Shown one piece after another: positions 1 through 64,000 of a DNA stretch of 64,000 bases. The number at the start of each line of letters is the position of its first letter. Positions within the stretch are counted from its first letter, which is position 1. Source of the stretch: Patescibacteria group bacterium (GTDB lineage Bacteria > Patescibacteriota > WWE3 > UBA101185 > UBA10185); assembly GCA_016926555.1 (NCBI GenBank), contig JAFGOI010000013.1:44802-108801 (forward strand), read 5' to 3'. A program made the position numbers and the translations under genes. The notes beneath the pieces were generated by a model, which worked only from the letters and a program-made list of their open reading frames with translations, ran no database searches and had not been told where the DNA came from.

Positions 1-543
1 AAAATCATAGATGGAGATGTCGTCGCATATTACTCATCAACTACGGGGGGATATATAGAAAACGTAGGCTGGGACGTTAATGGCAACTGGCCGGGAGACG
101 CATACGAAAAAAAGGCGGACTCACCATGGTTCTATAAGGCATGGTACACAAAAAGCTATAATGATAGCAGTACATGTGATCATGATCACCCTTGGTTAAC
201 AGAAACAGAAATGGCGGATATTCTTAATTCATGGGTAGTTTATACAAAAGGCTCCAGTAACGAAAAGTCACATATTTCACCGTTATCCGACTGCTGGGGA
301 GGAGACCCTTACTCACCAGATGAAATGGCCGAAAAGGCAGATAAATACGGCTACAAATATACTAGTGTGTCCAATGTAGATATTGAAATCAGTAATAATG
401 GATACACTTCTGAAGTTATCTTCGAAACAAATGAGGGAACTGTTCGCATAAACGGGGACACATTTAAAACAGTATTTAACCTTCGAGCTCCGGGTTATGT
501 GTCTATAAGGAGCAGACTCTACGATTTGGAAAGAAGAGATTGA
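1..543 (+). CDS. SpoIID/LytB-domain protein, C-terminal fragment (gene begins upstream of window)
   Basis: Frame 1 is open from base 1 to the stop at 541-543. The translation contains ...VVAYYSSTTGGYIENVGWD..., which resembles the conserved YHSSSGG(R)TEN motif of SpoIID/LytB domains. Confidence 0.45.
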   Translation, partial: KIIDGDVVAYYSSTTGGYIENVGWDVNGNWPGDAYEKKADSPWFYKAWYTKSYNDSSTCDHDHPWLTETEMADILNSWVVYTKGSSNEKSHISPLSDCWGGDPYSPDEMAEKADKYGYKYTSVSNVDIEISNNGYTSEVIFETNEGTVRINGDTFKTVFNLRAPGYVSIRSRLYDLERRD

Positions 544-2042
544 TGGGCGTCAACTGTTTCATCAAAAAAAACATATCTATTATTATAAACGTATTTCTTG
601 TTATTATCAGCACAATCTTACTTTTCTGCCCTCCTACTGATCCCGATTTCGGTTGGCAGTATAAATACGGGGAATATATTGTAACCAACAGAGATATCCC
701 CAAAAAAAACTTTTTTTCTTACCCAAATGCGGGAGAGCCTTGGGCGGATTTTTACTGGGTATCACAGATAATACTCTATGCTCTATACAGCAATTTACCG
801 AGTATTCTAGCGGGGCTGATTCTCAGCGTGGTATTCAGCATTGTGTTTATTAAGCTTCTTGACACCTATGGCACAAGTTATACAGGCAGAATTCTATCTG
901 TATTCCTAATACCTGCATATCTTTCTAGATATATCCTGATTGCTAGACCAATGTTTTTCAGCTCAATCTTTACTATGTTACTCGTGTATATATTTTTAAA
1001 AAAACCTAATTTTCAGCATATAACTCCAATTATTTTCTTAATTTGGGCAAATATGCATGCTGACTGGATATTCGGGATGATAATAACGGGGTTTTTCTAT
1101 TTATTTAGATACCTGGAACAAAAAAACAAAGGGGTAATAGATATCATATTGTTATTAAAGACAATTTTGGCATTAGCCTTGAATTTGTGTGCTACACTGA
1201 TAAATCCCTATAGATTATTTCTCTGGGTAACACTTGGACGTGAAGCCATCATGGCAAATAGAGGATTTATTGCTGAGTGGTCCCCTATAAATATTGGTAC
1301 AGATATCAGCAGCATATTTTATTATCTAGCTTTTATGATCACTGCCGGTACAATACTGGCGGCTACCTTTTTTTACAAGAAAATCCTGCCGAAGTGGTAT
1401 CTAGTATCAATCATATTTTTATTTATATTAGCCTGCAAATCGGGTTATTTTTTTAGATTATTTATTCTTGTTTCTCTTCCCGCACTACCAAATTTCTTAG
1501 GAGTTTTCTCAGGAAATGTGTATACAAATATAGCAACTTTCTTAAAAAATAAAGGCCTCCAAAAAATCTTTCGTGTTCTTGGTATCCTGTTAATTATGAC
1601 GCTTTCATTAATTTCTCTGGAAAACTTCACGTTTAATATAGCTTCCGCACTAAACACAAAATATTGGTCAATAGAAGCAAGATACCCATTCAACGCAGTT
1701 AATACAATAAAAAATGATTCCAGCTCCAGATTCAAGGGAAACATGCTTAATTCGTATAATTGGGGGGGATATCTGATATGGCAGCTTCCTGAACACAAAA
1801 CCTTTATTGACGGCAGACTGCCTGCCTGGTGCAAGGGAAACAAACCCGAACTTATACTCGAATATAGAGCTGCCTCAAAAGATTTCGAAAAGCTTAAATC
1901 CTTAATCCAAGAATACAACATCTCCTGGATTCTTTTAGATACAGAATCACAAATGGGTGAATTGCTGCTGGATCATGAAAGCAATTTTGAAATTATAGAA
2001 AAAGATGATATCTATGTTCTTGCACTACCCAAAGAGGATTAG
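540..2042 (+). CDS. polytopic integral membrane protein, GT-C-like glycosyltransferase / O-antigen-ligase-like (family uncertain)
   Basis: 500-aa ORF with 10 or more hydrophobic helices and a C-terminal soluble region (NSYNWGGYLIW...FIDGR). It overlaps the upstream gene by 4 nt. Confidence 0.5.
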   Translation: MMGVNCFIKKNISIIINVFLVIISTILLFCPPTDPDFGWQYKYGEYIVTNRDIPKKNFFSYPNAGEPWADFYWVSQIILYALYSNLPSILAGLILSVVFSIVFIKLLDTYGTSYTGRILSVFLIPAYLSRYILIARPMFFSSIFTMLLVYIFLKKPNFQHITPIIFLIWANMHADWIFGMIITGFFYLFRYLEQKNKGVIDIILLLKTILALALNLCATLINPYRLFLWVTLGREAIMANRGFIAEWSPINIGTDISSIFYYLAFMITAGTILAATFFYKKILPKWYLVSIIFLFILACKSGYFFRLFILVSLPALPNFLGVFSGNVYTNIATFLKNKGLQKIFRVLGILLIMTLSLISLENFTFNIASALNTKYWSIEARYPFNAVNTIKNDSSSRFKGNMLNSYNWGGYLIWQLPEHKTFIDGRLPAWCKGNKPELILEYRAASKDFEKLKSLIQEYNISWILLDTESQMGELLLDHESNFEIIEKDDIYVLALPKED

Positions 2043-2062
2043 TTGACTCTAATTGATATAAT

Positions 2063-2320
2063 TTGCATATGCATAAAAAAGATACCGATTTAGTATACAC
2101 TCTAGGATTTTGTATTGCGGTATTACTTATATCTAAGAAGGCTTACGCTTACATAGATCTAGGCACCGGAAGTTATATGATTCAAATAGTTCTTGCTGGT
2201 GTGCTCGGAGCTCTATTTGTATTCAAAACTTCCATACTTAAAATTATCGGCAAAATGAAGGCAGCCCTTCAAAAAAGCAAAAAAAATGAAACAAAAGAGA
2301 AAGACAATTCCATTAAATAG
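2063..2320 (+). CDS. small membrane protein, hypothetical
   Basis: 85-aa ORF with two hydrophobic segments and a Lys-rich C-terminus, sitting in operon context. Confidence 0.3.
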   Translation: MHMHKKDTDLVYTLGFCIAVLLISKKAYAYIDLGTGSYMIQIVLAGVLGALFVFKTSILKIIGKMKAALQKSKKNETKEKDNSIK

Positions 2321-3680
2321 TTCCTTCCGAGATCCTAGTGGATATGTTTTCAAAATTGACGACAAAATTTATAGACGAGTAAACTTATCATACAAAGATC
2401 AATACGATCACCTGATATCTTTGAATTTATACCAGGATCTTGTTGAAAAGAATCTGTTAATACCCCACAAAGAAGTTACTCTGAAACAATACACAGATGA
2501 AAATACTTATAAAATACTAGAACCGGACACAATTCCTTTTATTACATACCCATACGAATGGTGTTTTTCTCATCTTAAAGATGCCGCGTTAACTTTACTT
2601 AATATCCAAACTATTGCACTAACTCATGGAATGACGTTAAAAGACGCGAGTTCTTATAATATGCAGATACACGAAGGGAACCATTTGCTAATAGATTCAT
2701 TATCTTTTGAAATATACGAAAAAGGATCGCCGTGGATCGCCTACAGACAATTCTGTCAACATTTCCTAGCTCCGTTAGCCTTAGCGGCCTATAAAGATCC
2801 CAGTCTAATTCAATTACTTAAAATTCACCTGGACGGAATACCTCTTGATCTCGCATCAAAACTTCTTCCAAATAGAAGTTACTTAAATACTGGATTAGGT
2901 ATTCATTTACATCTGCACTCCTTTAGCCAAAAACGAAATAAGAACAGGCACACCCGGCTTCCCAAAGGAAACGTAAGCAAAAATTCCATGTATGGTCTTA
3001 TAGAAAGCCTTAAATCGACCGTACACAGCCTGAAACTTAACGGCAACCAAAAAACAACCTGGGAAAACTACTACAATGAAACCAACTATACAGACACATC
3101 TTTTGAAGAAAAGGTACAGTTCGTTTCTCAATGGGCGGAACAGCTTAAACCAAGTATCGTATGGGACATAGGAGCAAATACAGGAATATTTAGCCGTAAT
3201 GTAGCAAAGTACTGCAAACGGGTCATCTCTATAGATAATGACCTTATGTCTATAGAACAAAACTACTCAATATGCAGAGAGAATCACATTAAAAACTGCA
3301 CTCCGCTTGTCATAGACATAACAAATCCAAGCCCAAACATAGGGTGGAACCTTCAGGAAAGAGTATCCCTTTTAAATCGTAAAAAACCGGATTTAGTTTT
3401 GGCACTGGCACTAATACACCATTTAGTTATAGGAAACAATACACCTCTGGACATGCTCGCAAGTTTCTTTAACGGTTTGACCGATAATTTAATAGTTGAG
3501 TTCATACCAAAGAGTGATTCCCAGGTCCAAAAACTTTTAAGTACGCGTGATGACATTTTTGATACCTACGATAAGAATCAATTTGAAAAAACCTTTAGTA
3601 AATACTATATAATATCTGCGTGTCAGCAGTTAAAAAAATCAAAAAGAATTCTTTATCATATGAGCAAAAAAATGTCTTAA
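2286..3680 (+). CDS. SAM-dependent methyltransferase domain protein with N-terminal domain of unknown function
   Basis: 464-aa ORF. The C-terminal WDIGANTGIFS...VISIDND matches class I methyltransferase motif I (hhDhGxGxG) plus the motif II acidic residue. Confidence 0.55.
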   Translation: MKQKRKTIPLNSSFRDPSGYVFKIDDKIYRRVNLSYKDQYDHLISLNLYQDLVEKNLLIPHKEVTLKQYTDENTYKILEPDTIPFITYPYEWCFSHLKDAALTLLNIQTIALTHGMTLKDASSYNMQIHEGNHLLIDSLSFEIYEKGSPWIAYRQFCQHFLAPLALAAYKDPSLIQLLKIHLDGIPLDLASKLLPNRSYLNTGLGIHLHLHSFSQKRNKNRHTRLPKGNVSKNSMYGLIESLKSTVHSLKLNGNQKTTWENYYNETNYTDTSFEEKVQFVSQWAEQLKPSIVWDIGANTGIFSRNVAKYCKRVISIDNDLMSIEQNYSICRENHIKNCTPLVIDITNPSPNIGWNLQERVSLLNRKKPDLVLALALIHHLVIGNNTPLDMLASFFNGLTDNLIVEFIPKSDSQVQKLLSTRDDIFDTYDKNQFEKTFSKYYIISACQQLKKSKRILYHMSKKMS

Positions 3681-5209
3681 CATTAGGTCCTTTGTTTTTA
3701 ACATTAATTCCTCCTTTATGGCTTCTTTCAAATAATATAGGACTTATGTCCCTTCTAGATATATCTGGTTTGTTAGCTACATTTCTTTTTAGTACTGGAA
3801 TTACGCTCGTCGCGGTTAAATATGTTGTTAAAGATACTCAAAGGACATCGCTAGTCACTACTATAATTATATTTCTATTTTTCTGTTACAGTATGCTAAA
3901 TACTTCTCTTATGAGTTTTTTTCCCCTTTTACCTCCCGAATTTATCAAAGTGCTTACACTTATTATCTATATCCCTATTCTTCTTATAGGGTTTAAATTC
4001 AGGTTCCCAGATGTATTTCCATTGTGGAAATTTAACCAATTTCTAAATATTGTTCTCGGAACTCTGGTTGCCCTTTCAATGTATGATATTGTGCACATCA
4101 GTATATCTGAGAACATACCTATTCACCCTAAAAACATTCCTTCAAACATAGACAAGCCCTTTGTGTCTGACAACACTTATCCAGATATTTATTACATTAT
4201 TCTTGATGCACATTCACGCGCGGATAAAGTCGAAGAAATATTCGGCAGCAAATCAACAACAATATTAGTTGACGAATTGAAAAAAAGGGACTTTTATGTA
4301 GCAGAAAACAGCGTGTCAAATTACCACACTACTCTCTTATCCCTATCATCTTCATTAAACATGAATTATCTTCACAATCTAGTCGAAAAGCCCTCTTCGG
4401 ACAGAATCAACTACGTACCATTTAAAAACTTAATCAATAACTGCTCAATTCAACAAATCCTAGAAGAACACAGTTATGAAACTATAAATGTAAAGTCGAA
4501 GTCCATGTGTACAAACATTACAGCACATACTAGCTTTTTATATCCAAAACATCAGTTCAATGAAGCGGAAAGCAGACTAATCGAAATGACACCTCTCCTA
4601 GATCTGGGTTTTGGAGAAATATTGAAAAAACAAATGCATACCGGCATTGAATATGAGTTTGCAGTGCTACCAAAAGTAGCGTTAAAAGATGAGGCTACCT
4701 TCACATTCGCTCACATCTTATCTCCTCATCCCCCATTTGTATTTAGTAGCACAGGGGAAATGGTAGATAACATCCCTTGGAGAGGATATAAAGAAGCTGT
4801 TTCATATAAAGGCCTCGCTGAAGAATATCTAGCCGGATATAAAGACCAAGTAAGTTATATAGATACCCTAATTCTTGAAACAATAGACCTTATCCTAAAA
4901 AATTCAAAACAAAAACCAATAATTATAATCCAAGCGGACCACGGATCCGGATACAGAGAGCGTCTTTATCCCGAAGATTACAACACCGAAATTAAGCTAA
5001 AAGAAAAAATGTCCATACTTAATGCTATATATTTTCCCGATAATAACTATGAACTTCTGTACGATAACATCACTCCTGTAAATACATTCCGTGTGATACT
5101 AAATAAATTCTTCGGAAAGGATATGGAACTTCTCGAAGACAAAAGCTATCAAACAACCTGCGAAAACCCCTACGCGTATAGGGACGTTACAGAAATAGTA
5201 AAGAAATAA
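3620..5209 (+). CDS. membrane-anchored alkaline-phosphatase-superfamily protein (sulfatase/LtaS-like)
   Basis: 529-aa ORF with about 5 N-terminal TM helices, then a soluble domain with YIILDAHSR...IIIIQADHGSG. These resemble the metal-binding segments of LtaS/sulfatase-family enzymes. The start may be internal, since it overlaps the upstream gene by 61 nt. Confidence 0.5.
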   Translation: MSAVKKIKKNSLSYEQKNVLTLGPLFLTLIPPLWLLSNNIGLMSLLDISGLLATFLFSTGITLVAVKYVVKDTQRTSLVTTIIIFLFFCYSMLNTSLMSFFPLLPPEFIKVLTLIIYIPILLIGFKFRFPDVFPLWKFNQFLNIVLGTLVALSMYDIVHISISENIPIHPKNIPSNIDKPFVSDNTYPDIYYIILDAHSRADKVEEIFGSKSTTILVDELKKRDFYVAENSVSNYHTTLLSLSSSLNMNYLHNLVEKPSSDRINYVPFKNLINNCSIQQILEEHSYETINVKSKSMCTNITAHTSFLYPKHQFNEAESRLIEMTPLLDLGFGEILKKQMHTGIEYEFAVLPKVALKDEATFTFAHILSPHPPFVFSSTGEMVDNIPWRGYKEAVSYKGLAEEYLAGYKDQVSYIDTLILETIDLILKNSKQKPIIIIQADHGSGYRERLYPEDYNTEIKLKEKMSILNAIYFPDNNYELLYDNITPVNTFRVILNKFFGKDMELLEDKSYQTTCENPYAYRDVTEIVKK

Positions 5210-5324
5210 GACATACTTGGCGAATTCGCTTCCGCACAAATTCAAATATAATTTCACAAATGCAATTGGTATTGCAACAAGAGAAGACGTTTCAAATTAA
5301 TTTAATGCTATAATATGCCCACAA

Positions 5325-5930
5325 ATGGTATTTGCATCATTTATAGAAAATCCAAGTAAAACACACTACGATGGGGAGGATAAGGGTGAACGTATTCTTT
5401 ATGTAATGAGAAGCGCATTCTTAACTAACTACAAATGGCTTACCCTAACCATAATCATGATCCTAGCTCCCTTTTTAATGGACATTTTCCTGGCCACACT
5501 AAAATTTGACGGAAGAATGTTGCTGAAACCAGGATTCATAGTTATGTTTACCTTATTTTGGTACACAGGAACATTTGGGTACTTCCTAACGAAGTTCTTA
5601 CTTTGGTATTTCAATGTTTATATAATCACAACAAAAAAAATAGTGGACATGGATTTTAGAGGTCTCTTCTACAAAAATATATCGGAAGCAACTTTAGATA
5701 ATATAGAAGATGTTACATCAACAGTTAAAGGAACGTTTGGCGTTGTCTTTAACATAGGAAATGTTTTCATACAAACTGCTGCTGAAACTAGGGAATTCGA
5801 ATTTGAGGGAGTACACGACCCCGCAAAAGTTAGAGATATAATCTCCGATCTGGTAAGAGATATTAGAGACTCTTACATGCGCGGGAAAGGTTTCTCAAGA
5901 AGGGGGGAAATCCTACTTAAAGAAGATTAA
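5325..5930 (+). CDS. membrane protein, hypothetical
   Basis: 201-aa ORF with 2-3 TM helices followed by a soluble C-terminal domain. A TATAAT-like element lies at about 5305-5310. Confidence 0.45.
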   Translation: MVFASFIENPSKTHYDGEDKGERILYVMRSAFLTNYKWLTLTIIMILAPFLMDIFLATLKFDGRMLLKPGFIVMFTLFWYTGTFGYFLTKFLLWYFNVYIITTKKIVDMDFRGLFYKNISEATLDNIEDVTSTVKGTFGVVFNIGNVFIQTAAETREFEFEGVHDPAKVRDIISDLVRDIRDSYMRGKGFSRRGEILLKED

Positions 5931-5938
5931 GGTTTTAT

Positions 5939-6181
5939 ATGACTAACTATATTGACTTTATAGCAAAACTATTTACAGTGAATGGAGCAGTTGACGTAAT
6001 TGAGTTTTTCGTTTTCATTACAATGGTTATCTATACACTTCTTGCATTTATTCTAACCCGACAAGTAAAACTCATGAATAGAAGTTTTACAACCCCATAC
6101 GCTCCTTTATTTAGAACATTGGCGCTTCTTCACTTTGGAGCTTCTATTCTTGTAGCTACTTTGACTCTTTTCATTATTTAA
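5939..6181 (+). CDS. small membrane protein, hypothetical
   Basis: 80-aa ORF with two hydrophobic helices, tightly spaced between neighbouring genes. Confidence 0.35.
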   Translation: MTNYIDFIAKLFTVNGAVDVIEFFVFITMVIYTLLAFILTRQVKLMNRSFTTPYAPLFRTLALLHFGASILVATLTLFII

Positions 6182-6184
6182 CAT

Positions 6185-8023
6185 ATGAAAAGAAAACTAA
6201 CTGCGAAAATACAAAAACTCAATCCCACACACCAGGGAACAACTACAAAAGCTTTCGCACAAAGTTTAGTCATAGAACCGGAAACTCGCAAACTCGCGTT
6301 GCAAAAAGGCACTATTTACGCCGTATATGATATCTCCAGCGATCTCGAACTGGAACATAGTGTTATATCAAAAATCGTCCATGATATACTTCGGGATCTG
6401 TACTTCCAGTCGGAAAATATATCCCCAACACAAACTCTGGAAAAAACCATCTTAGAAATAAGAAACAAAGTCACGCAAATGGACGAAACTAGCAAAACTA
6501 GATTTAACATTGTCGCGGCAGTATTATGGGGAAATGTATTATATTCAGTACAGTTCGGCTCCGGAAAAAGCTACCTCGTCCAAGAAGGTGAAATTAGACC
6601 GATAAGTACTATCTCTGAAGGAAATTTCGCGGCAGCTTCAGGAGTAGTCAACGATGATGACGTAGTCATTCTATCCACAGAATCCTTTGACAACGAGTTC
6701 CCGCCAAAAAAGCTACTATCATCATCCATACCGGAAAATAATCTCGCGGCACAGCAGGCCGCAATACTAATGAAATTCATTGTAGACACTGAGTTTTCCG
6801 AAAACGAAATAGTAGACTTTGGTCTTGAAGAAACCAAAAGAAAAGGCAACCTGTCTCAGAAAATAAAAAATCTCTTCAAAAAACTTACTAACGCCATTAA
6901 AAAAGGTAGACTACAGGCAAAATCTACTAATATGTCAAACAGGAAATTAATCATCATTATAGGCCTTACCGTACTATTAATACCTATCGCGGTTTTAATT
7001 GTCAAGAAAAGTAAAAAAACCGAAGAACCCACAGAACCCGCACAGGAGCAACTCTTAGGCATGGATATCAAAAGGGAAACAAATACTTGGGAGGAGGAAA
7101 AAAAGAATGACGAGAAAAACAAAGTCGTCAGAATATCCCCAGAAGCATTCTTTGATATTAAAATCATAGACGACACAACTGATCCTACTGAAATAGAAGT
7201 AGTCGATGAAAAGATTATAGTAGCAGCAAAAGACAGCGGTAAAATCTTCATATCCGAGATGGAAACTCCCAATTTCGAAAAAACAAACCTTGAATTTCCG
7301 GGGGTTGAGAGTCTAAACAGCTCAAAAAGCGCCTTATCCTTCAACGATAATGAAGGGTTCAAATATTTCAACATAGAAACAGCTGAAGTAGACGAAAGCT
7401 ACGAAGATCCTGATCTTACACTTACAGATACATACATGGACTTTATATACGCCATAAAAGGCAATCAGATAATCAAGTTCACAAAAGAAAATGGTTATCT
7501 AAGCAACACAGTATGGAGCGACGATGAAAGGTTTTCAAACGCAGTGTCTTTATCTATAGCATACAGTATTTTTGTAACTACAAAGGACAGTTCGATTTTA
7601 AAGTATACTGCGGGAGAATTTGACCCTTTCGAACATACCAAATTAGAAATACCTTTAGGACCTAGAATAAAAATATTTTCCGATACGTTACTGAACGATA
7701 TATACATCCTGGATCCGGATAACAAAAGAGTAGTCATCTTCAACGATTCGGGCGAACTTATAAAACAATACAAAACGGAAAAGGAGGAGACCTGGAATAA
7801 TATGAAGGATATCTCGGTTTCTGATGACGAAAAATATATTTATGTGCTTAATGACACAAAAATATACGTAATAGGTCTTGATGTTGAAGAATTCGAAGAA
7901 GAAGCAGAGACAGAAGAATCCCCACAGGTGGAAGAAAGCGTGGATACAACAGAAAACACTTATACGAATACTTCCACAGATAATGTTGAAGTAGGAGACA
8001 CTTCCGCAGGTATTACCGAGTAA
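6185..8023 (+). CDS. bitopic membrane protein: cytoplasmic degenerate PP2C-like domain, one TM helix, extracellular beta-rich domain, acidic tail
   Basis: 612-aa ORF. The N-terminal segment GTIYAVYDISSD...NIVAAVLWGNVLYSVQFGSGKSYLVQEGEIRPIS...DDDVVILSTESFDNEF parallels PP2C motifs (DGxGGH, GDSRxYLxRDGExxQLT, LLLCSDGL), but the metal-binding Asp residues are replaced. A TM helix spans about residues 255-275, and the C-terminus is Glu/Asp-rich. Confidence 0.5.
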   Translation: MKRKLTAKIQKLNPTHQGTTTKAFAQSLVIEPETRKLALQKGTIYAVYDISSDLELEHSVISKIVHDILRDLYFQSENISPTQTLEKTILEIRNKVTQMDETSKTRFNIVAAVLWGNVLYSVQFGSGKSYLVQEGEIRPISTISEGNFAAASGVVNDDDVVILSTESFDNEFPPKKLLSSSIPENNLAAQQAAILMKFIVDTEFSENEIVDFGLEETKRKGNLSQKIKNLFKKLTNAIKKGRLQAKSTNMSNRKLIIIIGLTVLLIPIAVLIVKKSKKTEEPTEPAQEQLLGMDIKRETNTWEEEKKNDEKNKVVRISPEAFFDIKIIDDTTDPTEIEVVDEKIIVAAKDSGKIFISEMETPNFEKTNLEFPGVESLNSSKSALSFNDNEGFKYFNIETAEVDESYEDPDLTLTDTYMDFIYAIKGNQIIKFTKENGYLSNTVWSDDERFSNAVSLSIAYSIFVTTKDSSILKYTAGEFDPFEHTKLEIPLGPRIKIFSDTLLNDIYILDPDNKRVVIFNDSGELIKQYKTEKEETWNNMKDISVSDDEKYIYVLNDTKIYVIGLDVEEFEEEAETEESPQVEESVDTTENTYTNTSTDNVEVGDTSAGITE

Positions 8024-8079
8024 ATATATAAAATTATCCTTTACATCAACCAAAATGGAAGGTAGAATACGTTTCGCTA

Positions 8080-8424
8080 ATGCTTGAAAAGAAATATATA
8101 ACAGAAATTCTACAAAGAACATATTGTTATAAATGCGGTGCTAGCATGGAAAATGCAAAAATTATACCAATAACTGAAGCCCCGTTAGCCTTAGTAGCTC
8201 ACACAGTATGCCCTGCATGTCAAGCAGAAGCTATGCTTACTATCACTCCCGTTGGAAGTGGTTTGATGCCCATCAGATCAGATCTAAAGGGGGACGAGAT
8301 TAAAAAGTTTATAGGTGCTAATTCCGTGAGTTTTAAGGAACTGCTAAAACTGCACGCATCATTAAAGAAAGAAAGTATATGGAACTTACTGCAGAAAAAA
8401 GACAGGAATCAGGAAAAAAAGTAA
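8080..8424 (+). CDS. zinc-ribbon protein, hypothetical
   Basis: 114-aa ORF with a CYKCG...CPACQ four-Cys arrangement. Its 3' end overlaps the rplY start by 46 nt, so its status is uncertain. Confidence 0.35.
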   Translation: MLEKKYITEILQRTYCYKCGASMENAKIIPITEAPLALVAHTVCPACQAEAMLTITPVGSGLMPIRSDLKGDEIKKFIGANSVSFKELLKLHASLKKESIWNLLQKKDRNQEKK

Positions 8425-9044
8425 GACACTTACGAAAAGAAAATAAAATACCTGCCGTTATGTTTGGCAAAGGTCTTGAATCAGTGTCTTTGTCCTTGAA
8501 TTATCTTGATTTTGATAGATTATACAAGGAGGCAGGTGAAACTAATCTTATTGACCTAAATTATAACAGTGAATCTCATAAGGTTCTGATCAAAGAAGTC
8601 CAGTATGACCCTATATCAGACAAAATAATCCATGTGGGATTTTATAAACCAGACCTTACCGAAAAAGTAGAAGTAAATGTACCTGTGGAAGTAATCGGTG
8701 AAGAAGAAAACGACCTTATTAAAAGCGGTGAAGCTGTTGTACTGGTACTCCTTCAGGAAATAACAATAAGCGCGCTTCCTACCGAGCTAAAAGATGCTTT
8801 TGTCATTGATGTTTCTAAACTAACTGAAGTCGGCGCTGCTGTTACAGTCGCACAATTAGACTATGACAGGGAAAAAGTTGAAATCGTTGACGTGGAAAAG
8901 GATGAGGCTGTTGTAAGGCTAGATTACGCTCAAATGGCCGAAGAAGAAGAGGAAGTCAGCGAAGAAGAGCTTATAGAGGGTATTGAAGCCACTGAAGAGA
9001 CTGAAAAAGACGAAGAAGAGGCTGAAGATACAGCCGAAAGTTGA
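8379..9044 (+). CDS. rplY: 50S ribosomal protein L25 / general stress protein Ctc form
   Basis: The N-terminus LTAEKRQESGKKVRHLRKENKIPAVMFGKG is the canonical L25 start. The long acidic C-terminal tail is typical of Ctc-type L25. Confidence 0.8.
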   Translation: MELTAEKRQESGKKVRHLRKENKIPAVMFGKGLESVSLSLNYLDFDRLYKEAGETNLIDLNYNSESHKVLIKEVQYDPISDKIIHVGFYKPDLTEKVEVNVPVEVIGEEENDLIKSGEAVVLVLLQEITISALPTELKDAFVIDVSKLTEVGAAVTVAQLDYDREKVEIVDVEKDEAVVRLDYAQMAEEEEEVSEEELIEGIEATEETEKDEEEAEDTAES

Positions 9045-9067
9045 ATTCTATAGATTGACCTATAATA

Positions 9068-9096
9068 TTGCACCCCCTATAATTTTATAGTATACT
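9068..9096 (+). promoter_or_regulatory. candidate sigma70-type promoter (TTGCAC-N17-TATACT) in the AT-rich leader before the GC-rich island
   Basis: Read directly from the sequence. It lies about 200 nt upstream of the first island gene. No transcript data are available. Confidence 0.3.
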
Positions 9097-9303
9097 TCAA
9101 ACAATTTTCCAACTTGTAATCTGCTCTTAGTGCAGGTGAAAACTAATTATTATGGCACCTTGAAAACCCGTATGGGTTGATAGGTCCTACATACACTTAT
9201 ATTTCCCTCTAGTTATCCTGGGATTTGAGTGTATGTTGGGCTTATTAACCCGAATGAACTGGAAAACTGAATAAGAACATAAACTTTTGAAAGGAGGAAG
9301 GCC

Positions 9304-11112
9304 GTGGCGAAAAAGAAGAAAGGCCACGAGAAGAAGAGCGGAATTTCGATCTGGCAATTCCTCGGAAAAGCCCTATCGATTTTTACCGCTTTCTTCCTGT
9401 GGTTCGCCACAGGATTACCCTTCTCGCTGGTGCCCAAGTGGCAGAAGTGGACAGTGGCAACGGTTGCCGTTGCTGAAGGCGCTGATATTGGCAGGACTGC
9501 AATCTCATGGAACGCTGACCTGCTTCCTGATCTTACCCCAGAACTCATAGCCGTTGGCATTGAGAATGGGGTGCATCCGGATGCTTTGAGTGGGATGGTG
9601 AAAGCCTCTGCGCTCGAACGGAGCATTGCGTCCGGACTTCCAGAAGCCGGTACAGGCCTGAGAGTAGATATGTACACGATAGGCGGTATTGGTGATATCG
9701 AGAGTTCTCTCGATGTGGACTCCGTGAACCCGGAGGAAAAGAACGTTACCGGGGGATGCAACGCGGTGTGGGAGCTAATGCACCACCCGTTGCTGGACGG
9801 AGTTAAGGAGGTAAACGCCCTTCGCCAGATAGCTAAGGCACAGGGCTTAAACCTCTGGAAGATCAAGGGAAGCTGCGGAGCCGGCTGCGTGGGGTGGAAT
9901 CAAAGTCTCCCTACTAACTGGATCCGACTAATGGGACCCGAGTTCGACCCATGGAACCGCGAACACGCGCAAGAGTTCACAGCGCGTTACTTGGTCGCGG
10001 ATGGTGATTACTTCACCATGGGTCGTGAGCACGCAATTAGGGCTTACAACCCTAATGCAAGCGACGCGGAATACTTGCAACCAGTACTCGCAAGAGCAGC
10101 TCAGTTGCAGACGGCTTTTGAGGAAGCAGAGCTAGCTGCCCCGGAAGTTGAGCTCAGAACATCAGAGCTTACACTGGCGGGAGATGAAGAAACAGAAGAA
10201 AACATAGTTGAAGTCGAACTTGAGGAACCGACAACAGAGTCGGTTACTGAACTCGACGGATGGCCCGTTCCCCTAGGTACGGGCAGAACTGGCGTACCTT
10301 TTGGAGCACCGTCTAGTTACCAGCCTCAAGGGCATTCAGGGATCGACCTGGGCGTATCTACAGGCACCCCGATCAAGAGTGTCGGGTCCGGAGTCGTCGT
10401 CTACGTTGGTTGGTTCCCGCAGCAGGCGTTGTGGAAACTGAGAAACATCGGTCACGGTAATACTGTGATCGTGTACCACGGGGTAGCATCGGATGGAGAC
10501 CCTGTGTATTCCTACTACGCACACCTTTCTGAATTCGCTGTTGAAACCGGCGAGTACGTTCAGGAAGGCGATATCGTAGGTTTATCAGGAAACACAGGCG
10601 CATCCAGCGGTCCCCATCTCCATTTCGCCATCCGAAAGGGCGGTGGAATCGAGTATGACGGGGCTGATGCAGACGGCCGTGATTGGTCAGACGGCCAGTG
10701 GGTTGATCCAGATCTCTGGGTCAACAACACCCAAGGAGGTGGTGAATTCGAACTTACAGCAGAGGTCCCAATCAGAGGCAGAATCACCGGAGGTACGTCG
10801 AGAGAGGTGACAGTTATACTCTTGAATACTCCCTCCGTAGAATTTGCAGCTTGGTTGGGAAAGGTTTCGCGAGCGGCAGAACAAGGCGTGGCCATCCTTG
10901 AACGTACTCCTATCCCGGAAGTAGTTCGGGAAACGGAGCGTGTTTCTACTCTGACCGAGCTTCTCGAATCAATCAGCTCGGCAGGAAAAAGGTGGTATGT
11001 GCCAGTTTCTACCCTCGCCATAGCGGGTCAACCTAAAGAGCTAGGGCTCAACCCGCTGGTAGACTGGGCTATCATCAGTATCGGTGAAGAAACTGATAGC
11101 CCTTTTAAATGA
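9304..11112 (+). CDS. membrane-anchored M23 (LytM-type) peptidase with large N-terminal domain of unknown function; first gene of GC-rich island
   Basis: 602-aa ORF starting at GTG, preceded by AAAGGAGGAAGG. It has a Lys-rich N-terminus and one TM helix. The C-terminal domain carries M23 signatures GHSGIDLG (HxxxD) and GPHLHFAI (HxH), plus YYAHLSEF. GC content is far above the flanks. Antisense ORFs in this stretch are GC artefacts. Confidence 0.75.
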   Translation: MAKKKKGHEKKSGISIWQFLGKALSIFTAFFLWFATGLPFSLVPKWQKWTVATVAVAEGADIGRTAISWNADLLPDLTPELIAVGIENGVHPDALSGMVKASALERSIASGLPEAGTGLRVDMYTIGGIGDIESSLDVDSVNPEEKNVTGGCNAVWELMHHPLLDGVKEVNALRQIAKAQGLNLWKIKGSCGAGCVGWNQSLPTNWIRLMGPEFDPWNREHAQEFTARYLVADGDYFTMGREHAIRAYNPNASDAEYLQPVLARAAQLQTAFEEAELAAPEVELRTSELTLAGDEETEENIVEVELEEPTTESVTELDGWPVPLGTGRTGVPFGAPSSYQPQGHSGIDLGVSTGTPIKSVGSGVVVYVGWFPQQALWKLRNIGHGNTVIVYHGVASDGDPVYSYYAHLSEFAVETGEYVQEGDIVGLSGNTGASSGPHLHFAIRKGGGIEYDGADADGRDWSDGQWVDPDLWVNNTQGGGEFELTAEVPIRGRITGGTSREVTVILLNTPSVEFAAWLGKVSRAAEQGVAILERTPIPEVVRETERVSTLTELLESISSAGKRWYVPVSTLAIAGQPKELGLNPLVDWAIISIGEETDSPFK

Positions 11113-11150
11113 TCTAACTTCACACACATCAAATAAGAGGAGTTACAACA

Positions 11151-12089
11151 ATGGAAGCCAAGTTTTGGACGTGGATGAAAGCATTCGTGGTTATCATCCT
11201 GGCCGGAGCACTATCCGGGACGGGATGGTGGGTACTAGTCGGTCGCGGTCTCAAAGGAATCACAACCGCGCCGGGACAGGTGGCACAAGGATATACTGGG
11301 GAAGAGAATCCTTCGATTCAGATACCAGGAGGTCCTCACTGCCTGTTCGGAGGCAAACTGTGCGTCAACATGGGGGGTACCACTTTCTACCTCCCGACTG
11401 GCGAAGAAAGCTGGCTCGACGAAGGCGGCAGTGGAGGCAGTGAAAGCCAAATCGTCACGTTCGAAGTTCCGGAAGAGTCTGAGGACACGACTGGAGCTCA
11501 GACAGCACCGGAGACCAATACGGGTGGCGCAGCTGAGTACATTCGTTCAGGCAAGTGCGCCATGTACGTTGGGTTCCTCAAGGGACTTGGCGACGGCGCA
11601 GACTACACACTCGTAGAGGAACAAGCCAACGAAGTTCTGGCTGAGTGCCCCGGAAACGACGTGGAAGCCATGGAAGTGGCAGCCGCAGCAATGGGGGCGG
11701 TGGGCCTGTACAAGGCGCGACTCCAGGCGGAAGCCGATACAAGACAAATGGCGATCGACTCATGGAACACCGTCGCAATGGCAGCCGAAAGCCTCAGTCC
11801 GACGGACACACGAGGCTTTAAAAGCATCGTCACGGAGCTAGGTGGAACGTTTCACCTGGCCGAGATCGAAGGCTTGTTGCCGAAGATCCTACAGAGGATT
11901 GTTGGAGGCGGTGAGCCTTGCCATGTGTACGTCAACCCACCGACTCTTATGGCAGGCGACGTTAAGGCCGTAGAGATGACGGTTCAACTAGCCGTCCTCT
12001 GGGACCTTGGTATAGGCGCGGAAGGACATGGGCTGACCCTGCCGACAGTTCCCGAGTTCCCAGCGGACTATACACTGACGGAGGAGTGA
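11151..12089 (+). CDS. hypothetical signal-anchored or secreted protein (island gene 2)
   Basis: 312-aa ORF preceded by AAGAGGAG. It has an N-terminal hydrophobic helix (FVVIILAGALSGTGWWVLVG), is GC-rich and has no recognisable domain. It starts 38 nt after the M23 gene stop. Confidence 0.55.
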   Translation: MEAKFWTWMKAFVVIILAGALSGTGWWVLVGRGLKGITTAPGQVAQGYTGEENPSIQIPGGPHCLFGGKLCVNMGGTTFYLPTGEESWLDEGGSGGSESQIVTFEVPEESEDTTGAQTAPETNTGGAAEYIRSGKCAMYVGFLKGLGDGADYTLVEEQANEVLAECPGNDVEAMEVAAAAMGAVGLYKARLQAEADTRQMAIDSWNTVAMAAESLSPTDTRGFKSIVTELGGTFHLAEIEGLLPKILQRIVGGGEPCHVYVNPPTLMAGDVKAVEMTVQLAVLWDLGIGAEGHGLTLPTVPEFPADYTLTEE

Positions 12090-12099
12090 GGAGGCTACT

Positions 12100-12990
12100 A
12101 TGTCCAAGAGATCAAGGCTACTCGAGGAAAAGTACGCCAAAGAAAGGGCGAATCAGGACGCAGATGCCGCAAGAGCAGCCGTAGAGGAGCTGGAAAGTAC
12201 CTGGCAGGCTCGTAAGGGGCTTCTACAGCGACTCTATATCCCTCGGCCCAGCAAGCCGTCATTCCTGGGTTGGGGGTGCCTGTTCGAAATCCTCTACTGG
12301 ACGGCTGTGTTCGTGCTGTGGCTCTACACACCGAGCATTTTGGCACCAGCAGCCGGGATCGGATTGCGACTGTATATGTTGCACAGGTCAGGGAAGCTAC
12401 TGGGGACACTGCCGCAAGATGTACGCGACAAGATCGGCGGTGATGAGGATGAGAATGAGGAATCAGCCGGGAAAGGATCCGGTTTCTTCACCTTCGTGGT
12501 TAAGCTAGGGGTATCCCTGGCTGTCATAATAACCACCGTAGCAATCACCATCAGTGCCCCAGGGTTGGCAGCCCTCTTCGGACTGGTGCTGACGGGTATC
12601 AGCTTCATCTGGCTACGTAAACCAAGCCGACCTTGGCAGGACTCAAAAGGCTTGTGGCATATACACCCCGCCTTCCTGTACTCCCTCCTTACGGGACAGA
12701 TCGGGTACATGTTCCAGAGGTTCTCCTATGGACCGAAAGGAACACGAATTAGCCGCTGGCGGATCTTGAGCTTCGGACGAGGTGAAAGCAATGTGGGAGG
12801 ATCCACAACAGACATCGACGTAGATGTGACTATCCTATCGTGGTTGCTTGGCGCAGCCATTGTTACAATAGGAAGTTCCGGGGGAGATCCCGACGAAGCC
12901 TTCATACCAAGGTGGGCAGACATCGACACCATCCTCAACCACATCATGGAGAACATCAAGGACGAGGGCGATGGGGAGGACGATGAATGA
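12100..12990 (+). CDS. hypothetical polytopic membrane protein (island gene 3)
   Basis: 296-aa ORF preceded by GAGGAGG, starting 10 nt after the stop of gene 2. It has about 4 hydrophobic helices, an acidic loop and an acidic C-terminus, and is GC-rich. Confidence 0.55.
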   Translation: MSKRSRLLEEKYAKERANQDADAARAAVEELESTWQARKGLLQRLYIPRPSKPSFLGWGCLFEILYWTAVFVLWLYTPSILAPAAGIGLRLYMLHRSGKLLGTLPQDVRDKIGGDEDENEESAGKGSGFFTFVVKLGVSLAVIITTVAITISAPGLAALFGLVLTGISFIWLRKPSRPWQDSKGLWHIHPAFLYSLLTGQIGYMFQRFSYGPKGTRISRWRILSFGRGESNVGGSTTDIDVDVTILSWLLGAAIVTIGSSGGDPDEAFIPRWADIDTILNHIMENIKDEGDGEDDE

Positions 12991-13261
12991 AAGCCCAATG
13001 GACGGGGGACCGCCCCATGCAGTTTCGCCAGTTCACATGCGGGAGCAGCAAGAAAGGAGACAAGAAAAGCTAACTGCCCGGAGCCCTCCGCTCTACCTAC
13101 TACACACAATATGTCGTGTGCAGCAAGGGGAACGGGGGGCTTCGTCGTTTTATAGACTTTTTTTGAGTTAGAACCACAACACCTTTACTAACACTTTAGA
13201 TCGCAAAAATATTACTTACTTTCAGAAATGAGAAACCATTCAAAATCTAATAAAATAAATG

Positions 13262-15706
13262 CTAAACTTCAGGCCATTTAGAAACTGCAATAGGATTATC
13301 GTATTTTCTCGGAATATTTTCCCACACAGCCTCAGTCACAAACGGCATAAACGGGTGTAACAACTTCAAACTATTTAAAAACACATGTCTTAACACGCTT
13401 AACCCTATCCTTTTACTCTTTATATCTTCTCTATTCTTAACATCTTCAATATATATATCTGCAATTTCATGCCATAAAAAGTGGTACAGTGCGTCCCCTG
13501 CCTCCATAAATCTGTATTTCTCAAGGTTTTCAGTCACATATGTTACTAAATCTGAATACTTATTTAATATCTCCACATCCACCTCAATGAAATCCTCTGG
13601 ATCTAGCCACGGATTGCAGTCACAAGACTCTGTACAGGTACAATGCTTCAAAAACGGTACATCTTCACCAGTTTCTTCCTTGTATGAATCCGCCATCATA
13701 ATCATAAACCTTCCCATATTCCATATTTTGTTTGCAAAATTCCTGTAACCTCTAACTTTATCGGCGCTAAAAGAAGTAGTTCTAGCTGCTGAATTTCCTC
13801 CAACCAGCATACCCATTCTTAACGCGTCTGCTCCATACTTTTCCACAAATTCCAATGGATCTATAACATTTCCCTTGCTTTTACTCATCTTTTGACCTTT
13901 TTCATCGTCTATTCTTCCGTGAATATATACATTTTCATAAGGAACTTTCGGACCATCTTCATCATCCTTTGTTAAATAGAGCGAAAACATAATCATTCTA
14001 GCTATCCAGAAAAACAGAATGTCCCACATAGAGTCCATAAATTGGGTTGGGAAAAACTCCTTGTAATCGTCACCATCAGGATAACGCAAAGTTGCGAAAG
14101 GCCATTGCCCCGATGAAAACCATGTATCAAATGTGTCTGTTTCAGGTATGAATTCTTCGTTTATCTGATCTTGTCCAGCTTTTTTATCAAGACCCGTATT
14201 GATTCTCTTACCCGGATCTTCAGCGCTTATTTCATATCTTGCATCTTTTGGAACGATTACTTTTTGTAAACCTTCCTTAATTTCATCCAAACTAAAACCT
14301 TCTTCCCTAAGATCGTGCAATAATCCCTCATGACTGTTACCATCTTTGTCAATAAAAACAACAAAGATTCCCCCGTTCTCATTAGATTCAGAATCCTTTA
14401 CGTAATACCAAATAGGAATCCTAATACCAAAAACGGTCTGTCTGCTTATCGGCCAATCATGAATATTTTCAAGCCATTTGAGTGACTCTCTCTTCCACAA
14501 ATTTCTATTGTATTTAACTTTTCCCGTTCTTATTGCCTCTATAGCCATACTTGCCAGATTAATTTTCTTGTCAGTCATTTTTACAAACCAATTTGGCAAA
14601 AGCATAGGCTCAATAGGTTTTTTATCTTTATAATCAACAAGAAGGTTGTGTGTGTACTTCTCGTCTATTTTTTCTAAAGCGCCTTTTTCCTCAAGAATCT
14701 CTACAGTTTTCTTACGAGCTGAATGTACTCTCATTCCGGCTACATCAGAAGCCTCTTTTGTCATTTTCCCTTCCAAATCAACCACGGAAATCATGGGCAA
14801 ATTGTGTTTTTTACCTATTTCATAATCATTAAAATCGTGTCCCGGGGTAATTTTTAACGCACCTGTTCCAAAATCTATATCCACGTACTCATCTTCAATA
14901 ATTTTCATTTCTCTGCTATTTAACGGATTTATAGCTACCTTTCCAACATATTTTTTATACTTTTTATCTTTTGGATTTACCGCAATGGCAACATCGGCAT
15001 ATATTGTTTCTGGGCGCCCGGTCGCCACAGTTACAAATTCATCTGAATCCTTGATTTTGTATTTAACATAGTAAAGCGGAGAAACCTCTTCCACATGTTC
15101 AGTCTCTAAATTGCTAAAAGTGGTCCCATGCGTAGGAGAATAATTCACAAGATAGTCATCCCTGTAAACTAAACCATCTTTGTGCATTTTTTGAAAAGTA
15201 TCGTAGACAGTATCAATTACATGTTGGTCCAACATAAAAGTAGACCGATCCCAATCACAGCTCATGCCCATTTTTTTAAGCTGATCTATTGCCATATCAG
15301 AGTTTTCTAATACAAAATTTAAAATATCGTTGTACAAAGTTTCTCTGTCAAAATCAAATCTGGATTTACCTTCTTTTTTTAGTTTTCGTTCGTATACAAC
15401 TTGAGTTTCAAAACCGGCGTGATCTGTTCCCGGAACATACAAAGTTTTGTATCCTTGCATTCTTTTAAACCTTGTCATTAAATCCTGAATCGCATATGTC
15501 GCGTGCCCACAGTGCAGGGGAGCGTTAGCGTTTGGAGGAGGTATTAAAACAGTGTAAGTTTCATAAGTGCCATCAGCATTTTTCTTTACTTCCAAACCAG
15601 CGTCTTCTCTCATTTTTATACTTTTTTCAGGTGAAAAGACACCAAGTTCTTCCCACTTTTTATATATTTTTTCTTCCCACTCTTTGTGGTCGTATTTTTT
15701 GTCCAT
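13262..15706 (-). CDS. valS: valine--tRNA ligase (ATG at 15706 preferred over the track's GTG start at 15736)
   Basis: HIGH-type motif PLHCGHA and KMSKS are present. The N-terminus MDKKYDHKEWEEKIYKKWEELGVF aligns to the ValRS start. The upstream GTG extension would read through a hairpin and U-tract. Confidence 0.9.
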   Translation of the reverse strand: MDKKYDHKEWEEKIYKKWEELGVFSPEKSIKMREDAGLEVKKNADGTYETYTVLIPPPNANAPLHCGHATYAIQDLMTRFKRMQGYKTLYVPGTDHAGFETQVVYERKLKKEGKSRFDFDRETLYNDILNFVLENSDMAIDQLKKMGMSCDWDRSTFMLDQHVIDTVYDTFQKMHKDGLVYRDDYLVNYSPTHGTTFSNLETEHVEEVSPLYYVKYKIKDSDEFVTVATGRPETIYADVAIAVNPKDKKYKKYVGKVAINPLNSREMKIIEDEYVDIDFGTGALKITPGHDFNDYEIGKKHNLPMISVVDLEGKMTKEASDVAGMRVHSARKKTVEILEEKGALEKIDEKYTHNLLVDYKDKKPIEPMLLPNWFVKMTDKKINLASMAIEAIRTGKVKYNRNLWKRESLKWLENIHDWPISRQTVFGIRIPIWYYVKDSESNENGGIFVVFIDKDGNSHEGLLHDLREEGFSLDEIKEGLQKVIVPKDARYEISAEDPGKRINTGLDKKAGQDQINEEFIPETDTFDTWFSSGQWPFATLRYPDGDDYKEFFPTQFMDSMWDILFFWIARMIMFSLYLTKDDEDGPKVPYENVYIHGRIDDEKGQKMSKSKGNVIDPLEFVEKYGADALRMGMLVGGNSAARTTSFSADKVRGYRNFANKIWNMGRFMIMMADSYKEETGEDVPFLKHCTCTESCDCNPWLDPEDFIEVDVEILNKYSDLVTYVTENLEKYRFMEAGDALYHFLWHEIADIYIEDVKNREDIKSKRIGLSVLRHVFLNSLKLLHPFMPFVTEAVWENIPRKYDNPIAVSKWPEV

Positions 15707-15912
15707 AAAAAACCTCTCATTACTGAGAGGCTCCACAAACTAATTTTAGTGGAAGGTACCAACCTTCTCTATACTTTATTTACAGCTATAACGGGCATTC
15801 CCGTCGGGTTCTAGTTTCCTGCGGAGCGCGTCAAAACAGCGCTACTAGACGCAAAATTTCTTCCCGAAGCATCACCTGGTGACATGATCCAAGCTCAGAC
15901 GCTTTTAGTTTA
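15707..15912 (-). promoter_or_regulatory. candidate T-box-like leader of valS: terminator/SD-sequestrator hairpin plus alternative antiterminator with UGGUACC bulge
   Basis: On the minus strand, CCUCUCA-GUAA-UGAGAGG followed by U6 abuts the ATG, and GAGAGG also serves as the SD. Upstream, GAGAAGG-UUGGUACC-UUCCAC...GUGGAG-CCUCUC can fold as helix A1, a 7-8-nt bulge and helix A2, mimicking the T-box motif AGGGUGGNACCGCG. CCGUUA (F-box-like) lies about 25 nt further 5'. The segment is locally GC-rich (visibly above the surrounding AT-rich DNA). Confidence 0.4.
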
Positions 15913-15920
15913 ATATGAGC

Positions 15921-15948
15921 ATTATAGCAAAAACGTGGAATTTGCCAA
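15921..15948 (-). promoter_or_regulatory. candidate promoter for valS leader (minus strand TTGGCA-N16-TATAAT)
   Basis: Read from the reverse complement. It lies inside the N-terminal extension of the proS ORF as given in the track. Confidence 0.35.
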
Positions 15949-15974
15949 TTAATCTGTTAAAATCGATTGCAGAT

Positions 15975-17669
15975 ATGAGATATTCACATTTATTCGGTAA
16001 AACCGTAAGACAACCTAAAAGAGACATGCAAAATTCCTCACATAAACTTCTTTACCAAGCGGGATTTGTAAGAGAAAGTACCGCAGGAAGATACTACTTC
16101 TTACCTTTAGGTATTCGTGTCAGAAATAAAATCATAAAAGTTATAAGAGAAGAAATGGATGCTACAGGCGCACAGGAAGTTCTCACTCCTGTTATGCATC
16201 CTGTTGAACTGTGGCAGGAAACTAATAGAGATAACGAGGCCGGCTTTGAATTAACAAAAGTAGTTGACAGAAGGGGTGCGGAATTCGCTCTTGGCGGGAC
16301 AGCTGAAGAAATGATGGTAGAGTTATGCAGAAAGTTTGAGCTTTCATATAAAGATTTACCCTTTAATATCTACCAATTTTCACAAAAATTCAGGGACGAA
16401 TTAAGAGCAAGAGGGGGTTTATTAAGAGTAAGAGAATTCACGATGAAAGACGCTTACTCATTTCACACTAATGAGAAAGACTTTGAAAAAGAATACGAAA
16501 AAATGGCTGAAACTTACAAAAGAATTTTTGATCGATTGGGACTAAAAACAGAAAAAGTACTGGCAGACAATGGATATATAGGAGGAGATTACTGCCATGA
16601 GTTCGTCGTCGAATCAGATATTGGAGAAAGCAAGTATTTAGTGAGTGAAGACGGCACATATATCGCTCACGAAGAAGTAGCTAAATTTAAAAGAGAAGAG
16701 GTTAATACAGATGAAGAAGAACAGCCTTTTGAAATAATCCAGCAGCCTGAATGGGTCACCACAATGGAAGACAACTTTAAACACTATAAACTTCCCGCGC
16801 AACGATTTCTAAAAAATGTAGTATACAAAAACCGCGTTTCACAAGAAATAGTAATTGCTGTTATAAGAGGAGACCTTGAAGTAAACAAAACAAAACTTGA
16901 ACACGTCTTAAATGCTGTAGGACAATTAGAAGAAGCTTCAGAAAAAGATCTGGAAAAAATCGGAACTAAACCGGGATATGTTCATTCCTGGGGTCATGAG
17001 AGCGTAACCTACGTAGGAGATATATCTCTTACTACCGTCAAAAACTTTATAGGCGGACAAAAAGAAAAAACTACAGATTCAAAAAATGTAAATTATGGCC
17101 GGGATTTTGAATGTGAAATATTAGCTGATATAGCTTTAGCAAAAGAAGGCTACCTTACGGAAAACGGACAAAAACTTACAGAGAAAAAAGGCATTGAAGT
17201 AGGAAACATTTTCCAACTGGGACTGCATTACTCATCAAAAATGGCAAACGCCGTATTTACTGACACCAATGGTGAAAAAAAACCTTACTATATGGGATGT
17301 TATGGGATCGGAATTGGGCGAACTCTTGCCACTATAGTTGAGGTATATCACGATAATAAAGGTATTATATGGCCGGAAATCGTAGCGCCTTACAAAGTTC
17401 ACTTAATTTCTCTTAACACAGAAAATGATGAAGTCAGACTACGCGCTGAAAAGATATATAAACAGTTCCTAGAGGCAAACATAGAAGTTTTATACGATGA
17501 TCGGGATCAAGTAAGCGCGGGAGAAAAGTTTAGTGATGCTGATTTAATAGGCTGCCCCTACAGAGTAGTCGTTTCGGAAAAAACAGGAGACCAAGTTGAA
17601 ATAAAAATACGGAACGGAGAAAACGCAGAGCTGATTAATACTGATATTTTAATAGAACGTCTGAGATAA
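15975..17669 (+). CDS. proS: proline--tRNA ligase (start at MRYSHLF preferred over 15915)
   Basis: The N-terminus MRYSHLFGKTVRQPKRDMQNSSHKLLYQAGFVRESTAGRYYFLPLG aligns with the bacterial ProRS start. Class II motifs FRDE...RGGLLRVREFTMKDAYSFH are present. Confidence 0.9.
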   Translation: MRYSHLFGKTVRQPKRDMQNSSHKLLYQAGFVRESTAGRYYFLPLGIRVRNKIIKVIREEMDATGAQEVLTPVMHPVELWQETNRDNEAGFELTKVVDRRGAEFALGGTAEEMMVELCRKFELSYKDLPFNIYQFSQKFRDELRARGGLLRVREFTMKDAYSFHTNEKDFEKEYEKMAETYKRIFDRLGLKTEKVLADNGYIGGDYCHEFVVESDIGESKYLVSEDGTYIAHEEVAKFKREEVNTDEEEQPFEIIQQPEWVTTMEDNFKHYKLPAQRFLKNVVYKNRVSQEIVIAVIRGDLEVNKTKLEHVLNAVGQLEEASEKDLEKIGTKPGYVHSWGHESVTYVGDISLTTVKNFIGGQKEKTTDSKNVNYGRDFECEILADIALAKEGYLTENGQKLTEKKGIEVGNIFQLGLHYSSKMANAVFTDTNGEKKPYYMGCYGIGIGRTLATIVEVYHDNKGIIWPEIVAPYKVHLISLNTENDEVRLRAEKIYKQFLEANIEVLYDDRDQVSAGEKFSDADLIGCPYRVVVSEKTGDQVEIKIRNGENAELINTDILIERLR

Positions 17670-17677
17670 CAAAATAG

Positions 17678-18709
17678 TTAAACAATATCAATAATACCTA
17701 AAGATGAATCTGCGTCTATTTCCGAAAGATTTCTAGGATGATTATTAAAATACGCCGCGCTAGCAATGTATACAGCATTATCCGTACATAGATGTAATGG
17801 CGGAATATGAGTTTTTACACCTATATTGGCCGCTTCATTTTTTATTCTTGTGCGTAATTGCAAATTAGCAGACACACCTCCTCCCAGCAACAACGATTTA
17901 ACTTTATATTCTTTAGCAGCCTTTATACTTTTTGATACTAATACATCTACAACAGCATTCTCAAACTCACACGCAATAACATCAGGGGGATAAATATCCT
18001 TTTCAATAAGTCTTTTTACTGCTGTTTTTAAACCTGAAAACGAAAGGTCGTATTTATCACTATCCAGCAACGGCCTTGGTAATACACCTATCGCCTTATT
18101 ATCTTTACATGTAGATGCTAATCTAGATAGTTCAGGACCGCCCAAATACTTAGATAGACCGAGTAAACGAGCTGTTTTATCAAAAGCTTCGCCAACTGCA
18201 TCATCAAGAGTTCCTCCCAAATAAATTAAATCGCCATGCCCTCCCATCAAAACCAAATCTGTATGACCTCCACTTACGACAAGAGCAAGTGAGGGAAATT
18301 CCGGCAAATCTTCCGCATCGACCCAATTAGCATAAATATGTCCGACAAGATGATTTACGGGAATCAAAGATTTTTCCCACGCTAATGAAAGGGCCTTTGC
18401 CGCTTCAACCCCTACCAATAAAGAACCTATTAAACCCGGTCCAACAGTAACTGCAAGCATATCTATATTTTCCCTAGCATAATCAATAGAGGTGTTAGTA
18501 TCAGCTTTATCTGAAAATTTTTTCACGATATTATCCAATACAGGAATGATGAACTCTACTTGCTTTCTAGCAGCAACCTCCGGAACTATCCCCCCCGTTT
18601 CCTCATGAAACTCCCTAGAAGAAGCAACAACACTGCATACCTCTTTTACACCATCTTCTACTATCGCTGCCGCTGTTTCATCACAAGATGTTTCTAAAGC
18701 TAATATTTT
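17678..18709 (-). CDS. tsaD: tRNA N6-adenosine threonylcarbamoyltransferase TsaD (Kae1/YgjD family)
   Basis: N-terminal MKILALETSCDETAAAIV and HLxGH motifs, with the typical TsaD length. The start is taken at the MKILALE methionine. Confidence 0.85.
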   Translation of the reverse strand, partial: KILALETSCDETAAAIVEDGVKEVCSVVASSREFHEETGGIVPEVAARKQVEFIIPVLDNIVKKFSDKADTNTSIDYARENIDMLAVTVGPGLIGSLLVGVEAAKALSLAWEKSLIPVNHLVGHIYANWVDAEDLPEFPSLALVVSGGHTDLVLMGGHGDLIYLGGTLDDAVGEAFDKTARLLGLSKYLGGPELSRLASTCKDNKAIGVLPRPLLDSDKYDLSFSGLKTAVKRLIEKDIYPPDVIACEFENAVVDVLVSKSIKAAKEYKVKSLLLGGGVSANLQLRTRIKNEAANIGVKTHIPPLHLCTDNAVYIASAAYFNNHPRNLSEIDADSSLGIIDIV

Positions 18710-18758
18710 CATAACATCAACTAACAAATTATATTACTTAAAAAGGAATTATTGCTTA

Positions 18759-20087
18759 CTACTGAGATTTTAATATTTTATCCTTTGCTGCGGTTAAAGC
18801 GTCTAACGGAGAAACGCCCTGATGTAACACAGCATCCACTGCCTCCTTCATCGCCGTTACTTGATCCTTATTCCCAGCTCGAGCCGCAATAGAACCTGAC
18901 CTGGCTATTAGCGCATCCTTTACATAAGGCTCCAAAAAGTGCCCGGGGGCTATCTGATCGGCTAGACCAACTTTACTATATACAGGTCCGAATTCACGAT
19001 ACTTCGCAGCAGCATTATAATAGACCAGCTGAGTTTCTTCCTCAGTTAGATACTTTATAAATTCCCATGCCTGTTGCTGGTATTGACTTCCCACCGGAAC
19101 GGCTGCCATCCAATATGTAGCCCAACTAGTATATTTATCACTATCTTTCTCAGTCAATGCCTGAGGTACTTTCGCTACTCCAATATCAAGATCCGGCCTC
19201 TCCTTTAATATATCCAAAACAATCCATGATGGAGCAAATATCATAGATACCTTTTCCTGAGCAAATGCTGTAGCAGATTCAGGCATATTTTCAGACCACA
19301 CTTCGTCCTCCAAAACAAAGTTTACATAAAACTGCAGGGCGTCTGCTGCATATTTCGAATCCAAATCCTCCGGAACATCCGTTAGTGCTTGAACAAACAT
19401 CAAACCTAAGATATCTGAAAAGAAATCGATATTAGAAGCGCATCCTAAAGCCGCACCAGCTCTAATAAGTTCTCTATCTCTGCCCTCGGAAAAAACGGTA
19501 AGCTGCATAGCTAACTTTCTAAATTCCTCCCAAGCAGTAGGAGGATACATCTGGTCAATTTCGTTGAAATGCGCTTTGTTATAAATAAGGGCTAACCCGT
19601 CATAATACATCGGAACCGCATATACTTCACCATTATATACACCGCTTTCGCTAGCCGTGGGATACATATTTTCCGCCACAAAAGTGCTGTCTATATTTTT
19701 AGACGGAACCAAAACATTTCTAAGTCTGGGTACCCACGAATTATGAACTAATACTATATCAAAAGAACCCTCTTGCGATGCTCGTGTAAACACAGCTTCT
19801 TTGTAATCATTTACATTAACTATAGTTCTATCATCAAAGTTAATAGTAATATTTGGATGATCTTGCTTATACTGAGTTATAAGCTCTTCCATTACCTCAG
19901 GTTTCTCCCACAAACTCCAAAAATTTAATGTGACGGGTTCTTCTGTATTACCGCCTCCATCTCCTCCGCCAAAGAATTTCCCAATCAGCGGCAAATCCCG
20001 AAGTGAACAGGCAGTAACAAAAAAAGGTATTATTAACAAAAGGGCAAGTGCAGCCTTCTTACTACGCATCCCTTGTATTATAGGCAT
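18759..20087 (-). CDS. ABC transporter substrate-binding lipoprotein (family 1 solute-binding, probably carbohydrate)
   Basis: Signal peptide with a lipobox-like VTAC, a Gly-rich linker, and a roughly 400-aa periplasmic binding-protein fold. The likely true start is the MRSKK methionine at 20069. Confidence 0.6.
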   Translation of the reverse strand: MPIIQGMRSKKAALALLLIIPFFVTACSLRDLPLIGKFFGGGDGGGNTEEPVTLNFWSLWEKPEVMEELITQYKQDHPNITINFDDRTIVNVNDYKEAVFTRASQEGSFDIVLVHNSWVPRLRNVLVPSKNIDSTFVAENMYPTASESGVYNGEVYAVPMYYDGLALIYNKAHFNEIDQMYPPTAWEEFRKLAMQLTVFSEGRDRELIRAGAALGCASNIDFFSDILGLMFVQALTDVPEDLDSKYAADALQFYVNFVLEDEVWSENMPESATAFAQEKVSMIFAPSWIVLDILKERPDLDIGVAKVPQALTEKDSDKYTSWATYWMAAVPVGSQYQQQAWEFIKYLTEEETQLVYYNAAAKYREFGPVYSKVGLADQIAPGHFLEPYVKDALIARSGSIAARAGNKDQVTAMKEAVDAVLHQGVSPLDALTAAKDKILKSQ

Positions 20088-21399
20088 AAAAAGGATTGTG
20101 TATCAAGGACAAGCCAAGTGTAATCCAGAACAATAAATGGGTTTGATGCATCGTAATTAAGTAGTGATCAAAACACCCTATAAACACCAACGTAAAAAGT
20201 GGGACTAAAAATAAGGTGTTATTACGTAGACACGCTTTTAATGTTAGATAAATTAGACATAAAAACAGCCCTGCTGAAAACACACCCGCTTCCGAAAGAA
20301 TGAGAACAAATATATTATGCACCGGTTGAATAAACCTCACAGATGTATATATCACCTTGTTATCTTCAATAACCGACGTAGATGTTCCATAACCCAGCCC
20401 AAAAAGAGCATTATCCTTAATTATTCTGTAGTTAGAAACAAGCAAATCAGCCCTTCTATAAAAAGAGGAATATTTTGATAAAAGCGCACTTTTTCGAAAA
20501 ACAGGAAGGCTTAATGAAAATATCAGTGTAACAACAATCAGCAAATAAACAAGGCCAACAAACTTTTTGCCTTTTGACATAAACAACAAAAATAAACTCA
20601 AAATAAAACAGACATAAGACACAATGCTGAGGGTTATTAGTAGATTAACCAGAGCCAACAATAGAACCAGGTAATATAGGCCGGTATATTTGTTTTTATA
20701 CAAAGATAGCTTAAATATTAATTTGCTCTTCTTATTTGAAAACTCCACCTCCAAAACAAGAAACATTAAGAACCATACGATAAAAATAGTTAAATATCCC
20801 GAAAATGTATTCGGATGTCTAAACAGCCCATATGGCGGAATAAATTCACTGCCGAAAAAATACTCACTCGTGATTCCTCTAGTCTGTTTGTTGTAAGGTT
20901 GCTCGCCAAAATATAAATAATTGTTAAACACTGATCCCTGTTTAATTAACTGCATAACCCCTAAAACACTTAGCAAAAAAATCGAAACAAAAGATACACA
21001 CACTATATTTTTTATGAACTTTTTTGTACTGACTTCATATCTCACATAAAAAGTAATCAAGCTATATAAAAAGGTCCTCAAAAAAAATGTGACGGAGGCC
21101 ATTTTCCTTTCGGAATTTATAATTGAAAAGATCAACGAAAACAGAAACAAAAAAAGTACCTGACCATACTTATCAAAAAATATACTTCGAAAAGAATCTT
21201 TATCTTTCACAAGTTCCAAAAACCAGAAAAACAGGAGTAATACAACAAGTAAGTCCTGCACGTATATAACAGGGATTAAATAATCAACAGTTAACCCATA
21301 TACATAAGAATCCTTGACAACATAATGCTTACCTATATTAAGAGGCAAAAAAAACACGAGTACTAAAAAGATGTATTGAGATATTTTCTTGTGACTCAT
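20062..21399 (-). CDS. polytopic membrane protein, O-antigen ligase/polymerase (Wzy_C)-like
   Basis: 445-aa ORF with 10 or more TM helices and a large loop near the C-terminal third. It overlaps gatD upstream by 4 nt. Confidence 0.45.
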   Translation of the reverse strand: MSHKKISQYIFLVLVFFLPLNIGKHYVVKDSYVYGLTVDYLIPVIYVQDLLVVLLLFFWFLELVKDKDSFRSIFFDKYGQVLFLFLFSLIFSIINSERKMASVTFFLRTFLYSLITFYVRYEVSTKKFIKNIVCVSFVSIFLLSVLGVMQLIKQGSVFNNYLYFGEQPYNKQTRGITSEYFFGSEFIPPYGLFRHPNTFSGYLTIFIVWFLMFLVLEVEFSNKKSKLIFKLSLYKNKYTGLYYLVLLLALVNLLITLSIVSYVCFILSLFLLFMSKGKKFVGLVYLLIVVTLIFSLSLPVFRKSALLSKYSSFYRRADLLVSNYRIIKDNALFGLGYGTSTSVIEDNKVIYTSVRFIQPVHNIFVLILSEAGVFSAGLFLCLIYLTLKACLRNNTLFLVPLFTLVFIGCFDHYLITMHQTHLLFWITLGLSLIHNPFYAYNTRDA

Positions 21400-22166
21400 T
21401 TATACTTAAATGAGGCAGTGTAAGCAGGAATCACTAACGAATTATCTATAGAAGGCAGACTGTCCATTCCTAAACTTTTAGATATTAAGTAATCAGCTAT
21501 ATGCGCATTCCTTGATAAAAGGGGACCGTGGAAATACGTTCCCAATGTATTCTTAAATAAGATTCCCTCAGTATCATCTTCCCCATTATTACCATAACCT
21601 CTTTCAACATACGCAAGAGGGGCCATGTCATCAGCTAAATAGCTTCTCCCTCCGTGATTACAAAAACCTACAATTTTACCGCCTAGAAAATTAACCTCAG
21701 AAAAGACAGGATCACTAAGAAAATCGCTATTCAAGCGAGCTACAACATTACCAACACACCTTGCTTTTCTACCCCCAAAGTGTTGCGTGTACATATCATA
21801 AATACCCAGTCCTTCTATAAATGTACCGTCATCCGCTTTATAATAGTGCCCTAATAATTGATAAGCTCCACAAATAAACAAACCAACACCTCCCTTTTGA
21901 ATATACTCATTAAGATAATCTCCTTTATTTTTTAACAAATCCTTATATACCTCTTTCTGGCCTGAATCAGGGCCGCCCCCCATGAAAACAATGTCCAGAG
22001 CAGACATAGCTTTCGAATTTATTTTCAAATCAGTATCAATATGTACAATGTCAACATATATATTTCTTCTCAGGGCGCGCATTGTTAATATTTCAACATT
22101 TCCGTTATCTCCATATAAATTGAGCTGATCCTTATAAAAATAGCCAATAGTTAATTTTGTGGTCAT
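21396..22166 (-). CDS. gatD: lipid II isoglutaminyl synthase, glutamine amidotransferase subunit GatD
   Basis: LNLYGDNGN, ICGAYQLLG (catalytic Cys), NHGGRSY and GYGNNGEDDTEGILFKNTLGTYFHGPLL match Staphylococcus GatD segments almost residue for residue. It overlaps murT by 4 nt. Confidence 0.85.
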   Translation of the reverse strand: MTTKLTIGYFYKDQLNLYGDNGNVEILTMRALRRNIYVDIVHIDTDLKINSKAMSALDIVFMGGGPDSGQKEVYKDLLKNKGDYLNEYIQKGGVGLFICGAYQLLGHYYKADDGTFIEGLGIYDMYTQHFGGRKARCVGNVVARLNSDFLSDPVFSEVNFLGGKIVGFCNHGGRSYLADDMAPLAYVERGYGNNGEDDTEGILFKNTLGTYFHGPLLSRNAHIADYLISKSLGMDSLPSIDNSLVIPAYTASFKYK

Positions 22167-23332
22167 AATATAGACCTCCCAACTAACAACTTACGCAGCT
22201 CAAGCATAGATGAATAATTGGGATAACACACAATTGTTTTATCTTTCATACACTTATTTATCTTTTTCAAGCTCTCTTTTATACTCCTGTTTATATTATC
22301 TTTACCAAGAGTTACACCTGCATAATCCAACCTTAGCGCCATTTCAAGATAACGCGTACCACTTACATAAATATCTTTAGAATGACAAACTTTTTTTAGC
22401 AAAACAGGGTCAATATCATATATCCAAGAAACATCTTTTCCGTCAGGGATATTATCGTTTAGTATAAACAATAGAGAGTCTATATGGATTTTTTGAGACA
22501 TAAACATTTTTAAGTTATTGTTGAAACTAGCGGGATTTTTAGCCAGATATATTTTATATATATTCTGAGCATAATTTATTTCCTCCCCTCGACCATAGGC
22601 TAATTTAAAATCGGAAAGTGCAGAGATACTCACTTCTTCCGAAATACCCATTAATTCAACTGCAATTAAAGCCGCATTTAAATTTTTCGCATTAAACTCA
22701 CCTGATAAAGAAGTCTTATCTAGAGCAGTGTAAGAAGAGTCAAAACCATAAGTATCCAGCGTATCATCCACAAAAAAAGGCTTAAAATATTCCTGGGATT
22801 TATCCAACACTATTTTGGTAGGGAAACTAAACTTTTTTAATCCAGCCTTCCATTTATTTAAAACTATATCTGGTTCAAAATATCTATCTAATTGATCTCG
22901 GGACACATTCATTAACAAAGCAGTAACATCAAGTGAAGAAGTTCTATGTTTGCCAAGTAAATCCAGAAAATAGGGAAAAAACAACTCGTCCACTTCCAAT
23001 ACAGCAACATCTCTGTTTAACCTACCAAGTATATTTGTACCTAAAAGTAAAGATGATATGATGCCATTAAGAAGATTCGCACCGCTTTTATTGCTAATTA
23101 CTCTGTAATTATTATTCTGTAAGATATGACTGATTATTTTTGTAGTTGTAGTTTTACCATTAGTACCAGTAACAAGTATGAGTTTACTCGGTAACATGCA
23201 GCAAATTTTTTTAACTATTTTGGGATATATTTTTAGTGCAATATATCCTGGATATGTGTACCCCGCACCTTTGTTTATGATTTTGGAGATTCTGCTGATC
23301 AATTTTGAAATGTAAGTTGTTATAAGATACAT
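22163..23332 (-). CDS. murT: lipid II isoglutaminyl synthase, Mur-ligase-like subunit MurT
   Basis: P-loop LVTGTNGKTTTTKIISHIL of the Mur ligase central domain, a DUF1727-like C-terminus, and the conserved murT-gatD order. Confidence 0.8.
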   Translation of the reverse strand: MYLITTYISKLISRISKIINKGAGYTYPGYIALKIYPKIVKKICCMLPSKLILVTGTNGKTTTTKIISHILQNNNYRVISNKSGANLLNGIISSLLLGTNILGRLNRDVAVLEVDELFFPYFLDLLGKHRTSSLDVTALLMNVSRDQLDRYFEPDIVLNKWKAGLKKFSFPTKIVLDKSQEYFKPFFVDDTLDTYGFDSSYTALDKTSLSGEFNAKNLNAALIAVELMGISEEVSISALSDFKLAYGRGEEINYAQNIYKIYLAKNPASFNNNLKMFMSQKIHIDSLLFILNDNIPDGKDVSWIYDIDPVLLKKVCHSKDIYVSGTRYLEMALRLDYAGVTLGKDNINRSIKESLKKINKCMKDKTIVCYPNYSSMLELRKLLVGRSIL

Positions 23333-23340
23333 ATATCCCC

Positions 23341-23621
23341 AGAGTTATAAAATTTATTATATATATAATACGTAGTAGTTGTAGTAGATGTTGTGTATTT
23401 GTGGAATAGACTTTCTTTGGTTGTGGTATCTGTCAAATTAAATGTATCTGTGCGTGGATAAGTTTCTTTTACTGTACCCGCAGCGTTATTTTTAACTCCA
23501 CATACATAAAAAGGGTTATTTATATACAGAGTTTTTGTTGATAAGATATGAATGTATGTGGGTATCCTTGTGGATAAATCAACTAGTTTATCCACAAACC
23601 TCATAGTTTTGTACTTATTTA
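23341..23621. other. putative chromosomal origin (oriC): AT-rich unwinding region plus DnaA-box cluster
   Basis: Perfect TTATCCACA or TGTGGATAA 9-mers at about 23569-23577, 23588-23596 and 23609-23617. 8/9 matches at about 23453-23461 and 23536-23544. AT-rich (TA)n-containing stretch at 23341-23400. Lies immediately downstream of dnaA. Confidence 0.55.
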
Positions 23622-23649
23622 TCCACATTTTTCCAAAGTTTTTCACAAA

Positions 23650-25050
23650 TTATTCCTCGAATATCATTTGCTTTATGTTAACTATATCTTGCCTTAGTTT
23701 CCCCATTTTTGTAAGTTCTTCCCCTATTTTATCCACACCGTGCATAATTGTTGTGTGATCCCTACCTCCTAAAAATTCTCCGATGGTCATAAACGGTGTG
23801 TCTGTAATATCTTTAATAAGATACATGGCTACTTGTCTGGGGATAACTATTTCTTTTGTTCGTCTTTTCCCTTTTAAATCGGTTGATTTAACAGAGTAAT
23901 AAGTACACACATATTTTAATATTTGGTTCATATTTACAGGTATTGAAGATCTTTCTTTAATCGTGTGCCCGAGTATGTTTGCAGCGTTATCAACAGTGAA
24001 ATCCAACCCGGATGATCGAATGCTTGTTAATACCTGCATGTAAGCTCCTTCTAACTCTCTAATGTTTGTAACCACTTTTTCTGCAATAAAATCAATGACA
24101 TCATTTGGGATAGTGTCTTGGTTTTTGTCTCTTAAATTCCTTAAAATAGCTATTCTCATCTCTAAGTCAGGAGGTTGTATGTCTGCAATTATTCCTGAAG
24201 CAAAGCGTGAAGTAATTCTATCTTCAAGTTTAGTAAATTCTTTAGGTGGTCTATCTGAAGTTATTACTATCTGTTTTTGAGCCATGTAGAGTGTGTTAAA
24301 TGTGTGGAAGAATTCCTCTTGAGTAGTCTCCCTACCTATTACAAATTGGATGTCGTCAATTAGTAGGACATCCGCCTTGCGAAACTTATTTCTAAATTCG
24401 TTAGAAGCGTATTTTCCTCTTCTTCCACTTTGAATTGATTCAATTAACTCATTTGTGAATTGTTCCCCTGTTGTATAAATAACTTTCATGCCAGGTTTAG
24501 ATTGAATAATTCTGTTTCCAATTGCTTGCAGTAGATGTGTTTTTCCTAGTCCCACGCCGGAGTACATAAATACAGGATTGTATTGTTCCCCCGGTCTTTC
24601 TGCTACAGCTATGGCTATTGCATAAGCAAGGTTGTTGTTTCTTCCTGTAACGAAAGTTTCGAACGTAAATTTTGGTGTTAAATTTGATCTTTGCTGTTTT
24701 TCCCTAAAAAGATTTTCCTGGTCCTGCTTTTGTGTAAATAAGGGACCTAGTACAGTATCTTCTTCCATGCCTTCTTCTTCGTATTGTTGCGTTGTTTTGA
24801 ATACTTTGGATGTTAGCTTGCTTTTAGTGTCTGTAGTTTTGTCTATTACCATTTTTATGTTGTCTATGTATTTTGAGTCTATATTCCTTTTAGTAAATGT
24901 GTCTTCACAAATGATCTCATATTTATTGTCAGATATTTTATTAAGAGTTGCCTTGTTGCTTAAAGATCTAAATATAGGTGATTTTATTTCTATTTCACCT
25001 ATAATTGCTTTCCACAATGTAGTTGTATCTACTTGAGTTTTCTTAGACAT
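23650..25050 (-). CDS. dnaA: chromosomal replication initiator DnaA
   Basis: AAA+ Walker A GVGLGKTHLLQAIGN, a C-terminal DNA-binding domain, and a probable start at MSKKTQVDTTTLWKAI. A perfect DnaA box TTATCCACA lies upstream at 25119-25127. Confidence 0.9.
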   Translation of the reverse strand: MSKKTQVDTTTLWKAIIGEIEIKSPIFRSLSNKATLNKISDNKYEIICEDTFTKRNIDSKYIDNIKMVIDKTTDTKSKLTSKVFKTTQQYEEEGMEEDTVLGPLFTQKQDQENLFREKQQRSNLTPKFTFETFVTGRNNNLAYAIAIAVAERPGEQYNPVFMYSGVGLGKTHLLQAIGNRIIQSKPGMKVIYTTGEQFTNELIESIQSGRRGKYASNEFRNKFRKADVLLIDDIQFVIGRETTQEEFFHTFNTLYMAQKQIVITSDRPPKEFTKLEDRITSRFASGIIADIQPPDLEMRIAILRNLRDKNQDTIPNDVIDFIAEKVVTNIRELEGAYMQVLTSIRSSGLDFTVDNAANILGHTIKERSSIPVNMNQILKYVCTYYSVKSTDLKGKRRTKEIVIPRQVAMYLIKDITDTPFMTIGEFLGGRDHTTIMHGVDKIGEELTKMGKLRQDIVNIKQMIFEE

Positions 25051-25154
25051 ACTTATTTGTTGGTATAATAACATTTCGTGGACAGATTACGGGGCAGTAG
25101 ATATAAATTTAGCATGAGTTATCCACAATGATAAAGCAACGTGTGTTGGTTTAA

Positions 25155-25901
25155 CTAATCTTTTTTGTTGATTTTTTCACCTATATTCTCTAAAGCTGCA
25201 TCCCAAGCTTCTTTATATGTGGTGTCAAGTTCATCCGCTAAACTTGAAAAGTCTGGAGCTGCAAAAACTATATTACCAGGATAATCCTTAAGACTTCTGT
25301 TACTGTCTTTAATAAGCACTATATCCATTTTGGCTTCCGCGGCCGCGGTAACTCCGACGACCGAGTCTTCGAATACTACTATTTCTTTTGGTTTTATAGC
25401 ACCCAGATCTTTTGCAACTTTTATGTACATTTCCGGATTTGGTTTTTTATGCTGAACATCATCTCCGAACATTTTTGCGTCTAGACTGGACACGAAACCT
25501 ATTTTGTTTAAGACTTGTTCTGCGACATATCTGGGTGTATTTGTGACCAATCCTAGTTTTAACTTCATATCCTCTTTTAATTTTGCAGCGAGTGACCAGA
25601 AGCCCTCTCTTGGTTCTAGTTCTATAGTTTGAAGTATGTTTACGAAGGATCTGTTTGTTGCTTCTGCGAGTCCTTCGGCGGTTAAATCTTTATCTACGTC
25701 ATATTTGTTAAGAAAATTTTCCCATGTTTTTGTCAAACTAACACCCACCTCGCAGTAGTCTGTTGGTTCTACATATGTGTTCATTTTGAGATTTTCCAAT
25801 ACTAGTCTATGAGCACGCAGCCATATAGGATGCGAATCGACAATAGTGCCGTCAAGATCAAAACACACTGCTTTACGATTTAAAAAAATGTCTTTATACA
25901 T
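25155..25901 (-). CDS. HAD-superfamily hydrolase (subfamily IA, phosphatase/beta-phosphoglucomutase-like)
   Basis: HAD motif I VCFDLDGTIVDS, Lys and Asp motifs in the C-terminal half, and a cap domain. Confidence 0.65.
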   Translation of the reverse strand: MYKDIFLNRKAVCFDLDGTIVDSHPIWLRAHRLVLENLKMNTYVEPTDYCEVGVSLTKTWENFLNKYDVDKDLTAEGLAEATNRSFVNILQTIELEPREGFWSLAAKLKEDMKLKLGLVTNTPRYVAEQVLNKIGFVSSLDAKMFGDDVQHKKPNPEMYIKVAKDLGAIKPKEIVVFEDSVVGVTAAAEAKMDIVLIKDSNRSLKDYPGNIVFAAPDFSSLADELDTTYKEAWDAALENIGEKINKKD

Positions 25902-25902
25902 A

Positions 25903-26331
25903 TTATTTTTCTAAACTTTTAAAGTATCTCCTTAATATTATACCAGCAGCTAGATGGTCTTTGTGTTGCCCTCTTTTTTGGGATATTTCCAGCTCAATAG
26001 AGGCTTCAAGTGCCTCTCTTGAGGAGTCTAGTTCTTCCTGGAATTCCACTGGTTTTTTTGATATCGCTTTTAACAAATTGGCGAACTTTCTAACTTTCTT
26101 GGCCTGATTGGTATCTTTTCCGTCATGTGTTACAGGGAGTCCCAGTACATATAGATCTACCTTATTCTGCATACCGATTCTTGTTATTTCTTGTGCGGCA
26201 AATATGGAATTTTTTCCCGGGATAATATTTAGAGGTTGAACTAACTCGTTTCTTCCGAGTGCAATACCTATATTAGTTTCTCCGTAGTCTATTCCTATAT
26301 AAGTTTTTGCTGATGTGTTTCTTTTATTCAT
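25903..26331 (-). CDS. ruvX: YqgF/RuvX-like RNase H-fold nuclease
   Basis: 142-aa ORF with YIGIDYGETNIGIALG at the N-terminus (RuvX LGxDxGxKxIGVAxS pattern). Confidence 0.55.
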   Translation of the reverse strand: MNKRNTSAKTYIGIDYGETNIGIALGRNELVQPLNIIPGKNSIFAAQEITRIGMQNKVDLYVLGLPVTHDGKDTNQAKKVRKFANLLKAISKKPVEFQEELDSSREALEASIELEISQKRGQHKDHLAAGIILRRYFKSLEK

Positions 26332-27845
26332 TCTCGCACTATTTCTAGGTGAATTTTATCTGTTTCATGTGGGACATATCCGAAAAACGGAATACTGGGT
26401 CTTATTTCTAATTCATATGTTTGAATATTATTTATACCGCCAAGTGTTTTTTGGGCTTCCTCGGGAGTTTTACCCTTAAGACTTTCTATTATATCTTCTT
26501 TGTTTAACTTGGGTACAATATAGGTTTTAAGAGTGACTTGCACATCGGCTTCGGTTGGGGATAATATGCTGTTGGTTGAATTCCCCAGAATATCCACTTT
26601 AGTATCCCTATCACCTTCGTATAGCTCAAATCCTTCGGGTACAATATCCGCTACTATTTTATCCAAAAAACTGTCCAAGTCTTTTTTTGAGTATGATAGT
26701 CCTGTTGCTGTTATTTCTTGTGTAAGTGTGAGTTCTTTTGTTTCTTCACCCAGTTCGTGGCTGTACTTCTCGTTGGTTATGGTGGTCGAATATGAGCCCT
26801 CAATATATTGAAATCCGGTATTTACAGTGTTTTTCAAGGATTTGGCAGCTTTTTCCTCGGCTTCTTCTAAAAGTTCTAATGACAATTTTTCTATATCGTC
26901 CTTGCCCACAGTTTTAATTGTTGTACTTTTCCCACCCTTGAAATCAGAGTTTGCCTCCGCGGCGGCTTTGCTTTTCTTATAGTCGTCCAGTTCTAATGCG
27001 GAGCCTTTTTCTATGTTGTAGGCATCCCCTATGTGTTTTGCTTCAACATCAACCTCTTTCTGCCCGGGGATAAGAGGACTTCCCGGATCTGTAATATCTT
27101 GGGGAGCAAGTGGAGGGATTTTAATATCGTCTAAAGTGACAAATACTAAATCTTCATCGTCTTCTTTATAAGCTAGTTCGGCTCCTTTGTCTAACTCAAT
27201 TTCATCTGTTGTTTTGTTATAAATCAGTACAGTTCCCCTGGCTTTTTCTCCTTCGATTTTTTCTCCTGTTGTTTCAATTGATTTTTCATTTTTTATTTTG
27301 GTTTCAACAGATATACCCTTGAGTATTTTGTTTTCTATATTTGTGTCTGAAGTTGATGAAACTTTTACTGTGATGCTGCGTGTAAGTGGCTGTGCGTTAA
27401 CGAAAATTTTTGCATAGGCCTCGGGTTTTTTCGAGAGCATCTTTAGTCCGAAATATCCTATTATCGCGATAACTAAGGGAATCACCAAAAATAGAAGATT
27501 GAATTTCAATTTCGGAAATTTACGTTTTTTTCTGGGCTTAGTTTCTGCAGCGGACCCTTCAAATGTGGCTACTTCGTCTATACTGTCTGAATCCTCTAGT
27601 ACGCTTGTGCCTACTTTTTCCTCCATCATCTCAATTAATGTGTTTCCCTGCTCATCTGTTGTCGTGAAATGTACGCTTACGTCGTTTTTGTCGCAGAAGG
27701 AATTTATTAGCTTAAGATTAATGATGTTGTCGAAAAGAACGGAGCCATCTGGAACTATAAGTTCTATGCCGGAGTCATTGATATTTCTGATTTTATTTAT
27801 GGTGGATATTGTATCGTCGTAAAGTTCAAGTTCTATTTTAGTCAT
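26328..27845 (-). CDS. bitopic membrane protein, hypothetical (part of VirB4-like operon)
   Basis: 505-aa ORF with a basic stretch plus a TM helix around residues 105-135 and a large charged extracellular region. Its ends overlap both neighbouring genes. Confidence 0.5.
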   Translation of the reverse strand: MTKIELELYDDTISTINKIRNINDSGIELIVPDGSVLFDNIINLKLINSFCDKNDVSVHFTTTDEQGNTLIEMMEEKVGTSVLEDSDSIDEVATFEGSAAETKPRKKRKFPKLKFNLLFLVIPLVIAIIGYFGLKMLSKKPEAYAKIFVNAQPLTRSITVKVSSTSDTNIENKILKGISVETKIKNEKSIETTGEKIEGEKARGTVLIYNKTTDEIELDKGAELAYKEDDEDLVFVTLDDIKIPPLAPQDITDPGSPLIPGQKEVDVEAKHIGDAYNIEKGSALELDDYKKSKAAAEANSDFKGGKSTTIKTVGKDDIEKLSLELLEEAEEKAAKSLKNTVNTGFQYIEGSYSTTITNEKYSHELGEETKELTLTQEITATGLSYSKKDLDSFLDKIVADIVPEGFELYEGDRDTKVDILGNSTNSILSPTEADVQVTLKTYIVPKLNKEDIIESLKGKTPEEAQKTLGGINNIQTYELEIRPSIPFFGYVPHETDKIHLEIVRE

Positions 27846-29142
27846 ATTTTACTCCTGTTATTTCACTATATATTATTGAAAGGCAGGCTAGAGGCAGCCA
27901 TTCAGAATTGTTTGTTCTTCCTGTAGCGTCATTTATTTTACTTAGATCCATAAAATCAAGTTTTTTAAAATCCGGAGGCTGTTTGAAAGGAACAGATCTC
28001 ATCCAAGGCTCCTCAGATACAGTTTCTACAAGGTTTGGAATATGTGTCGCGGCTCCGGTTAGATATACTTTGGGAGAGAAGGTTTTGACGCCGCTAAATT
28101 CACCAAATAGAAGTTCAAGACCTTGCAGCCATACGTCTAGAGTTTCAAGCAAACACGAATGGACAATGGCGCTTTCTCCGGGAGTTAATTTCTCAGATAT
28201 AAATGCCTCCAACACTTTTTCTGCTTCCATGGGAGTTAAACCCATTTTTTCACCTAGATCCTCAATAAAATGATTGTATCCTATATTTAAACTTCTGGTT
28301 GCAGCGATTCCCTTTCCGAATACGACGGCTACATTAGTCGAATCATTGCTAGTATCGATGATAACGTAGTCGGTGTTTTCAAGGGAGGCAAAGTTTAACT
28401 GTTGCGCGATTGAGTATGTTTCCGATCCTACTGCAAATAAGTTAAGACCGCTAGCGTCGATGACTTTCTCAAGTGTTCTTAAGTGAAACTTTGGGCAGAA
28501 AGAGTTAAATACGGCAGTTTCAATGACCTTTCCTTCCTTCCCTTCCAGTTCGTCAATAAATTTTCCGTCCAGTTTTGTATATACGTTTGATGTGGTTATT
28601 ACTTCTAAGTCTGCGTCGGGATTACCCGTTTTATTTAAATAGTCATTTTGGACCTGCATATAGGCTGCTTCTAGAAGCTGTTTATATATCTTGTCTATAT
28701 CTTTTTTCGAAATTGGGGATTTAGTTCCTCGATTTACTCTTACAGTTGTCATTAATCCCATACACATGTCTCCTGTTACGCCAACGATAACTTGTTTGAT
28801 ATTTTCTTCCAGATCTTTGGTAGCGTTTACTACAGCAATTTTTATTGCTTCTTCTACATCGGATTGGTCTATAATTGTCCCAGAGAGTACACTTCCCAGT
28901 TCCAGCTTCTGCTTGTCATGACCTATAATTTTACAGGAAGATTCTTCCTGGTACATAACTAAACACCTCACATAAGAAGAACTTATCTCCAGAGTAAAAA
29001 ATTTATTAGAATCTCTTTGGGACTTTTTCAGGAAGGGTAGCATAACCATTGGCTTTATTTTAGAATATTTTGCTTTAAAAGGGAATTTTACCAGGAGGTA
29101 TTTTGGGAGGAGGCGGTTTTTCTGTTTCGTTAAATCCGGCAC
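27838..29142 (-). CDS. actin-fold ATPase of FtsA/PilM family
   Basis: 434-aa ORF. Alternating beta/alpha segments with Gly-rich phosphate-loop-like regions (VIVGVTGD, YVIIDTSNDSTNVAV) are typical of the ASKHA FtsA/PilM fold. No ftsZ is adjacent. Confidence 0.45.
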   Translation of the reverse strand: MPDLTKQKNRLLPKYLLVKFPFKAKYSKIKPMVMLPFLKKSQRDSNKFFTLEISSSYVRCLVMYQEESSCKIIGHDKQKLELGSVLSGTIIDQSDVEEAIKIAVVNATKDLEENIKQVIVGVTGDMCMGLMTTVRVNRGTKSPISKKDIDKIYKQLLEAAYMQVQNDYLNKTGNPDADLEVITTSNVYTKLDGKFIDELEGKEGKVIETAVFNSFCPKFHLRTLEKVIDASGLNLFAVGSETYSIAQQLNFASLENTDYVIIDTSNDSTNVAVVFGKGIAATRSLNIGYNHFIEDLGEKMGLTPMEAEKVLEAFISEKLTPGESAIVHSCLLETLDVWLQGLELLFGEFSGVKTFSPKVYLTGAATHIPNLVETVSEEPWMRSVPFKQPPDFKKLDFMDLSKINDATGRTNNSEWLPLACLSIIYSEITGVKYD

Positions 29143-31525
29143 GTTCTTGTATGTATTTTTCTACTTCAGCTACTGGTGTTCCGTATTTCATACGTGACAT
29201 TTCTCTTATTTGTGCCGCAACTTGTATATTTTTAGGGATTTTGTTTACTTCTTCCCAATTGAGAAATACAGAGAAGGGAGGGGTTGGGTGCCCATTTACA
29301 AGCAGTCTCATATAGAAGTTACCTATGGGAAGATTGCTCATGTCTTGCGGCGTGAAAACGGGTGCCATTTCGCTTTCGAACACTTCTGCGTCTTCTATGC
29401 CAATTCTGAATACAGCTTTGGTTCCAACGTTTCCCATTACGGCATTTTTAATATCTTCATCCAATTGCGAAATAAACTGATGCGCGACAACGAGTGCGAG
29501 TTTGTATTTTCTGGCTTCTGATAATATGGTCGCGAAGTCCTCTGTAGCGAAATTCTGGAACTCGTCTACATAGAGATAAAACGGAGGGAAGTCTCTATCC
29601 CCGCGGGAAAGTCTTTCTTGTCGTCGTAGAGCTGATGCAAGAATTCTGGGTATTATTAGAAGTCCCAAAAAGTTGGCGTTTTCTTCCCCTATCATTCCCT
29701 TTGCTAATTTTATAAGAAGGATTTTTTTATTATCCATAATCTCTGTGAAATTGAAAGCTGATTTTGGTTGACCTAGTATATTTCTCATTAATCTATCTGT
29801 AACAAATCTATCAAACTTGGAGACGAAATAACCCATTTTTTCACCCTTATGATAATCACTTGTGTTTGCCATTTCGTCTGTCCAATACCTTTTGACTAGA
29901 GGGTCTTCCAGTTTGTCAATGAACTTTTGCGAGTATTTAGGATCAATAAGTAGGCGCAGTACATCTACCATCGATGCTGCCGGGTCCACCATTGCCGTTA
30001 ACATGACGTTTCTAATGGCACGTTCCAATTGGGGGCCCATAATTCCTTGTCTGTTTGGGTCATACATCTTGTATAGTAGGGCAATAAAAGCATTTACTAT
30101 CATATGTTTTTCCTCTTCACTATGAGCTTCTAGCATATTGATACCCATAGGGCGTTCTGTATCTGAAGGATCGAATAAAATTACATCGTTTATTCGTTCC
30201 GGGGGTATCTTTTCCAGAAGTTCATCTATGTCTCCTCCATGGGGATCTATAATCGCTAAACCCTCTCCGTTTAGAATATCTTGTAGTGCTAAAGACATCA
30301 TATAGACTGATTTACCTGTGCCGGTTTGGCCGATAATATAGAAATGACGCAACCTATCTTTATCAAGCATATGAATTCTTTTTTCTACTCCTCTATAAAC
30401 ACTAGAACCTAGGTTCAAGCCCTCTTCGGGAATATTAGTTGGTGCGGGAGCTTTTCGAGCAGTTAACCACATAATGTTTGGAGTTAATACGTCTTTGTTG
30501 GGGAAGTGGAATATTGTAGCCAATTCTTTAATACTGAGTATTGAACAGTTTGAGGCAAGTGTGATACCAAGTACGGGAACGGTAATATCTTTAACACTCA
30601 TACGTCTGTATATAAAGTCGTCCACAACTTTCATTGTTGACCAGAATCCCCTAGTTACGAACTTGTTGTAATTTGGATCTGTGAATTGTTCAAAGGCGCT
30701 TAGCATGTTTTGTGTATGATTTTGTGCAGCTATATTGTCTTTTCCTATAGCTATTATCCTAATTTTTGTGTAAAGTCCTGGATGGGCGATCTTCTTTTCC
30801 ACACCTTCAATAAAGGAGGTATCCACAAAGGTTTTATTTTCCGTATCAGCGCTTTTCTGCTTTATTTTTGCGATATATCCGCGTCCTGCATAACGCCAGT
30901 TGTCGTTAGCAGGTTGAACAATATATTGGACGGATACAACCTCTTCCTCACCCAGTTTACTCATAGCGGACGTAATGGAATTAAGAGCATCGTTTTTAAG
31001 TTCCTCATAGTCTTTAATAGGATAGTAGTTCGGGCCTTTCAGTTTAAGTTCTGTTACTTTTGTGTACTCACCTCTATCCCATATTTCTTGCGGATTGACT
31101 ATATCTATTTCAGCAGACGGATAGGCCGCGTGTATCTGTTTTTCTACAAGAGCAGCTATTTCGTCTGGTATTACTACATAAAAACCAATGCCATCTGTTT
31201 TTGACACTATCTCAAAAGAAATTCGGTATTGTCCTGTAAAGAAAGCGCCCCACAAAGTTTTTCTAAATCCCATAAGGTTAGAGAACATATGTTCAGCCGA
31301 GTCAACTTCTATTTCATTATCTTTTGGGAGTTTTATCTGCAAGAATGTGAGATTATATGCATGCTTCTGCTCCTCGGCTTTTTTCTTTTTAGATATTAAA
31401 AAATAGATAATTCCCAAGACAGACCCAATGGCTACTGCTGTGTATATAGAAACCCAAAATATTGAATAAAATGGATTATTTATGTCCATGGGCAGCCTCA
31501 ACCTCTTGAATAAATTTTTCTTCAT
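29075..31525 (-). CDS. VirB4/TraC-like (DUF87-type) AAA+ ATPase with N-terminal TM segment (VirB3-VirB4-fusion-like)
   Basis: 816-aa ORF with an N-terminal helix, Walker A GQTGTGKS at about residue 395, a Walker B/DE region LYVDEFQNF, and an overall length and ATPase position like VirB4. Confidence 0.65.
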   Translation of the reverse strand: MKKNLFKRLRLPMDINNPFYSIFWVSIYTAVAIGSVLGIIYFLISKKKKAEEQKHAYNLTFLQIKLPKDNEIEVDSAEHMFSNLMGFRKTLWGAFFTGQYRISFEIVSKTDGIGFYVVIPDEIAALVEKQIHAAYPSAEIDIVNPQEIWDRGEYTKVTELKLKGPNYYPIKDYEELKNDALNSITSAMSKLGEEEVVSVQYIVQPANDNWRYAGRGYIAKIKQKSADTENKTFVDTSFIEGVEKKIAHPGLYTKIRIIAIGKDNIAAQNHTQNMLSAFEQFTDPNYNKFVTRGFWSTMKVVDDFIYRRMSVKDITVPVLGITLASNCSILSIKELATIFHFPNKDVLTPNIMWLTARKAPAPTNIPEEGLNLGSSVYRGVEKRIHMLDKDRLRHFYIIGQTGTGKSVYMMSLALQDILNGEGLAIIDPHGGDIDELLEKIPPERINDVILFDPSDTERPMGINMLEAHSEEEKHMIVNAFIALLYKMYDPNRQGIMGPQLERAIRNVMLTAMVDPAASMVDVLRLLIDPKYSQKFIDKLEDPLVKRYWTDEMANTSDYHKGEKMGYFVSKFDRFVTDRLMRNILGQPKSAFNFTEIMDNKKILLIKLAKGMIGEENANFLGLLIIPRILASALRRQERLSRGDRDFPPFYLYVDEFQNFATEDFATILSEARKYKLALVVAHQFISQLDEDIKNAVMGNVGTKAVFRIGIEDAEVFESEMAPVFTPQDMSNLPIGNFYMRLLVNGHPTPPFSVFLNWEEVNKIPKNIQVAAQIREMSRMKYGTPVAEVEKYIQERAGFNETEKPPPPKIPPGKIPF

Positions 31526-31889
31526 CCGCGTCAGCCCGGTCAGTTATTTTGTCTTTTGGTGTTTTTATTTCGTGTAGTTCTGTTACTTTCTCCGTTTTAT
31601 CTACAATGTTAAGTTCTTCTTGAGCTACTTCAGTATCAAGCGAAATTGTTTGTGGTTCTGGGAGTTTCTTTGGTTGCGGAGTTTCAGACACAGGTTTTGG
31701 TTCTGTTTCCGGTGCCTTTTGAACCTCTTGGGCTTCCTGAACTTCCGATGGTGTATATGTCTCGAAAGAAGGTACGTACCCTTCGGGGTTTTTTGGTTCG
31801 GCAGGTTTGGATGGGGCTTGTTGTGGAGGAATATCGTCAGCACCTTGATTATTTAGATTTGTGACTGGAGGTTGTTTAGATACATCCAT
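31476..31889 (-). CDS. Pro/Glu/Lys-rich low-complexity protein, hypothetical
   Basis: 137-aa ORF whose 3' end overlaps the VirB4-like gene start by 50 nt. Several competing frames exist here; this one is chosen for operon continuity. Confidence 0.35.
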   Translation of the reverse strand: MDVSKQPPVTNLNNQGADDIPPQQAPSKPAEPKNPEGYVPSFETYTPSEVQEAQEVQKAPETEPKPVSETPQPKKLPEPQTISLDTEVAQEELNIVDKTEKVTELHEIKTPKDKITDRADADEEKFIQEVEAAHGHK

Positions 31890-31959
31890 ATTACGATTTT
31901 AACACTTTACGCGCAAAATTATGAGTATATCTTATATATCTAATAAATCAGTCCTGTTT

Positions 31960-32304
31960 TTAGATTTCTTCCGATTCTCGTTCAGTGTCGTTTTTTGTGG
32001 TTTTAAATAATCTTTTTACCTTTTTAGTACTCTTTTCCATTCCGGCGGCTAAGTCTTCTAGTTTATCTTCTATTACCGCGCTTGTATCTGAGATATTTTC
32101 TGAAACAGTCTCTACCATGTCTCCGATTTTTGCTTTTACGTTATCGACCGCTTCCTTGCCTTTGTCTAGAGCGTCCTCTCCCGCCTCTTTTATTTTCTTT
32201 CGGGTTTCTTTACCGGGAGCTGGAGCGAACAGCATTCCTAATAACGCTCCAAGCGCTGCTCCTAAGGCGGCCCCCTTAACAAATGATTTCTTTGAACCTG
32301 TCAT
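31960..32304 (-). CDS. YtxH-like small membrane/stress protein
   Basis: An N-terminal Gly/Ala-rich helix (GAALGAALGALLGMLFAPAPGK) followed by a charged coiled segment, the architecture of YtxH/DUF948-like proteins. Confidence 0.45.
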   Translation of the reverse strand: MTGSKKSFVKGAALGAALGALLGMLFAPAPGKETRKKIKEAGEDALDKGKEAVDNVKAKIGDMVETVSENISDTSAVIEDKLEDLAAGMEKSTKKVKRLFKTTKNDTERESEEI

Positions 32305-32305
32305 A

Positions 32306-32578
32306 TTAATCCTCCTTGTATTTAGAATTATCTATAAGACTGCTGATACCTTTAACAGCCCTAACACTTTCGGAAATTCCTGAGATAAATCCTGCAATTG
32401 TTGATACAGGACCTGATACAGCCCCTGTAACATCGCCTACGTCATCTAATACCCTGTTTGCCTTTTTCACGGTTTCGAGAAAATTTTTCAGAACCAACAC
32501 CAAATAAACCCCAACGAAGGTAAGATTGGCAGCCAGTATTATAAGAACTATTATTAATGTGACCTGTAAGTAGTCCAT
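32306..32578 (-). CDS. small membrane protein (DUF948-like)
   Basis: 90-aa ORF with an N-terminal TM helix and an amphipathic C-terminal region, adjacent to the YtxH-like gene. Confidence 0.4.
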   Translation of the reverse strand: MDYLQVTLIIVLIILAANLTFVGVYLVLVLKNFLETVKKANRVLDDVGDVTGAVSGPVSTIAGFISGISESVRAVKGISSLIDNSKYKED

Positions 32579-32628
32579 AGAGCAGTACTTAGATTATATC
32601 TTAGTGATGTGTACAGTCAACGTTTTAG

Positions 32629-34548
32629 CTAGTCGTCAATAACTTCTCCCTCTACGGGCTCATCGTTTTCTTCATCCCCGTTTTGGTCTTTGGAAGGTCC
32701 TTCTGTAGTTTCTCCTTGGTTTTGCGAGGTATCTCCAGAGGTAGTTTGGCTACCTGCCTGGTCATACATGTATTGGCCAATTTTCTGAAGCGACTCCGAC
32801 AAACTTTGGGTCTTATTTTTAAGTTCTTCATAAGATGCTGTTTGGAGTACTTTTCTTATATCGGCCACTTTATCCTCTATTTCTTTTTTGAGTTCGTCAG
32901 TTATTTTGTTTCCGGCATCTCTTAATGTTTTCTCGGATGTATAGCATAAAGTGTCTGCGGTGTTTCTCATCTCAACTTGCTCTTTTCGTTTTTTGTCTTC
33001 GGCTACGTGTGACTCCGCATCTTTAACCATCTTTTCTATTTCGTCTTTTGCAAGTCCGGTACCCCCTTGAATTGTGATTTTTTGCTCTTTGTTTGTTGCT
33101 TTATCTTTTGCAGTAACATTTATTATTCCGTTCGCGTCTATATCAAATTTAACTTCTATTTGGGGGATGCCTCTAGGAGCGGGAGGAATTCCGTCCAAAA
33201 TAAATCTACCGAGACTTTTGTTATCACCAGACATCTCTCGTTCGCCTTGAAGGACATTTATCTCCACGCTGGTTTGGTTATCTCCGGCAGTGCTGAATAT
33301 TTGTGATGCGGAAGTTGGAATAGTCGTGTTTCTTTTGATAAGCGGTGTAGATATACCGCCTAGTGTTTCAATTCCAAGTGTCAGAGGCGTAACGTCCAGT
33401 AATAGAATGTCTTTGACTTCTCCTCTCAGTACACCTCCTTGAATTCCGGCTCCGACGGCTACTACTTCATCTGGATTTATGCCTTGATGGGGATCTTTTC
33501 CTAAAAAGTTTTTGACGATTTCAATAATTTTAGGCATTCTTGTCATTCCGCCAACCATGACTATTTCATCTATATCGCCTTTTTTCATTCCGGCATCAGT
33601 AAGAGCGTCTTCCATTGGTTTTATAGTCCTTTGAACTAGGTCTTCTACCATCTGCTCCAGCTTGGATCTGGTGAGTTTTACGTTTAAGTGTTTTGGCCCG
33701 GCTTGATCAGCTGTTATAAAAGGAACATTTATTTCTGTTTCCATTGTGGAAGAAAGCTCAATTTTTGCTTTTTCGGCTGCGTCCTTTAGTCTCTGCATGG
33801 CCTGTCTGTCATGGGAGAGATCTAAGCCGTTGTCTTTTTTGAACTCTTCAAGTAGCCATTCAATGACTTTTCTGTCAAAATCGTCTCCTCCCAAGTGTGT
33901 ATCTCCTTTGGTTGCTTTTACTTCAAAAACCCCCTCGCCTATTTCTAGTATTGATACATCAAAGGTTCCGCCTCCAAGGTCGTATACAAGGATCTGCTCA
34001 TTGGCTTTTTTGTCTAAACCGTATGCTAAGGAAGCGGCTGTAGGCTCGTTTATTATTCTTTGGACATTGAACCCGGCAATTTGTCCCGCTTCTTTTGTGG
34101 CATTTCTCTGTGGGTCATTAAAATACGCAGGTACAGTAATAACAGCATCAGTAATTTTTTCGCCCAGAAACTTTTCGGCGTCCGCTTTCATTTTCGCAAG
34201 TATTTTTGCCGAAATTTCTTGCGGGGTATAAACCTTTCCCTCAACTTCTACACAGGCAAGGCCGTTTTGACCTTCAATTATCTCATAGGGATAGACTTCC
34301 TTCATTGATTGAACCTCTGGGTCGCTGTATTTTCTACCCATCAGTCTTTTTATGCTGAAAATTGTATTTTTGGGGTTGACCACCTGTTGTCTTTTTGCAG
34401 GGATACCGACGATATTTTGATCTGGCACAACAATGGATGGTGTAGTATTAGCGCCTTCGGCATTTGGTATAACCTTTGGGCTGCCGCCTTCCATCAAGGA
34501 CATGACACTATTGGTTGTTCCTAAATCTATTCCTATTATTTTACTCAT
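32629..34548 (-). CDS. dnaK: molecular chaperone DnaK (Hsp70)
   Basis: [21 protein letters not shown] and the Hsp70 signatures throughout. Confidence 0.95.
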
Positions 34549-34562
34549 TTTATAATCCTCCT

Positions 34563-35129
34563 TTATCTGTTTGGGGTTTCTTCCGTTTCTTTAGCGGGTG
34601 TTTCTTCCCCTGTACCTACCTTGACTCGGGCAGGTCTAATTAACTTTTCATTTATCATGTACCCTTTTTGCATTACCTCTACAACCTTATTTTTCTCTCC
34701 GGGTGCCGGTTGAATCGCTTCCATGATATCCGGATTAAACATCGCGTTTTCGGGGTTTAGTTCTTTAAGTCCTTCATTTTCTAAAATGAATCGAAATTCA
34801 TTTAGGATAAGTGTGAAACCTTCATCTTTCACATATTTTTCTAAATTTTCAAGATGAGCTAAGACGTGAATTAATTTTTCCATTAGATTTTCATTTGCGT
34901 GTAAGATAATTTCTGCTCGATCTTCTTCAACTCTTTTTTTAAGATTTTGGTAATCCGCAAGAGCTCTTTTCCAGCCGTTTTCAAATTCACTGAGTTGCTC
35001 TTTTAATTCCGAAATTTCCTTTTTTAGGGCTTCAATATCATCAATTGAACTGGCATTATCAACAGAATCCGTTCCGTTCCGAATTTGATCATCTGAAGTA
35101 TTCATATTGTTTCCGTTATCGTTTTCCAT
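34563..35129 (-). CDS. grpE: nucleotide exchange factor GrpE
   Basis: Coiled-coil N-terminus, a GrpE C-terminal beta domain, and a position between hrcA and dnaK. Confidence 0.85.
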
Positions 35130-35148
35130 AAAATTTCCCTAAATAAAT

Positions 35149-35874
35149 TTACCAGGATCCGCCCAACTCTTCTAGTAAGTCTTTGGCATATCGAATAAAA
35201 GGTATTACCGTTGAATAGTTTAAACGGGATGGGCCAAGAACTCCTATAAAGCCAGCTTTGTTTCCTCCTTTGTAGGGGACAAATAGAAGAGCTGCTCTAT
35301 TTAGGTTTTCTATTCCTATTTCTTTTTCGATTAGAGACAACACTCTTCCATCTGGATTGGGGATGCTGGTGAAAAGCTTGTTTAAGATCTCATAACTGTC
35401 TGTGAGAAGGAGAGCTGTTTTTGCCGTGTCGATATCCCAGAATTCCTTGTGCTCAAGTACATACACGCTTCCCGCGTGAGAAACATAGTTGTCTTCGGTC
35501 GTGGCAATGGAAAGTAATTTTGTGTTTTCGGATAATGACAGAACAGTTTCCCTTAGAAGTCTTTCGAACGCAAATCTGTTAGGCCACAATCGCTGTTTCA
35601 TGGCCACTTCTTGAAGAACTGGAAGATCTTCTTCCTCCATAAGTTCAGAAATATACAATCGATAGGCGGTTCTTGTAGGTATGCGTCCTGAGGAGGTATG
35701 TAGCATTTCTAAGAAACCCAACTCTATAAGTTTGGCCATTTCATTTCTAATGGTAGCCGCTGAACAGCTTAAGTTATAATTTTTAACGATCTCCATAGAA
35801 CCGACAGGTTCTGCCGTTTGTATATATCTGTCTATTATCGCTTGTATTAAACTTATTTGTCTTTCTGTAAGCAT
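35149..35874 (-). CDS. hrcA: heat-inducible transcription repressor HrcA (short form)
   Basis: LTERQISLIQAIIDRYIQTAEPVGS winged-helix N-terminus and the operon hrcA-grpE-dnaK. Confidence 0.75.
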   Translation of the reverse strand: MLTERQISLIQAIIDRYIQTAEPVGSMEIVKNYNLSCSAATIRNEMAKLIELGFLEMLHTSSGRIPTRTAYRLYISELMEEEDLPVLQEVAMKQRLWPNRFAFERLLRETVLSLSENTKLLSIATTEDNYVSHAGSVYVLEHKEFWDIDTAKTALLLTDSYEILNKLFTSIPNPDGRVLSLIEKEIGIENLNRAALLFVPYKGGNKAGFIGVLGPSRLNYSTVIPFIRYAKDLLEELGGSW

Positions 35875-35912
35875 TTATGAACCTTTCTGGACAGAATGAA
35901 AAAGCCACTGTG

Positions 35913-35948
35913 TTATCAGAATAATATCACGAGTGCTAAGTGTGTCAA
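35913..35948 (-). promoter_or_regulatory. hrcA promoter (TTGACA-N16-TATTAT) overlapping a CIRCE-like half-site (TTAGCACTC) with a degenerate partner arm
   Basis: The minus strand reads TTGACAcacTTAGCACTCgtgatattaTTCTGATAA. One arm is a perfect CIRCE 9-mer and the other matches 5/9 at the canonical 9-nt spacing. Confidence 0.4.
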
Positions 35949-35960
35949 GCTGTTAGAACT

Positions 35961-37733
35961 TTATTTCTTTAAAATTTGTCTGAATGCTTCCTGTGGAATG
36001 TCCACCTTTCCAAACTTTTTAAGGCGCGCCTTGCCCTTTTTTTGTCTTTCCAGGAGTTTGTCTTTACGTTCCCTATGGCCCCCGTAAATTCCCGCGAGGA
36101 CGTCTTTTCTGGTAGCCGGGATGTCTTCTCGAGCTACGATTTTTCCTCCAATAGCTGCCTGCAACGCCACTTTGAATTGTTGACGGGGGATTACTTCCTT
36201 TAGCTTTTTTAATAGCTTGCGCCCGTTTTCTTCCGCTTTGTTTTTTAGAACTATATAGGATAGAGGCTCAATTATTTCTCCGTGTACAAGAATATCCAGT
36301 TTGACAGCTTCAACCGGCCTAAAATCAAGAAAATTGTAATCTAAGCTCGCAAAACCTGAAGACACGCTTTTTAGATCGTCGAAGAAGTTGTATACGAGTT
36401 CCGATAGAGGCAGTTCATACTCGAATAAAACAGTATTTTCTGAGGGATATTCCATGTTTTTCTGAATACCTCTCCTTTCCTCGCATAGAGAGATTATATT
36501 TCCCGTGTATTCTGTTGGGGATACAAGAGTGAGTTTTATCCAGGGCTCTTTGACTTGTCTTATTTTCGTTGGATCCAGGAATTCTGAGGCGGTTCTGATA
36601 TTTACAACTTCTCCGTCAGTTTTAATAATTTGATACTCGACTGTAGGGGTTGTTGATACGAGGTTCAGGCTGTATTCTCTTTCCAGTCTTTCCTGGATTA
36701 TATCCGCGTGAAGTAGGCCCAAAAATCCGCATCTGAATCCAAATCCTAAAGCAGTACCGGTCTCGGGTTCGTATGTTAATGATGCATCAGACAATGAAAG
36801 TTTATCTAGGGCATTTCTGAGCTGATTATATTTATCGTTTTCCACTGGAAATATAGAGACGAAGACGAAAGGCTTTATGTTTTTATATCCCGGAAGAGGT
36901 TTAGGGTTCTGTGTCTCGTATCCGACTGTGTCGCCTACTTTAACTGCATGAATATCTTTTAGTCCCGTAGCAATATATCCTACTTCCCCTGTTGACAGTC
37001 TCTGTGACTTCTTTCTTTTGGGTGAGAAATACCCAATTTCATCGCATTTTGTAGTTTTATTGGTCGCGAGGAATCTTATTTCTCTATCACTCGATATCCT
37101 CCCGTCGACTACTTTTACGGCAGCAATCACACCCATGTATTCATCATAGTAGGAGTCAAATATTAGAGCGCGCATGTTGGTATCAGGATTCCCTTTAGGT
37201 GCCGGTATCTTCTCTATAAGGGTATCTAAAAGTCTGTCTATTCCCTCACCCGTTTTTGCCGATACCTTGATTATCTCATCTATGCTAAAGCCAAACATAT
37301 TTGTAATGTCTTTTGTGACTTTGTTTATATCGCTACCTTTTAGATCTATTTTGTTTATTACGGGAATAATAGTCAGATCCGCTTCTAGCGCTTTATATAT
37401 ATTTGATACTGTTTGTGCCTGAATTCCCTGGGAAACATCAACAACTAGAATCGCGCCCTCACAAGCTGCAAGGGAACGAGATACCTCGTAGGAGAAATCA
37501 ACATGTCCGGGCGTATCTATTAGATTTAATTGATATCCTTTATAAGCCATTCGGACCGCCTTTAGTTTGATTGTAATTCCTTTCTCGCGTTCAAGTTCCA
37601 TAGAATCCAGAAATTGGGTTTTTAGGTTTCTTTTATCCACTGTTTCTGTTATCTCAAGAAACCTATCAGCGAGAGTAGATTTTCCGTGGTCTATGTGAGC
37701 TATAATGCAGAAATTTCTGATTTTATCTTGCAT
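35961..37733 (-). CDS. lepA: elongation factor 4 (LepA)
   Basis: G1 motif AHIDHGKSTL, DTPGHVDF, and the EF4 C-terminal domain. Confidence 0.95.
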   Translation of the reverse strand: MQDKIRNFCIIAHIDHGKSTLADRFLEITETVDKRNLKTQFLDSMELEREKGITIKLKAVRMAYKGYQLNLIDTPGHVDFSYEVSRSLAACEGAILVVDVSQGIQAQTVSNIYKALEADLTIIPVINKIDLKGSDINKVTKDITNMFGFSIDEIIKVSAKTGEGIDRLLDTLIEKIPAPKGNPDTNMRALIFDSYYDEYMGVIAAVKVVDGRISSDREIRFLATNKTTKCDEIGYFSPKRKKSQRLSTGEVGYIATGLKDIHAVKVGDTVGYETQNPKPLPGYKNIKPFVFVSIFPVENDKYNQLRNALDKLSLSDASLTYEPETGTALGFGFRCGFLGLLHADIIQERLEREYSLNLVSTTPTVEYQIIKTDGEVVNIRTASEFLDPTKIRQVKEPWIKLTLVSPTEYTGNIISLCEERRGIQKNMEYPSENTVLFEYELPLSELVYNFFDDLKSVSSGFASLDYNFLDFRPVEAVKLDILVHGEIIEPLSYIVLKNKAEENGRKLLKKLKEVIPRQQFKVALQAAIGGKIVAREDIPATRKDVLAGIYGGHRERKDKLLERQKKGKARLKKFGKVDIPQEAFRQILKK

Positions 37734-37747
37734 GGAGTGATTTTACA

Positions 37748-39388
37748 CTAGTCGATCTGGTTTTGGTTTACTGCTGAAAGTTGATTGTTCTTAATGAACC
37801 TTGATAAGTTTAGCCGCTTTACCAGTTCATAGAAGAGTTGTATTTCCTCAACCTTTAACATGTAAGTGAAGAAGAGATAGGTTACACATCCGGCCAGGGT
37901 TGTCAAAGCAGTAAGTATCAACATATTGAGAGTTTTTGTTGTATCCAGGACAGTTATATCAAGCAATTTTAAACCGCCGTATATGGTTGCTCCCATCATT
38001 ACGGTGGCGTAGGAGATCTTAACAAAGGGGATAATTATTTTTTTTGGATTTATCCCGTTTACTTTTGGAGATAAAAAGTACACCAGAAATACAGTTTCCA
38101 GTATTGCCGACACCGAGTATACTAATGCAACACTCCACACGCCGAACCCTAAGATATGCACAAGAGTAAATGCAGTTGAAACGTTAAATAATGAGGATAT
38201 GATGCTTATATTTACTGGGATTTTGGTGTTCTTAAGAGCGAAAAAGGCTCTTGTTAATATATAGTTTGCGCTTTGCGCAAAAATACTTACGCTGAAAAAA
38301 CCCAGTACGTACGAGGTTTTTATGGTTGCTTCCCAGGGAAAATTACTAACGCCGTAAACAATTCTTACGGAGGGAACTCTTAACACAAACAAGATCATGC
38401 TTATTGGCATTACTAGAAACAGCATCTGGTGTAAGGATGTATATAGGGATCTTTTAAATTTATCTATATTCTCCGGGTCACTTTGCGTGGATAAAGTTGG
38501 CAAAGCAGCGGATGCAATGGACATTCCGAATATACCTACAGGGAAAAATTGAAGCTGATTAGCGAATTTTAAATATACTACTGAAGAAGCCGAAATTAAA
38601 AGGGCGAGAGAATTATTTATTGTTTGTACTAGTCCTGCTAAGGTTACTTGTGCAATACGCGACGGTACGAGTTTCAGAGTTTCCAGCATGTGCGTATCTT
38701 TAAAAGGTTGGAAAACATGAAACTTAAATTCAGATCTAAGTAGTAAGGGTATTTGTATCCCAACATGAAGCAGAGCGCCAATTAAAACGCCGAAAGTGGG
38801 TCCGTAAATGCCAAATTCCGAGGAAAAGAAGAAAGTTCCAAACATCATACCCAGGTTGTAGAAGACGGGGGCTAATGCGGGAACTATAAAGTATTTGTAT
38901 GACTGTAAAACGCTCGTGGCGAGACTTCCTCCTACGAGTAATACTTGTGCGAGAATCATAATTCTCATAATATTTACGCCCAGATAGATTTCATCGGCGG
39001 TAAAATTGCCGACGGCTAAGAGAGACAAAATTTGAGGGGCAAAAATAAAAATCAGAATTCCCATTGCGATAAATGCAATTAGTACGCTGATTATCATAGA
39101 GGTAGCTGTCCTATGGGCGACTTCTTTGTTTTGCTTTTTTAAACTTGTGAATGTTGGAATAAATACTGTCGAAACCACCCCGATAACCAGTATAGAATAT
39201 ATGAGATTGGGTATTCTGTCTGCAGTGTAGAATATAGCCAGTTGGTTGGAAACACCAAAAAAGTGTGCTAGAAGTCTGTTTTTGGCGAAACCCAATACAG
39301 CGTTGAACCCCGTCGTGATGGACAGGACAAAGGCTGCAGATAGGATAGTATTTTGTGTTCTTGCAAGAGATAACTTACCGTTTATCAT
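37748..39388 (-). CDS. murJ: lipid II flippase MurJ (MviN family)
   Basis: 546-aa ORF with 14 TM helices, N-terminal LSAAFVLSITTGFNAVLGFAKNRLLAHFFG and DRIPNLIYSILVIGVVSTVFIPTF, as in MurJ. Confidence 0.75.
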   Translation of the reverse strand: MINGKLSLARTQNTILSAAFVLSITTGFNAVLGFAKNRLLAHFFGVSNQLAIFYTADRIPNLIYSILVIGVVSTVFIPTFTSLKKQNKEVAHRTATSMIISVLIAFIAMGILIFIFAPQILSLLAVGNFTADEIYLGVNIMRIMILAQVLLVGGSLATSVLQSYKYFIVPALAPVFYNLGMMFGTFFFSSEFGIYGPTFGVLIGALLHVGIQIPLLLRSEFKFHVFQPFKDTHMLETLKLVPSRIAQVTLAGLVQTINNSLALLISASSVVYLKFANQLQFFPVGIFGMSIASAALPTLSTQSDPENIDKFKRSLYTSLHQMLFLVMPISMILFVLRVPSVRIVYGVSNFPWEATIKTSYVLGFFSVSIFAQSANYILTRAFFALKNTKIPVNISIISSLFNVSTAFTLVHILGFGVWSVALVYSVSAILETVFLVYFLSPKVNGINPKKIIIPFVKISYATVMMGATIYGGLKLLDITVLDTTKTLNMLILTALTTLAGCVTYLFFTYMLKVEEIQLFYELVKRLNLSRFIKNNQLSAVNQNQID

Positions 39389-39471
39389 TTTTATACTTTA
39401 ACTTTCCTCTATAAAATAACAGTTAATTAGTTTGGAAAATAGCTTTTCCTATGCTATCATACTAGCCGATT

Positions 39472-39789
39472 ATGCCAAATACTAAATCAGCAAAAAAAGC
39501 AGTGAGATCTTCTTCGAAGAAAAAGGCGCGCAACTTTTTTTGGAAAGGTAGAATAAAGAGGTCTGCAAAGACTTTAGCTAGGGTTTTGGTTGAAACGGAT
39601 GTGGAAGGCAAGGTCCTAAATGAACAGCTATCTGGTTTGCAGAAGGTTTTAGACAAAGCCTCAAAGAATAAAATTATTTCTAAAAATAAGGCTAATAGGC
39701 TAAAATCTAGGTATGCCCAAAAAGTTAAGTCTAATCTTACAAAAGCTGCCAAAACTCAAAAATCTACTAAAAATCTCGCGGAAGAATAA
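39472..39789 (+). CDS. rpsT: 30S ribosomal protein S20
   Basis: MPNTKSAKKAVRSSSKKKARN N-terminus. A candidate promoter TTGGAA-N17-TATCAT lies at about 39432-39461. Confidence 0.8.
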   Translation: MPNTKSAKKAVRSSSKKKARNFFWKGRIKRSAKTLARVLVETDVEGKVLNEQLSGLQKVLDKASKNKIISKNKANRLKSRYAQKVKSNLTKAAKTQKSTKNLAEE

Positions 39790-40324
39790 GCAAAATGAAG
39801 GCGGAGAAACTTTAAATCTACTCGCATCTGTTACAGAGGTGACCCAAAATATTCTTCAGATACCTCGTCCAATTAAAATATACAGACAAATTATTCTGGT
39901 TATCCTGTTGAGTTTTTCATTAGGCCTTTTTATCGATAATCGGATTCAGAGGCGTCTTTATGAGTTAAAATCAGAATTAGATTTAGCAGAGGAGAATGTA
40001 TGGGAACTGGTTTATGTAGAGGATCTAGCAAGGGATTTGGATAAGAAAATTCATCAGTACCAATATCTTCTTGAAAAACGTGCAATCTTTACAAGTAAAT
40101 TAGAGTCAGTTTTAGCTCCGTTGAGTTCGTCAGACGTGTCGAAGATTTCAATAAGATTTGGCGATTTTTCAGTCAGTACAGTAGAAAGTAGTCCATATAC
40201 CGCGGCAAGACTAATCGGTACATATTTAGAAGACGAAAATATTGATTATATTTTGTTACAATCAGCCTCTTTTGATGTTAAAAATAAAAATGTTCAGATT
40301 GAATTAAAAGGAGGGTTTAGGTGA
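39713..40324 (+). CDS. bitopic membrane protein with coiled coil (PilN-like topology); true start probably downstream of the rpsT stop
   Basis: As drawn, the ORF overlaps rpsT by 77 nt in another frame. A TM helix (IILVILLSFSLGLF), then a coiled coil, then a beta-rich domain. It is the first of four overlapping genes. Confidence 0.4.
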   Translation: MPKKLSLILQKLPKLKNLLKISRKNKQNEGGETLNLLASVTEVTQNILQIPRPIKIYRQIILVILLSFSLGLFIDNRIQRRLYELKSELDLAEENVWELVYVEDLARDLDKKIHQYQYLLEKRAIFTSKLESVLAPLSSSDVSKISIRFGDFSVSTVESSPYTAARLIGTYLEDENIDYILLQSASFDVKNKNVQIELKGGFR

Positions 40325-40845
40325 AAAGTATTAAGAGGTTATCAAACTCTGTACGACTTCATCAGATGTGGGTTCTATGTGTTTTTATTGTGTTTGTACT
40401 ATTTGGGGGGGTTTTATTATCAAGGAACCTGTATAACAAGGTTATATTAATTGGTAAGATGAAGAAAGTGACTGTGGCGTTAAATAATAAGTCAAAGAAG
40501 TTGGAGAAAATGAGAAACGACATACGGAATTTGGATATCAAAATTTCTGCGCTCGATAAAAAAGTTTCCCCCGAAGTCCACCTGGGTGACTATATGGTTG
40601 AGCTTGCTGTTGCATGTGGTAAGTCGGGGTATGTGTTGGAAAAATTTGCCCCTACTTACCACAATACTACGGGGAATTACACGATTATATTGTCCGTTAC
40701 TGGGAGCAGGGATCCAGCGAGGTTGACAGCTGAAATAGAATCTCTGGATAGAATAACTAAAATAGAAGGTATGGATATTGACATAGGAAAATCTGTTAAC
40801 TCTATAACTATGAGTATAACTGTATTTTCCGGAAATGTTTTATGA
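40321..40845 (+). CDS. bitopic membrane protein with coiled coil (PilO-like topology), hypothetical
   Basis: N-terminal TM helix, coiled coil, then a soluble domain. 4-nt overlaps on both sides. Confidence 0.45.
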   Translation: MKSIKRLSNSVRLHQMWVLCVFIVFVLFGGVLLSRNLYNKVILIGKMKKVTVALNNKSKKLEKMRNDIRNLDIKISALDKKVSPEVHLGDYMVELAVACGKSGYVLEKFAPTYHNTTGNYTIILSVTGSRDPARLTAEIESLDRITKIEGMDIDIGKSVNSITMSITVFSGNVL

Positions 40846-41027
40846 AAGCAGTGATTGGCTTAATAATTCTTAATATAGTGGTGGTAGTCATAGCGATAGT
40901 TTCGCGTTTTTGGGAATACTCTGAGAATAAATTCATATCCGAAGAAGTACTTGAAATGAGTACCCCCTTTGATGTTACAATAGATACAGAATTCTTAGAG
41001 AATTTAAAGCCTGCCTATGAACAATAG
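40842..41027 (+). CDS. small membrane protein, hypothetical
   Basis: 61-aa ORF with one N-terminal TM helix. It is translationally coupled to its neighbours. Confidence 0.3.
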   Translation: MKAVIGLIILNIVVVVIAIVSRFWEYSENKFISEEVLEMSTPFDVTIDTEFLENLKPAYEQ

Positions 41028-41475
41028 TACACAAGCACAAAAAGGATTTCAGACATTTGTACTTACTCTGTCAGTATCTCTTATTATATTTAGTGTTATT
41101 TACTACTTTGTCACAAACTCTAACAGGACTCCGGATATAACTACGTCTGTTACAGAGGAAGTATATACAAAAGACACACCGGACTCAGAAGATGAGGCGT
41201 CTTCCGGAGCAGATACGGTTTTTGGAAAACTAGCAAGTCAAGAAATGGATGTTCCAAGAAGGGCTGTTTTGTCTGGAGCTACAGAAGAGACCGTAAATTC
41301 ACCAGATGAAACCGAAGAGACAACTGAAAGTACTGTTCCTAACGGGGGAGTTGTAAGCATTACATTTGGATTGTTCTCTTCCGTGCTATTCCTCCTGTTT
41401 GCAGCTTGGATGATAGGGAGAAATACAAAGGGTGCGGCTCTAGTAAGATTTGAGAATCAATTTATTAGAGATTAA
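41017..41475 (+). CDS. membrane/surface protein with C-terminal sorting-signal-like tail (motif VPNGG, hydrophobic helix, basic tail)
   Basis: 152-aa ORF with an N-terminal signal anchor and an acidic Ser/Thr/Glu-rich middle. It ends ...TESTVPNGGVVSITFGLFSSVLFLLFAAWMIGRNTKG.... Its stop is convergent with, and overlaps, the sortase gene stop. Confidence 0.45.
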   Translation: MNNSTQAQKGFQTFVLTLSVSLIIFSVIYYFVTNSNRTPDITTSVTEEVYTKDTPDSEDEASSGADTVFGKLASQEMDVPRRAVLSGATEETVNSPDETEETTESTVPNGGVVSITFGLFSSVLFLLFAAWMIGRNTKGAALVRFENQFIRD

Positions 41476-42233
41476 TCCGTTCTTACTGCTCTTATCATAA
41501 ACCTTTTTGATTTTGTTCCCGGGGGCCAACATGTCATGAGTGTAAGAGTAGATTCATTTGAGTAATCCGGTTTGAATTCTGCAAGTGGATTGATGTCGGC
41601 CGGTTTCTGTATTTCCTCGTATTCGACTCTATATGTAATTGGAACGTTATTGTACGTTATTATTATCTTGTCTCCGGTATCTAGTCTGTCAAGTGTAGAG
41701 AATATGGTCATGTAGTTTTTGGGGTTAAAAAACCAAGGAAGCACTGAATGGCCGTATATGAATGTGTTTCCCTTTTGCCCGGGTAATGCTGAGTGCTTGT
41801 AATGGCCAAGTTTGTCTTTAGGGCCCAAGTCCTCTGCGTTTGTTTCAACCACGGCGTTTTTTATGTTCAGTTTGGGTATAGATAAGTAAAAGAATTTAGG
41901 CGTGTTAATATCCATTGCTTTGGTTGTTTCTATAGAAACATCTTCGTCTGTTGGTGTAAGTTCAGTGAACTGAAAGTAGTTAAAGCCAGTTGCTACGCCC
42001 AACACACTTCCGGCTATTTCGGGAGTTACTTTTTCGTGAGTTTTGAAAAAAATCAGAGGCAGGATGACTTGCGTTACTAGGAGTACAATCCCAAGAGATG
42101 CAAATATGCCAGGTAAGACGCGAGATCTGAATAAGAAGTCGAAGTTTATGGAATGATATATGGGATCAAAGGACTCATCTTTTAGATATATTTTCTTTTT
42201 AGACTTGGGCATGCTTTTTAACCTTTGTATCAA
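41472..42233 (-). CDS. sortase family transpeptidase
   Basis: N-terminal TM anchor, catalytic His context IYGHSV, and the TLxTC signature TLMTCWP. Confidence 0.75.
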   Translation of the reverse strand: MIQRLKSMPKSKKKIYLKDESFDPIYHSINFDFLFRSRVLPGIFASLGIVLLVTQVILPLIFFKTHEKVTPEIAGSVLGVATGFNYFQFTELTPTDEDVSIETTKAMDINTPKFFYLSIPKLNIKNAVVETNAEDLGPKDKLGHYKHSALPGQKGNTFIYGHSVLPWFFNPKNYMTIFSTLDRLDTGDKIIITYNNVPITYRVEYEEIQKPADINPLAEFKPDYSNESTLTLMTCWPPGTKSKRFMIRAVRTD

Positions 42234-42931
42234 GAGTTTAACACTTTTTCAATACTTCTTGTAATCAATATATCGGGGGTTAGCTCGCCTATTTTCACCA
42301 TTTTATCGTTCTGGTAAAATGTCCTGAAAATTTCAAGCAGTGCTTGGTCGCTAAATAGCTGGGCCTGGTTTTGGAACTTATTTTTTTGAAAAGGTTTTAA
42401 AGATTCAAAAGCCGGTGAGTTGTGCTTAGCATGCGCTATGTTTTTGAGATTGTAGTAGAGAATTGAGAAGATATGGAATTCGTCGCTTCTATCACTGATT
42501 AGATGCGCTAATTCTCTGTAGGCCTTTGTCCTGTTTTTATAAAAAACACTATCAGCAAAATCAAAAATGTTTCCTTTGGGTTCTATTTGTGTATGAATTA
42601 TTTTAGCGTTTAAGGTGGTTGCGTTCTTAATAAACGTATTACTTTTTGGGAGGCTTTTGTTCGTCAGCAGAACAATACTATTATCACTAACAGCATCTTT
42701 TAAGATGGCTATACATTTATCTGCCCTTGCCGTATCAACTTTACTAATGTCCACAAGTATTAGCTCTTTTTGACCAAAAAGGTTAGTTTGTGTGACGAGG
42801 TTTTTGAAGTCGCGAGGTTCAATCTCTGTTAAATCTATTTCTTGTTTGGTTTCAATTCCCAGTTTCTTTTGCTGATTAACGACTAAACTTCTAGAAGTTG
42901 AAATGTCATCTCCATGTACTATATATATCAT
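42230..42931 (-). CDS. DNA polymerase III delta subunit (HolA)-like
   Basis: 233-aa ORF starting MIYIVHGDD, a HolA-like N-terminal beta-alpha pattern. It is shorter than typical and the assignment is tentative. Confidence 0.4.
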   Translation of the reverse strand: MIYIVHGDDISTSRSLVVNQQKKLGIETKQEIDLTEIEPRDFKNLVTQTNLFGQKELILVDISKVDTARADKCIAILKDAVSDNSIVLLTNKSLPKSNTFIKNATTLNAKIIHTQIEPKGNIFDFADSVFYKNRTKAYRELAHLISDRSDEFHIFSILYYNLKNIAHAKHNSPAFESLKPFQKNKFQNQAQLFSDQALLEIFRTFYQNDKMVKIGELTPDILITRSIEKVLNS

Positions 42932-42935
42932 TGAG

Positions 42936-44027
42936 TTATTTATCTCCGAAAAGATACTTTTTTACATAGGCATGGATTTGTGAAAAATCACCTGTTTGGG
43001 GAATTAGAACGTATTGATCCCCATACAGCGTTGTATCTTCGGGAGCGTATAGTAAGCCCCCTTCTATAGCTTGACTCCTATCATCCAAGACTACAGATAC
43101 AACTTTATCGAAGTCTATTTGCTGGCTTAGCAGATAGAAACTCTGAATTACTCCAAAGTCGATGTTTGTGTCTACGTTATCAGAATAAGTGTCGTATAGT
43201 TCCTTTAGTTTAATTGGGTTAATTAAGGTTTTTATGGATAACGCTTTGTCTTTAATAGCCATGATAACCTTTTGCTGTCTTTTTGACCTTGCGAAGTCTG
43301 AACCTTCCCCGTTGTCTCCCTTCCTTGATCGCGCAAATTTGAGAGCTCTATCTCCGTTCATTGTTTGTGTACCCTTTTCAAAAGACACAACCTCATACCT
43401 TTCCTCAAGGGGGGCGTTTTCCTTGCCTTCAACCGGGTAATAATAGTCAGTAAAGGATTTTTCAACATCAATGTCTATTCCGTCAACAATATCTACAAAC
43501 TCTTTAAACACATTGAATGTTACAACTCCGTAATAATGAATAGGGATGTCCAAAGTTTCGTTGATAACCTGTATAAGATTATCTATGCCCCCTATTTTTT
43601 CACCGTGGTAAGTAGTATAGTCATAAACTGCATTTATTTTCGAAAAGGTTTCCTCTCCATTGTCAGTCTTCCACTTAATCCACAAATCTCTTGGGACCGA
43701 TATCAGAACCACATCTTTATCTAAACTGCCTATTGATGCTACCAATATAGTGTCGGTTAAAGTGGGTTTATTGATCTCCGCGCCTTCTTTTCTCATATCT
43801 GACCCTAGTAGCAGTATGTTAGTTCGTCCGTCTGTAGTGTGTAGCTCGGCCGCCACCACTTTTCCTATTATAGAAATAGGGTTGAAGGCAGTTTTAATTC
43901 TATCTCTAAAAATGAATAGTACTGCGGCACTCAAAATGGCGAAGGTAAAAACTGCTATTAGTTTGGTGTTTCCAGGTCTTTTTTTGTGATTATTCAGTTT
44001 TAAGTTTTTAGCATCTGTATATCTCAT
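42936..44027 (-). CDS. LytR-CpsA-Psr (LCP) family cell-envelope phosphotransferase
   Basis: N-terminal TM helix, NILLLGSDMR...TDTILVASIG...ISVPRDLWI core, and an accessory C-terminal domain. Confidence 0.8.
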   Translation of the reverse strand: MRYTDAKNLKLNNHKKRPGNTKLIAVFTFAILSAAVLFIFRDRIKTAFNPISIIGKVVAAELHTTDGRTNILLLGSDMRKEGAEINKPTLTDTILVASIGSLDKDVVLISVPRDLWIKWKTDNGEETFSKINAVYDYTTYHGEKIGGIDNLIQVINETLDIPIHYYGVVTFNVFKEFVDIVDGIDIDVEKSFTDYYYPVEGKENAPLEERYEVVSFEKGTQTMNGDRALKFARSRKGDNGEGSDFARSKRQQKVIMAIKDKALSIKTLINPIKLKELYDTYSDNVDTNIDFGVIQSFYLLSQQIDFDKVVSVVLDDRSQAIEGGLLYAPEDTTLYGDQYVLIPQTGDFSQIHAYVKKYLFGDK

Positions 44028-44711
44028 TCACGTTTTATGTATTTTGGGCTTAAATTCGTAGGTGCGAATAATATCAAGAAAATGGCGGGGTTCCAAACTG
44101 GCATTTCCTACTAAGACACCATTTAACTCGTTTATGTTTACTATACTCTTGACGTTTTGTCTATTAACAGATCCTCCATATATAACAGGAGCTTCTTTAG
44201 GTAATAAAGTTCTGATTTCTTTAGCGCCTGCACGTATTTCATCTTCAGGTTTTTCCCGATATACTCCTTCTTGTGAGATGTTTTGTGGATCTTCCCATGC
44301 CAGGATGCACCCTTCTATATAGTAGTGATTGGCGTTCTTTGGATTTATAAAGCAGATAATGGGTATTAATCCTGTTTCTAAACACCTATCTCTTTTTTCC
44401 GTAACAATTTCCGGAGGTTCTCTTCTTTCGCTATGCCCGAGGATGGCGTATTTGCAAAATTCTTTGATCTGGAATGCCCCTATGTCTCCTGTGTGGGCGC
44501 CTTTCCTATTTGGTGATGCGTCCTGCGAAGAAAGTCTAATCGAGTCTCCTGTGAGAGAGGCTAATAGAGGTATGTGGATTGAACTTGGTGCTAGTATGAC
44601 TTCTATACCGGTGCCCTCAAAATTCTTTTTCAATTCATTCCAGTTATCAAACCACTCAAGCATTTCTCTTGAGGTCATTTTCATTTTCCAGTTCCCAACT
44701 ATATAATCCAT
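44028..44711 (-). CDS. tpiA: triosephosphate isomerase
   Basis: GNWKMK near the N-terminus and the catalytic GHSERR motif. Confidence 0.85.
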   Translation of the reverse strand: MDYIVGNWKMKMTSREMLEWFDNWNELKKNFEGTGIEVILAPSSIHIPLLASLTGDSIRLSSQDASPNRKGAHTGDIGAFQIKEFCKYAILGHSERREPPEIVTEKRDRCLETGLIPIICFINPKNANHYYIEGCILAWEDPQNISQEGVYREKPEDEIRAGAKEIRTLLPKEAPVIYGGSVNRQNVKSIVNINELNGVLVGNASLEPRHFLDIIRTYEFKPKIHKT

Positions 44712-45569
44712 TTAGTTTCCTGTTCTATTTAAATTTTGTAGTGTTTTTTCCACGAGGTTTGGTAAATTTTGAAGATCCTCGTGAGTGTAATCGTACCCCA
44801 AAATATTAAGACATGAAAAGAGGGTTCCTATATCAGAGTATATATTTTCTGCGTATCCGCAGGCAACAAGACTGTGCAAAAGTATATTTCCGCCTATTTC
44901 TCCGGTTTTTGACTGCTCGCAACCTAGTGGACAATTTGAGCAAGCCGGCTTGTTTGATGCGACTGTGTTGAGAATGCCACTTTTGTTTAGTATATATTCG
45001 TATAATTTTTGATATTCAGCCATGTTTTTGAGAGTGAAATTTTTTGTGCCCGTTATGACCAAACCCGCTACATTTTTTTCGATAAAACTCTTTTCTAATA
45101 TTTCCTCCGGGCTTTCAAAGTATCTATCCGCCACAAGATTTAGTTCGTTGAATTCAAGCACACTCCTTTTTCCGGGTAATCCCAGTTCTTTGGTTTCTGT
45201 GGGGCTTTTTTCCAGTTTTACATCTTCATTGAATATATTGATGATCTTAGCTGTAGGAGATTTTCCGCATATAACGATTGCATTTATGCCAGCAAATCTT
45301 ATTCTCAAAGATAAACTTCCCCCGATGTAGATATCCTCAACTCTGTTTCTGCTGTTTACTACTATTGACGTCTTAGATGCAAAGGGGAAAAAGCCGTTAA
45401 GGGGCCCTACGCCGAAAATAATAGGATTAGCGTCTTTATAAATTTCCATCAATTTTAGTCCAAGACCAGTCCCACCTATATATTTATTAAGGTTATCGTA
45501 ACTCTTTGTATTTGAGGTTTTTTGCTGAAGATCAATTTCTAATACTTTTTGGACTTTTGTGTTTAGCAT
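44712..45569 (-). CDS. mini aldehyde:ferredoxin oxidoreductase-like protein (AFOR N-terminal domain plus CxxCxxxC)
   Basis: 285-aa ORF. YIGGTGLGLKLM...IIFGVGPLNG...ASKTSIVVNSR...FAGINAIVICGKS parallels the AOR N-domain consensus (GGRGLG...GPLTG...KSPLTG...AGYDAIVIEGKA). The C-terminal CSNCPLGC has the AOR-type CxxCxxxC spacing. Full-length AORs are about 600 aa. Confidence 0.5.
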   Translation of the reverse strand: MLNTKVQKVLEIDLQQKTSNTKSYDNLNKYIGGTGLGLKLMEIYKDANPIIFGVGPLNGFFPFASKTSIVVNSRNRVEDIYIGGSLSLRIRFAGINAIVICGKSPTAKIINIFNEDVKLEKSPTETKELGLPGKRSVLEFNELNLVADRYFESPEEILEKSFIEKNVAGLVITGTKNFTLKNMAEYQKLYEYILNKSGILNTVASNKPACSNCPLGCEQSKTGEIGGNILLHSLVACGYAENIYSDIGTLFSCLNILGYDYTHEDLQNLPNLVEKTLQNLNRTGN

Positions 45570-45571
45570 GC

Positions 45572-45814
45572 TTATGAAATATCAAATACGTCTTTAGGGC
45601 ATATGTTTTTAATTTTTTCAACATTTTGAGATTCTATACGCGGGTCAATATCTACAGAAAAGGTAGGTTTGTTTGAGTTCATCCTGAAATCTTTTAATAT
45701 TCTAATTAGCGCCTCTTCCAGGCCGATTTTTCCGGCTTGTCTTTGTGTTTCCAATACACACAGTTCGCACCCGTTGCAATTTTGGCTTCTGCTGGCTTGT
45801 ATATTTTTAGTCAT
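45572..45814 (-). CDS. small ferredoxin-like protein (CxxCxxC...CP)
   Basis: 80-aa ORF with CNGCELC...CP, the spacing of a single [4Fe-4S]-binding motif. It lies between pgk and the AOR-like gene. Confidence 0.4.
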   Translation of the reverse strand: MTKNIQASRSQNCNGCELCVLETQRQAGKIGLEEALIRILKDFRMNSNKPTFSVDIDPRIESQNVEKIKNICPKDVFDIS

Positions 45815-45817
45815 AAC

Positions 45818-46789
45818 TTAGTTAAGAGCTTCTAATCCGATTAATGTCCCTTCAGCAAGGAATTTTAACATCGCACTTCCTCCTGAAGAAATAAAACTTA
45901 TACTATCTCGCACCCCTGCTTTTTCAATGCATGCTAGTGTATCACCCCCACCAACGACTGAAAACGCGTTATTGTCCTTTGTTGTTTTCGCAATTGCTTG
46001 TGCTATAGTCTTTGAACCCGCAAAGTACTTGTCTTCTTCATATTTTCCAAGTGGCCCCGCCCATAGAATAGTTTTTGCTTGAGATATTATTTTCGTATAT
46101 TTATCCATTGTATTATTTCCGATATCCATGGAGTTTTCAGCAGAATCAACAGGTAGCATTAAATTGTCCGGGATTTCAGTGTGCCAGTCCAAAGCTACTT
46201 TCCCTCCCAACAAAATATAATCGGCTATACCTATAAAGTTTGTTACAACGGGTTCTTTATCTTTTATTTTTGCCCCCCCAATAATGACAACAAGCGGTCT
46301 CTTAGGTTTCTTAAAAATACGTTCAAGAGTTGTAACCTCCTTCTGAAGTCTAAAACCCCCATATGACGGAAGATATTTTGTAATGCCGATAAATGAAGCG
46401 TGATTTCTATGACTGGTTGAAAAGCATTCGTTAACGTACAAATCAGCTAAGTCAGCCAAATCTTTTGCGTATTCTTCAGTATTTTCTTCTTCCCCCTTGT
46501 TGAATCTCAGATTCTCCAAAAGTTCGTAGTTTCCGCCACCGTATTTTTTATCAAAGTATGATGTTAATTGTTTGGTGGACAGATTCTTTTTGTAAACTCC
46601 CCCTGGTCTTCCCATGTGGCCGCCAATGATTGGGTGACCATTTTTTTCCAGTATGAAAGTTATTGTGTCGCTCATATTTTCGAGTCGTGTTGTGTCAATT
46701 ATAATTCCGTTTTCTATTGGGACATCAAGGTCACCCCTGACAAATACTTTTGTTCTGTTTGAAATATTAGCTTCCACAATACTTTTCAT
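45818..46789 (-). CDS. pgk: phosphoglycerate kinase (short form)
   Basis: FVRGDLDVP N-terminus, hinge and C-terminal GGGDT-type nucleotide-binding region. It is 323 aa against the usual ~395. Confidence 0.85.
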   Translation of the reverse strand: MKSIVEANISNRTKVFVRGDLDVPIENGIIIDTTRLENMSDTITFILEKNGHPIIGGHMGRPGGVYKKNLSTKQLTSYFDKKYGGGNYELLENLRFNKGEEENTEEYAKDLADLADLYVNECFSTSHRNHASFIGITKYLPSYGGFRLQKEVTTLERIFKKPKRPLVVIIGGAKIKDKEPVVTNFIGIADYILLGGKVALDWHTEIPDNLMLPVDSAENSMDIGNNTMDKYTKIISQAKTILWAGPLGKYEEDKYFAGSKTIAQAIAKTTKDNNAFSVVGGGDTLACIEKAGVRDSISFISSGGSAMLKFLAEGTLIGLEALN

Positions 46790-46825
46790 CAGGATTATTT
46801 TATCACTAATAAGCGAAGGTACATG

Positions 46826-47839
46826 TTAGCCAGATATTACTTGAGCCATATCTATAAGTCTGTGGCTGTAACCCCACTCATTATCGTACCAAGCTAGTAC
46901 TTTAACAAAGTCACCGTCAATAACTTTGGTCATGTTTAAATCAACTATGGCTGAATAAGTGGTACCTACTATATCTGAAGAGACAAGGGGTTTATCTGAG
47001 ACAGCGATGACTCCTTTATAAAACGAGTTTTCACTTGCTTCAACGAATTTCTGATTTACTTCCTCAACGGTTGTTTTTTTCTCAACTAGATATGTGGTAT
47101 CGGTTAAAGATCCGACAAGAACAGGTACTCTGATAGCTATGCCATCAAACTTATCTTTTAATTCAGGTATGACTTTTGTGGTTGCGATGGCTGCTCCGGT
47201 GGTTGTTGGAATCATGTTTGTGATTGCCGCACGGGCGCGTCTTAGATCTTTGTGAATAGGCGGAGGGAAGCCATCCACCAGATTTTGTTCCGCTGTTACT
47301 GCATGTATAGTAGTCATGGCTGATTTAATAACCTTAAAGCTTTTATGTATTACGTGTGTCACTGGAGCTACGCAGTTTGTTGTGCAGGAAGCGTTCGAGA
47401 TTGCATTTTGGCCGAGATATTGATCCTGGTTTACACCTTTCAGAAAAGTCTGTATGTCATTATTGTCTCCCTTTGTGGGGGCGGACACGATGACCCCTTT
47501 TGCCCCTGCTTCAAGATGTGCCTTAGCGGCGTTGTCCTTCACAAATCTTCCTGTGCATTCTAATACAACGTCAACTTCGTATTCTTTCCATGGCAATTTG
47601 GCCGGTTCTTTTTCTGACAGGACTACATATTTTTTACTGTCGACGATTACGTGGCTATCGTCGTAGGAAACTTCTTTTTGGTAGATCCCATAAGCCGAAT
47701 CGTATTTTAGGAGATGTGCAATTGATTCTAAATCTGAAAGGTCATTTATAGCAACAACTTCAATACCTTTATCAAGAGCTATTTTGAAACTTGCTCTTCC
47801 TATTCTTCCAAATCCATTGATGGCTATACGGACAGTCAT
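46826..47839 (-). CDS. gap: glyceraldehyde-3-phosphate dehydrogenase (type I)
   Basis: INGFGRIGR Rossmann motif and the catalytic SCTTNC. Confidence 0.95.
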   Translation of the reverse strand: MTVRIAINGFGRIGRASFKIALDKGIEVVAINDLSDLESIAHLLKYDSAYGIYQKEVSYDDSHVIVDSKKYVVLSEKEPAKLPWKEYEVDVVLECTGRFVKDNAAKAHLEAGAKGVIVSAPTKGDNNDIQTFLKGVNQDQYLGQNAISNASCTTNCVAPVTHVIHKSFKVIKSAMTTIHAVTAEQNLVDGFPPPIHKDLRRARAAITNMIPTTTGAAIATTKVIPELKDKFDGIAIRVPVLVGSLTDTTYLVEKKTTVEEVNQKFVEASENSFYKGVIAVSDKPLVSSDIVGTTYSAIVDLNMTKVIDGDFVKVLAWYDNEWGYSHRLIDMAQVISG

Positions 47840-47889
47840 ATATAAAATAATTCTAACACGTTTTTGTATAGTTTTAAGTTAGATGAAGA

Positions 47890-48156
47890 TTATGAGATAT
47901 GTGAATCTATCCAGCTCTTGAACACCTCTAGAGGCATGGCGCCCTGCTTTCTGTCGAGTTCGACCTTATCTTTTTCGATAACAAAGGTCGGGATGCTCAT
48001 GATTCCGTATGCTTCTGTTAGTGTACCATCAATTTCGACATCAACTTTTTGGAATTCAATTTTGTCTTTGTATTCTTTTTCTACAGACTCAAAGACTGGT
48101 TTCATGATCTTACAAGGACCACACCAATCAGCATAGAAGTCTAACAATTTAATCAT
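47890..48156 (-). CDS. trxA: thioredoxin
   Basis: WCGPCK active site in an 88-aa protein. Confidence 0.85.
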   Translation of the reverse strand: MIKLLDFYADWCGPCKIMKPVFESVEKEYKDKIEFQKVDVEIDGTLTEAYGIMSIPTFVIEKDKVELDRKQGAMPLEVFKSWIDSHIS

Positions 48157-48305
48157 ATCCTGCCTCCATTTGGTGGAACTTTGAAATAGTAACAGGTTCT
48201 ATAATATCATAACTTTTTGATCCGAAAAGACCTTTTAGATATATGTCTTTTTCGCTGGTATCGCGCCAATTAGTACGAAAATGTCACTATTTTTGTTTTC
48301 AATGT

Positions 48306-48869
48306 TTAGAGAGATACTACATCTCCTGTTTGGATGTTATTTTCTGTGGTCCAATTATTTGGAGCAAATAATAAATATTTAACTCTCTTTTGGGAAGCAA
48401 TCCGTGTGCAGGGATTTGTGTTGCACGGTTGTACTGAATTTTTGATATCTACTACCCTGAGATTTCTATCAATCCAGATGATATCCGTTTCCTTTGTAAA
48501 TTCGTCTGTTCCGATAACAGGTCTTTCGCTATCGTATTCAAATGATGTTAAAAGACAGACCGGTATACCTAGATAACTTTTTGAACCTGTGTAGAGTGTA
48601 TTTTCCTCAGAGTATTCCTCGTGTGTTATGTATAAGAATTTATTTTGGATCTTAATTTTTGAGTAGTCTTTGAAGTTAATATACTCTAATGCGAACAATA
48701 TTGTACTTATAGCAATCAGCAGAAATAAAACGTGTGAAATTCTTAAAGATCTTAATATTTTATTCATATTTTGATAGTATTTTATCATGCCTACTTCTCG
48801 TAAATCAGAGAAGTCCACAAAGTCTTCTTCGAAAAAGAATAATTTAAGTGTAGATAACATGACCGTCAC
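48306..48869 (-). CDS. membrane-anchored hypothetical protein
   Basis: 187-aa ORF with one TM helix and a soluble domain of unknown family. Confidence 0.35.
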   Translation of the reverse strand: MTVMLSTLKLFFFEEDFVDFSDLREVGMIKYYQNMNKILRSLRISHVLFLLIAISTILFALEYINFKDYSKIKIQNKFLYITHEEYSEENTLYTGSKSYLGIPVCLLTSFEYDSERPVIGTDEFTKETDIIWIDRNLRVVDIKNSVQPCNTNPCTRIASQKRVKYLLFAPNNWTTENNIQTGDVVSL

Positions 48870-49044
48870 AGTGATAATGATTTTATGTACATTGGTTGTA
48901 TTCGTATCGGCTTTAGTTTACGGCTATTGTTTCAAACAACTTGAAAGAGTTGACAGCTTGACTGAAGAGCCGAAACGCGCAGATATACGTTCTACTTCGA
49001 ATGTAGTTTTTGAGTGATGGGGTTGTGCATGTTATTCTTGCTTC

Positions 49045-50991
49045 GTGGTCTCTGATATTTATTCCAATTTAAATGAGCAGCAAATAGAGGCTGTAAAGCA
49101 CCTTGATGGCCCCGCTTTAGTGGTTGCAGGTCCTGGGAGCGGTAAAACGCGTGTGTTAACACACAGAGTGTGTTATTTAATACAGGAACATAATGTATCT
49201 GAATACAACATTTTGTGTGTTACTTTTACGAATAAAGCAGCAAATGAGTTAAAAGTCAGAGTAAGAAACCTTTTTTTGGGAGGGGACAAAATGCTGCCTT
49301 GGGTGGGCACTTTCCATTCCGTTTGTTCCAAGATACTTAGGCGGGAAGGCGGAAAAATAGGAATTCCGCCTTCATATGTGATTTACGATACGGACGATCA
49401 GCTGGCGTTGGTAAAGCAAATAATTAAGGATTTTGGTATAGATCCCAAAAAGTTTAATCCGAAAGCTGTTTTGATTACTATTTCCAGTGCAAAGTCAGAG
49501 TTGGTGTCTTCTTCCGAGTATTCTGCACTGGCAAAAGGCTATTTTCAAAGAACTGTATCTAAAGTATATCCAGAGTATCAAAAGAGACTCAGGTCAAATG
49601 ATGCCTTGGATTTCGATGATTTACTTGTGGAGACTATTAATTTATTTGATAGAGTATCTCCTGTCCTGGACAAGTATAGAGATATATTTAGATATATATT
49701 GGTTGACGAATATCAGGATACTAATAAAGCGCAATATGTATTAATAAGTGTTTTGGGGGGAGATAAGTCAAATGTGTATGTGGTAGGTGATATGTCACAG
49801 GCTATATATAGTTTTAGGGGGGCTGATTACAGAAATATCCTAAATTTTCAAAATGATTATCCTGGAGCTAGAGTTTATAATCTTGAAAGAAATTATAGAT
49901 CCACGCAGTATATACTAGATGCGGCGAAAAATGTTATTTCAAATAATAAAACTCATATTCCGCTAGATTTGTGGACAGAAAATGGTTTGGGCGAAAAAGT
50001 TGTGATGTTTTCCGGTTATTCGGATAAAGATGAAGTTGCGTTTGTTGTTGAGAATATAGAACAGCAGCTATTGAGTGGGAAGGCTTTTAAAGATATCGCA
50101 GTGCTTTACAGAACTAATGCTCAATCCAGAATTTTGGAGGAAGCGTTTATAAAGAGTAATATTCCGTACAAAATAATTGGAGGTGTCAGGTTTTACTCTC
50201 GTAAGGAGGTTAAAGATGTGATCGCATATTTGAGAATAGTTCACAATCCTAAAGATACGGTTTCGTGGGAGAGGATTATTAATGTACCCACGCGGGGGAT
50301 AGGTAAAAAAACCCAGGAAAAATTGAGACAAGTGAATTGGGATATTGAGACAGTAAGTGGGGTGTCTAAACTGCCGCTTAAAGCGTGGCTTGAAAGAAAA
50401 GATGAACTTAGCACATTGGAGATAATGGAGCTGGTGTTAGATGATGTTGGTTATATAGATTATCTGGACGATGGTTCGGAAGAGAATAAGTCCCGTATAG
50501 AGAATATTCATGAACTTAAGTCGGTGGCCGCTCAGTTTATTGAACTTGAGGGTTTTTTGGAAAATGTAGCTTTAATTGAAAGTTCCAATAAAGCAAATCC
50601 GGAACAGTATAATGCCGTAACCCTTATGACCATACATTCAGCTAAAGGTCTTGAGTTTCCCGTTGTATTCGTTGTTGGTATGGAAGAGGGTTTATTCCCG
50701 CATTCCCAGTCCATGGAGTCTTTAGAGGAATTAGAGGAGGAGAGACGTTTATGTTATGTCGCTATTACAAGGGCCATGGAAAAGCTTTACTTATCCCATG
50801 TTTCTTCCCGTTTGTATTTTGGGAATGTACAAGCAAATTTGCCCAGCAGATTTTTATCCGAAGTTCCTGAGGAGGTTGTGGAGATTATAAACAGACCGGG
50901 AAATCATAGTAAAATGAATAACAGGAGTTATTCTGTAGAGAGATTTCTTGATTCTCTAGATGAGAACAGCTCGAATTTTTATTGGGAGTAA
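49045..50991 (+). CDS. ATP-dependent DNA helicase, UvrD/PcrA family
   Basis: GTG start. Motif I AGPGSGKT, and motifs II-VI including DEYQDTN and VTLMTIHSAKGLEF. Confidence 0.85.
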   Translation: MVSDIYSNLNEQQIEAVKHLDGPALVVAGPGSGKTRVLTHRVCYLIQEHNVSEYNILCVTFTNKAANELKVRVRNLFLGGDKMLPWVGTFHSVCSKILRREGGKIGIPPSYVIYDTDDQLALVKQIIKDFGIDPKKFNPKAVLITISSAKSELVSSSEYSALAKGYFQRTVSKVYPEYQKRLRSNDALDFDDLLVETINLFDRVSPVLDKYRDIFRYILVDEYQDTNKAQYVLISVLGGDKSNVYVVGDMSQAIYSFRGADYRNILNFQNDYPGARVYNLERNYRSTQYILDAAKNVISNNKTHIPLDLWTENGLGEKVVMFSGYSDKDEVAFVVENIEQQLLSGKAFKDIAVLYRTNAQSRILEEAFIKSNIPYKIIGGVRFYSRKEVKDVIAYLRIVHNPKDTVSWERIINVPTRGIGKKTQEKLRQVNWDIETVSGVSKLPLKAWLERKDELSTLEIMELVLDDVGYIDYLDDGSEENKSRIENIHELKSVAAQFIELEGFLENVALIESSNKANPEQYNAVTLMTIHSAKGLEFPVVFVVGMEEGLFPHSQSMESLEELEEERRLCYVAITRAMEKLYLSHVSSRLYFGNVQANLPSRFLSEVPEEVVEIINRPGNHSKMNNRSYSVERFLDSLDENSSNFYWE

Positions 50992-51773
50992 TGCATATGT
51001 ATGAACCCATTAAGAAATTAGGACAAAATTTTCTATCGGATCCTTTATTGGCTGGAAGAATGGTTGATGCTCTCGATATTCAGGAGGGAGATGTCCTAAT
51101 AGAAGTTGGCGCTGGACATGGTTTTTTAACGGAGGAATTGTCTAATAGAATAGAAGGGATATCTGTTCAGGTATATGCTGTTGAAGTAGATAGAAGGTTT
51201 TCCGAGAAATTAGCCACCATGTTTTATGACAGATCTAATGTCCTGATTATTAATCAGGATATTCTTAGATGGCTTCCCAATTTCGTATCTGAAAAACGCA
51301 TAAAATTGTTGGGATCTCTTCCCTACTACATAACTTCTCCGATAATACATACGACTATGGAGATGAGGAAACATCCTTTTAAGTTTGTTTATCTTATGCA
51401 AAAAGAAGTTGCCCAGAAAATTTCCGCGCAAGCTCCAGATGCTTCTTACTTATCTTCATTTGCTCAGTCTTTTTATGTGGTTGAATATCTAGAGGATATA
51501 AGCAAGGAGAAGTTTGAGCCGATTCCTAAAGTTGATGGCGGAATAGTGTCTTTTACGCGAAAGGAAAAAGATTACACTAATGAATTTATTCAGAAATATG
51601 AGGGATTTCTGCATAAAGCGTTTAGCACTCCAAGGAAGATGCTTAACAAGGTTTTTACAAAACAGGAGTTGCGTCTAATTAATATAGATCCAAAATTAAG
51701 ACCGCAAAATATACAGCCCGAACAATGGCTAGACGCTTTTATAAAATTGAACCCGGAGTTTCATGAAGTATAG
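50982..51773 (+). CDS. rsmA: 16S rRNA (adenine1518/1519-N6)-dimethyltransferase
   Basis: KKLGQNFL N-terminal signature and a SAM-binding VGAGHG. The probable start is at MYEPIKK (50997). Confidence 0.85.
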   Translation: MGVMHMYEPIKKLGQNFLSDPLLAGRMVDALDIQEGDVLIEVGAGHGFLTEELSNRIEGISVQVYAVEVDRRFSEKLATMFYDRSNVLIINQDILRWLPNFVSEKRIKLLGSLPYYITSPIIHTTMEMRKHPFKFVYLMQKEVAQKISAQAPDASYLSSFAQSFYVVEYLEDISKEKFEPIPKVDGGIVSFTRKEKDYTNEFIQKYEGFLHKAFSTPRKMLNKVFTKQELRLINIDPKLRPQNIQPEQWLDAFIKLNPEFHEV

Positions 51774-52503
51774 TATTGTAATTCCCACTCTTAATGAAGA
51801 GAAATATGTCGGTATTCTTTTGGAGAGTTTGAAAAAGCAGAGTTTCAAAGATTTTGAAGTACTTGTTATTGAGGGTAATTCCAAGGATAAAACTAAGGAA
51901 GTAGTATCGCAGTTTTGTGGGCAAATTGAGAATTTGAAACTGATAGATTCTCCTAAAACAGGGGCGGCTTTTCAGAGGAATTATGGGGCGGAAAAGGCGA
52001 AATCAGATAATTTGATGTTTATGGACGCAGATATAAAATTGGATCCGGATTTTCTACAAAAGATAGATAAATATCTCAAGACAAATGATGTAGATGTTCT
52101 TACTGTTAAGAATATACCGATATCCAACAAACTAGTTGATAAATTTATATACTGGTTATTTTGTGACGTATATCTTCCTATATTTAGCAAAATAAGCCCT
52201 GTGGCCATTGGTACTTTCATATATATAAAAAGGGAAGCTTTGGAAGCTGTTGGAGGTTTTCCTGAAGATATATTTCTTGGCGAAGACTTTAATCTTGTGA
52301 GAAGTGTGCACAAAAAAGGCTATAAAAAATTTAGGATTATAAAGGATCCACCCATTTATTTTTCTGTAAGACGTCTAAATGAACAGGGGCGTTTCAAATT
52401 TGTGATGAATAACGTTAGGGGTTCGTACTATTACTTTTTCAAAGGGGGAATAAAGCGTAAGTATGCCGATAAGTTTGACTTTGAAACGGGCAAACATAAG
52501 TGA
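51763..52503 (+). CDS. family 2 glycosyltransferase
   Basis: YSIVIPTLNEEKYV N-terminus, DxD (MDAD), and the GT-A fold length. Confidence 0.7.
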   Translation: MKYSIVIPTLNEEKYVGILLESLKKQSFKDFEVLVIEGNSKDKTKEVVSQFCGQIENLKLIDSPKTGAAFQRNYGAEKAKSDNLMFMDADIKLDPDFLQKIDKYLKTNDVDVLTVKNIPISNKLVDKFIYWLFCDVYLPIFSKISPVAIGTFIYIKREALEAVGGFPEDIFLGEDFNLVRSVHKKGYKKFRIIKDPPIYFSVRRLNEQGRFKFVMNNVRGSYYYFFKGGIKRKYADKFDFETGKHK

Positions 52504-52680
52504 GAGAAAAAGCTTAAAATGACCAAGGCCCAAACGGGCCATCTTTAGAAAACTACAACTTGTATCGTTGCAGTTTCCATAGATTAGATTTTGCGTTCGG
52601 GCCTGATACTCCCCTTATTGTAAACCCCGCTCAAATTCGAGCTGGGATTATTGTAGCATATTCAGTGTTATACTCTAGCT

Positions 52681-53616
52681 ATGGATCAGCATGTGATGCA
52701 GTCTCCTCTGTGGGCGCGGTTTAAAAGTGAATATGGAACACCTGCTGTAATTTCAGAGGGCACATTGTATACGAAGCATAAGATCCCGTTTACATCTTAT
52801 TACTTTGCTTATTGTCCCAGAGTAGATCCTTTTAAGATCAAGTTTGATTCGCTTGAGAAATCACTCAAAGAGAACTCATGTGTTGCGGTACACTTTGACG
52901 TCCCAAATATTATAGAAGGAACTAAGGAGGCGGAAAAAGCCAAAAAAATATTTGAAGAAAGATGTGTTTTATCAGGCAGAAATGAGTTTGCGCGAGGGAA
53001 TTTATTGCTTGATATAACCAAAAGTGATGATGAGTTACTAGAGAATATGTATAAGAAGCATAGGTACAATATTAACTATGCTGAAAGAAAAGGAGTTGTT
53101 GTAGAAGAAGTTCAGTCGGATAGTGACTTTGATATTTTCTATTCTTTGTACAAAAAGACCGCGGAGAGGCAAGCGTATTATTTCAGAGTGAAGGGATATT
53201 TAAGTAAATTATGGGATATTTTTCATAACGAAGGTAAAGCGCACATTCTTATAGCGAAATATGATAATACTCCGTTGGCGGCATGGCTGCTTTTGGTGCA
53301 TGGAGATGTAATTTATTATCCTTATGGCGGGTCTTCGGAGGAATATAAAAATTTGCATGGGAGCTGTTTAATTGGATGGGAGACCATTAAACTGGGTAAA
53401 AAGCTTGGTTGTAAATCTCTGGATATGTGGGGTGCTGCGGAGGACCTTAATGATAAATCCGACCCGTATCACGGTTTCTCTGTATTTAAGTCCAAGTTTG
53501 GCCCCAGACATGCGACTTATTTGAACTCATATGATTTCGTAGTTAATAATGCCCTGTATAAAATGTTTATAAGAGCCAATGATTTTAGATGGAAACTTCT
53601 TAAGTTCCTGAAATGA
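52681..53616 (+). CDS. FemAB-family peptidoglycan aminoacyl/peptidyl transferase (FemX-like), paralog 1
   Basis: 311-aa ORF. YYPYGGSSEEYKNLHGS...IGWETIKLGKKLGCKSLDMWG...FSVFKSKFG matches the FemAB (PF02388-type) core pattern. Confidence 0.65.
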   Translation: MDQHVMQSPLWARFKSEYGTPAVISEGTLYTKHKIPFTSYYFAYCPRVDPFKIKFDSLEKSLKENSCVAVHFDVPNIIEGTKEAEKAKKIFEERCVLSGRNEFARGNLLLDITKSDDELLENMYKKHRYNINYAERKGVVVEEVQSDSDFDIFYSLYKKTAERQAYYFRVKGYLSKLWDIFHNEGKAHILIAKYDNTPLAAWLLLVHGDVIYYPYGGSSEEYKNLHGSCLIGWETIKLGKKLGCKSLDMWGAAEDLNDKSDPYHGFSVFKSKFGPRHATYLNSYDFVVNNALYKMFIRANDFRWKLLKFLK

Positions 53617-54506
53617 TCAAGTACCACTATATTAAGCAGAGCAAGCCTTGGGGGGAGTATCTCAGTGAATTGGGCTGGAAGTGTTTTTATACAAAAGATA
53701 ATGTGGGTGTTTATGTACTCAAGACGATTTTTGGGGGACTGGCAAAAGTTCAGCGACCATATGTATTAGACGTCAAAGTGCTTGATGAGATAGAAGTTAT
53801 ATGTAAAGAAAATAGAGCAGTATTGGTTAAAGTAGAACCCAATTTACAGCAAAATGGAAAATTGCTTTTAGAAAGGGGTTACAAATTGAGCCCGACGCCT
53901 TTAAGTCCCTCTAAATCTATGTATATGGATTTGGGAAAATCTCTAGATGGCCTTTGGAGGAATCTCTCAAGAAGTGGTAAGTATGGCGTAAACAGGGCAT
54001 TAAGGGAAGGGACAACTATATCCTGTTTTAAATATCCTAAAGAAGAAATGTTGCAAGAATACTGCGAGATCCTAAAGCAAACAGAAAGGCGGGGGAAGTT
54101 CGTTTCGCAAAATTCCAAGGAAATAAGAATACTAACGGAAGTATTTAGAGAAAAAGCCTATCTTTTTTTTGCATATACGTCCAAGGGAGCTTTAGCAGGC
54201 GCAAAGTTTTTCTTAGGTGATGAAAAAGTTATAACTTACTTAAATGGTGCGACGTCGAGGGCCGGTTTGGAATGTAAGGCCGGATATGCCCTTTTTTGGG
54301 AGGCGGTCAGATATTTTAAGCAGAATGAAGATTATAAACTTATGGATCTAGAAGGGTGTTATGATGCGCGTTATCCTCTCTTTACAAAAAACTGGGAGGG
54401 GTTTACGGAGTTTAAAATGAAATTTGGGCCCGAGGTTGTGGAGTTTCCTGGAGCTTATGTTAAATATTTTTCACCGATATTTAAGGTTTTTCTAGGTAGA
54501 TTGTGA
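53613..54506 (+). CDS. FemAB-family peptidoglycan aminoacyl/peptidyl transferase (FemX-like), paralog 2
   Basis: 297-aa ORF overlapping paralog 1 by 4 nt. YLNGATSRAG...ALFWEAVRYF...FTEFKMKFG is the same fold pattern, and it diverges from paralog 1. Confidence 0.65.
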   Translation: MIKYHYIKQSKPWGEYLSELGWKCFYTKDNVGVYVLKTIFGGLAKVQRPYVLDVKVLDEIEVICKENRAVLVKVEPNLQQNGKLLLERGYKLSPTPLSPSKSMYMDLGKSLDGLWRNLSRSGKYGVNRALREGTTISCFKYPKEEMLQEYCEILKQTERRGKFVSQNSKEIRILTEVFREKAYLFFAYTSKGALAGAKFFLGDEKVITYLNGATSRAGLECKAGYALFWEAVRYFKQNEDYKLMDLEGCYDARYPLFTKNWEGFTEFKMKFGPEVVEFPGAYVKYFSPIFKVFLGRL

Positions 54507-54523
54507 GTGTTGAGTACGCGAGT

Positions 54524-57409
54524 TTATTCCGACCACGCGTTGGGGCATATATCTTTATAGTCGCACCATTTGCATATCATGCCTGGGGTTGCTTCAAAGT
54601 TTCCTGATTTAATTTTTTCTATGGTACTCTTAGCTTTTTGTTTTTCTTTTTGCAGTTGCTCAGGAGATCTTGTTGTTGATATTTTTTGATCCTGTTGAAC
54701 AAAGTAGTAAGTCAGCTTTTTAGGCTCCAAGTTCAGCGCTTCTTTTGCCGCAATAGCGTAGAAGGCTACCTGATCATCCATGTCCACTTCTTTTTGGGTT
54801 TTCGCGCTTCCCGTTTTATAGTCTATTATTTCTACTCCCGCGCCGGGCAGTTTGTCTATTCGGTCTATTCTTCCGTAAAACTTAATTCCGTCTATATTTA
54901 GTTTGAAAGATTTCTCTAGCTCTATGGGTTTTTCTTTTATGTCCTTGTTTTTTTCGTAGTATGTTTTTAATAGTTTTTTTCCTTCTTCGTAACTTAAGTT
55001 TCTGTGTTCTTCATTCAGATATCCAAGAGGTTGCCAGTTTTTATCGTACATCTCTAGGAGTTCATTAAAGGACACCCGGCCAAAAAGTAGTTTTCTATGA
55101 AAATCTCTAAGTGTGTCGTGGATAGTAATTCCGAAGCTAAGCGCGTGGCTGGGTTTTGTTGGTATGTTTAATATATAGCTGTATTTGTATTGCAGGGGAC
55201 ATGTATTATATGTATTGATTTGAGAATAGCTAAGGAATTTGGGCGTAAATTCCAGAGTCTTTTGAGGAGCGGTTCTGTAACCTGATTCAACTCCAAATAA
55301 TCCTGTTTGAGTATTTCGATTTTCATCAAACTTGTGTTGCTCGGTTTTTATACCTGTCTCACCTAAAAATCCGCTGGGAATTTTCTCTTTTTTTCCGCCG
55401 TAATTTTTTGCATAGGTTAGATATAAGTATTTCTTTGCTCTTGTTATGCCAACATACAAAAGTCTTCTCTCTTCTTGTATATGAGCATTTCCCGAGGGGA
55501 GAAGTTCCTTTATCAATTGCTCGGGAATTTCAATAGGATCGCTTCTATTTCTTGTGGGAAATCTTCCCGCGACGAGATTAATAATAAATACAATTGGAAA
55601 TTCCAACCCTTTGGAGGCATGAGCTGTAAGCAAATTTACTGTATCAACGTCTTCGATTTCAGCTTGAGCGGGATTTTCTCCCGCTTCAATAATGAGTTCC
55701 AAATAGTCCATAAAATCTACAATTGTGGGCAGGGATCTTTGTTCGGAGTGGTAATCAACCTGGAATTGTTTAATCCTGTTTAAGAATATATCGAGGTTTT
55801 TGATGCAAAGTTGGTTTTGGACGTTTTCCTCTTTAGTAAAATTCTCGATGTATTTTATAGACTGCACTAGTTCATAAACAAATTCGACGGGTGTTATGTT
55901 AGTCATCTCTTGTTGCGATTTTCTAATTTTCCCGCAAAGGGAAGATACGTTTTCATCGTTGGAAGCGCACATTAGTTCCCACAGCGAAACCTTTCTAAAT
56001 TTAGATTGTGCCAGTATGTCCGCTGTCAGTTCATACGGAATGTTGAGAGACGCGATACTGAGAATTCTATAAAGGTTGATATTATCACGCGGGTTTATAA
56101 TGACCTTTAACAGAGAAATAATATCTCGTATTTCGTCTCTGTCGTACAGTCCTCTATTACCGACAAGTTGATAGGGAATTCCGTGTTGTCTTAATCCCAT
56201 GACAACAGGTTCAAGGTGATTGTTGGCACGGGCTAGCACGGCAATATCTTTAAAAGTATATGTAGGTTCAGTTCCAAGTATTTCGTATATTTTTTCGATT
56301 ATGAATTCAACCTCGTCGTTATGAGTTTCGAGTTCTATTGCCTTTGGTTTAACTTGGTTCCCGACACTTTGACTAATTAGTTTTTTCGAGATTCCAAGTT
56401 TGTGTTCAAGTGTATCGGGGTTGTTTTCTTGTATAAGTTTATACGCGGGATCCAGAATATTTTGTGTTGATCTGTAGTTTTGCAAAAGGGTTATGGTGTC
56501 AGCCGATTTGTAATCTTCTCTAAACTGCATAATGTTTGAAATAGCAGCTCCCCTGAATTTATAAATTGATTGCGAGTCGTCTCCGACTGCTAATAAACTT
56601 CGGTTTTTATATTTAGAGTGTTTTTCTGTATTGTCTGGTGGGAATAGAATTTTGACCAGCTCATACTGAGCGTAGTTTGTGTCTTGAAATTCGTCTACCA
56701 GGATGTATTTGAATTGTTCTTTGTACTTGTTGAGTATTATTTCTCTTGTTTTTAGTAGTTTTATAGTCCATGTTATAAGGTCGCCAAAATCCATTTTTGA
56801 GTTTTGGAGTTTTAGTTCGTCATATTTTTCGTATATGTGAAGGAGTTCTTTGTATCTTAATTTTTCTTCTTTATCCCCTTTATACTTTTCGACGAAATCT
56901 CTGTATTCAACAGGTGTTATATTTTCGTCCTGTAATCTTGAGATGAATTTCAAAGCTGCGGATATAAATTTGGTGGGGTTTCCCAGTGGCCTGAAATAAT
57001 CAAGGTCTAATTTAAATAGATTTTTCCTAAGAAGGAGCCATTGTTCGGGGTATGCCAGAACTTTATAAGAAGGGTCAATACCTATTTCCAAGCCCTCGGC
57101 GCGCAGAAGTCTATCGGCGAATGAGTGAAAAGTTGATATCCAAGGTTCTACGTACCCAAGAGGCATTATATCCCCAACGCGCTCCTCCATTTCTTGAGAT
57201 GCCTTATCTGTGAACGTTAAAGCCAGAATTTCTTCAGGGGATGCTTTTTTGTTTTGTATAAGGTGGCGGATTCTTTCTGTTATGACCCGCGTTTTTCCTG
57301 TACCAGCTCCTGCGATGACTAGCAAGGGGCCTGTTTTATGTTGGACAGCTTTTTGCTGATTTTCGTTTAGGTTTATTTTAGGCTGCATTGCTTTTGTATT
57401 ATAGAGCAT
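54524..57409 (-). CDS. UvrD-family helicase fused to C-terminal RecB/Cas4-like PD-(D/E)xK nuclease with Cys cluster (AddA/AddB-like single polypeptide)
   Basis: Motif I AGAGTGKT and DEFQDTN. The C-terminus has CPLQYKY...GRIDRID...IIDYKTG...CKWCDYKDICP, a nuclease core with an Fe-S-type Cys quartet. Confidence 0.8.
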   Translation of the reverse strand: MLYNTKAMQPKINLNENQQKAVQHKTGPLLVIAGAGTGKTRVITERIRHLIQNKKASPEEILALTFTDKASQEMEERVGDIMPLGYVEPWISTFHSFADRLLRAEGLEIGIDPSYKVLAYPEQWLLLRKNLFKLDLDYFRPLGNPTKFISAALKFISRLQDENITPVEYRDFVEKYKGDKEEKLRYKELLHIYEKYDELKLQNSKMDFGDLITWTIKLLKTREIILNKYKEQFKYILVDEFQDTNYAQYELVKILFPPDNTEKHSKYKNRSLLAVGDDSQSIYKFRGAAISNIMQFREDYKSADTITLLQNYRSTQNILDPAYKLIQENNPDTLEHKLGISKKLISQSVGNQVKPKAIELETHNDEVEFIIEKIYEILGTEPTYTFKDIAVLARANNHLEPVVMGLRQHGIPYQLVGNRGLYDRDEIRDIISLLKVIINPRDNINLYRILSIASLNIPYELTADILAQSKFRKVSLWELMCASNDENVSSLCGKIRKSQQEMTNITPVEFVYELVQSIKYIENFTKEENVQNQLCIKNLDIFLNRIKQFQVDYHSEQRSLPTIVDFMDYLELIIEAGENPAQAEIEDVDTVNLLTAHASKGLEFPIVFIINLVAGRFPTRNRSDPIEIPEQLIKELLPSGNAHIQEERRLLYVGITRAKKYLYLTYAKNYGGKKEKIPSGFLGETGIKTEQHKFDENRNTQTGLFGVESGYRTAPQKTLEFTPKFLSYSQINTYNTCPLQYKYSYILNIPTKPSHALSFGITIHDTLRDFHRKLLFGRVSFNELLEMYDKNWQPLGYLNEEHRNLSYEEGKKLLKTYYEKNKDIKEKPIELEKSFKLNIDGIKFYGRIDRIDKLPGAGVEIIDYKTGSAKTQKEVDMDDQVAFYAIAAKEALNLEPKKLTYYFVQQDQKISTTRSPEQLQKEKQKAKSTIEKIKSGNFEATPGMICKWCDYKDICPNAWSE

Positions 57410-57435
57410 CTTTGTCTATTTTTTGTGGAGTGTGT

Positions 57436-57464
57436 TTGCAGGGAAGGTGCTTCCGAAGTAGAAT
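57436..57464 (+). promoter_or_regulatory. candidate sigma70 promoter TTGCAG-N17-TAGAAT
   Basis: Read from the sequence. It lies about 30 nt upstream of the SD of the small ORF at 57498. Confidence 0.3.
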
Positions 57465-57497
57465 CTGTATATCTTATCAACAAAGGAGGTAAAGAAG

Positions 57498-57581
57498 ATG
57501 TGGGGCATCATTATTGCCGGGGCCTGTGCACTCGGGTTCATGATTTGGGCCGGAGCCTTGCTCCGGATTAAAATATCATGA
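57498..57581 (+). CDS. 27-aa hydrophobic peptide MWGIIIAGACALGFMIWAGALLRIKIS (candidate small membrane protein)
   Basis: Perfect SD AAAGGAGGT 7 nt upstream of the ATG. It is locally GC-richer than the surrounding AT-rich DNA, and is not in the ORF track (below the size cutoff). Confidence 0.3.
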   Translation: MWGIIIAGACALGFMIWAGALLRIKIS

Positions 57582-57653
57582 ACCAAGCTCCCCTTAACTA
57601 GAAACTGCAGAACATCGCAGGAGTAGGGTTAGGGGGAGCTCAAACAACTCAAA

Positions 57654-58721
57654 TCACTCAATCAGGTTATTTTGTTCATTCAGCTTATTCTGCTCGCCCT
57701 GACCGAGATTTTGGACACTATCTATTTTTGTAAACAGCTTTACGAACTTACTCTTTACATGGTCCATTGATTTAAACGCGTTTGATACATGTCTTTCTAA
57801 AACGCCCAGATCTTCTTCGAATTTACCTGCTTCCTGTTTGATCCCTTTGAGTGCTCTTAAAACATCGTCCGCGTGTTTTTGAAGCTCTCTTTGCTGGTAA
57901 AAAGTTGCTAAGTTTCTTAAGAACAAGACCAGTGTGTTTGGAGACGCCATAAATACTTTTTTCTCTCTTGCGTATTCAGTAACTTTGGGTGAGTTAACAG
58001 CCAGTTCATAGTAGACGTTTTCGGAAGGAATGTACATTATTGCCTGATCTCCCGTTCCTTCTTCGGGAAGAATGTACTTGGAGGCTATTTCATCAATCCT
58101 TTTTTTAACATCAGACACAAAAGTTTTTTTAAATTTGTCCCTATCTTCTTGTTTTTCAGCGGTGAGCATTGCCTGGAAGTTTTCCATCGGGAACTTAGAG
58201 TCTATGGGTATGATTTCCTCATCAATGTAGACGACAGCGTCGCAGACACTTCCGTCTTTGAATCTGTATTGTGTAGAAAAGAAGTCTTTGGGGATGTAAT
58301 TTTCTAAAATATCGTATAAAAGCTGTTCACCTAAACCACCCCGCAACTTAGGGGATTTTAAAATATTACTAAGATCTTTAATGTCTTTTCCGAATTCCTG
58401 AATTCCCCCGATTTGCTCTTTCATACTGCTAATTACTTTTTGAGCCTCGTCCAGTCTTTCCCATACCATTTTAGTTTGCGCGTTCATGGCTTGTCTTTGG
58501 GATTTAAGTTGTTCTTCTAAGGATTGTCTTTGGTCTGTCAGTTTTGAATCAAGTGTTTTTGAGCTTGTATCTACGGATGCTTTCATATCCTTTAACCACT
58601 CCATCAGCACCTTGTTGTCGTCAGAGTTCAGATCCTTTTTAAGTAGTTTGAGCTGGCTAGACAAATACAGCGCTGTGAATAGTATTAAGGCCGCGATTAT
58701 AACTATAAATATTGGATCCAT
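57654..58721 (-). CDS. rmuC: DNA recombination protein RmuC
   Basis: N-terminal TM helix, a long coiled coil, and a C-terminal region with AIMYIPSENVYYE, typical of RmuC. Confidence 0.7.
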   Translation of the reverse strand: MDPIFIVIIAALILFTALYLSSQLKLLKKDLNSDDNKVLMEWLKDMKASVDTSSKTLDSKLTDQRQSLEEQLKSQRQAMNAQTKMVWERLDEAQKVISSMKEQIGGIQEFGKDIKDLSNILKSPKLRGGLGEQLLYDILENYIPKDFFSTQYRFKDGSVCDAVVYIDEEIIPIDSKFPMENFQAMLTAEKQEDRDKFKKTFVSDVKKRIDEIASKYILPEEGTGDQAIMYIPSENVYYELAVNSPKVTEYAREKKVFMASPNTLVLFLRNLATFYQQRELQKHADDVLRALKGIKQEAGKFEEDLGVLERHVSNAFKSMDHVKSKFVKLFTKIDSVQNLGQGEQNKLNEQNNLIE

Positions 58722-58834
58722 GTAAAGAGTATATATAAATCCCGGTTTGTATACAAAAGTTTATGATTTTGGTAAATTTGAAACAATGATCCCCGTTATT
58801 ATAATAAATTCCTTGTCTCTATCTTTCCGAGGAA

Positions 58835-59194
58835 ATGTATAACTTTTTGTATTCAGTAATCATAGTAAATATAGTGCTATGGGTGTGTGTGCTGCTTGTT
58901 TTACTTTTTGTGCCCCCTAATACTTTTATAAATATATTTGTCTTTCTGTTTTTGGCGATGCTTGCTATTGGCGTTACCGCCTCTTTATCGATCTTTAAAT
59001 TTAGAACTTCAAAACAACAATGGTCTGGGCCGCGGTTGCTTTTTAGAAAGAGTCTTAGATGGGGTATTTTTGTTGGTTTTTTTGTTGCGGGAACATTGGG
59101 ATTTAAAGCTTTTGATCTTATAAATCCACTAAATTATGGTCTTTTTATGCTTATAAATTTGGGTATATATTTTTGGCTTAGGAGTATCAGGTAA
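58835..59194 (+). CDS. membrane protein, hypothetical
   Basis: 119-aa ORF with four hydrophobic helices. Confidence 0.4.
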   Translation: MYNFLYSVIIVNIVLWVCVLLVLLFVPPNTFINIFVFLFLAMLAIGVTASLSIFKFRTSKQQWSGPRLLFRKSLRWGIFVGFFVAGTLGFKAFDLINPLNYGLFMLINLGIYFWLRSIR

Positions 59195-59196
59195 AA

Positions 59197-59976
59197 ATGC
59201 TTATAGATTCTCATTGTCATATTCCACATAAAAAGTACGAAATGCCTCCCGACCAGATTATAAAGGAAGCGAATTTGGCCGGTGTTGAAAAAATGATAAG
59301 TATCGGTACTTCTATTAAGGATAATGAAGATGTGATTTCATTGTCAGATAAATATGCCTGTGTATTTCACACAGTTGGTATTTATCCACACGATGACTTG
59401 GACCACGAGGTCCCTGATTTAAAGGAAATTCTTATTAAGCAGATAAATAAATCCGGCAAAGCTGTGGGTATAGGAGAGTGCGGCATAGACGTAACAAACT
59501 GGAAGGGAGGCCGTTCTCTTGAAGACCAAGAGGCTTTATTTGAAATGCAGATTAAATTGGCAAAAGAGTATAGGCTTCCTTTAGTTATCCACAACAGAAA
59601 CGGTGATGCCCCCGTTTTCAAGCTTCTTAATGATACAGGGGTGGAATGGCTCAGAGGTGTTTCGCATTGTTTTTCTTCAAGCTGGGAAACTGCTGAGAAG
59701 TTTTTAGACTTAGGGTTTTATCTTTCATTTTCCGGAAATACTACTTACCCCTCTGCAAAATCGCTTCGGGAAGTAGTCAAAAAAGTGCCTTTGGAAATGT
59801 TTATATTAGAGACGGATTCACCTTATTTGCCTCCGCAGGAGCATCGCGGCAAAATTAACTATCCAAAATATGTTAAAATTGTCGCTGAAGAAGTGGCTCA
59901 GGTAAAGCAAAAATCCCTAGAGGAAATTGAGAAGTTCTCGTATGAGAACACCTGCAGACTTTTTAATTTACTATGA
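59197..59976 (+). CDS. tatD: TatD-family metal-dependent hydrolase/DNase
   Basis: MLIDSHCHI N-terminus and the GECGID motif. Confidence 0.85.
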   Translation: MLIDSHCHIPHKKYEMPPDQIIKEANLAGVEKMISIGTSIKDNEDVISLSDKYACVFHTVGIYPHDDLDHEVPDLKEILIKQINKSGKAVGIGECGIDVTNWKGGRSLEDQEALFEMQIKLAKEYRLPLVIHNRNGDAPVFKLLNDTGVEWLRGVSHCFSSSWETAEKFLDLGFYLSFSGNTTYPSAKSLREVVKKVPLEMFILETDSPYLPPQEHRGKINYPKYVKIVAEEVAQVKQKSLEEIEKFSYENTCRLFNLL

Positions 59977-61517
59977 TGAAAAGTTTCGTAGAAAAAAACG
60001 ATAGGTTTGTCCAGAGATTCTTTGAAATATCTTTGGGGCTATCAACATGGGCGTTGTTAACGTCTCCTTTATGGCTCGGGTTTTTATATCCCGAGGCTGT
60101 TGTTTACATGCTGACCTTTTTAACAGTGTACTGGTCTTATCTTGCGTTTAGACACACGTATGGGCTGGTAATAGGCTATAATAAGCATAAGAGTGAGCTT
60201 AAAATTGATTGGCTTTCGGAATGTAAAAAGTTGGATTTCTCCGAACTCCCCGATAAGAAAACCCTTCCCCCGAGTTTGGAGGATGTTAGACATTTAATCT
60301 TGGTTCCTTTAGTAGCGGAGCCGGAAGGTGTCATTAGGGATACTATGGGCGGAATTCTCCGTCAGACCTTTTCTAAAAAACAAATTGTTGTAGCGTTTAC
60401 TATAGAAGAAAGGGGTGTTGACAAGGTCAAGTCGGCTGTTGAAAAAGTAATGGGAGAGTGTGGCCACGAATTCCATGATTATATGATATATGTCCATCCT
60501 GCCGGTATTCCCGGAGAGGCAGTTGGTGTGGCAGCCGCCAACAGAACTTGGGGATCTAAAAACGCTGTGGTGGACCTTGAAAAGAAGGGTGAAAATATTA
60601 GGAATTATATTTACAGTTCAATTGACGGAGACCACATAATCCATCCACAATATATATCCAGGCTTACACATTTGTATCTATCATCTGATAACAGAGATAA
60701 TCATTACTACTCAACGGCAGTTCCTCTTTTTGACAATAACCTATGGAGGGTTCCTCTCATGATGAGAATTGAGGCAAGCGCTGTTACGATGGGTGTTTTA
60801 TCGGATTGGATTGTTACTAAAAAAACCTTAAAAGATACGTTTTCTGCTTTTTCTATTTCGCTTAAAACACTGATAGAAGCCGATTACTGGGATGTGACCT
60901 TGGGAGTTGATGACACAATTTTCTATTGGAGGGCATTTTTCGCCAAAGGAGGAAAATTCGACGGTCTTCCCCATTTTATACCTTATTCCGCGGATGCTGT
61001 TGAGGGAAGAAGTTATTGGGAGTCGCATAAGAGTTTGTATAAACAGCTTTTAAGATGGGGGTGGGGAGTCATAGACTTTCCGCTATCGATGAAGGGGTTT
61101 CTTAAGGATAAGAGGGTTGCGTTTTCAAAGAAAATGGGCTGGTTTATCAAGCACATCCAAAAAAGAGTTGTCTTTGTGAATATAGTGTTTCTTATAACCT
61201 TTGGCTTCGGGCTTGTAACTGTGGTAAATCCATTAGTTAAACAATCCAATTTTGCGTATAGTCTTCCGGATATTATGAGTACCATACTTACAGTAACATT
61301 AATATTTCTTATTCCTGGCACCATATATAGGTTCAAATTGTCCGGGCCGATACCTAAGGAATTTCCGTGGTGGAAAAAACTGCTAGTATATCTGGAGGGA
61401 CCTTTAATAATTCTTAATTTGTTGACTTTCTCTTTTATTCCAACTATTGAGGCCCAAACGAGATTGCTCCTTGGAAAGAAGAAGGATGATTTGTATTTTA
61501 CTCCTAAGGTAAGATGA
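59973..61517 (+). CDS. membrane glycosyltransferase (GT2-like catalytic region flanked by TM helices)
   Basis: 514-aa ORF with N- and C-terminal TM helices and a central region with LVPLVAEPEG...SSIDGDHII (DxD-like). Confidence 0.45.
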   Translation: MMKSFVEKNDRFVQRFFEISLGLSTWALLTSPLWLGFLYPEAVVYMLTFLTVYWSYLAFRHTYGLVIGYNKHKSELKIDWLSECKKLDFSELPDKKTLPPSLEDVRHLILVPLVAEPEGVIRDTMGGILRQTFSKKQIVVAFTIEERGVDKVKSAVEKVMGECGHEFHDYMIYVHPAGIPGEAVGVAAANRTWGSKNAVVDLEKKGENIRNYIYSSIDGDHIIHPQYISRLTHLYLSSDNRDNHYYSTAVPLFDNNLWRVPLMMRIEASAVTMGVLSDWIVTKKTLKDTFSAFSISLKTLIEADYWDVTLGVDDTIFYWRAFFAKGGKFDGLPHFIPYSADAVEGRSYWESHKSLYKQLLRWGWGVIDFPLSMKGFLKDKRVAFSKKMGWFIKHIQKRVVFVNIVFLITFGFGLVTVVNPLVKQSNFAYSLPDIMSTILTVTLIFLIPGTIYRFKLSGPIPKEFPWWKKLLVYLEGPLIILNLLTFSFIPTIEAQTRLLLGKKKDDLYFTPKVR

Positions 61518-62992
61518 TTAATTGGCAGAGAACAACATATAGACTAAAAAATAGACTTAAAAAAACTTGGCAGAGTCTTGTTGAAAGTATTAAGAACAAA
61601 CTGGTTTCCTACTCACTGATAAATCTCGCTATTATTCTGTTTCAATATATTTATCTGGATTTACGGTTTGAGTATATTAACGATGTGATTCCCCTCTGGT
61701 ATACAAAAATGTGGGGGTCTTACCAGCTTGCACCTAAAGATAATATTTACATAATACCGCTAGTTTCCATAGTTATTACTTTGCTGGGCTTAATGATTCT
61801 GGTATTGCTGAATAAATATTTTGTGAGATATCTTCACTTTGTTATTACGTCCATAGCTGTGATGACAAACAGTTTGCTTACGTATTCACTTTTGCGGATT
61901 GTTTTCAAAGCATCTGTGCCCTTCCCTCCTTTGGTAGCCCCGCAATATTTGAGTTTAGTAGTGCCGTTTCTTGTTGGGTTTATAGCGTGTATTAATTTGC
62001 TGCCGAAGTTTGTGGATTTGGCTAGAGATTTAAGACTTGTAACCATTCCGAGTCTACATAGCCATCCGGCCATGCTTCTTCAAAGTCCTTCGGCGAGAGG
62101 AGGAGGGGTTTTTTATGGGCTGTTATTCCTGGTACTATCAATCATTTTTGCTGGATTTCATAAGATATACCTTGGGTTTTATCTGGCGATTTTGATGCTT
62201 GTGATATTGTCCCTGGTTGATGACTATCAGAATACTCATCCGAGAACAGAATTTAGACTTATAGAGTCTCCTGTACTAAGACTGCTCTTTTTGTTTTCGG
62301 TAGTTTCCTTGGTTGTGCTTTCCGGGATTAACTTTGAGTCTATTGGCGTTTTTTCCGGAGCTATAGGTACATTTGGGGGGCTGCTATCTCTGGTTATTAC
62401 AGCTGTATGGATAGTATGGGTGCTGAACGTTCTGTCGTGGTCGAACGGAATCGATGGCCAATATTGCGGTATTGTAAGTATAGCCTCTCTCATCATCGCG
62501 ATATTAGCTTTAAGGTTTGATCCGCTTGAACCTGTTCATAAACAGGTTGCTGTAATGGCTGCTCTAAGCGCAGGGATTTCGCTTGGATTCGCGAAGCTTA
62601 CGTGGCACCCGTCGAGGATTATGTGGGGTTTTGGTGCAACACTTGCAGGGTTAGTTATTTCAACATTGTCTATTTTGGTTAGCACTAAGATTGTGACCTC
62701 TATATTGATCATACTGGTCCCCCTTATTGATGCTGTGGTAACTGTATTTAGAAGGCTGTTACAGGGAAGAAGTCCCTTTGAGGGAGATAAAGGTCATTTA
62801 CATCATATACTCATGGAAAAGGGTTGGAGTGTCGGCGGTATTGCGCTGTTTTATTGGGTGTCAACTGCTCTGTTCGGTTTTATAGGTCTTATTTCTGCAG
62901 ACAGATACGCAGCTCAAGTGGCGCTGCTTATGGCAGGTGTGGTAGCCTTTTTTATCATTCTTCTTAATGTGCAGTTTTATAAAAAGAAATAA
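61514..62992 (+). CDS. polyprenyl-phosphate N-acetylhexosamine-1-phosphate transferase (MraY/WecA GT4 family) with N-terminal extension
   Basis: LNVLSWSNGIDGQYCG matches the NxxNxxDGIDGL signature. It has 10 or more TM helices and overlaps the upstream gene by 4 nt. Confidence 0.6.
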   Translation: MINWQRTTYRLKNRLKKTWQSLVESIKNKLVSYSLINLAIILFQYIYLDLRFEYINDVIPLWYTKMWGSYQLAPKDNIYIIPLVSIVITLLGLMILVLLNKYFVRYLHFVITSIAVMTNSLLTYSLLRIVFKASVPFPPLVAPQYLSLVVPFLVGFIACINLLPKFVDLARDLRLVTIPSLHSHPAMLLQSPSARGGGVFYGLLFLVLSIIFAGFHKIYLGFYLAILMLVILSLVDDYQNTHPRTEFRLIESPVLRLLFLFSVVSLVVLSGINFESIGVFSGAIGTFGGLLSLVITAVWIVWVLNVLSWSNGIDGQYCGIVSIASLIIAILALRFDPLEPVHKQVAVMAALSAGISLGFAKLTWHPSRIMWGFGATLAGLVISTLSILVSTKIVTSILIILVPLIDAVVTVFRRLLQGRSPFEGDKGHLHHILMEKGWSVGGIALFYWVSTALFGFIGLISADRYAAQVALLMAGVVAFFIILLNVQFYKKK

Positions 62993-63050
62993 TTTAACCA
63001 GTTAATCTTCTATTAATGTTTTATATCTGAAAATCTAATATAGTTTATTA

Positions 63051-63716
63051 ATGAGGTTACTTTTTATCGATAGTACTAATAGCTTAGAGGAACTGCAAAA
63101 CGATGTTGAGGAAAATTATATTGTCGATAAAGCCTGTAGTGGCGATGAAGGAATATTCATGTTTCAAGTTAATGATTACGATGCTGTAGTTATAGACTAT
63201 TGTTTATCTGATATTAAAAGTGAAGAAACTTGTGAGGCTGCGCGAGCTTCGGGTGTGAAGACGCCTCTTCTTGTTCTCACCAATCAGGATGATCCAAAGG
63301 GACGCGCAGATTTGCTTGATGCTGGTGCAGACGTGTGTTTATCAAAGCCGGTAAACTCAGAAGAACTGGAAGCCAATATTCGGGCTCTTGTGAGGAGAAA
63401 CCGTTCGAGTGACTTGAGTAGTAGAATACAAAGTGGAGAGTTTGAGCTGGACATGAGAAACAGACAGGTCAAGGTTAAGGGCTGTTTAGTTCCCTTAAGG
63501 AGAAAAGAGTATGAATTACTTGAGTATCTCGCTATAAATGCCGGCAGAATAGTGTCCAAAGAGGAAATATTAGAGCACGTTTGGGAAGGCGGTATTTTTG
63601 TCTTTTCGAACACAGTAGAAGTTCATATTAGGAATCTACGTGATAAAATAGAAAAGGTCAGCAAAACGGTTTTAATTGAGACCGTTAGAGGTTTTGGTTA
63701 TAGGATAAAAAAATAA
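63051..63716 (+). CDS. OmpR-family response regulator (receiver plus winged helix)
   Basis: Receiver residues D (VVIDYCLSD), T (LVLTNQDD) and K (LSKPV) are present. The C-terminal winged-helix domain has KEYELLEYLAINAGRIVSKEEILEHVW...VEVHIRNLRDKI. One of the N-terminal acidic-pocket Asp residues is replaced (FIDST). Confidence 0.7.
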   Translation: MRLLFIDSTNSLEELQNDVEENYIVDKACSGDEGIFMFQVNDYDAVVIDYCLSDIKSEETCEAARASGVKTPLLVLTNQDDPKGRADLLDAGADVCLSKPVNSEELEANIRALVRRNRSSDLSSRIQSGEFELDMRNRQVKVKGCLVPLRRKEYELLEYLAINAGRIVSKEEILEHVWEGGIFVFSNTVEVHIRNLRDKIEKVSKTVLIETVRGFGYRIKK

Positions 63717-63719
63717 AAA

Positions 63720-64000
63720 TGATTAGTACTCTTTATCAGATTATTCGTACTGCTCGTGTTAGACAATGGTTGAAAAACTTTAGTCTATTTGCAGCACCTG
63801 TGTTTTCGGGGCTCTTGTTTTCTGGAGATACTTTTACATTGTCACTAAAGGCATTCTTTGCCTTCTGTGCGGTTTCATCAGGGTCATATTTTGTTAATGA
63901 TATTGTTGATGTCCCTAAAGATCAGCTTCATCCAATAAAGAAGAATCGTCCGATTGCATCCGGGAAATTGTCTATAAAACTGGCTAAGACAATCGCAGTG
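63720..64000 (+). CDS. UbiA-family prenyltransferase (decaprenyl-phosphate phosphoribosyltransferase-like), N-terminal part; continues beyond window
   Basis: ARVRQWLKN...YFVNDIVDVPKDQLHPIKKNRPIASG matches the UbiA superfamily N-terminal motif (NDxxDxxxD followed by RP). Confidence 0.5.

Follow-up and report, generated by a model that had tools for sequence, protein, structure and literature searches.

The leader of valS in this Patescibacteria genome, some 205 nt long, very probably belongs to the T-box riboswitches as a highly divergent form, in which the decoding module is truncated and the expression platform very compact; we put the probability of this reading at about 85%. The leader carries the full set of T-box landmarks in canonical order, and its 3' end can adopt two mutually exclusive folds, one with the features of an antiterminator and the other with those of an intrinsic terminator. 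The same leader is found in four other Patescibacteria contigs (L085, L165, L171 and L174), where it precedes valS or a small ORF followed by valS. T-boxes are the textbook case of RNA reading RNA, and their distribution and minimal architecture have been defined mostly from Firmicutes and Actinobacteria; the CPR/Patescibacteria have tiny genomes and few known regulators. All coordinates below refer to the window, that is the whole 64,000-nt stretch of DNA that was analysed, and all features of the leader lie on its minus strand.

Results

Position, promoter and start codon

The gene that would be regulated, valS (valine--tRNA ligase; 13262 to 15706, minus strand), encodes a protein starting MDKKYDHK. 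The leader is co-oriented with it and sits between a promoter at 15948-15921 and the valS AUG at 15706, a position that is shared by the four homologous loci. The promoter (15921 to 15948) has a -35 hexamer TTGGCA (15948-43), a 16-nt spacer and an extended -10 element TG-n-TATAAT (15926-21); it matches the consensus at 11 of 12 positions, as good as any other in positions 1-20000 of the window, and is the sole top match there when the extended -10 is included. Transcription is predicted to start at about 15914, which agrees with the leader of about 205 nt that the initial annotation had derived from the same promoter. L085 and L165 have promoter-like hexamers, read by eye, as far from Stem I as in the window. 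As had also been noted, the leader is locally richer in GC than its surroundings (45% against 37%), and it folds better than shuffled sequences (z = -3.06). The true valS start is likely to be the ATG at 15706; the database call (824 aa) begins at the GTG at 15736, which falls within helix A2 of the antiterminator described below, and the leader analysis would correct the start codon of that annotation.

An ultrashort Stem I presents a valine codon

Stem I (15867 to 15904) is ultrashort. It consists of a C-stem, AAGCG/UGCUU, a K-turn motif made up of a 3-nt bulge UCU (15899-97) and tandem GA/GA (15896-95 and 15873-72), and an NC helix, GCUUGG/CCAGGU, that is capped by the 9-nt loop AUCAUGUCA (15888-80). 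At the sequence level, AAGCG-UCU-GA...GA-UGCUU agrees with the K-turn (GA motif) consensus at the base of Stem I, and the element aligns to the Rfam consensus 'AaagCgaUGAaagGG...CCcugGAGcuu'. The GA/GA is kept in L085, L174 and L171 (in the last the 3' GA only, the 5' side being cut off) and is lost in L165, and the NC helix shows double compensatory changes at three pairs.

The valine codon GUC (15883-81) is followed by a purine, A (15880), and adjoins the CC that opens the 3' strand of the helix. GUC followed by a purine is present in all five homologues (as AUGUCA, UUGUCG, AUGUCA, UUGUCA and ACGUCA) and lies in the apical loop wherever Stem I is complete; the covariance model R1, described below, aligns this specifier to 'AAUGUCGCC' of a genuine Anaerolineales valS T-box. 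The initial annotation had picked out the GUC-A in the 5' part of the leader (15883-80), and had missed that it occupies the apical loop of a K-turn-based hairpin.

Among the Stem I features that it had proposed to look for, the K-turn motif and a loop presenting GUC were both found; the distal loop was not. The window leader is devoid of the distal platform that contacts the tRNA elbow (AG bulge and distal loop, the interdigitated T-loops): there are no AGAGA/UGGNA elements, and the helix ends in the 9-nt loop. This platform is not obligatory for the T-box family, since Stem I without it forms the described 'short/ultrashort' class (PMC7583486).

Stem II, the F-box hairpin and the linker

Stem II (15805 to 15866) is built from a lower helix, CGGG/CCCG, an upper helix, UUUUGCG/CGCAGGA, and an internal loop (5' AAGAAA, 3' AACUAGAA) with strands that resemble an S-turn. 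The Rfam consensus for the Stem II S-turn is GAA/AGUA; the 3' strand in the window reads ACUAGA, a C variant, and not the AGUAGA that is seen in L085 and L165. Stem II with its GAA/UAGA S-turn-like strands is kept in all five homologues, and the genuine T-box L056 shares these strands ('GAAGAAA...AUUAGAAC'). Covariation is seen in the lower helix (CGGG/CCCG, CAGA/UCUG, CGGA/UCCG and CUUG/CAAG), and the upper helix carries an insertion of about 35 nt, specific to the window, that forms a GCGC..GCGC hairpin.

Stem II is followed by a Stem IIA hairpin, CGGG-AAUG-CCCG, and UUA (15789 to 15803), which together contain the F-box CCGUUA (15794-89). An F-box-like CCGUUA had been placed about 25 nt upstream of the T-box bulge; the distance is 27 nt. 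This segment agrees with the Rfam consensus 'CGguuauuucCGUUA' and is identical to 'CGGGAAUGCCCGUUA' in L056. The F-box hairpin, CGGG..CCCGU(U/C)A, is kept in five of five homologues, and its form in L171 and L174, CCGUCA, is one that has been reported for ileS of N. farcinica (PMC7583486). No complement to the 4-nt Stem IIA loop lies within the linker, and no IIB pseudoknot pairing was found.

The linker, UAGCUGUAAAUAAAGUAUA (15770 to 15788), includes a conserved RAGUA (here AAGUA). It provides only 19 nt from the F-box to helix A1, with no convincing Stem III: at most, a 3-bp GCU/AGU helix could form. The linker of L171 holds a 35-nt insertion with a 5-bp hairpin, CAUCC-UUGC-GGAUG.

Two mutually exclusive folds precede the start codon

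The candidate antiterminator, or ON fold, spans 15725 to 15769. In helix A1, GAG-A-AGG (15769-63), with its A bulged, pairs with CCUCUC (15730-25), and in helix A2, UUCCAC (15754-49) pairs with GUGGAG (15736-31) around the loop UAAAAUUAGUUU. Between the two lies the T-box bulge, U plus UGGUACC (15762-55), in which UGGUACC itself, recognised early on as a form of the T-box motif UGGNACC, occupies 15761-55. The bulge can be drawn as 8 nt or as 7 nt with a U·G pair, and in L174 it is exactly 7 nt. TGGNACC occurs 17 times in 128 kb, both strands counted, and some 0.03 occurrences would be expected on one strand of the 206-nt leader; the chance of meeting it at the single position that is flanked by A1 and A2 is far lower. 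Two further TGGNACC sites, at 3345 (AUAGGGUGGAACC, apparently a coding remnant before a sulfatase-like gene) and at 9153 (before an M23 peptidase), were rejected as candidates, as neither is adjacent to an aminoacyl-tRNA synthetase gene.

The alternative OFF fold, a putative terminator and sequestrator, occupies 15707 to 15730 and consists of CCUCUCA (15730-15724), the loop GUAA, UGAGAGG (15719-13) and a tract of six U (15712-07), directly after which comes the valS AUG (15706). The only Shine-Dalgarno (SD)-like sequence, GAGAGG (15718-13), lies within the 3' arm of this hairpin. The segment CCUCUC is common to A1 and to the terminator, and this sharing of one strand is conserved in all five homologues. 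Folding of the full-length discriminator favours the terminator (-23.0 kcal/mol, against -12.2 kcal/mol for the antiterminator); when the 3' arm of the terminator is omitted, the minimum free energy (MFE) structure is the antiterminator at -12.2 kcal/mol. The same behaviour is seen across the family: the terminator is the MFE structure of the full RNA in five of five homologues, and the antiterminator that of the RNA without the 3' arm, as in a nascent transcript, in four of them (the window, L085, L171 and L174). It can be seen that both folds correspond to those outlined in the initial annotation, every listed sequence feature of which was found where it had been placed. One element that had been overlooked, an OFF-state hairpin GAAGGU-UGGU-ACCUUC (15751 to 15768), is part of the full-length MFE structure; in it, the ACC of the T-box bulge is base-paired to the 5' strand of A1. 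L085, L165 and L171 also have this hairpin, but since L174 does without it, it is probably accessory.

A hairpin followed by at least five U is kept in five of five homologues, with stems and loops that differ. Three of these hairpins, those of the window, L085 and L165, include the SD sequence; those of L171 and L174 contain no usable SD, and there hairpin and U tract end 12-27 nt before the start codon. The proposal of SD sequestration thus holds for three of the leaders and not for the family as a whole. For this reason the conserved output appears to be the U-tract terminator, to which SD masking would be an add-on.

The same data bear on whether these leaders act on translation only, by SD sequestration, with the U tract serving as an AU-rich spacer between SD and AUG and terminating nothing. 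An ultrashort Stem I without an elbow platform has been described as typical of translational T-boxes, and transcriptional ones are said generally to need a long Stem I (PMC7583486); the position of the SD in three of the leaders fits as well. In addition, hairpin-plus-U sites resembling intrinsic terminators were not enriched genome-wide in a crude scan, although that scan misses the valS hairpin too, probably because G·U pairs that lengthen the stem use up the U tract. However, the U tract directly follows the hairpin in every homologue, including the two with no usable SD, and in L165 the proS T-box, too, finishes with a long hairpin and U6. We therefore regard a purely translational switch as unlikely.

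Homologous leaders covary

Support for the family comes from five sequences, those of the window, L085, L165, L171 and L174. The ValRS proteins of the leader-bearing homologues are as little as 44% identical to that of the window (the figure for L085, in its best-matching segment). The UGGNACC bulge between A1 and A2 is nevertheless kept in all five, and N is U in four; L165 carries UGGAACC. In a MAFFT alignment made independently of the structure, 95.5% of the cells are paired, and there are eight pairs with double changes, compared with 2.8±1.3 in shuffles (0/500 reaching this number) and no more than four in slid controls. L171 and L174 add more compensatory changes, which fall in A1 and A2, in Stems I and II and in the terminator; the helices of these two were counted by hand, and the alignment guided by the covariance model (A4) misplaced the L171 insertion. 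In A1, GAG/CUC becomes AAG/CUU in L165 and the whole helix is replaced by CG-A-UUAGA/UCUAA-CG in L174, and in A2, L171 has U-A in place of a C-G pair and L174 has GUCCC/GGGAC as its helix. A comparison of leaders of valS orthologues had been suggested as a check, and it has revealed both the conserved context of UGGUACC and covariation around it in five lineages.

The distribution of the leader is patchy. We scanned genome and metagenome contigs with protein seeds, and among the matches listed, which were mostly distant ValRS loci, only L085 had the leader. It was not found in L001, L161-164, L166, L167 and L169-170, and ValRS relatives closer to that of the window lack it (L001, with 65% identity, L166 and the P0003 locus). 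In P0002, a close relative with a ValRS of 72% identity, the called gap to proS is 462 nt.

Such patchiness among close relatives might be expected if the leader were a decayed T-box that no longer senses tRNA and persists as a constitutive attenuator, as an SD-masking structure or with no function at all. The failure of Rfam to recognise it, the missing Stem III and Stem I platform, and the state of L165, with the 'wrong' N in UGGN and no K-turn, could be taken the same way. A relic would not, however, be expected to hold the overlap between A1 and the terminator, and with it bistability, in five lineages; compensatory changes maintain the helices, and the positions that only tRNA sensing would require (the GUC and purine of the loop, UGGNACC and the F-box) are the most conserved in the face of such divergence in ValRS. 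We consider decay improbable.

Covariance model searches recover genuine valS T-boxes

The initial annotation had put forward a scan with the Rfam T-box model, RF00230, as a check of its reading, and this gave no significant hit for the valS leader. There was no hit at the gathering threshold in the whole window, none at E<=10 in 15600-16050, and none at E<=10 on the valS leaders of L085, L165, L171 or on L174-type leaders; a search of the L168 valS leader with Rfam at E<=10 likewise gave no T-box hit. At this cut-off the valS leaders yielded only chance-level matches, for example to snoRNA and miRNA families. The gathering score of RF00230 is 93 bits, and positive controls score 75-131 bits.

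We also searched with a covariance model, R1, that was built only from the leaders of the window, L085 and L165. L171-173 scored 62 bits and L174 scored 67.7 bits, and R1 finds no further element in the window. Outside the family there were 17 non-self hits at E<0.01 (R1 E-values are rough), all of them in Chloroflexi or Firmicutes, on the plus strand and just upstream of valS; the best was L056 with 43.2 bits. All ten of the hits that were checked overlap RF00230 hits of 75-96 bits. There is thus no Infernal hit with the Rfam model, yet a Stem I with a valine codon and the UGGNACC context are conserved, and we conclude that the T-box reading is supported despite the silence of RF00230 at E<=10.

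If the leader were no T-box at all, it could be an autoregulatory leader bound by a protein (a ValRS operator, for example), a stand-alone small RNA that stops at the terminator, or a leader of proS on the opposite strand. This would agree with the negative Rfam result, with an intergenic region that is common to the divergent proS and with a strong promoter and terminator that could define a transcript of about 205 nt. It is highly improbable, however, given that the genuine valS T-boxes which R1 specifically recovers have the right strand and position, that the element is always co-oriented with valS in L165, L171 and L174 whatever the upstream neighbour, that on inspection no hairpin mimics the tRNA-Val anticodon loop, and that there is no UGGNACC on the proS strand. 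As regards an operator acting through tRNA-Val mimicry, the loop of the GCGC hairpin, UGUUUUGAC, forms no 7-nt anticodon-like loop.

Discussion

A proposed mechanism

We infer that the valS leader binds tRNA-Val, discriminates between its charged and uncharged forms and regulates valS accordingly, in the following way. Transcription would start near 15914, and the short Stem I, a K-turn and a 6-bp helix, would display GUC and a purine in its apical loop. Two further elements, the Stem IIA/F-box hairpin and Stem II itself, whose internal loop resembles an S-turn, may dock beside Stem I, as in other T-boxes that contain Stem II. Uncharged tRNA-Val (anticodon GAC) would pair with GUC, and its free 3'-ACCA end with the UGGU of the bulge, stabilising A1 and A2. 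With the antiterminator formed, RNA polymerase would pass the U6 tract, and the SD GAGAGG would remain single-stranded because CCUCUC is held in A1, allowing translation of valS. With charged tRNA-Val, the antiterminator would not be stabilised and the more stable CCUCUCA/UGAGAGG hairpin with its U6 would form, terminating transcription just before the AUG and masking the SD on those transcripts that escape.

The tRNA-Val usually carries the discriminator A73, which fits N = U in the UGGN of four of the five homologues and does not fit the A of L165. The window contains no tRNA gene, and the related CPR loci contain none for tRNA-Val.

A possible new class of T-box

On the T-box reading, the family extends to aminoacyl-tRNA synthetase genes of the CPR/Patescibacteria, namely valS here and proS in relatives. 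A further suggestion, which we make tentatively and at slightly less than even odds, is that these leaders constitute a distinct and uncatalogued Patescibacteria class, in which an ultrashort Stem I, a Stem II and a Stem IIA hairpin, with neither Stem III nor the Stem I platform, are coupled to an intrinsic terminator. One hairpin in this genome would then both terminate transcription and mask the SD, and the leader would be the smallest natural transcriptional T-box with a Stem II. It would also contradict the current generalisation that T-boxes acting on transcription depend on the long Stem I platform to capture tRNA quickly, and the combination of an ultrashort Stem I with a terminator-like expression platform offers a natural test of how far such T-boxes need the elbow contact. 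An element of about 190 nt without Stem III is, in addition, a compact scaffold for structural or synthetic-biology work.

The Rfam reference model misses all of these valS leaders, an annotation gap, and because it misses them completely, censuses of riboswitches undercount such leaders. The short-Stem-I model of TBDB has been applied genome-wide only to Actinobacteria, and our literature search found no paper that links T-boxes with Patescibacteria or CPR.

Comparison with known T-boxes

The closest parallels in order of elements are the canonical transcriptional T-boxes detected by RF00230, such as those of valS in Chloroflexi (Anaerolineae and Ktedonobacteria) and Firmicutes. Shared with these are the K-turn base of Stem I, GUC with a purine and CC, the GAAGAAA/UAGAAC strands of Stem II, an identical 'CGGGAAUGCCCGUUA', and a UGGUACC bulge between A1 and A2 that overlap a terminator with a U tract. 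Unlike them, the window leader lacks the distal part of Stem I (about 70 model positions, with the AG bulge and distal loop), and its Stem III is absent or vestigial. Where the canonical leaders have AGGG in A1 and GCG in A2, the window has a purine-rich GAGAAGG and UUCCAC, and the bulge, with its 8 nt or 7 nt and a U·G pair, also departs from the canonical form. The terminator adjoins the start codon and contains the SD, again unlike canonical T-boxes, and RF00230 scores the leader below detection.

The proS T-boxes of the same CPR lineage (L085:27-176 and L165:700-782, both minus strand) occur in the same neighbourhood, with proS and valS divergent, and they too have a truncated Stem I and a hairpin followed by U6. 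Unlike the valS leader, they retain the canonical AAGGUGGUACCACG and Stem III, and for this reason they are detected by RF00230, with 41 and 33 bits. The proS gene of the window itself has no such T-box leader.

The initial annotation had likened SD sequestration in the valS leader to T-box control in Actinobacteria, and the likeness goes further than was claimed. Documented T-box features include a short Stem I whose specifier is apical, as well as the K-turn, the S-turn of Stem II and the F-box (PMC7583486). Compared through published descriptions rather than by sequence, the valS leader differs from the actinobacterial ileS T-boxes (M. tuberculosis, M. smegmatis and N. farcinica; translational class II) in that it belongs to Patescibacteria and to Val instead of Ile, in that a conserved U tract comes after its competing helix, as in an intrinsic terminator, and in that it has no Stem III and no clear IIB pseudoknot; nor does it have the A2 insertions of described translational T-boxes. 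What the two have in common is a probable reliance on a module of Stem II (S-turn) and Stem IIA/B (F-box), for which L171 and L174 even show the ileS variant CCGUCA, an SD embedded in the alternative helix (PMC7583486; PMC11297988), and a K-turn-based Stem I of the 'ultrashort' type, with the specifier and a purine in its apical loop.

A T-box-like leader upstream of valS

The leader that precedes valS in this Patescibacteria genome (CPR; WWE3/Microgenomates-like, GC approximately 37%) is, with a probability that we put at about 0.85, a functional T-box responding to tRNA-Val. The gene lies on the minus strand, divergent from proS on the plus strand. The database ValRS (P0001, 824 aa) begins at GTG 15736, ten codons upstream of ATG 15706, within the leader RNA structure (antiterminator helix A2 and the terminator). 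ValRS homologues begin at MDKKYDH, corresponding to ATG 15706 (conserved N-terminus MDKKYDHK), and judged from these sequences the annotated start is probably some ten codons too far upstream. As the proS ORF, open from 15915, has its conserved start (MRYSHLFGKT) at 15975, the intergenic region is 15707-15974. The minus-strand promoter with a 16-nt spacer proposed in the initial annotation, TTGGCA-16-TGnTATAAT (15948-21), matches at 11 of 12 positions and also has an extended -10; within the first 20 kb no site matches better, and of the equal-best sites this one alone has an extended -10. The leader is also GC-richer than its surroundings, as had been claimed (45% vs 37% locally), and folds more stably than shuffled sequences (z = -3.06).

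Every element listed in that annotation was found in its place on the minus strand: the putative terminator/sequestrator hairpin CCUCUCA-GUAA-UGAGAGG (15730-15713), followed by U6 and then AUG; GAGAGG in its 3' arm, the sole SD-like sequence; GAGAAGG (15769-63), complementary to the 5' arm; the inner helix UUCCAC/GUGGAG of the alternative fold, in which the bulge U+UGGUACC (15762-55) is unpaired; the F-box CCGUUA (15794-89); and the specifier GUC-A (15883-80). TGGNACC occurs 17 times in 128 kb (both strands), and therefore about 0.03 copies are expected in a given 206-nt leader and far fewer at a single structurally meaningful position.

At the gathering threshold, Rfam release 15 gave no match anywhere in the 64 kb window, be it tRNA, rRNA or any other family, and no tRNA-Val gene was found in the window or in related CPR loci. 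The Rfam T-box model RF00230, against which the initial annotation would have had the leader scored, likewise gave no match in 15600-16050, even at E<=10; release 15 sets its gathering score at 93 bits, and Firmicutes and Chloroflexi valS leaders used as positive controls score 102-131 bits at gathering threshold. This miss is explained by comparing the leader with the consensus by hand. The 5' part, AAAGCG-UCU-GA-GCUUGG...CCAGGU-GA-UGCUU, matches the consensus 'AaagCgaUGAaagGG...CCcugGAGcuu', and the base of Stem I is a predicted K-turn (C-stem, 3-nt bulge, tandem G·A pairs, NC helix). The 9-nt loop AUCAUGUCA sits immediately on top of the NC helix, and distal Stem I (specifier internal loop 5' side, AG bulge, distal loop), some 70 positions of the consensus, is missing. 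Stem II is formed by CGGG...CCCG, with AAGAAA opposite AACUAGAA, and is followed 3' by ACGGGAAUGCCCGUUA (Rfam consensus 'aCGguuauuucCGUUA'); the 19-nt linker before the antiterminator/terminator holds no real Stem III. The predicted S-turn 3' strand has C where others have G, and a search for a IIB pseudoknot pairing found none.

Two other regions of the window drew attention. Positions 9300-13000 form a GC island (47-54% vs approximately 37% for the genome), which may have been horizontally acquired and which opens with an M23-peptidase-domain protein (9304-11112) whose promoter-like site (9055-9083) and SD are both strong. An apparent gap at 3261-3619 (plus strand) holds AUAGGGUGGAACCUUC, T-box-like in sequence; its translation reads like a protein C-terminal region and may be what is left of a gene, the gene that follows is sulfatase-like and not an aaRS, and the region matches neither Rfam nor our own covariance model, R1, built solely from the window, L085 and L165 leaders.

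Homologous leaders and covariation

Comparison of valS leaders, also suggested in the initial annotation, yielded four further homologues: L085 (a metagenome contig whose ValRS is 44% identical to that of the window in the best-matching segment), L165 (GCA_964396025.1), L171-173 (R1 62 bits; 5' end lost at the contig end) and L174 (R1 67.7 bits). All four lie upstream on the same strand and adjoin valS, or a small ORF followed by valS. All five leaders have GUC and then a purine, adjoining the helix CC (AUGUCA, UUGUCG, AUGUCA, UUGUCA, ACGUCA), the Stem II strands (A)AGAA(A/C) and A(G/C/U)UAGA, the hairpin CGGG..CCCGU(U/C)A, a linker RAGU (AAGUA, GAGUA, AAGUU), UGGNACC (N is U except in L165, which has UGGAACC) and a hairpin followed by at least five U. 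L165 Stem I is without the GA/GA K-turn.

The helices vary in sequence and remain paired: NC helix (GCUUGG/CCAGGU, GUGUGG/CCACAC, AUCUGG/CCAGAU, CUCGG/CCGAG), C-stem (AGC/GCU vs GAC/GUC), Stem II base (CGGG/CCCG, CAGA/UCUG, CGGA/UCCG, CUUG/CAAG), A1 (GAG-A-AGG/CCU-CUC, AAG-A-AGG/CCU-CUU, CG-A-UUAGA/UCUAA-CG, with a bulged A in every case), A2 (UUCCAC/GUGGAG, UUUCAC/GUGAAG, GUCCC/GGGAC) and terminator (CCUCUCA/UGAGAGG, CCUCU(U)GG/CCGGAGG, ACGCGC/GCGCGU). In a three-sequence MAFFT alignment not fitted to structure, pairing cells made up 95.5% and both-side changes affected 8 pairs, vs 2.8±1.3 in shuffles (0/500) and at most 4 in slid controls; the family as a whole is supported by five sequences only. 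Distribution among relatives is patchy: in L001, whose ValRS is 65% identical, only about 42 nt separates proS from valS. A DUF1232 gene (67-83 aa) lies directly upstream of valS and co-oriented in the CPR relatives L164, L165, L166 and L167; in L165 the T-box is 5' of this gene, which would put two genes, as one operon, under riboswitch control.

Switch folding and output

When nascent RNA was modelled by omitting the terminator 3' arm, four of the five leaders had the T-box antiterminator as MFE structure (window -12.2, L085 -15.1, L171 -13.3 and L174 -11.7 kcal/mol, the last with the exact 7-nt bulge). For the full sequences the MFE structure was the terminator (-23.0, -24.7, -22.3 and -20.2 kcal/mol, respectively). 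L165 gave a full-length terminator (-18.8 kcal/mol) and another nascent fold (-7.5). The predicted OFF state of the window, L085, L165 and L171 includes an extra GAAGGU/ACCUUC-type hairpin that sequesters the bulge ACC; that of L174 is without it.

The output is probably intrinsic termination, because all five leaders keep the U tract after the hairpin, even L171 and L174, whose hairpins are free of any SD and stop 12-27 nt short of the start codon. The platform of the window, L085 and L165 is a compressed one: the U tract doubles as SD-AUG spacer and the SD lies in the hairpin 3' arm, and therefore the same refolding should gate translation too. The dual role proposed initially, termination plus SD masking, thus fits these three geometries and does not extend to L171 and L174. 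A purely translational mode is less probable, given this conserved U tract, but still credible: short Stem I is tied to translational control in the literature (PMC7583486), and terminators are not enriched in this genome by a crude hairpin-plus-U scan of window positions 1-40000 (14 vs 17.7 expected from shuffles; 16 vs 15.5).

Relationship to valS T-boxes

The search with R1 covered the window plus 166 valS loci (approximately 860 kb, both strands; R1 E-values are rough). Outside the training set it gave 17 matches at E<0.01, every one on the plus strand of a Chloroflexi or Firmicutes locus, a short way 5' of valS, with top scores for L056 (43.2 bits), L074 (37.7), L010 (32.2), L111 (32.0) and L046 (30.5). 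All ten matches checked overlapped RF00230 hits (75-96 bits, E 2e-14 to 6e-20). The alignments share the specifier region 'AAUGUCGCC', 'GAAGAAA...AUUAGAAC', an identical 'CGGGAAUGCCCGUUA' and the 3' 'GGAAGGUUUUUUU', and a chance look-alike of a T-box was rejected on these shared segments. Since R1 thus recovers genuine T-boxes, we conclude from sequence that the CPR leader is a homologue of valS T-boxes minus distal Stem I and Stem III. The T-box reading of the initial annotation is upheld by this recovery and by the GUC-purine and UGGNACC motifs kept in five leaders.

Other T-boxes in the lineage and comparison with known systems

RF00230 also detected proS-strand T-boxes, below its gathering score, in L085 (27-176, minus strand, 41.1 bits) and L165 (700-782 and 649-711, minus strand, 32.6 bits). 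Both have a truncated Stem I and canonical AAGGUGGUACCACG; in L085, 5 nt stands in for 74 model positions of distal Stem I, and in L165 a long hairpin and U6 follow, the 5' half being unreadable across about 100 N (L165:797-897) that separate the leaders of proS and valS. The window proS is without such a leader and has no room for one. At L168 (1000-1225), a T-box-like leader, GUUGAGG-UGGUACC-UCCGUAU..AUACGG-CCGCAAC, then CCGAG-UCUGU-CUCGG-U7-AUG, lies 5' of a small membrane-protein ORF and then valS; neither RF00230 nor R1 scored it.

In the library of papers searched, none was found linking T-boxes with Patescibacteria or CPR, an absence that is no proof of novelty, and genome-wide runs of the TBDB short-Stem-I model covered Actinobacteria only. 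Published short Stem I forms, which place the specifier in an apical loop, have a K-turn and depend on the Stem II S-turn and IIA/B F-box, come mostly from translational actinobacterial ileS T-boxes (PMC7583486; PMC11297988). The leader is of a known kind, and its variant form and host group are new: unlike the Rfam consensus T-box it is without distal Stem I and a real Stem III, and like the actinobacterial ileS T-boxes it combines a short Stem I, an apical specifier and a putative K-turn with Stem II and an F-box.

Follow-up and report, generated by a model that had tools for sequence, protein, structure and literature searches.

In Bacillus subtilis, the origin part incC occupies the dnaA-dnaN intergenic region, where the basal unwinding system (BUS) is composed of DnaA boxes 6 and 7, DnaA-trios and an AT-rich element. 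The Escherichia coli oriC, flanked by gidA and mioC, is some 40 kb away from dnaA and works with 13-mer repeats, sites for IHF and Fis, and control by GATC/SeqA. For the recognition of a BUS we applied the criteria of Richardson 2016/2019 and Pelliciari 2021/2023, i.e., a DnaA box with at most two mismatches located 0-16 bp from the first trio, a second co-oriented box with at most four mismatches 0-3 bp away and at least three consecutive DnaA-trios 3'-NAN-5' with the consensus 3'-GAT-5'. The distance between box and trios was reported to peak at 10-13 bp (PMC8287927). No described replication origin of WWE3 or of Patescibacteria was found in the literature, and studies on the WWE3 group take the dnaA gene itself as proxy for the origin (e.g., PMC12102498).

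Here, a 64-kb stretch of a genome of WWE3/Katanobacteria, which belong to the Candidate Phyla Radiation (CPR), was analyzed in full and is called the window in the following. The gap that separates the stop codon of dnaA from the start codon of murT is very probably the chromosomal replication origin (oriC) of this WWE3 bacterium, and we assign a probability of roughly 0.88 to this assignment (Table 1). It is made because a cluster of DnaA boxes, the least stable duplex, a DnaA-trio array and a switch in strand composition coincide in this gap and because the arrangement is conserved in nine other WWE3 genomes, which together with the window genome form the comparison set. These lines of evidence all agree with the preliminary description of this DNA, which had placed oriC directly downstream of dnaA. 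The type of origin is ordinary for bacteria, while its gene neighbourhood is unusual.

Table 1. Features in and around the predicted origin of the WWE3 bacterium (positions within the window; mismatches relative to the perfect DnaA box).
Feature	Position	Strand	Remarks
murT	22163..23332	-	Pfam MurT_C 1e-24; first gene of the predicted leftward replichore
Predicted oriC, whole dnaA-murT intergenic region	23333..23649	.	317 bp, 70% A+T
Distal box h, ATATCCCCA	23333..23341	+	2 mismatches; faces the trios across the AT tract
Predicted AT-rich DNA unwinding element	23342..23369	.	28 bp; core TATTATATATA conserved
DnaA-trio array	23370..23387	+	ACG TAG TAG TTG TAG TAG; from the box side 3'-GAT-5'
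Tandem co-oriented degenerate boxes f and g	23392..23408	-	8-nt register; anchor of the unwinding module
Box g, AAATACACA	23392..23400	-	3 mismatches; overlaps box f by 1 nt
Box f, TATTCCACA	23400..23408	-	2 mismatches
Mid-spacer box, TTATCCACG	23453..23461	-	1 mismatch; directed toward the unwinding element
Box e, TTATCAACA	23536..23544	-	1 mismatch; 33 nt past the start of box c
Box d, ATACCCACA	23557..23565	-	2 mismatches; 3 nt past box c
Box c	23569..23577	-	Perfect; second arm of the b/c inverted pair; directed toward the unwinding element
Box b	23588..23596	+	Perfect; arm of the inverted pair TGTGGATAA-N10-TTATCCACA
Box a, TTATCCACA	23619..23627	+	Perfect; directed away from the unwinding element
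108-aa ORF, public "hypothetical protein" MBN1162824.1	23320..23646	-	Judged spurious
68-aa ORF	23552..23758	+	Largely antisense to the dnaA 3' end
dnaA	23650..25050	-	466 aa from the publicly annotated start; longest ORF reaches 25074
Single DnaA box upstream of dnaA	25119..25127	+	Perfect; 77 nt from the dnaA start
HAD hydrolase	25155..25901		Other neighbour of dnaA

The criterion of Mackiewicz, as cited in PMC7561715, asks for at least three DnaA boxes with an average spacing below 100 bp. The gap contains five boxes with at most one mismatch within 175 bp, three of them perfect, and the three perfect and two 8/9 boxes of the preliminary description were recovered at their positions. The total rises to eight or nine if the degenerate boxes are included, and an additional perfect box, the sixth one locally, lies within the 3' end of dnaA (23729-37). 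Seven perfect boxes were counted in the window versus 0.81 expected from shuffled sequences, with none of 100 shuffles reaching seven, and for the gap alone the three perfect boxes compare with 0.004 expected (P(>=3) ~1e-8). The comparison of box density with the background, suggested earlier as a check, gave 15.8 per kb for the gap and 0.41 per kb elsewhere when up to one mismatch was allowed. The two perfect boxes within tatD (59382 and 59585) were not retained as a possible second DnaA site, since we take the peptides encoded there, GIYPHD and LPLVIHNR, to be conserved TatD motifs.

Among the ten WWE3 genomes, the majority fractions amount to 0.76-0.97 for boxes, trios and AT core versus 0.48-0.55 for the spacers. 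A box is found at the aligned position of box a in all ten (majority fraction 0.89), boxes b and c are always spaced by 19 nt from start to start (column identity 0.97), and boxes e and d reach 0.91 and 0.78, respectively. The spacer of about 130 bp between the box cluster and the unwinding module is poorly conserved, and the mid-spacer box that it carries is only partly conserved. As the arms of the b/c pair can form a 9-bp stem right behind the dnaA stop codon, the inverted repeat might be read as an RNA or DNA hairpin, i.e., a terminator or a structured 3' UTR, instead of a pair of protein-binding sites. This reading is hardly credible: six arm substitutions in five genomes include none that is compensatory, each arm is box-like on its own, neither a T-tract nor a terminator-like site is present and no Rfam family matched. 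A scan of positions 23200-25300 detected neither a transcription terminator nor a sigma-70-like minus-strand promoter in the gap and thus gives no support for a dnaA terminator or a murT promoter, although CPR promoters may deviate from the consensus. Rfam and tRNA scans returned no match in the whole window, by which the GC-rich segment at 9-13 kb was also ruled out as rRNA.

The preliminary description had reported an AT-rich tract containing TATATATATA next to the perfect boxes. The tract exists, with the window's single copy of TATATATATA at 23358, but the perfect boxes are about 170 bp away; the tract adjoins two degenerate boxes and a trinucleotide array instead. The A+T content is 87% for 23342-23372 and 80% for 23341-23400 compared to 61% for the window. 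By nearest-neighbour free energy, the least stable duplexes of 20, 30 and 40 bp all fall within 23341-23386, each at rank 1 of about 64,000, so that an unstable AT-rich element flanks the boxes. The TATA within it is invariant in the ten genomes.

The two degenerate boxes f and g show an NCACA-NNN-NNACA arrangement that is present in all ten WWE3 genomes. The first trio, also invariant in the ten genomes, starts 12 nt past box f and 4 nt past box g. In terms of the BUS criteria, TATTCCACA with two mismatches precedes the first CTA by 12 nt and AAATACACA with three mismatches provides the second box, though an overlap of 1 nt replaces the gap of 0-3 bp. The in-phase TAG array proper spans 23373-23387, and four of five in-phase TAG triplets occur nowhere else in the window on either strand (0.04 expected). 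The third trio reads 3'-GTT-5' and the longest uninterrupted NAN run is two, so the literal (.A.){3,} pattern of PMC8287927 is not matched in the window; as we read the alignment, it is matched by seven of the ten WWE3 genomes. Beyond the AT tract, a reverse box (TGTGGAAAA, TGGGGATAA or TGTGGACAG) is located 47-53 nt past the first trio in all ten genomes, with or without murT downstream. The tandem boxes, the trio array and the opposing box were absent from the preliminary description.

In a composite scan for a box with at most two mismatches, a spacer of 0-16 nt, CTA trios and an AT tract, only one of 302 candidate boxes in the window matched, at 23408 on the minus strand with a spacer of 12 nt. 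A metagenome search with DnaA, in which the relatives were 36-50% identical among the matches listed, delivered loci that serve as background set for the BUS pattern only. Within 700 nt downstream of dnaA, the composite pattern was found at 54 of 163 dnaA loci from many phyla, and elsewhere once in 3.9 Mb. The modal spacer of the 54 matching loci is 12 nt, in agreement with the reported peak (PMC8287927).

The DnaA protein encoded beside the gap possesses an intact AAA+ domain and the DNA-binding domain IV (Pfam Bac_DnaA 9.7e-66, Bac_DnaA_C 1.6e-27), as expected for a cognate initiator. Protein P0001 is identical to the window DnaA, and the closest relative, P0002, shares 67% identity. The window DnaA aligns end to end with chain A of 8BTG (4e-103), the B. 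subtilis DnaA in a cryo-EM complex of the BUS, and its signatures PRQxAMYL and GGRDHTT line up with solved DnaA structures. The residues N187, I190, I193, R202 and E228, which capture the trio bases in B. subtilis DnaA (PMC10721633), all have identical equivalents in the window DnaA in the alignment to 8BTG chain A.

The GC3 skew of the plus strand is below zero in nearly all genes up to 23.3 kb and above zero in nearly all beyond 23.65 kb, irrespective of the coding strand, and the AT3 skew behaves in the opposite way. Least-squares scans over 48 gene boundaries with the coding strand as covariate placed the best switch at 23332|23650 for all four measures, i.e., whole-gene GC skew, whole-gene AT skew, GC3 and AT3, and the cumulative keto-skew has its minimum at 23083. 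With an excess of G and T on its right side the switch is of origin type, so that the gap lies at a strand-composition switch with origin polarity within the 64-kb window. The earlier expectation that the minimum of the GC skew falls here failed for the raw cumulative curve, with its minimum at 37,667, 14 kb from the gap, and held once the coding strand was modelled. The displacement is explained by a 16-kb run of minus-strand genes, given that the coding-strand bias (coefficient 0.107) is stronger than that of the replication side (0.086). An origin at the 37.7-kb minimum or where the coding strand switches, at 39.4 and 48.9 kb, was rejected because no perfect boxes are found there and the corrected switch lies at 23.3-23.65 kb. 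Across the ten WWE3 genomes, the AT3 skew changes sign at the gap downstream of dnaA without exception, whereas GC3 shows a weak switch or none in four of them (L001, L161, L165 and L168). In principle, the compositional switch seen within these 64 kb could instead be an old inversion breakpoint that happens to coincide with the gap.

DnaA boxes double as operators, and the cluster could therefore be only a regulatory or titration site of DnaA, controlling dnaA or murT or buffering DnaA in the manner of datA or of the B. subtilis clusters, with the origin located elsewhere. Such a role would fit the one conserved box at the dnaA promoter, the distance of 14 kb to the raw skew minimum and the fact that the AT tract and box h immediately precede the murT start, where box h overlaps the likely ribosome-binding site and both together could be promoter and ribosome-binding site. 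We regard it as very improbable, as the four measures place the compositional switch at the gap and the switch recurs in the ten genomes, the unwinding module is kept in four relatives that lack murT and no sigma-70-like minus-strand promoter was found in the gap. Furthermore, trios at the canonical distance of 12 nt beside the least stable duplex are a signature of unwinding and not of an operator.

The predicted origin sits inside a co-oriented gene array that extends from dnaK through dnaA and murT to tsaD. As a consequence, replication forks would meet dnaA and a further 16 kb or so of genes head-on, an atypical situation that counts against the call. Pfam searches agree with the earlier statement that murT and a HAD hydrolase neighbour dnaA and that dnaN is not adjacent, and no DNA_pol3_beta (dnaN) domain was detected among the window ORFs of 100 aa or more. 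The order was correctly called non-standard, yet it is the norm for WWE3 and not peculiar to this genome: in all ten genomes the position of dnaN beside dnaA is held by murT or, in some relatives, by Wzy_C, and the WWE3 context reads ruvX-HAD-dnaA-oriC-murT-gatD-Wzy_C. The comparison of dnaA flanks, which the preliminary description had proposed, showed the layout to be common to the nine other WWE3 genomes. Four other CPR lineages retain the dnaA-dnaN order.

Both ORFs that had been drawn across the region exist. In line with the earlier presumption that they are artefacts, the 108-aa frame is an orphan that is broken in relatives and the 68-aa frame runs mostly antisense to the 3' end of dnaA. 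That the gap encodes a real small protein, MBN1162824.1, and owes its conservation to coding constraint is extremely improbable, even though the frame is open over the entire gap, stands in the public annotation and has a counterpart of 92-96 aa at the same place in one relative (L164; 32% identity by tblastn). A search of 5.8 billion proteins yielded no homologue, the ORF forms a singleton cluster and Pfam gave no match; the predicted product is of low complexity (TTSTTTTTYYIYN), and between 4 and 14 stops break the corresponding frame in eight of nine WWE3 relatives. The conservation is limited to the 9-bp box motifs and the trio/AT block while the spacers drift, and no reading frame in the gap is conserved across the relatives. 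MBN1162824.1 is an error of the public annotation and not a real gene.

On the other side of dnaA, the perfect box of the preliminary description is present, and each of the ten genomes has one perfect TGTGGATAA at a distance of 56-97 nt upstream of dnaA. Its conserved position and orientation, together with documented origins that flank dnaA (PMC7561715), would suit a bipartite origin as in B. subtilis, C. difficile and H. pylori, in which the upstream region at about 25119-27 would act as oriC1 and work together with the downstream module while dnaA is looped out. We consider this improbable, as the upstream side offers a single box with at most one mismatch within 500 nt (one or two in the relatives) and neither a cluster nor a trio array nor an unwinding element, and described oriC1 regions hold 9-19 boxes (PMC7561715). 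A single operator box suffices for autoregulation, and the upstream box probably autoregulates dnaA.

From the elements in the gap, their conservation, the composition switch and the DnaA residues, we infer that WWE3 DnaA would bind, unwind and fire at the gap. The mechanism predicted for WWE3 is ordinary and would follow that of the B. subtilis BUS. In the direction of dnaA, the strong boxes a, b and c come first, then the weaker d and e, the spacer and finally the unwinding module, which is predicted to consist of boxes f/g, a 4-nt spacer, the DnaA-trios, the 28-bp AT element and the opposing box h. ATP-DnaA would bind the strong boxes first, with cooperative filling of the weaker right-facing ones thereafter. 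The DnaA oligomer would then grow from boxes f and g onto the strand carrying the 3'-GAT-5' trios, the plus strand of the window, capture the trio bases and melt the adjoining AT tract (about 23342-23372) for helicase loading, upon which replication forks would depart both ways.

The AT tract is bracketed by opposing DnaA boxes, f/g on one side and h on the other. It is a tentative and rather doubtful idea that WWE3 origins form a distinct sub-type, defined by the bracketed unwinding element and by an origin inside a one-directional gene array with dnaA and about 16 kb of housekeeping genes replicated head-on throughout the lineage. If this were true, DnaA on both flanks of the bubble could direct the symmetric loading of two helicases, the achievement of which is not explained by the one-sided Bacillus BUS. 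Independently of such a sub-type, a base-level prediction of boxes, trios and unwinding element is now given for the uncultured WWE3/Katanobacteria, and the predicted coordinate can be used for genome rotation and for growth-rate estimates from metagenomic coverage.

Compared to known systems, the WWE3 region shares with E. coli oriC the consensus TTATCCACA and the combination of clustered boxes with an adjoining AT-rich unwinding element. The trio sequence 5'-CACCTACTACTATTACTACTATGA-3' of oriC2 of C. difficile, located between dnaA and dnaN, is nearly identical to ACATCTACTACAACTACTACGTA of the window (PMC7561715). In both, the trios are located just before the predicted unwinding element downstream of dnaA, with 5-9 downstream boxes each, whereas WWE3 differs from the bipartite C. 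difficile origin with its 9-19 boxes upstream of dnaA and its context rnpA-rpmH-dnaA-dnaN (PMC7561715). Within the CPR, the dnaA-dnaN gap of a Berkelbacteria genome (L038) contains TTATCCACAGTATCCACA-GGCC-CTACTACTACTACTG followed by an AT tract, in the same module order and orientation as in WWE3. Unlike WWE3, it shows a 9-nt tandem register, a GC cluster and dnaN as next gene, and it has 12 near-perfect boxes versus 5-6 in the window.

The closest resemblance is to the B. subtilis BUS, to which the WWE3 module is likened on the basis of sequence. As in B. subtilis, the putative origin is found directly downstream of dnaA and combines co-oriented tandem boxes, a short spacer, 3'-GAT-5' trios on one strand and an AT-rich tract. 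The distance of 12 nt between the better box and the trios is within the reported 10-13-bp peak (PMC8287927), and the WWE3 DnaA matches the 8BTG chain over its full length, including the trio-capturing residues. In contrast to B. subtilis, the downstream gene is murT (or Wzy_C) and not dnaN, a single box instead of a multi-box cluster is located upstream of dnaA, the tandem boxes are degenerate (two and three mismatches) in an 8-nt register with an overlap of one base, the third trio of the window deviates (3'-GTT-5') and an extra opposing box follows past the AT tract at a conserved 47-53 nt. The Bacillus-type BUS geometry, including the 12-nt spacer between box and trios, thus appears to reach into the CPR and to have outlasted the loss of the dnaA-dnaN linkage.

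The 317-bp gap between dnaA and murT (23333-23649) is well supported as a predicted canonical DnaA-dependent origin of replication. The three perfect and two 8/9 DnaA boxes that a preliminary description had placed here are present as described. Perfect boxes number seven in the window compared to 0.81 expected per 64 kb from shuffles of the window, and five of the seven fall within 1.6 kb of one another around dnaA. In the gap by itself, chance would give 0.004 perfect boxes (P for at least three ~1e-8), and the box density is not at background, amounting to 15.8 per kb versus 0.41 per kb elsewhere in the window. One perfect box inside the dnaA 3' end (23729-23737, +), encoding V-D-K of domain IV, is probably incidental, since no box is found at the same place in the WWE3 relative L001. 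Two others, 203 bp apart (59382-59390 and 59585-59593, +), lie inside the TatD DNase gene tatD (59197-59976) and encode GIYPHD and LPLVIHNR, which we take to be conserved TatD motifs; these boxes are probably by-products of codon choice therein.

Features of the predicted origin and its flanking genes (window positions)
Feature	Position	Strand	Basis or remark
murT	22163-23332	-	downstream of dnaA, same strand
8/9 DnaA box	23453-61	-	motif search
8/9 DnaA box	23536-44	-	motif search
Perfect DnaA box TTATCCACA	23569-77	-	motif search
Perfect DnaA box TTATCCACA	23588-96	+	motif search
Perfect DnaA box TTATCCACA	23619-27	+	motif search
dnaA	23650-25074	-	Pfam Bac_DnaA 9.7e-66, Bac_DnaA_C 1.6e-27

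The public start of dnaA, from the identical protein P0001, is 25050; the longest ORF extends 8 codons beyond it, with the extra residues MLLYQQIS ahead of MSKK..., and the shorter form fits the lengths of the relatives' proteins (459-472 aa). A GatD-type amidotransferase and then a Wzy_C membrane protein follow murT, and a HAD hydrolase and ruvX are encoded upstream of dnaA. The statement that dnaN is not adjacent to dnaA is borne out, as dnaN is found nowhere in the 64-kb window and is non-adjacent in every WWE3 genome examined. That the gap encodes a real protein is suggested by the public annotation of a 108-aa ORF (MBN1162824.1), but this ORF has no Pfam match and no homologue among 5.8 billion proteins, and its frame contains 4-14 stops in eight of nine relatives; it is judged spurious, as had been suspected, which gives a useful correction of the public annotation. 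The 68-aa ORF is likewise probably an artefact: most of it runs antisense to the 3' end of dnaA, where its tblastn matches map. A called 96-aa gene in the relative L164 (11397-11687, +) and a 97-aa ORF lacking a Pfam match between dnaA and dnaN in the Patescibacteria MAG L035 (7388-7681, +) also cross predicted origin gaps and are likely the same sort of artefact.

The AT-rich tract is real (80% A+T in 23341-23400, with TATATATATA unique in the window at 23358), but it does not lie next to the perfect boxes as had been stated: degenerate boxes, a spacer and a trio array directly precede it. On the minus strand, 23408 down to 23330 reads TATTCCACA·AATACACA·ACAT·CTA CTA CAA CTA CTA CGT·ATTATATATATAATAAATTTTATAAC·TC·TGGGGATAT·ATG(murT), i.e., in the direction of dnaA, two co-oriented degenerate boxes, a 4-nt spacer, an in-phase array, the AT tract and an opposing degenerate box; the degenerate boxes, the array and the opposing box had been overlooked before. 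The complement of the CTA array reads 3'-GAT-5', matching the DnaA-trio consensus (PMC8287927). At least four exact TAG in five in-phase triplets occur at a single site in the window, both strands considered (0.04 expected, first-order Markov model), and the least stable 20-, 30- and 40-bp windows by nearest-neighbour free energy all lie within 23341-23386, each ranking first of ~64,000 positions. A composite pattern (box with at most two mismatches, 0-16 nt, first trio CTA with at least 3/5 CTA, then at least 80% A+T) matches one of 302 candidate boxes in the window, that at 23408 (-) with a spacer of 12 nt. These three tests show that the arrangement is not due to chance.

The cumulative GC-skew minimum, proposed to fall here, lies at 37,667 in the raw curve of the window, which by itself would speak against an origin here, while the switch corrected for the coding strand does coincide with the murT/dnaA boundary. 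The raw curve is confounded by coding-strand bias because 23650-39388 holds minus-strand genes only; in the fit of whole-gene GC skew, coding strand has the larger coefficient (0.107, against 0.086 for side), which displaces the raw minimum. Per gene, the plus-strand skews at codon position 3 change sharply: almost all genes left of 23.3 kb have a negative GC3 skew regardless of their coding strand, almost all those right of 23.65 kb have a positive one, and AT3 skew runs opposite on both sides. When 48 gene boundaries are scanned by least squares, with coding strand entered as a covariate, the best switch is at the murT/dnaA boundary for all four measures (whole-gene GC and AT skew, GC3, AT3), and the cumulative (G+T)-(C+A) minimum and AT-skew maximum lie at 23083 and 23075. 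As a general rule the leading strand is richer in G than in C; with G and T in excess on the plus strand to the right of the gap, the polarity is that of an origin, not of a terminus.

All ~13 genes right of the origin (23650-39388, -), including dnaA, HAD, ruvX, pilM-like, T4SS-like ATPase, ytxH, dnaK, grpE, hrcA, lepA and murJ, are head-on to a rightward fork. As every WWE3 relative shares the arrangement, the origin lies within a one-directional gene array. The T4SS-type ATPase (29075-31525, -; DUF87, TraG-D_C and TrwB matches, DUF8128 in relatives) is encoded 4 kb away from the origin, which fits the reported clustering of Patescibacteria T4SS genes near dnaA (PMC12102498). Further left, an island of 54-57% G+C (9304-12990, +; surroundings ~37%) encodes an M23 peptidase (9304-11112) and two ORFs lacking a Pfam match between ribosomal protein L25 (8379-9044) and LeuRS (13262-15736). 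The L25 and LeuRS genes are adjacent in L161, L162, L163, L165 and L168, and codon-position-3 skew is near zero in the island, unlike in the genes on either side. The island resembles a recent insertion of foreign DNA.

With many WWE3 DnaA proteins the window DnaA shares 56-67% identity, and the organism belongs to candidate division WWE3 or stands beside it. The suggested comparison of dnaA flanks was performed with nine WWE3 genomes (L001, L161-L168), whose gaps share one box/trio/AT architecture. All nine have the order dnaK…T4SS-like ATPase…pilM-like–ruvX–HAD–dnaA–gap–(murT-gatD)–Wzy_C–SBP–tsaD, which also appears in the gene table of the contig of P0002, the DnaA of the closest relative, and the gap downstream of dnaA measures 300-420 bp and holds no conserved gene. 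Peptidoglycan lipid II amidation genes murT-gatD (21396-23332, -, in the window) are present in L161, L162, L164, L167, L168 and the P0002 contig and missing in L001, L163, L165 and L166, where Wzy_C directly follows the origin; their presence beside the WWE3 origin is variable.

In the shared architecture one box just after the dnaA stop codon is accompanied by an inverted pair, TGTGGATAA-N10-TTATCCACA, whose 19-nt register is invariant across genomes, by two weaker boxes 12 and 33 nt past the start of its second arm, and then by a variable spacer. A hairpin or terminator could be read into this pair, but six arm substitutions in five genomes include no compensatory one, and no terminator-like site was found in 23200-25300 and no Rfam match in the window. 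The unwinding module aligns gap-free and in phase across the ten genomes (window included), with the first trio CTA and the TATA core invariant, the middle T of trios 1-5 retained in 6-10 of ten, and a reverse box 47-53 nt past the first trio, with or without murT downstream. The conserved positions cluster in the elements (majority fraction 0.76-0.97 in boxes, trios and AT core) and not in the loop or the spacer (0.48-0.55). AT3 skew changes sign at the gap in all ten genomes and GC3 skew clearly in six. If the box cluster served regulation or titration alone, the trio and unwinding geometry and the compositional switch would be left unexplained; the module is also retained in relatives lacking murT. 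A bipartite origin is countered by the single box upstream of dnaA, a perfect one at 56-97 nt in 10/10 genomes, which would fit autoregulation.

In four other lineages of the Candidate Phyla Radiation (CPR), namely Berkelbacteria L038, Saccharibacteria L037, a Patescibacteria MAG L035 and Doudnabacteria L055, dnaN is the next gene after dnaA or is separated from it by one short ORF. The L038 dnaA-dnaN gap (6294-6728, +) contains 12 boxes of no more than one mismatch and a textbook module, TTATCCACAGTATCCACA-GGCC-CTACTACTACTA and then an AT tract, in which tandem boxes precede a GGCC cluster and CTA repeated four times. The simplest reading would be that in WWE3 the origin stayed downstream of dnaA and dnaN relocated. 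No description of a WWE3 or Patescibacteria origin at comparable resolution was found in the literature; in one study dnaA serves as origin proxy (PMC12102498).

The most likely course of events would be that ATP-DnaA binds the strong boxes, then fills the right-facing weaker boxes, that a DnaA oligomer grows from the tandem degenerate boxes (23392-23408, -) onto the plus-strand TAG trios, and that DnaA melts 23342-23372 for helicase loading. In its geometry the predicted module corresponds to the Bacillus basal unwinding system (BUS), whose published definition asks for one box with at most two mismatches 0-16 bp from the trios, another box with no more than four, and a peak of spacer lengths at 10-13 bp (PMC8287927). 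The composite pattern matches within 700 nt downstream of dnaA at 54 of 163 dnaA loci (Bacillota, Chloroflexota, CPR and other groups) and at one site only in their remaining 3.9 Mb, a concentration that supports placing the window module with the BUS; the commonest spacer, 12 nt, is also that of the window. The alignment of the window DnaA to the B. subtilis chain in 8BTG, a cryo-EM structure of the BUS complex, is full-length (4e-103), and the equivalents of N187, I190, I193, R202 and E228 are identical. Unlike the published BUS, the third trio is 3'-GTT-5', because of which the window fails the (.A.){3,} trio rule read literally, which 7/10 WWE3 genomes pass (alignment read by eye); moreover, the tandem boxes stand in an 8-nt register and an additional opposing box lies past the unwinding element.

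Follow-up and report, generated by a model that had tools for sequence, protein, structure and literature searches.

Many genes conserved in the Patescibacteria have no known function, and T4SS-like parts are essential to those few members that have been cultivated. For one class of such parts, 5,713 VirD4-like T4CP homologues have been counted in 2,918 Patescibacteria genomes, only 148 of them near virB4, and these homologues have been described as "possibly exapted for other functions" (Quiñonero-Coronel et al. 2025, PMC12102498). Here we analysed a window of 64,000 nucleotides, the whole stretch of DNA considered, from a WWE3 (Patescibacteria) genome. It contains a P-loop ATPase gene that resembles these homologues and, directly beyond it, genes for an FtsA/PilM-like actin-fold protein and a bitopic membrane protein of 505 aa. 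An earlier note on this DNA had read these genes, together with a small Pro/Glu-rich gene upstream, as a VirB4-centred machine paired with an actin-like protein. We instead favour, at a probability of about 70%, a region made up of two independent, vertically inherited chromosomal modules that are adjacent by chance in WWE3. Module A would consist of a small acidic disordered protein and the ATPase, set among housekeeping genes, and module B of the actin-like protein and the 505-aa protein, together with RuvX. The two are probably co-transcribed here within a long same-strand run of housekeeping genes, and we regard the pairing as an inherited neighbourhood, not a machine.

Gene layout and start sites

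All four genes under study lie on the minus strand and were recovered, as first described, as longest ORFs of 137, 816, 434 and 505 aa. Together with their neighbours, the features are as follows.

32306..32578, minus strand: 90-aa small membrane protein (ORF with N-terminal TM segment)
31960..32304, minus strand: YtxH-domain membrane protein, 114 aa (Pfam YtxH 64 bits, cut-off 37.5)
31476..31889, minus strand: 137-aa Pro/Glu-rich protein (ORF; overlaps the ATPase start)
29075..31525, minus strand: DUF8128 + VirB4/VirD4/HerA-type P-loop ATPase, membrane-anchored (longest ORF 816 aa)
31388..31465, minus strand: single N-terminal TM helix of the ATPase, residues about 21-46 of the 816-aa ORF (hydropathy scan)
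30431..31363, minus strand: DUF8128 alpha/beta domain, residues about 55-365 of the ATPase
30308..30331, minus strand: Walker A GQTGTGKS, ATPase residues 399-406
29549..29575, minus strand: Walker B region LYVDEFQNF, ATPase residues 651-659
27838..29049, minus strand: FtsA/PilM-like actin-fold protein, 403 aa from the corrected start
26328..27845, minus strand: 505-aa bitopic protein (overlaps the actin-like gene by 8 nt; TM helix at 27429-27518)
25903..26331, minus strand: RuvX (YqgF) (Pfam RuvX 93 bits; overlaps the 505-aa gene by 4 nt)

The 90-aa gene is the first after a strong promoter-like site at 32620-32593 (11 of 12 positions matched), and its homologues occupy the same position upstream of the ATPase module in 15 WWE3 loci. 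The YtxH gene is also kept upstream of the module in WWE3 loci, the deep lineages L081 and L082 included. A scan of the entire window with Rfam brought no family to its gathering threshold, and the FtsZ signature GGGTG[ST]G was absent from the window in every frame, in agreement with the original observation that no ftsZ lies nearby.

As the longest ORF, the actin-like gene spans 27838-29142 and encodes 434 aa, and in this form it had been described as overlapping the ATPase gene. Comparison of homologue starts did not bear this out. All 46 of 46 homologues are about 400 aa long and begin with MxxLPFL; the matching ATG here, at 29049, yields a protein of 403 aa and leaves a gap of 25 nt to the ATPase stop (29075). 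Both the 434-aa length and the 68-nt overlap are thus products of the GTG start of the longest ORF, and gene overlap as a sign of ATPase–actin coupling was rejected as an ORF-calling artefact. The ATPase itself probably starts at Met13 (31489), giving 804 aa, because the resulting MDINNPFY agrees with the family consensus. The reported overlap with the 137-aa gene upstream stands, at 14 nt from this likely start rather than 50 nt.

The actin-like protein and its bitopic partner

The AF2 model of the actin-like protein (pLDDT 90.6) revealed an actin fold of the FtsA/PilM type (Foldseek E about 1e-22). The top 29 PDB matches were all FtsA or PilM, at E-values of 6e-23 to 6e-19, and the next class (EutJ, Hsp70, ParM) began at 2e-9. 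The FtsA/PilM-like assignment made from the sequence was therefore right at the level of the superfamily: the protein shares a structural clade with FtsA and PilM, but the curated models of both families fail. Database labels for the family are inconsistent (FtsA, PilM or hypothetical), with members annotated from WWE3, Berkelbacteria, Dojkabacteria, Dormibacterota and Ktedonobacteraceae, and the literature yielded nothing specific on FtsA-like or actin-like proteins from CPR or Chloroflexi. We conclude that the protein is a member of a distinct FtsA/PilM-like family in CPR, Dormibacterota and Chloroflexota. Across the wider family the loop motifs DIGT, DIGGGTTD and GGGSxLP are retained, but in WWE3 they are degenerate: the protein studied here has LEISSS at the phosphate-1 loop, DTSNDSTN at the phosphate-2 loop and TGAATHIP at the adenosine loop. 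Since the nucleotide-binding loops are degenerate, the label "actin-like ATPase" used previously appears doubtful for the WWE3 protein, and the scaffold in this genome has probably lost ATP binding or hydrolysis.

The 505-aa protein proved bitopic, as had been proposed, with one TM helix at residues 110-139 by hydropathy scan. A cytoplasmic N-domain of about 85 aa and a linker precede the helix. The ectodomain that follows it comprises about 365 aa and is weakly similar to Baseplate_J / GlxA beta-barrels; no PilN match was found. This topology is conserved in the family, whose most conserved segment is the N-terminal 75 residues. We scanned metagenomes for loci of the actin-like family using 8 closely related sequences as the query alignment. 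Outside WWE3, a homologue of the 505-aa protein was the next gene in 24 loci (17 complete, 7 cut by a contig end) and lay nearby on the other strand in 1 further locus. The usual gene order there is AlaS – actin-like – partner – RuvX – YceG/MltG. By member annotation, the adjacency of the two genes recurs beyond CPR in Dormibacterota and Chloroflexota.

Could the actin-like protein be the clade's highly diverged FtsA, moved away from ftsZ, with the 505-aa protein as a divisome partner of the FtsN/FtsQ/DivIB type? FtsA was the top curated model for all 48 of the 48 family members tested (best E-value 3e-36), TM-scores slightly favoured FtsA (0.68-0.70) over PilM (0.57-0.65), several database records label members FtsA, and cell-wall genes adjoin, namely MltG and, in some loci, MreB or LysM-CHAP hydrolases. 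However, the protein scored 48 bits on the FtsA equivalog TIGR01174, far under the cut-off of 175.85, and no ftsZ neighbour was found in at least 24 loci: within 7 kb of the actin-like gene, the non-WWE3 metagenome loci showed neither the ATPase nor any gene with an FtsZ signature, whereas the same scan recovered 26 canonical FtsA loci with an FtsZ-signature gene directly downstream. In profile scores, E-values about 40 orders of magnitude apart set one group off from the other. The degenerate loops of the WWE3 members also speak against FtsA, as does the C-terminus, where the sequence as read offers no obvious amphipathic membrane-targeting helix; the AF2 model shows residues 389-396 as a packed helix. 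Taken together, we consider a displaced FtsA unlikely.

Under the two-module reading, the actin-fold protein would instead serve as a cytoplasmic scaffold tethered to the membrane by the N-domain of the 505-aa protein, by analogy with the tethering of PilM by PilN, FtsA by FtsN and MreB by RodZ. Module B may thereby link an assembly in the cytoplasm to a beta-barrel ectodomain that acts on the envelope in growth or division. Taken further, module B might be a clade-wide cytoskeleton-to-envelope module that has so far gone unrecognised, seated in the alaS–ruvX–mltG cluster and passed down from the ancestor shared by Chloroflexota, Dormibacterota and Patescibacteria. It would then join FtsA–FtsN and PilM–PilN as a third sibling, with a separate part in the growth or division of the envelope, and in WWE3 it would have become a nucleotide-independent pseudo-ATPase scaffold. 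We offer this broader proposal tentatively, as one that is somewhat more likely to fail than to hold. If it is correct, such a separate module would bear on how growth is organised in monoderm CPR, Dormibacterota and Chloroflexota, and would correct the "FtsA present" and "PilM present" annotations used in metabolic reconstructions.

The ATPase and its gene neighbourhoods

Hydropathy analysis placed one TM helix in the ATPase, at its N-terminus, as first noted, and the AF2 model has a long helix at residues 18-54. The C-terminal half is a RecA-like core of the VirB4/VirD4/HerA type with Walker A and Walker B intact and an all-helical insertion between them; this nucleotide-binding domain with its all-alpha insertion has a TrwB-like fold. 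Both Walker motifs had been recognised correctly, the Walker A GQTGTGKS at about residue 395, and in a comparison of 61 homologues GQTGTGKS was invariant, as were D654, E655, F656, Q657 and N658.

Sequence comparison linked the ATPase to coupling proteins. Its best matches were the models TraG-D_C, TrwB_AAD_bind, CD1115-type VirD4 and SXT TraD, and its best PDB sequence matches were TrwB and DotL. In Pfam, TraG-D_C (26.8, cut-off 22) and TrwB_AAD_bind (23.8, cut-off 20.5) both exceeded their cut-offs, while T4SS-DNA_transf (17.4) remained under its cut-off of 20.1. The NCBIfam CD1115-type VirD4 model was covered over 78% of its length at 36.6 against the 250 needed, and the SXT TraD model gave 43 against a cut-off of 366. 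The earlier assignment as a VirB4-type ATPase survives only for the RecA-like C-terminal domain with its Walker motifs, which is present. The VirB4 model TIGR00929 gave 21 bits against a cut-off of 643.1 and was matched at positions 497-702 of 792, and neither alignment with TrwK nor comparison of the DUF8128 profile with PDB sequences yielded a match to a VirB4-type N-domain. Full-length TrwK/VirB4 aligned to the ATPase over 372 residues only, similar in length to the matches with the C-domain alone, which span 320-360 residues. The DUF8128 profile found nothing better than E 0.24 among PDB sequences, so that no relative of known structure was detectable, and a full-text literature search for DUF8128 retrieved no paper. 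These comparisons do not support membership of the VirB4 family; the ATPase fits the "orphan T4CP homologues" already reported across Patescibacteria.

The sole constant neighbour of the ATPase is a small low-complexity ORF upstream. In this genome it is the 137-aa protein, which is probably disordered and ends in a conserved acidic motif, DKLT-x-EAD-x-EEE-FIEEVE-xx-HG. Hydropathy scanning found no TM helix in it, and we rejected it as the VirB3 of the proposed operon on this ground. In 15 WWE3 loci a member of its family immediately precedes the ATPase; three of these loci (L014-L016) show no actin-like gene. In L014 the ATPase retains just this small ORF, amid GAPDH, PGI, sigma-70 and DnaG; the L015 and L016 contigs extend less than 1 kb downstream of the ATPase. 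In Microgenomatia a small low-complexity ORF holds the equivalent position, but homology between the two families was undetectable (hhalign probability 0.3%), and as far as their sequences tell they are positional analogues only.

We surveyed the context of the ATPase in 80 genome loci, 18 of them from WWE3. The actin-like gene was near the ATPase in WWE3 only, in 15 of the 18 loci; the 505-aa partner was also present in 14 of these 15, and the contig of the fifteenth ends inside the actin-like gene. In WWE3 both genes sit in a syntenic block, HrcA-GrpE-DnaK…RuvX-HAD-DnaA. Outside WWE3 the actin-like gene and its partner were near the ATPase in none of 61 loci, from Levyi-, Woese-, Gottesman-, Shapiro-, Blackburnbacteria and others, of which 53 have more than 3 kb of sequence upstream and 39 more than 3 kb downstream. 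Neighbours there are instead NrdR, RNR, PduO, XerC/D-like and DivIC, or SpoIID-like genes. An "actin" match near the ATPase in one locus (L025) was rejected, being DnaK. Even within WWE3 the ATPase and the actin-like gene are interrupted in several lineages: two genes separate them in one relative and 3.5 kb in another (L010), and in the deep lineages AlaS and two genes (L081) or AlaS alone (L082) lie between them. The earlier note had proposed to look for co-occurrence of this gene pair across related genomes; in the loci surveyed, the ATPase and the actin-like gene are neighbours in WWE3 only.

These data bear directly on the view that all four genes belong to a single machine, a pared-down T4SS-like apparatus centred on VirB4 that takes up DNA or attaches to a host, and in which the actin-like and bitopic proteins replace VirB6, VirB8 and VirD4. 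The genes are packed tightly on one strand without a terminator-like site, TrwK/VirB4 ranked first in the Foldseek search with the AF2 model of the ATPase (E 5e-15), and adjacency is retained in most of the WWE3 loci. Yet the VirB4 model and N-domain comparisons fail, adjacency is missing from all 61 non-WWE3 ATPase loci and from all non-WWE3 loci of the actin-like family, several WWE3 lineages carry housekeeping genes between the two, and each has a different constant neighbour. Nor does the setting supply secretion partners. The earlier note had seen no VirB6, VirB8, VirD4 or relaxase, and Pfam detected no other T4SS-component or relaxase family in 47 ORFs scanned in the window, VirB3-, VirB6- and VirB8-like families among them, with the proviso that Pfam may miss the T4SS parts of CPR, which diverge strongly; moreover, no conserved VirB3/VirB6/VirB8-like neighbour was found in the 80 loci, and no relaxase or T4SS channel near the ATPase in the window or these loci, as is also reported for most Patescibacterial homologues (PMC12102498). 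Synteny analysis largely refutes the one-apparatus view, which we regard as very improbable. The ATPase–actin pairing is limited to WWE3 and its members belong to two separate conserved modules; therefore we see no new secretion machine around an actin-like partner. A lineage-specific functional link in WWE3 is conceivable because the modules here are 25 nt apart, lack an intervening terminator-like site and remain adjacent across much of WWE3. That the module B scaffold positions the neighbouring orphan T4CP-like translocase would be a much less likely extension, to which we attach little weight.

The actin-like protein might also be the PilM of a type IV pilus, acting with PilN-like and PilO-like genes 10 kb away (39713-40845), where a weak PilO match (20.9 bits, cut-off 22) lies beside a PilN-sized bitopic ORF and no pilM is present. 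Its top PDB sequence match is Myxococcus PilM (E 2.5e-4), and some database records label family members PilM. The PilM models nevertheless fail (TIGR01175 40 against 133 bits; Pfam PilM_2 17.8 against 27), the bitopic protein that constantly accompanies it does not resemble PilN, and the family is located in an alaS–ruvX–mltG block rather than among pilus genes, all of which makes a pilus role highly unlikely. Weaker still is the idea of a HerA-, DptH- or MADS-type ATPase that belongs to a defence system or a mobile element, to which we give hardly any credence: PADLOC matches (mad8 E 1.7e-17, HerA models 9e-8) are restricted to the shared P-loop core, the ATPase shares 57-77% identity across WWE3 and about 45% with homologues from Microgenomatia, and its setting is housekeeping. 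No nuclease, Sir2 or methylase accompanies it as a partner, and the module contains no integrase.

Returning to the two-module reading, we picture the ATPase of module A as a membrane-bound hexameric ring that would drive the ATP-dependent movement of a polymer at the cytoplasmic membrane with no dedicated T4SS channel. By analogy with TrwB, FtsK and HerA, the substrate would most likely be DNA. The acidic partner, translationally coupled to the ATPase, may bind and regulate it through the conserved C-terminal motif, and module A would then be an "orphan coupling-protein-like" translocase. The analysis blocks an attractive but wrong inference, that of an actin-like protein built into a minimal T4SS, and the DUF8128 ATPase with its constant acidic partner supplies a domain architecture and context for some of the orphan T4CP homologues. 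Both proteins, the ATPase as well as the actin-like one, are real and uncharacterised, and the actin-like/membrane pair is a more novel item than the ATPase–actin pairing.

Comparison with known systems

The T4CPs (TrwB/VirD4/TraD/DotL) resemble the ATPase as membrane-anchored P-loop proteins with a helical insertion between Walker A and B, and two of their Pfam families recognise it above cut-off. Like most of the orphan VirD4-like homologues of Patescibacteria, the ATPase is remote from any virB4 cluster (PMC12102498). It differs from T4CPs in having one TM helix where they usually have two, in the 310-residue DUF8128 domain between anchor and ATPase core, in lying far under every curated T4CP equivalog cut-off, in lacking a nearby relaxase or conserved T4SS partner, and in its constant small acidic upstream partner. 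VirB4 (TrwK of R388; the Thermoanaerobacter pseudethanolicus C-domain, 4ag5) likewise combines an N-domain with a C-terminal RecA-like ATPase, but has no TM anchor of this kind, and the ATPase has neither a VirB3/VirB6/VirB8 family by Pfam in the window nor a conserved neighbour resembling one in the 80 loci.

With FtsA, the actin-like protein shares the FtsA/PilM-type arrangement of actin subdomains and the position of a peripheral partner of a bitopic membrane protein. It is, however, only about 15% identical to FtsA, its ATP loops are degenerate in WWE3, and its constant neighbour is a Baseplate_J-like bitopic protein and never ftsZ. The pairs PilM–PilN and MreB–RodZ parallel module B in that a cytoplasmic actin-fold gene lies directly upstream of a gene for a bitopic membrane protein, and docking probably takes place at the conserved cytoplasmic N-terminus of that membrane protein. 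That N-terminus is a short peptide in PilN and an HTH domain in RodZ, whereas in the 505-aa partner about 85 residues make up a folded N-domain; its ectodomain is unrelated to theirs, and module B is set among alaS, ruvX and mltG rather than among pilus or mre genes.

Gene order and gene starts

Between 17.7 and 39.4 kb the window carries a single long gene run, entirely on the minus strand, whose order is as follows.

(-) MurJ-like, LepA, HrcA, GrpE, DnaK, 90-aa membrane protein, YtxH protein, 137-aa Pro/Glu-rich protein
29075-31525 (-) 816-aa ATPase ORF (DUF8128 and P-loop core)
27838-29142 (-) 434-aa actin-fold ORF
26328-27845 (-) 505-aa bitopic protein
(-) RuvX, HAD hydrolase, DnaA, more housekeeping genes

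Each of 46 actin-fold protein homologues measures about 400 aa and opens with MxxLPFL. Since a matching ATG-GTT-ATG-CTA-CCC-TTC-CTG is present at 29049, the actin-like gene encodes 403 aa and starts 25 nt past the ATPase stop. The overlap of these two genes described in an earlier note was therefore rejected as a longest-ORF artefact. The overlap of the ATPase with the Pro/Glu-rich gene upstream, claimed there too, was upheld and amounts to 14 nt when the ATPase is started at Met13, where its family consensus begins (804 aa). Further along the run, the actin-like gene shares 8 nt with the 505-aa gene, and the 505-aa gene 4 nt with RuvX. The 90-aa gene is preceded by a strong promoter-like site (11/12 positions), and no terminator-like sites were found between the genes. 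Co-transcription in this genome is plausible, which is equally true of the entire housekeeping run.

Cumulative GC skew is lowest at about 36000-39500, and the genes, on the minus strand over 17.7-39.4 kb, run on the plus strand from 39.5 kb onward; together these suggest a replication origin near 39 kb. Such an origin would be some 15 kb away from dnaA (23650-25074) and some 8 kb away from the ATPase. T4SS genes of Patescibacteria are reported to sit near dnaA and the origin (PMC12102498). An Rfam scan of 1-64000 at gathering threshold returned no families, tRNA included. Elsewhere, GC content rises to 47-54 % over 9200-13100, against about 37 % for the genome, and this stretch looks like horizontally acquired DNA. 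It encodes a cell-wall hydrolase of foreign composition, which could be part of a mobile element, or of a secretion or attachment system.

9304-11112, membrane-anchored 602-aa protein with an M23 peptidase domain
11151-12089 and 12100-12990, two ORFs without Pfam match

The actin-like protein and its partner

The AF2 model of the actin-like protein is confident (pLDDT 90.6), and FtsA and PilM account for all of its best 29 PDB structure matches (E ~1e-22 to 1e-19, 13-18 % identity), with TM scores of 0.68-0.70 for FtsA and 0.57-0.65 for PilM; the next fold class follows only at E 2e-9. Both model and matches agree with the earlier reading of an FtsA/PilM-like actin fold. The curated FtsA model (48 bits, cut-off 176) and PilM model (40 bits, cut-off 133) both scored below threshold. 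Searching 1.84 billion representatives with a profile gave 343 relatives at E ≤ 1e-30, with named members in WWE3, Berkelbacteria, Dojkabacteria, Dormibacterota and Ktedonobacteraceae and with database labels that vary between FtsA, PilM and hypothetical. Members of the wider family keep DIGT, DIGGGTTD and GGGSxLP as actin ATP-binding loops; WWE3 members do not, the window protein having LEISSS, DTSNDSTN and TGAATHIP. We infer from the loop sequences that nucleotide binding is probably weakened or lost in the WWE3 protein. Two family members whose closest named relatives are Ktedonobacteraceae, P0333 (808 aa) and P0374 (969 aa), have long N-terminal extensions followed by low-complexity linkers. 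Judged by eye, the extensions look like TIR-like and caspase-like domains, and the scaffold may sometimes be coupled to signalling or defence-type domains.

The 505-aa protein proved bitopic, as had been proposed, with one TM helix at 110-139 in a hydropathy scan. We then scanned metagenomes using non-WWE3 actin-like members as seeds, followed by HMM searches, and recovered family members at profile E 1e-61 to 1e-88. In 24 loci (17 complete, 7 cut by contig ends) the gene immediately after the actin-like one encoded a 505-aa protein homologue; in one further locus the homologue was nearby on the other strand. It is possible that the actin-like protein is just a diverged FtsA. Within 7 kb of the non-WWE3 family members in these loci there was neither an FtsZ-signature gene nor a DUF8128 ATPase; canonical FtsA genes in the same scan (E 1e-11 to 1e-20) were directly followed by an FtsZ-signature gene in 26 loci. 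The conserved order was (IscS–DUF218–MnmA)–AlaS–actin-like–partner–RuvX–YceG/MltG–(LysM-CHAP or MreB)–Obg, in loci of 34 to 64 % GC. Partner topology is constant (conserved N-domain, variable linker, one TM helix, ectodomain of ~350 aa), the N-terminal 75 residues being the most conserved segment, and in half of the WWE3 partners the ectodomain weakly matched Baseplate_J and the GlxA beta-barrel.

A second candidate partner set lies across the orientation switch.

39713-40845 (+), directly after rpsT: PilN-sized 203-aa bitopic ORF without Pfam match, and 174-aa ORF

The 174-aa ORF has a weak PilO match (20.9 bits, cut-off 22), and no pilM was found beside the pair. That the actin-like protein is the PilM of this pair is unlikely, because it has a dedicated partner and the genomic context of its family speaks against it. 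Our literature search found no description of this distinct FtsA/PilM-like family, which occurs in an alaS–ruvX–mltG block of CPR, Dormibacterota and Chloroflexota and whose bitopic partner is constant. The protein class of neither the ATPase nor the actin-like protein is new.

The ATPase and its neighbours

The nearest relatives of the ATPase are from candidate division WWE3, and an identical copy is on record as "Patescibacteria group bacterium". The previously noted motifs are in place (Walker A at residues 399-406, LYVDEFQNF at 651-659), and a hydropathy scan located the expected single N-terminal TM helix, and zero helices in the 137-aa protein. Precomputed annotation assigns the N-terminus to PF26449 (DUF8128) and adds DUF87, TraG-D_C and TrwB_AAD_bind, all three of which exceeded their cut-offs in our own Pfam scan. 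The top NCBIfam models were coupling proteins (SXT TraD, and CD1115-type VirD4 with 78 % of the model covered); the VirB4 model TIGR00929 gave 21 bits against a cut-off of 643, with one quarter of the model matched. Queried by single sequence and by profile, the PDB yielded only TrwB and DotL, around the P-loop, and a profile of the DUF8128 domain alone had no PDB match. In the AF2 model (pLDDT 84.3) a long helix at the N-terminus is followed by an alpha/beta region (residues ~55-365) and then by a RecA-like domain. Helices at residues 470-600 form an insertion between Walker A and Walker B. Foldseek matches fell into three classes (E 5e-15 to 3e-12), TrwK/VirB4 ranking first. Full-length TrwK/VirB4 aligned over 372 residues only, comparable to C-domain-only matches, so this match is evidently to one domain. 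The core belongs to the VirB4/VirD4/HerA group, and is coupling-protein-like by sequence and marginally VirB4-like in its predicted structure. Of the original VirB4-type assignment the group thus stands, but VirB4 family membership is ruled out by the TIGR00929 score and the single-domain TrwK match. A defence protein is suggested only by PADLOC/HerA-type matches, which are confined to the P-loop core.

A 2025 survey (i-E < 0.001, profile coverage > 50 %) counted 5,713 VirD4-like homologues across 2,918 genomes of Patescibacteria; virB4 was nearby for only 148 of them, and the authors suggest exaptation (PMC12102498). Judged from the analogous NCBIfam results, the ATPase would belong to the T4CP class of that survey, not its VirB4 class. 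A full-text literature search found no paper naming DUF8128. The ATPase class is already known: DUF8128 is a catalogued family, whose representatives in Patescibacteria already appear in counts of orphan T4CP homologues.

The ORFs of 80 genome loci with ATPase relatives were searched by tblastn, jackhmmer and family HMMs. Only in WWE3 loci, where the whole HrcA…DnaA block is syntenic, was the ATPase adjoined by the actin-like and 505-aa genes. They were near it in 0/61 other loci (Levyi-, Woese-, Gottesman-, Shapiro-, Blackburn-, Cerri-, Woykebacteria and others; ATPase 43-50 % identical; more than 3 kb available upstream in 53 and downstream in 39). Neighbours in the 61 loci are NrdR, ribonucleotide reductase, PduO-type adenosyltransferase, an unknown gene, XerC/D-type recombinase and DivIC, with a small low-complexity ORF directly upstream of the ATPase; a subset has a SpoIID-like gene instead. 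About 25 Microgenomatia-type loci (L019-L080; e.g. L038 10634-11935) have NrdR–RNR–PduO ahead of the ATPase and, after it, a XerC/D-type tyrosine recombinase in opposite orientation plus a DivIC/FtsB gene; in another subset the downstream genes are SpoIID-like and bPH_2. The Microgenomatia-type context hints at DNA- or division-linked housekeeping.

The link to the actin-like gene is loose even within WWE3. Between the two genes lie two others in a relative on a 994-kb contig, 3.5 kb in locus L010, AlaS and two genes in L081, and AlaS in L082; at L014 the ATPase keeps the small upstream ORF only, among GAPDH, PGI, sigma-70 and DnaG. Comparison with L081 and L082 suggests that alaS is absent from the corresponding position in the window. 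The sole constant companion of the ATPase is the small low-complexity ORF immediately upstream, which has a conserved acidic C-terminal motif in WWE3 and a different motif in Microgenomatia, with no detectable homology between the versions. L082, a deep WWE3 relative, also encodes a canonical FtsK (1364-3619; 4TM, alpha, SpoIIIE, gamma domains) 2 kb upstream of the DUF8128 ATPase, which is therefore not an FtsK replacement.

Two conserved units

The genes form two separate conserved units, the small acidic ORF with the ATPase, and the actin-like protein with its bitopic partner and RuvX, which are adjacent only through WWE3-specific neighbourhood history. The pairing of the ATPase with an actin-like ATPase, put forward in the earlier note, is not a real functional feature: across the 80 ATPase loci and the metagenome loci the adjacency is confined to WWE3. 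A single machine built from all four genes is largely excluded by synteny.

The first unit would be a ring translocase of the coupling-protein type, anchored in the membrane and working without a T4SS channel; by analogy, its substrate would most likely be DNA. The RNR, XerC/D-like and DivIC neighbours in Microgenomatia would, speculatively, fit a DNA- or division-linked role, but only weakly. The second unit may act on the cell envelope, with the actin-like protein as scaffold and its partner as anchor, on the model of PilM–PilN, FtsA–FtsN or MreB–RodZ.
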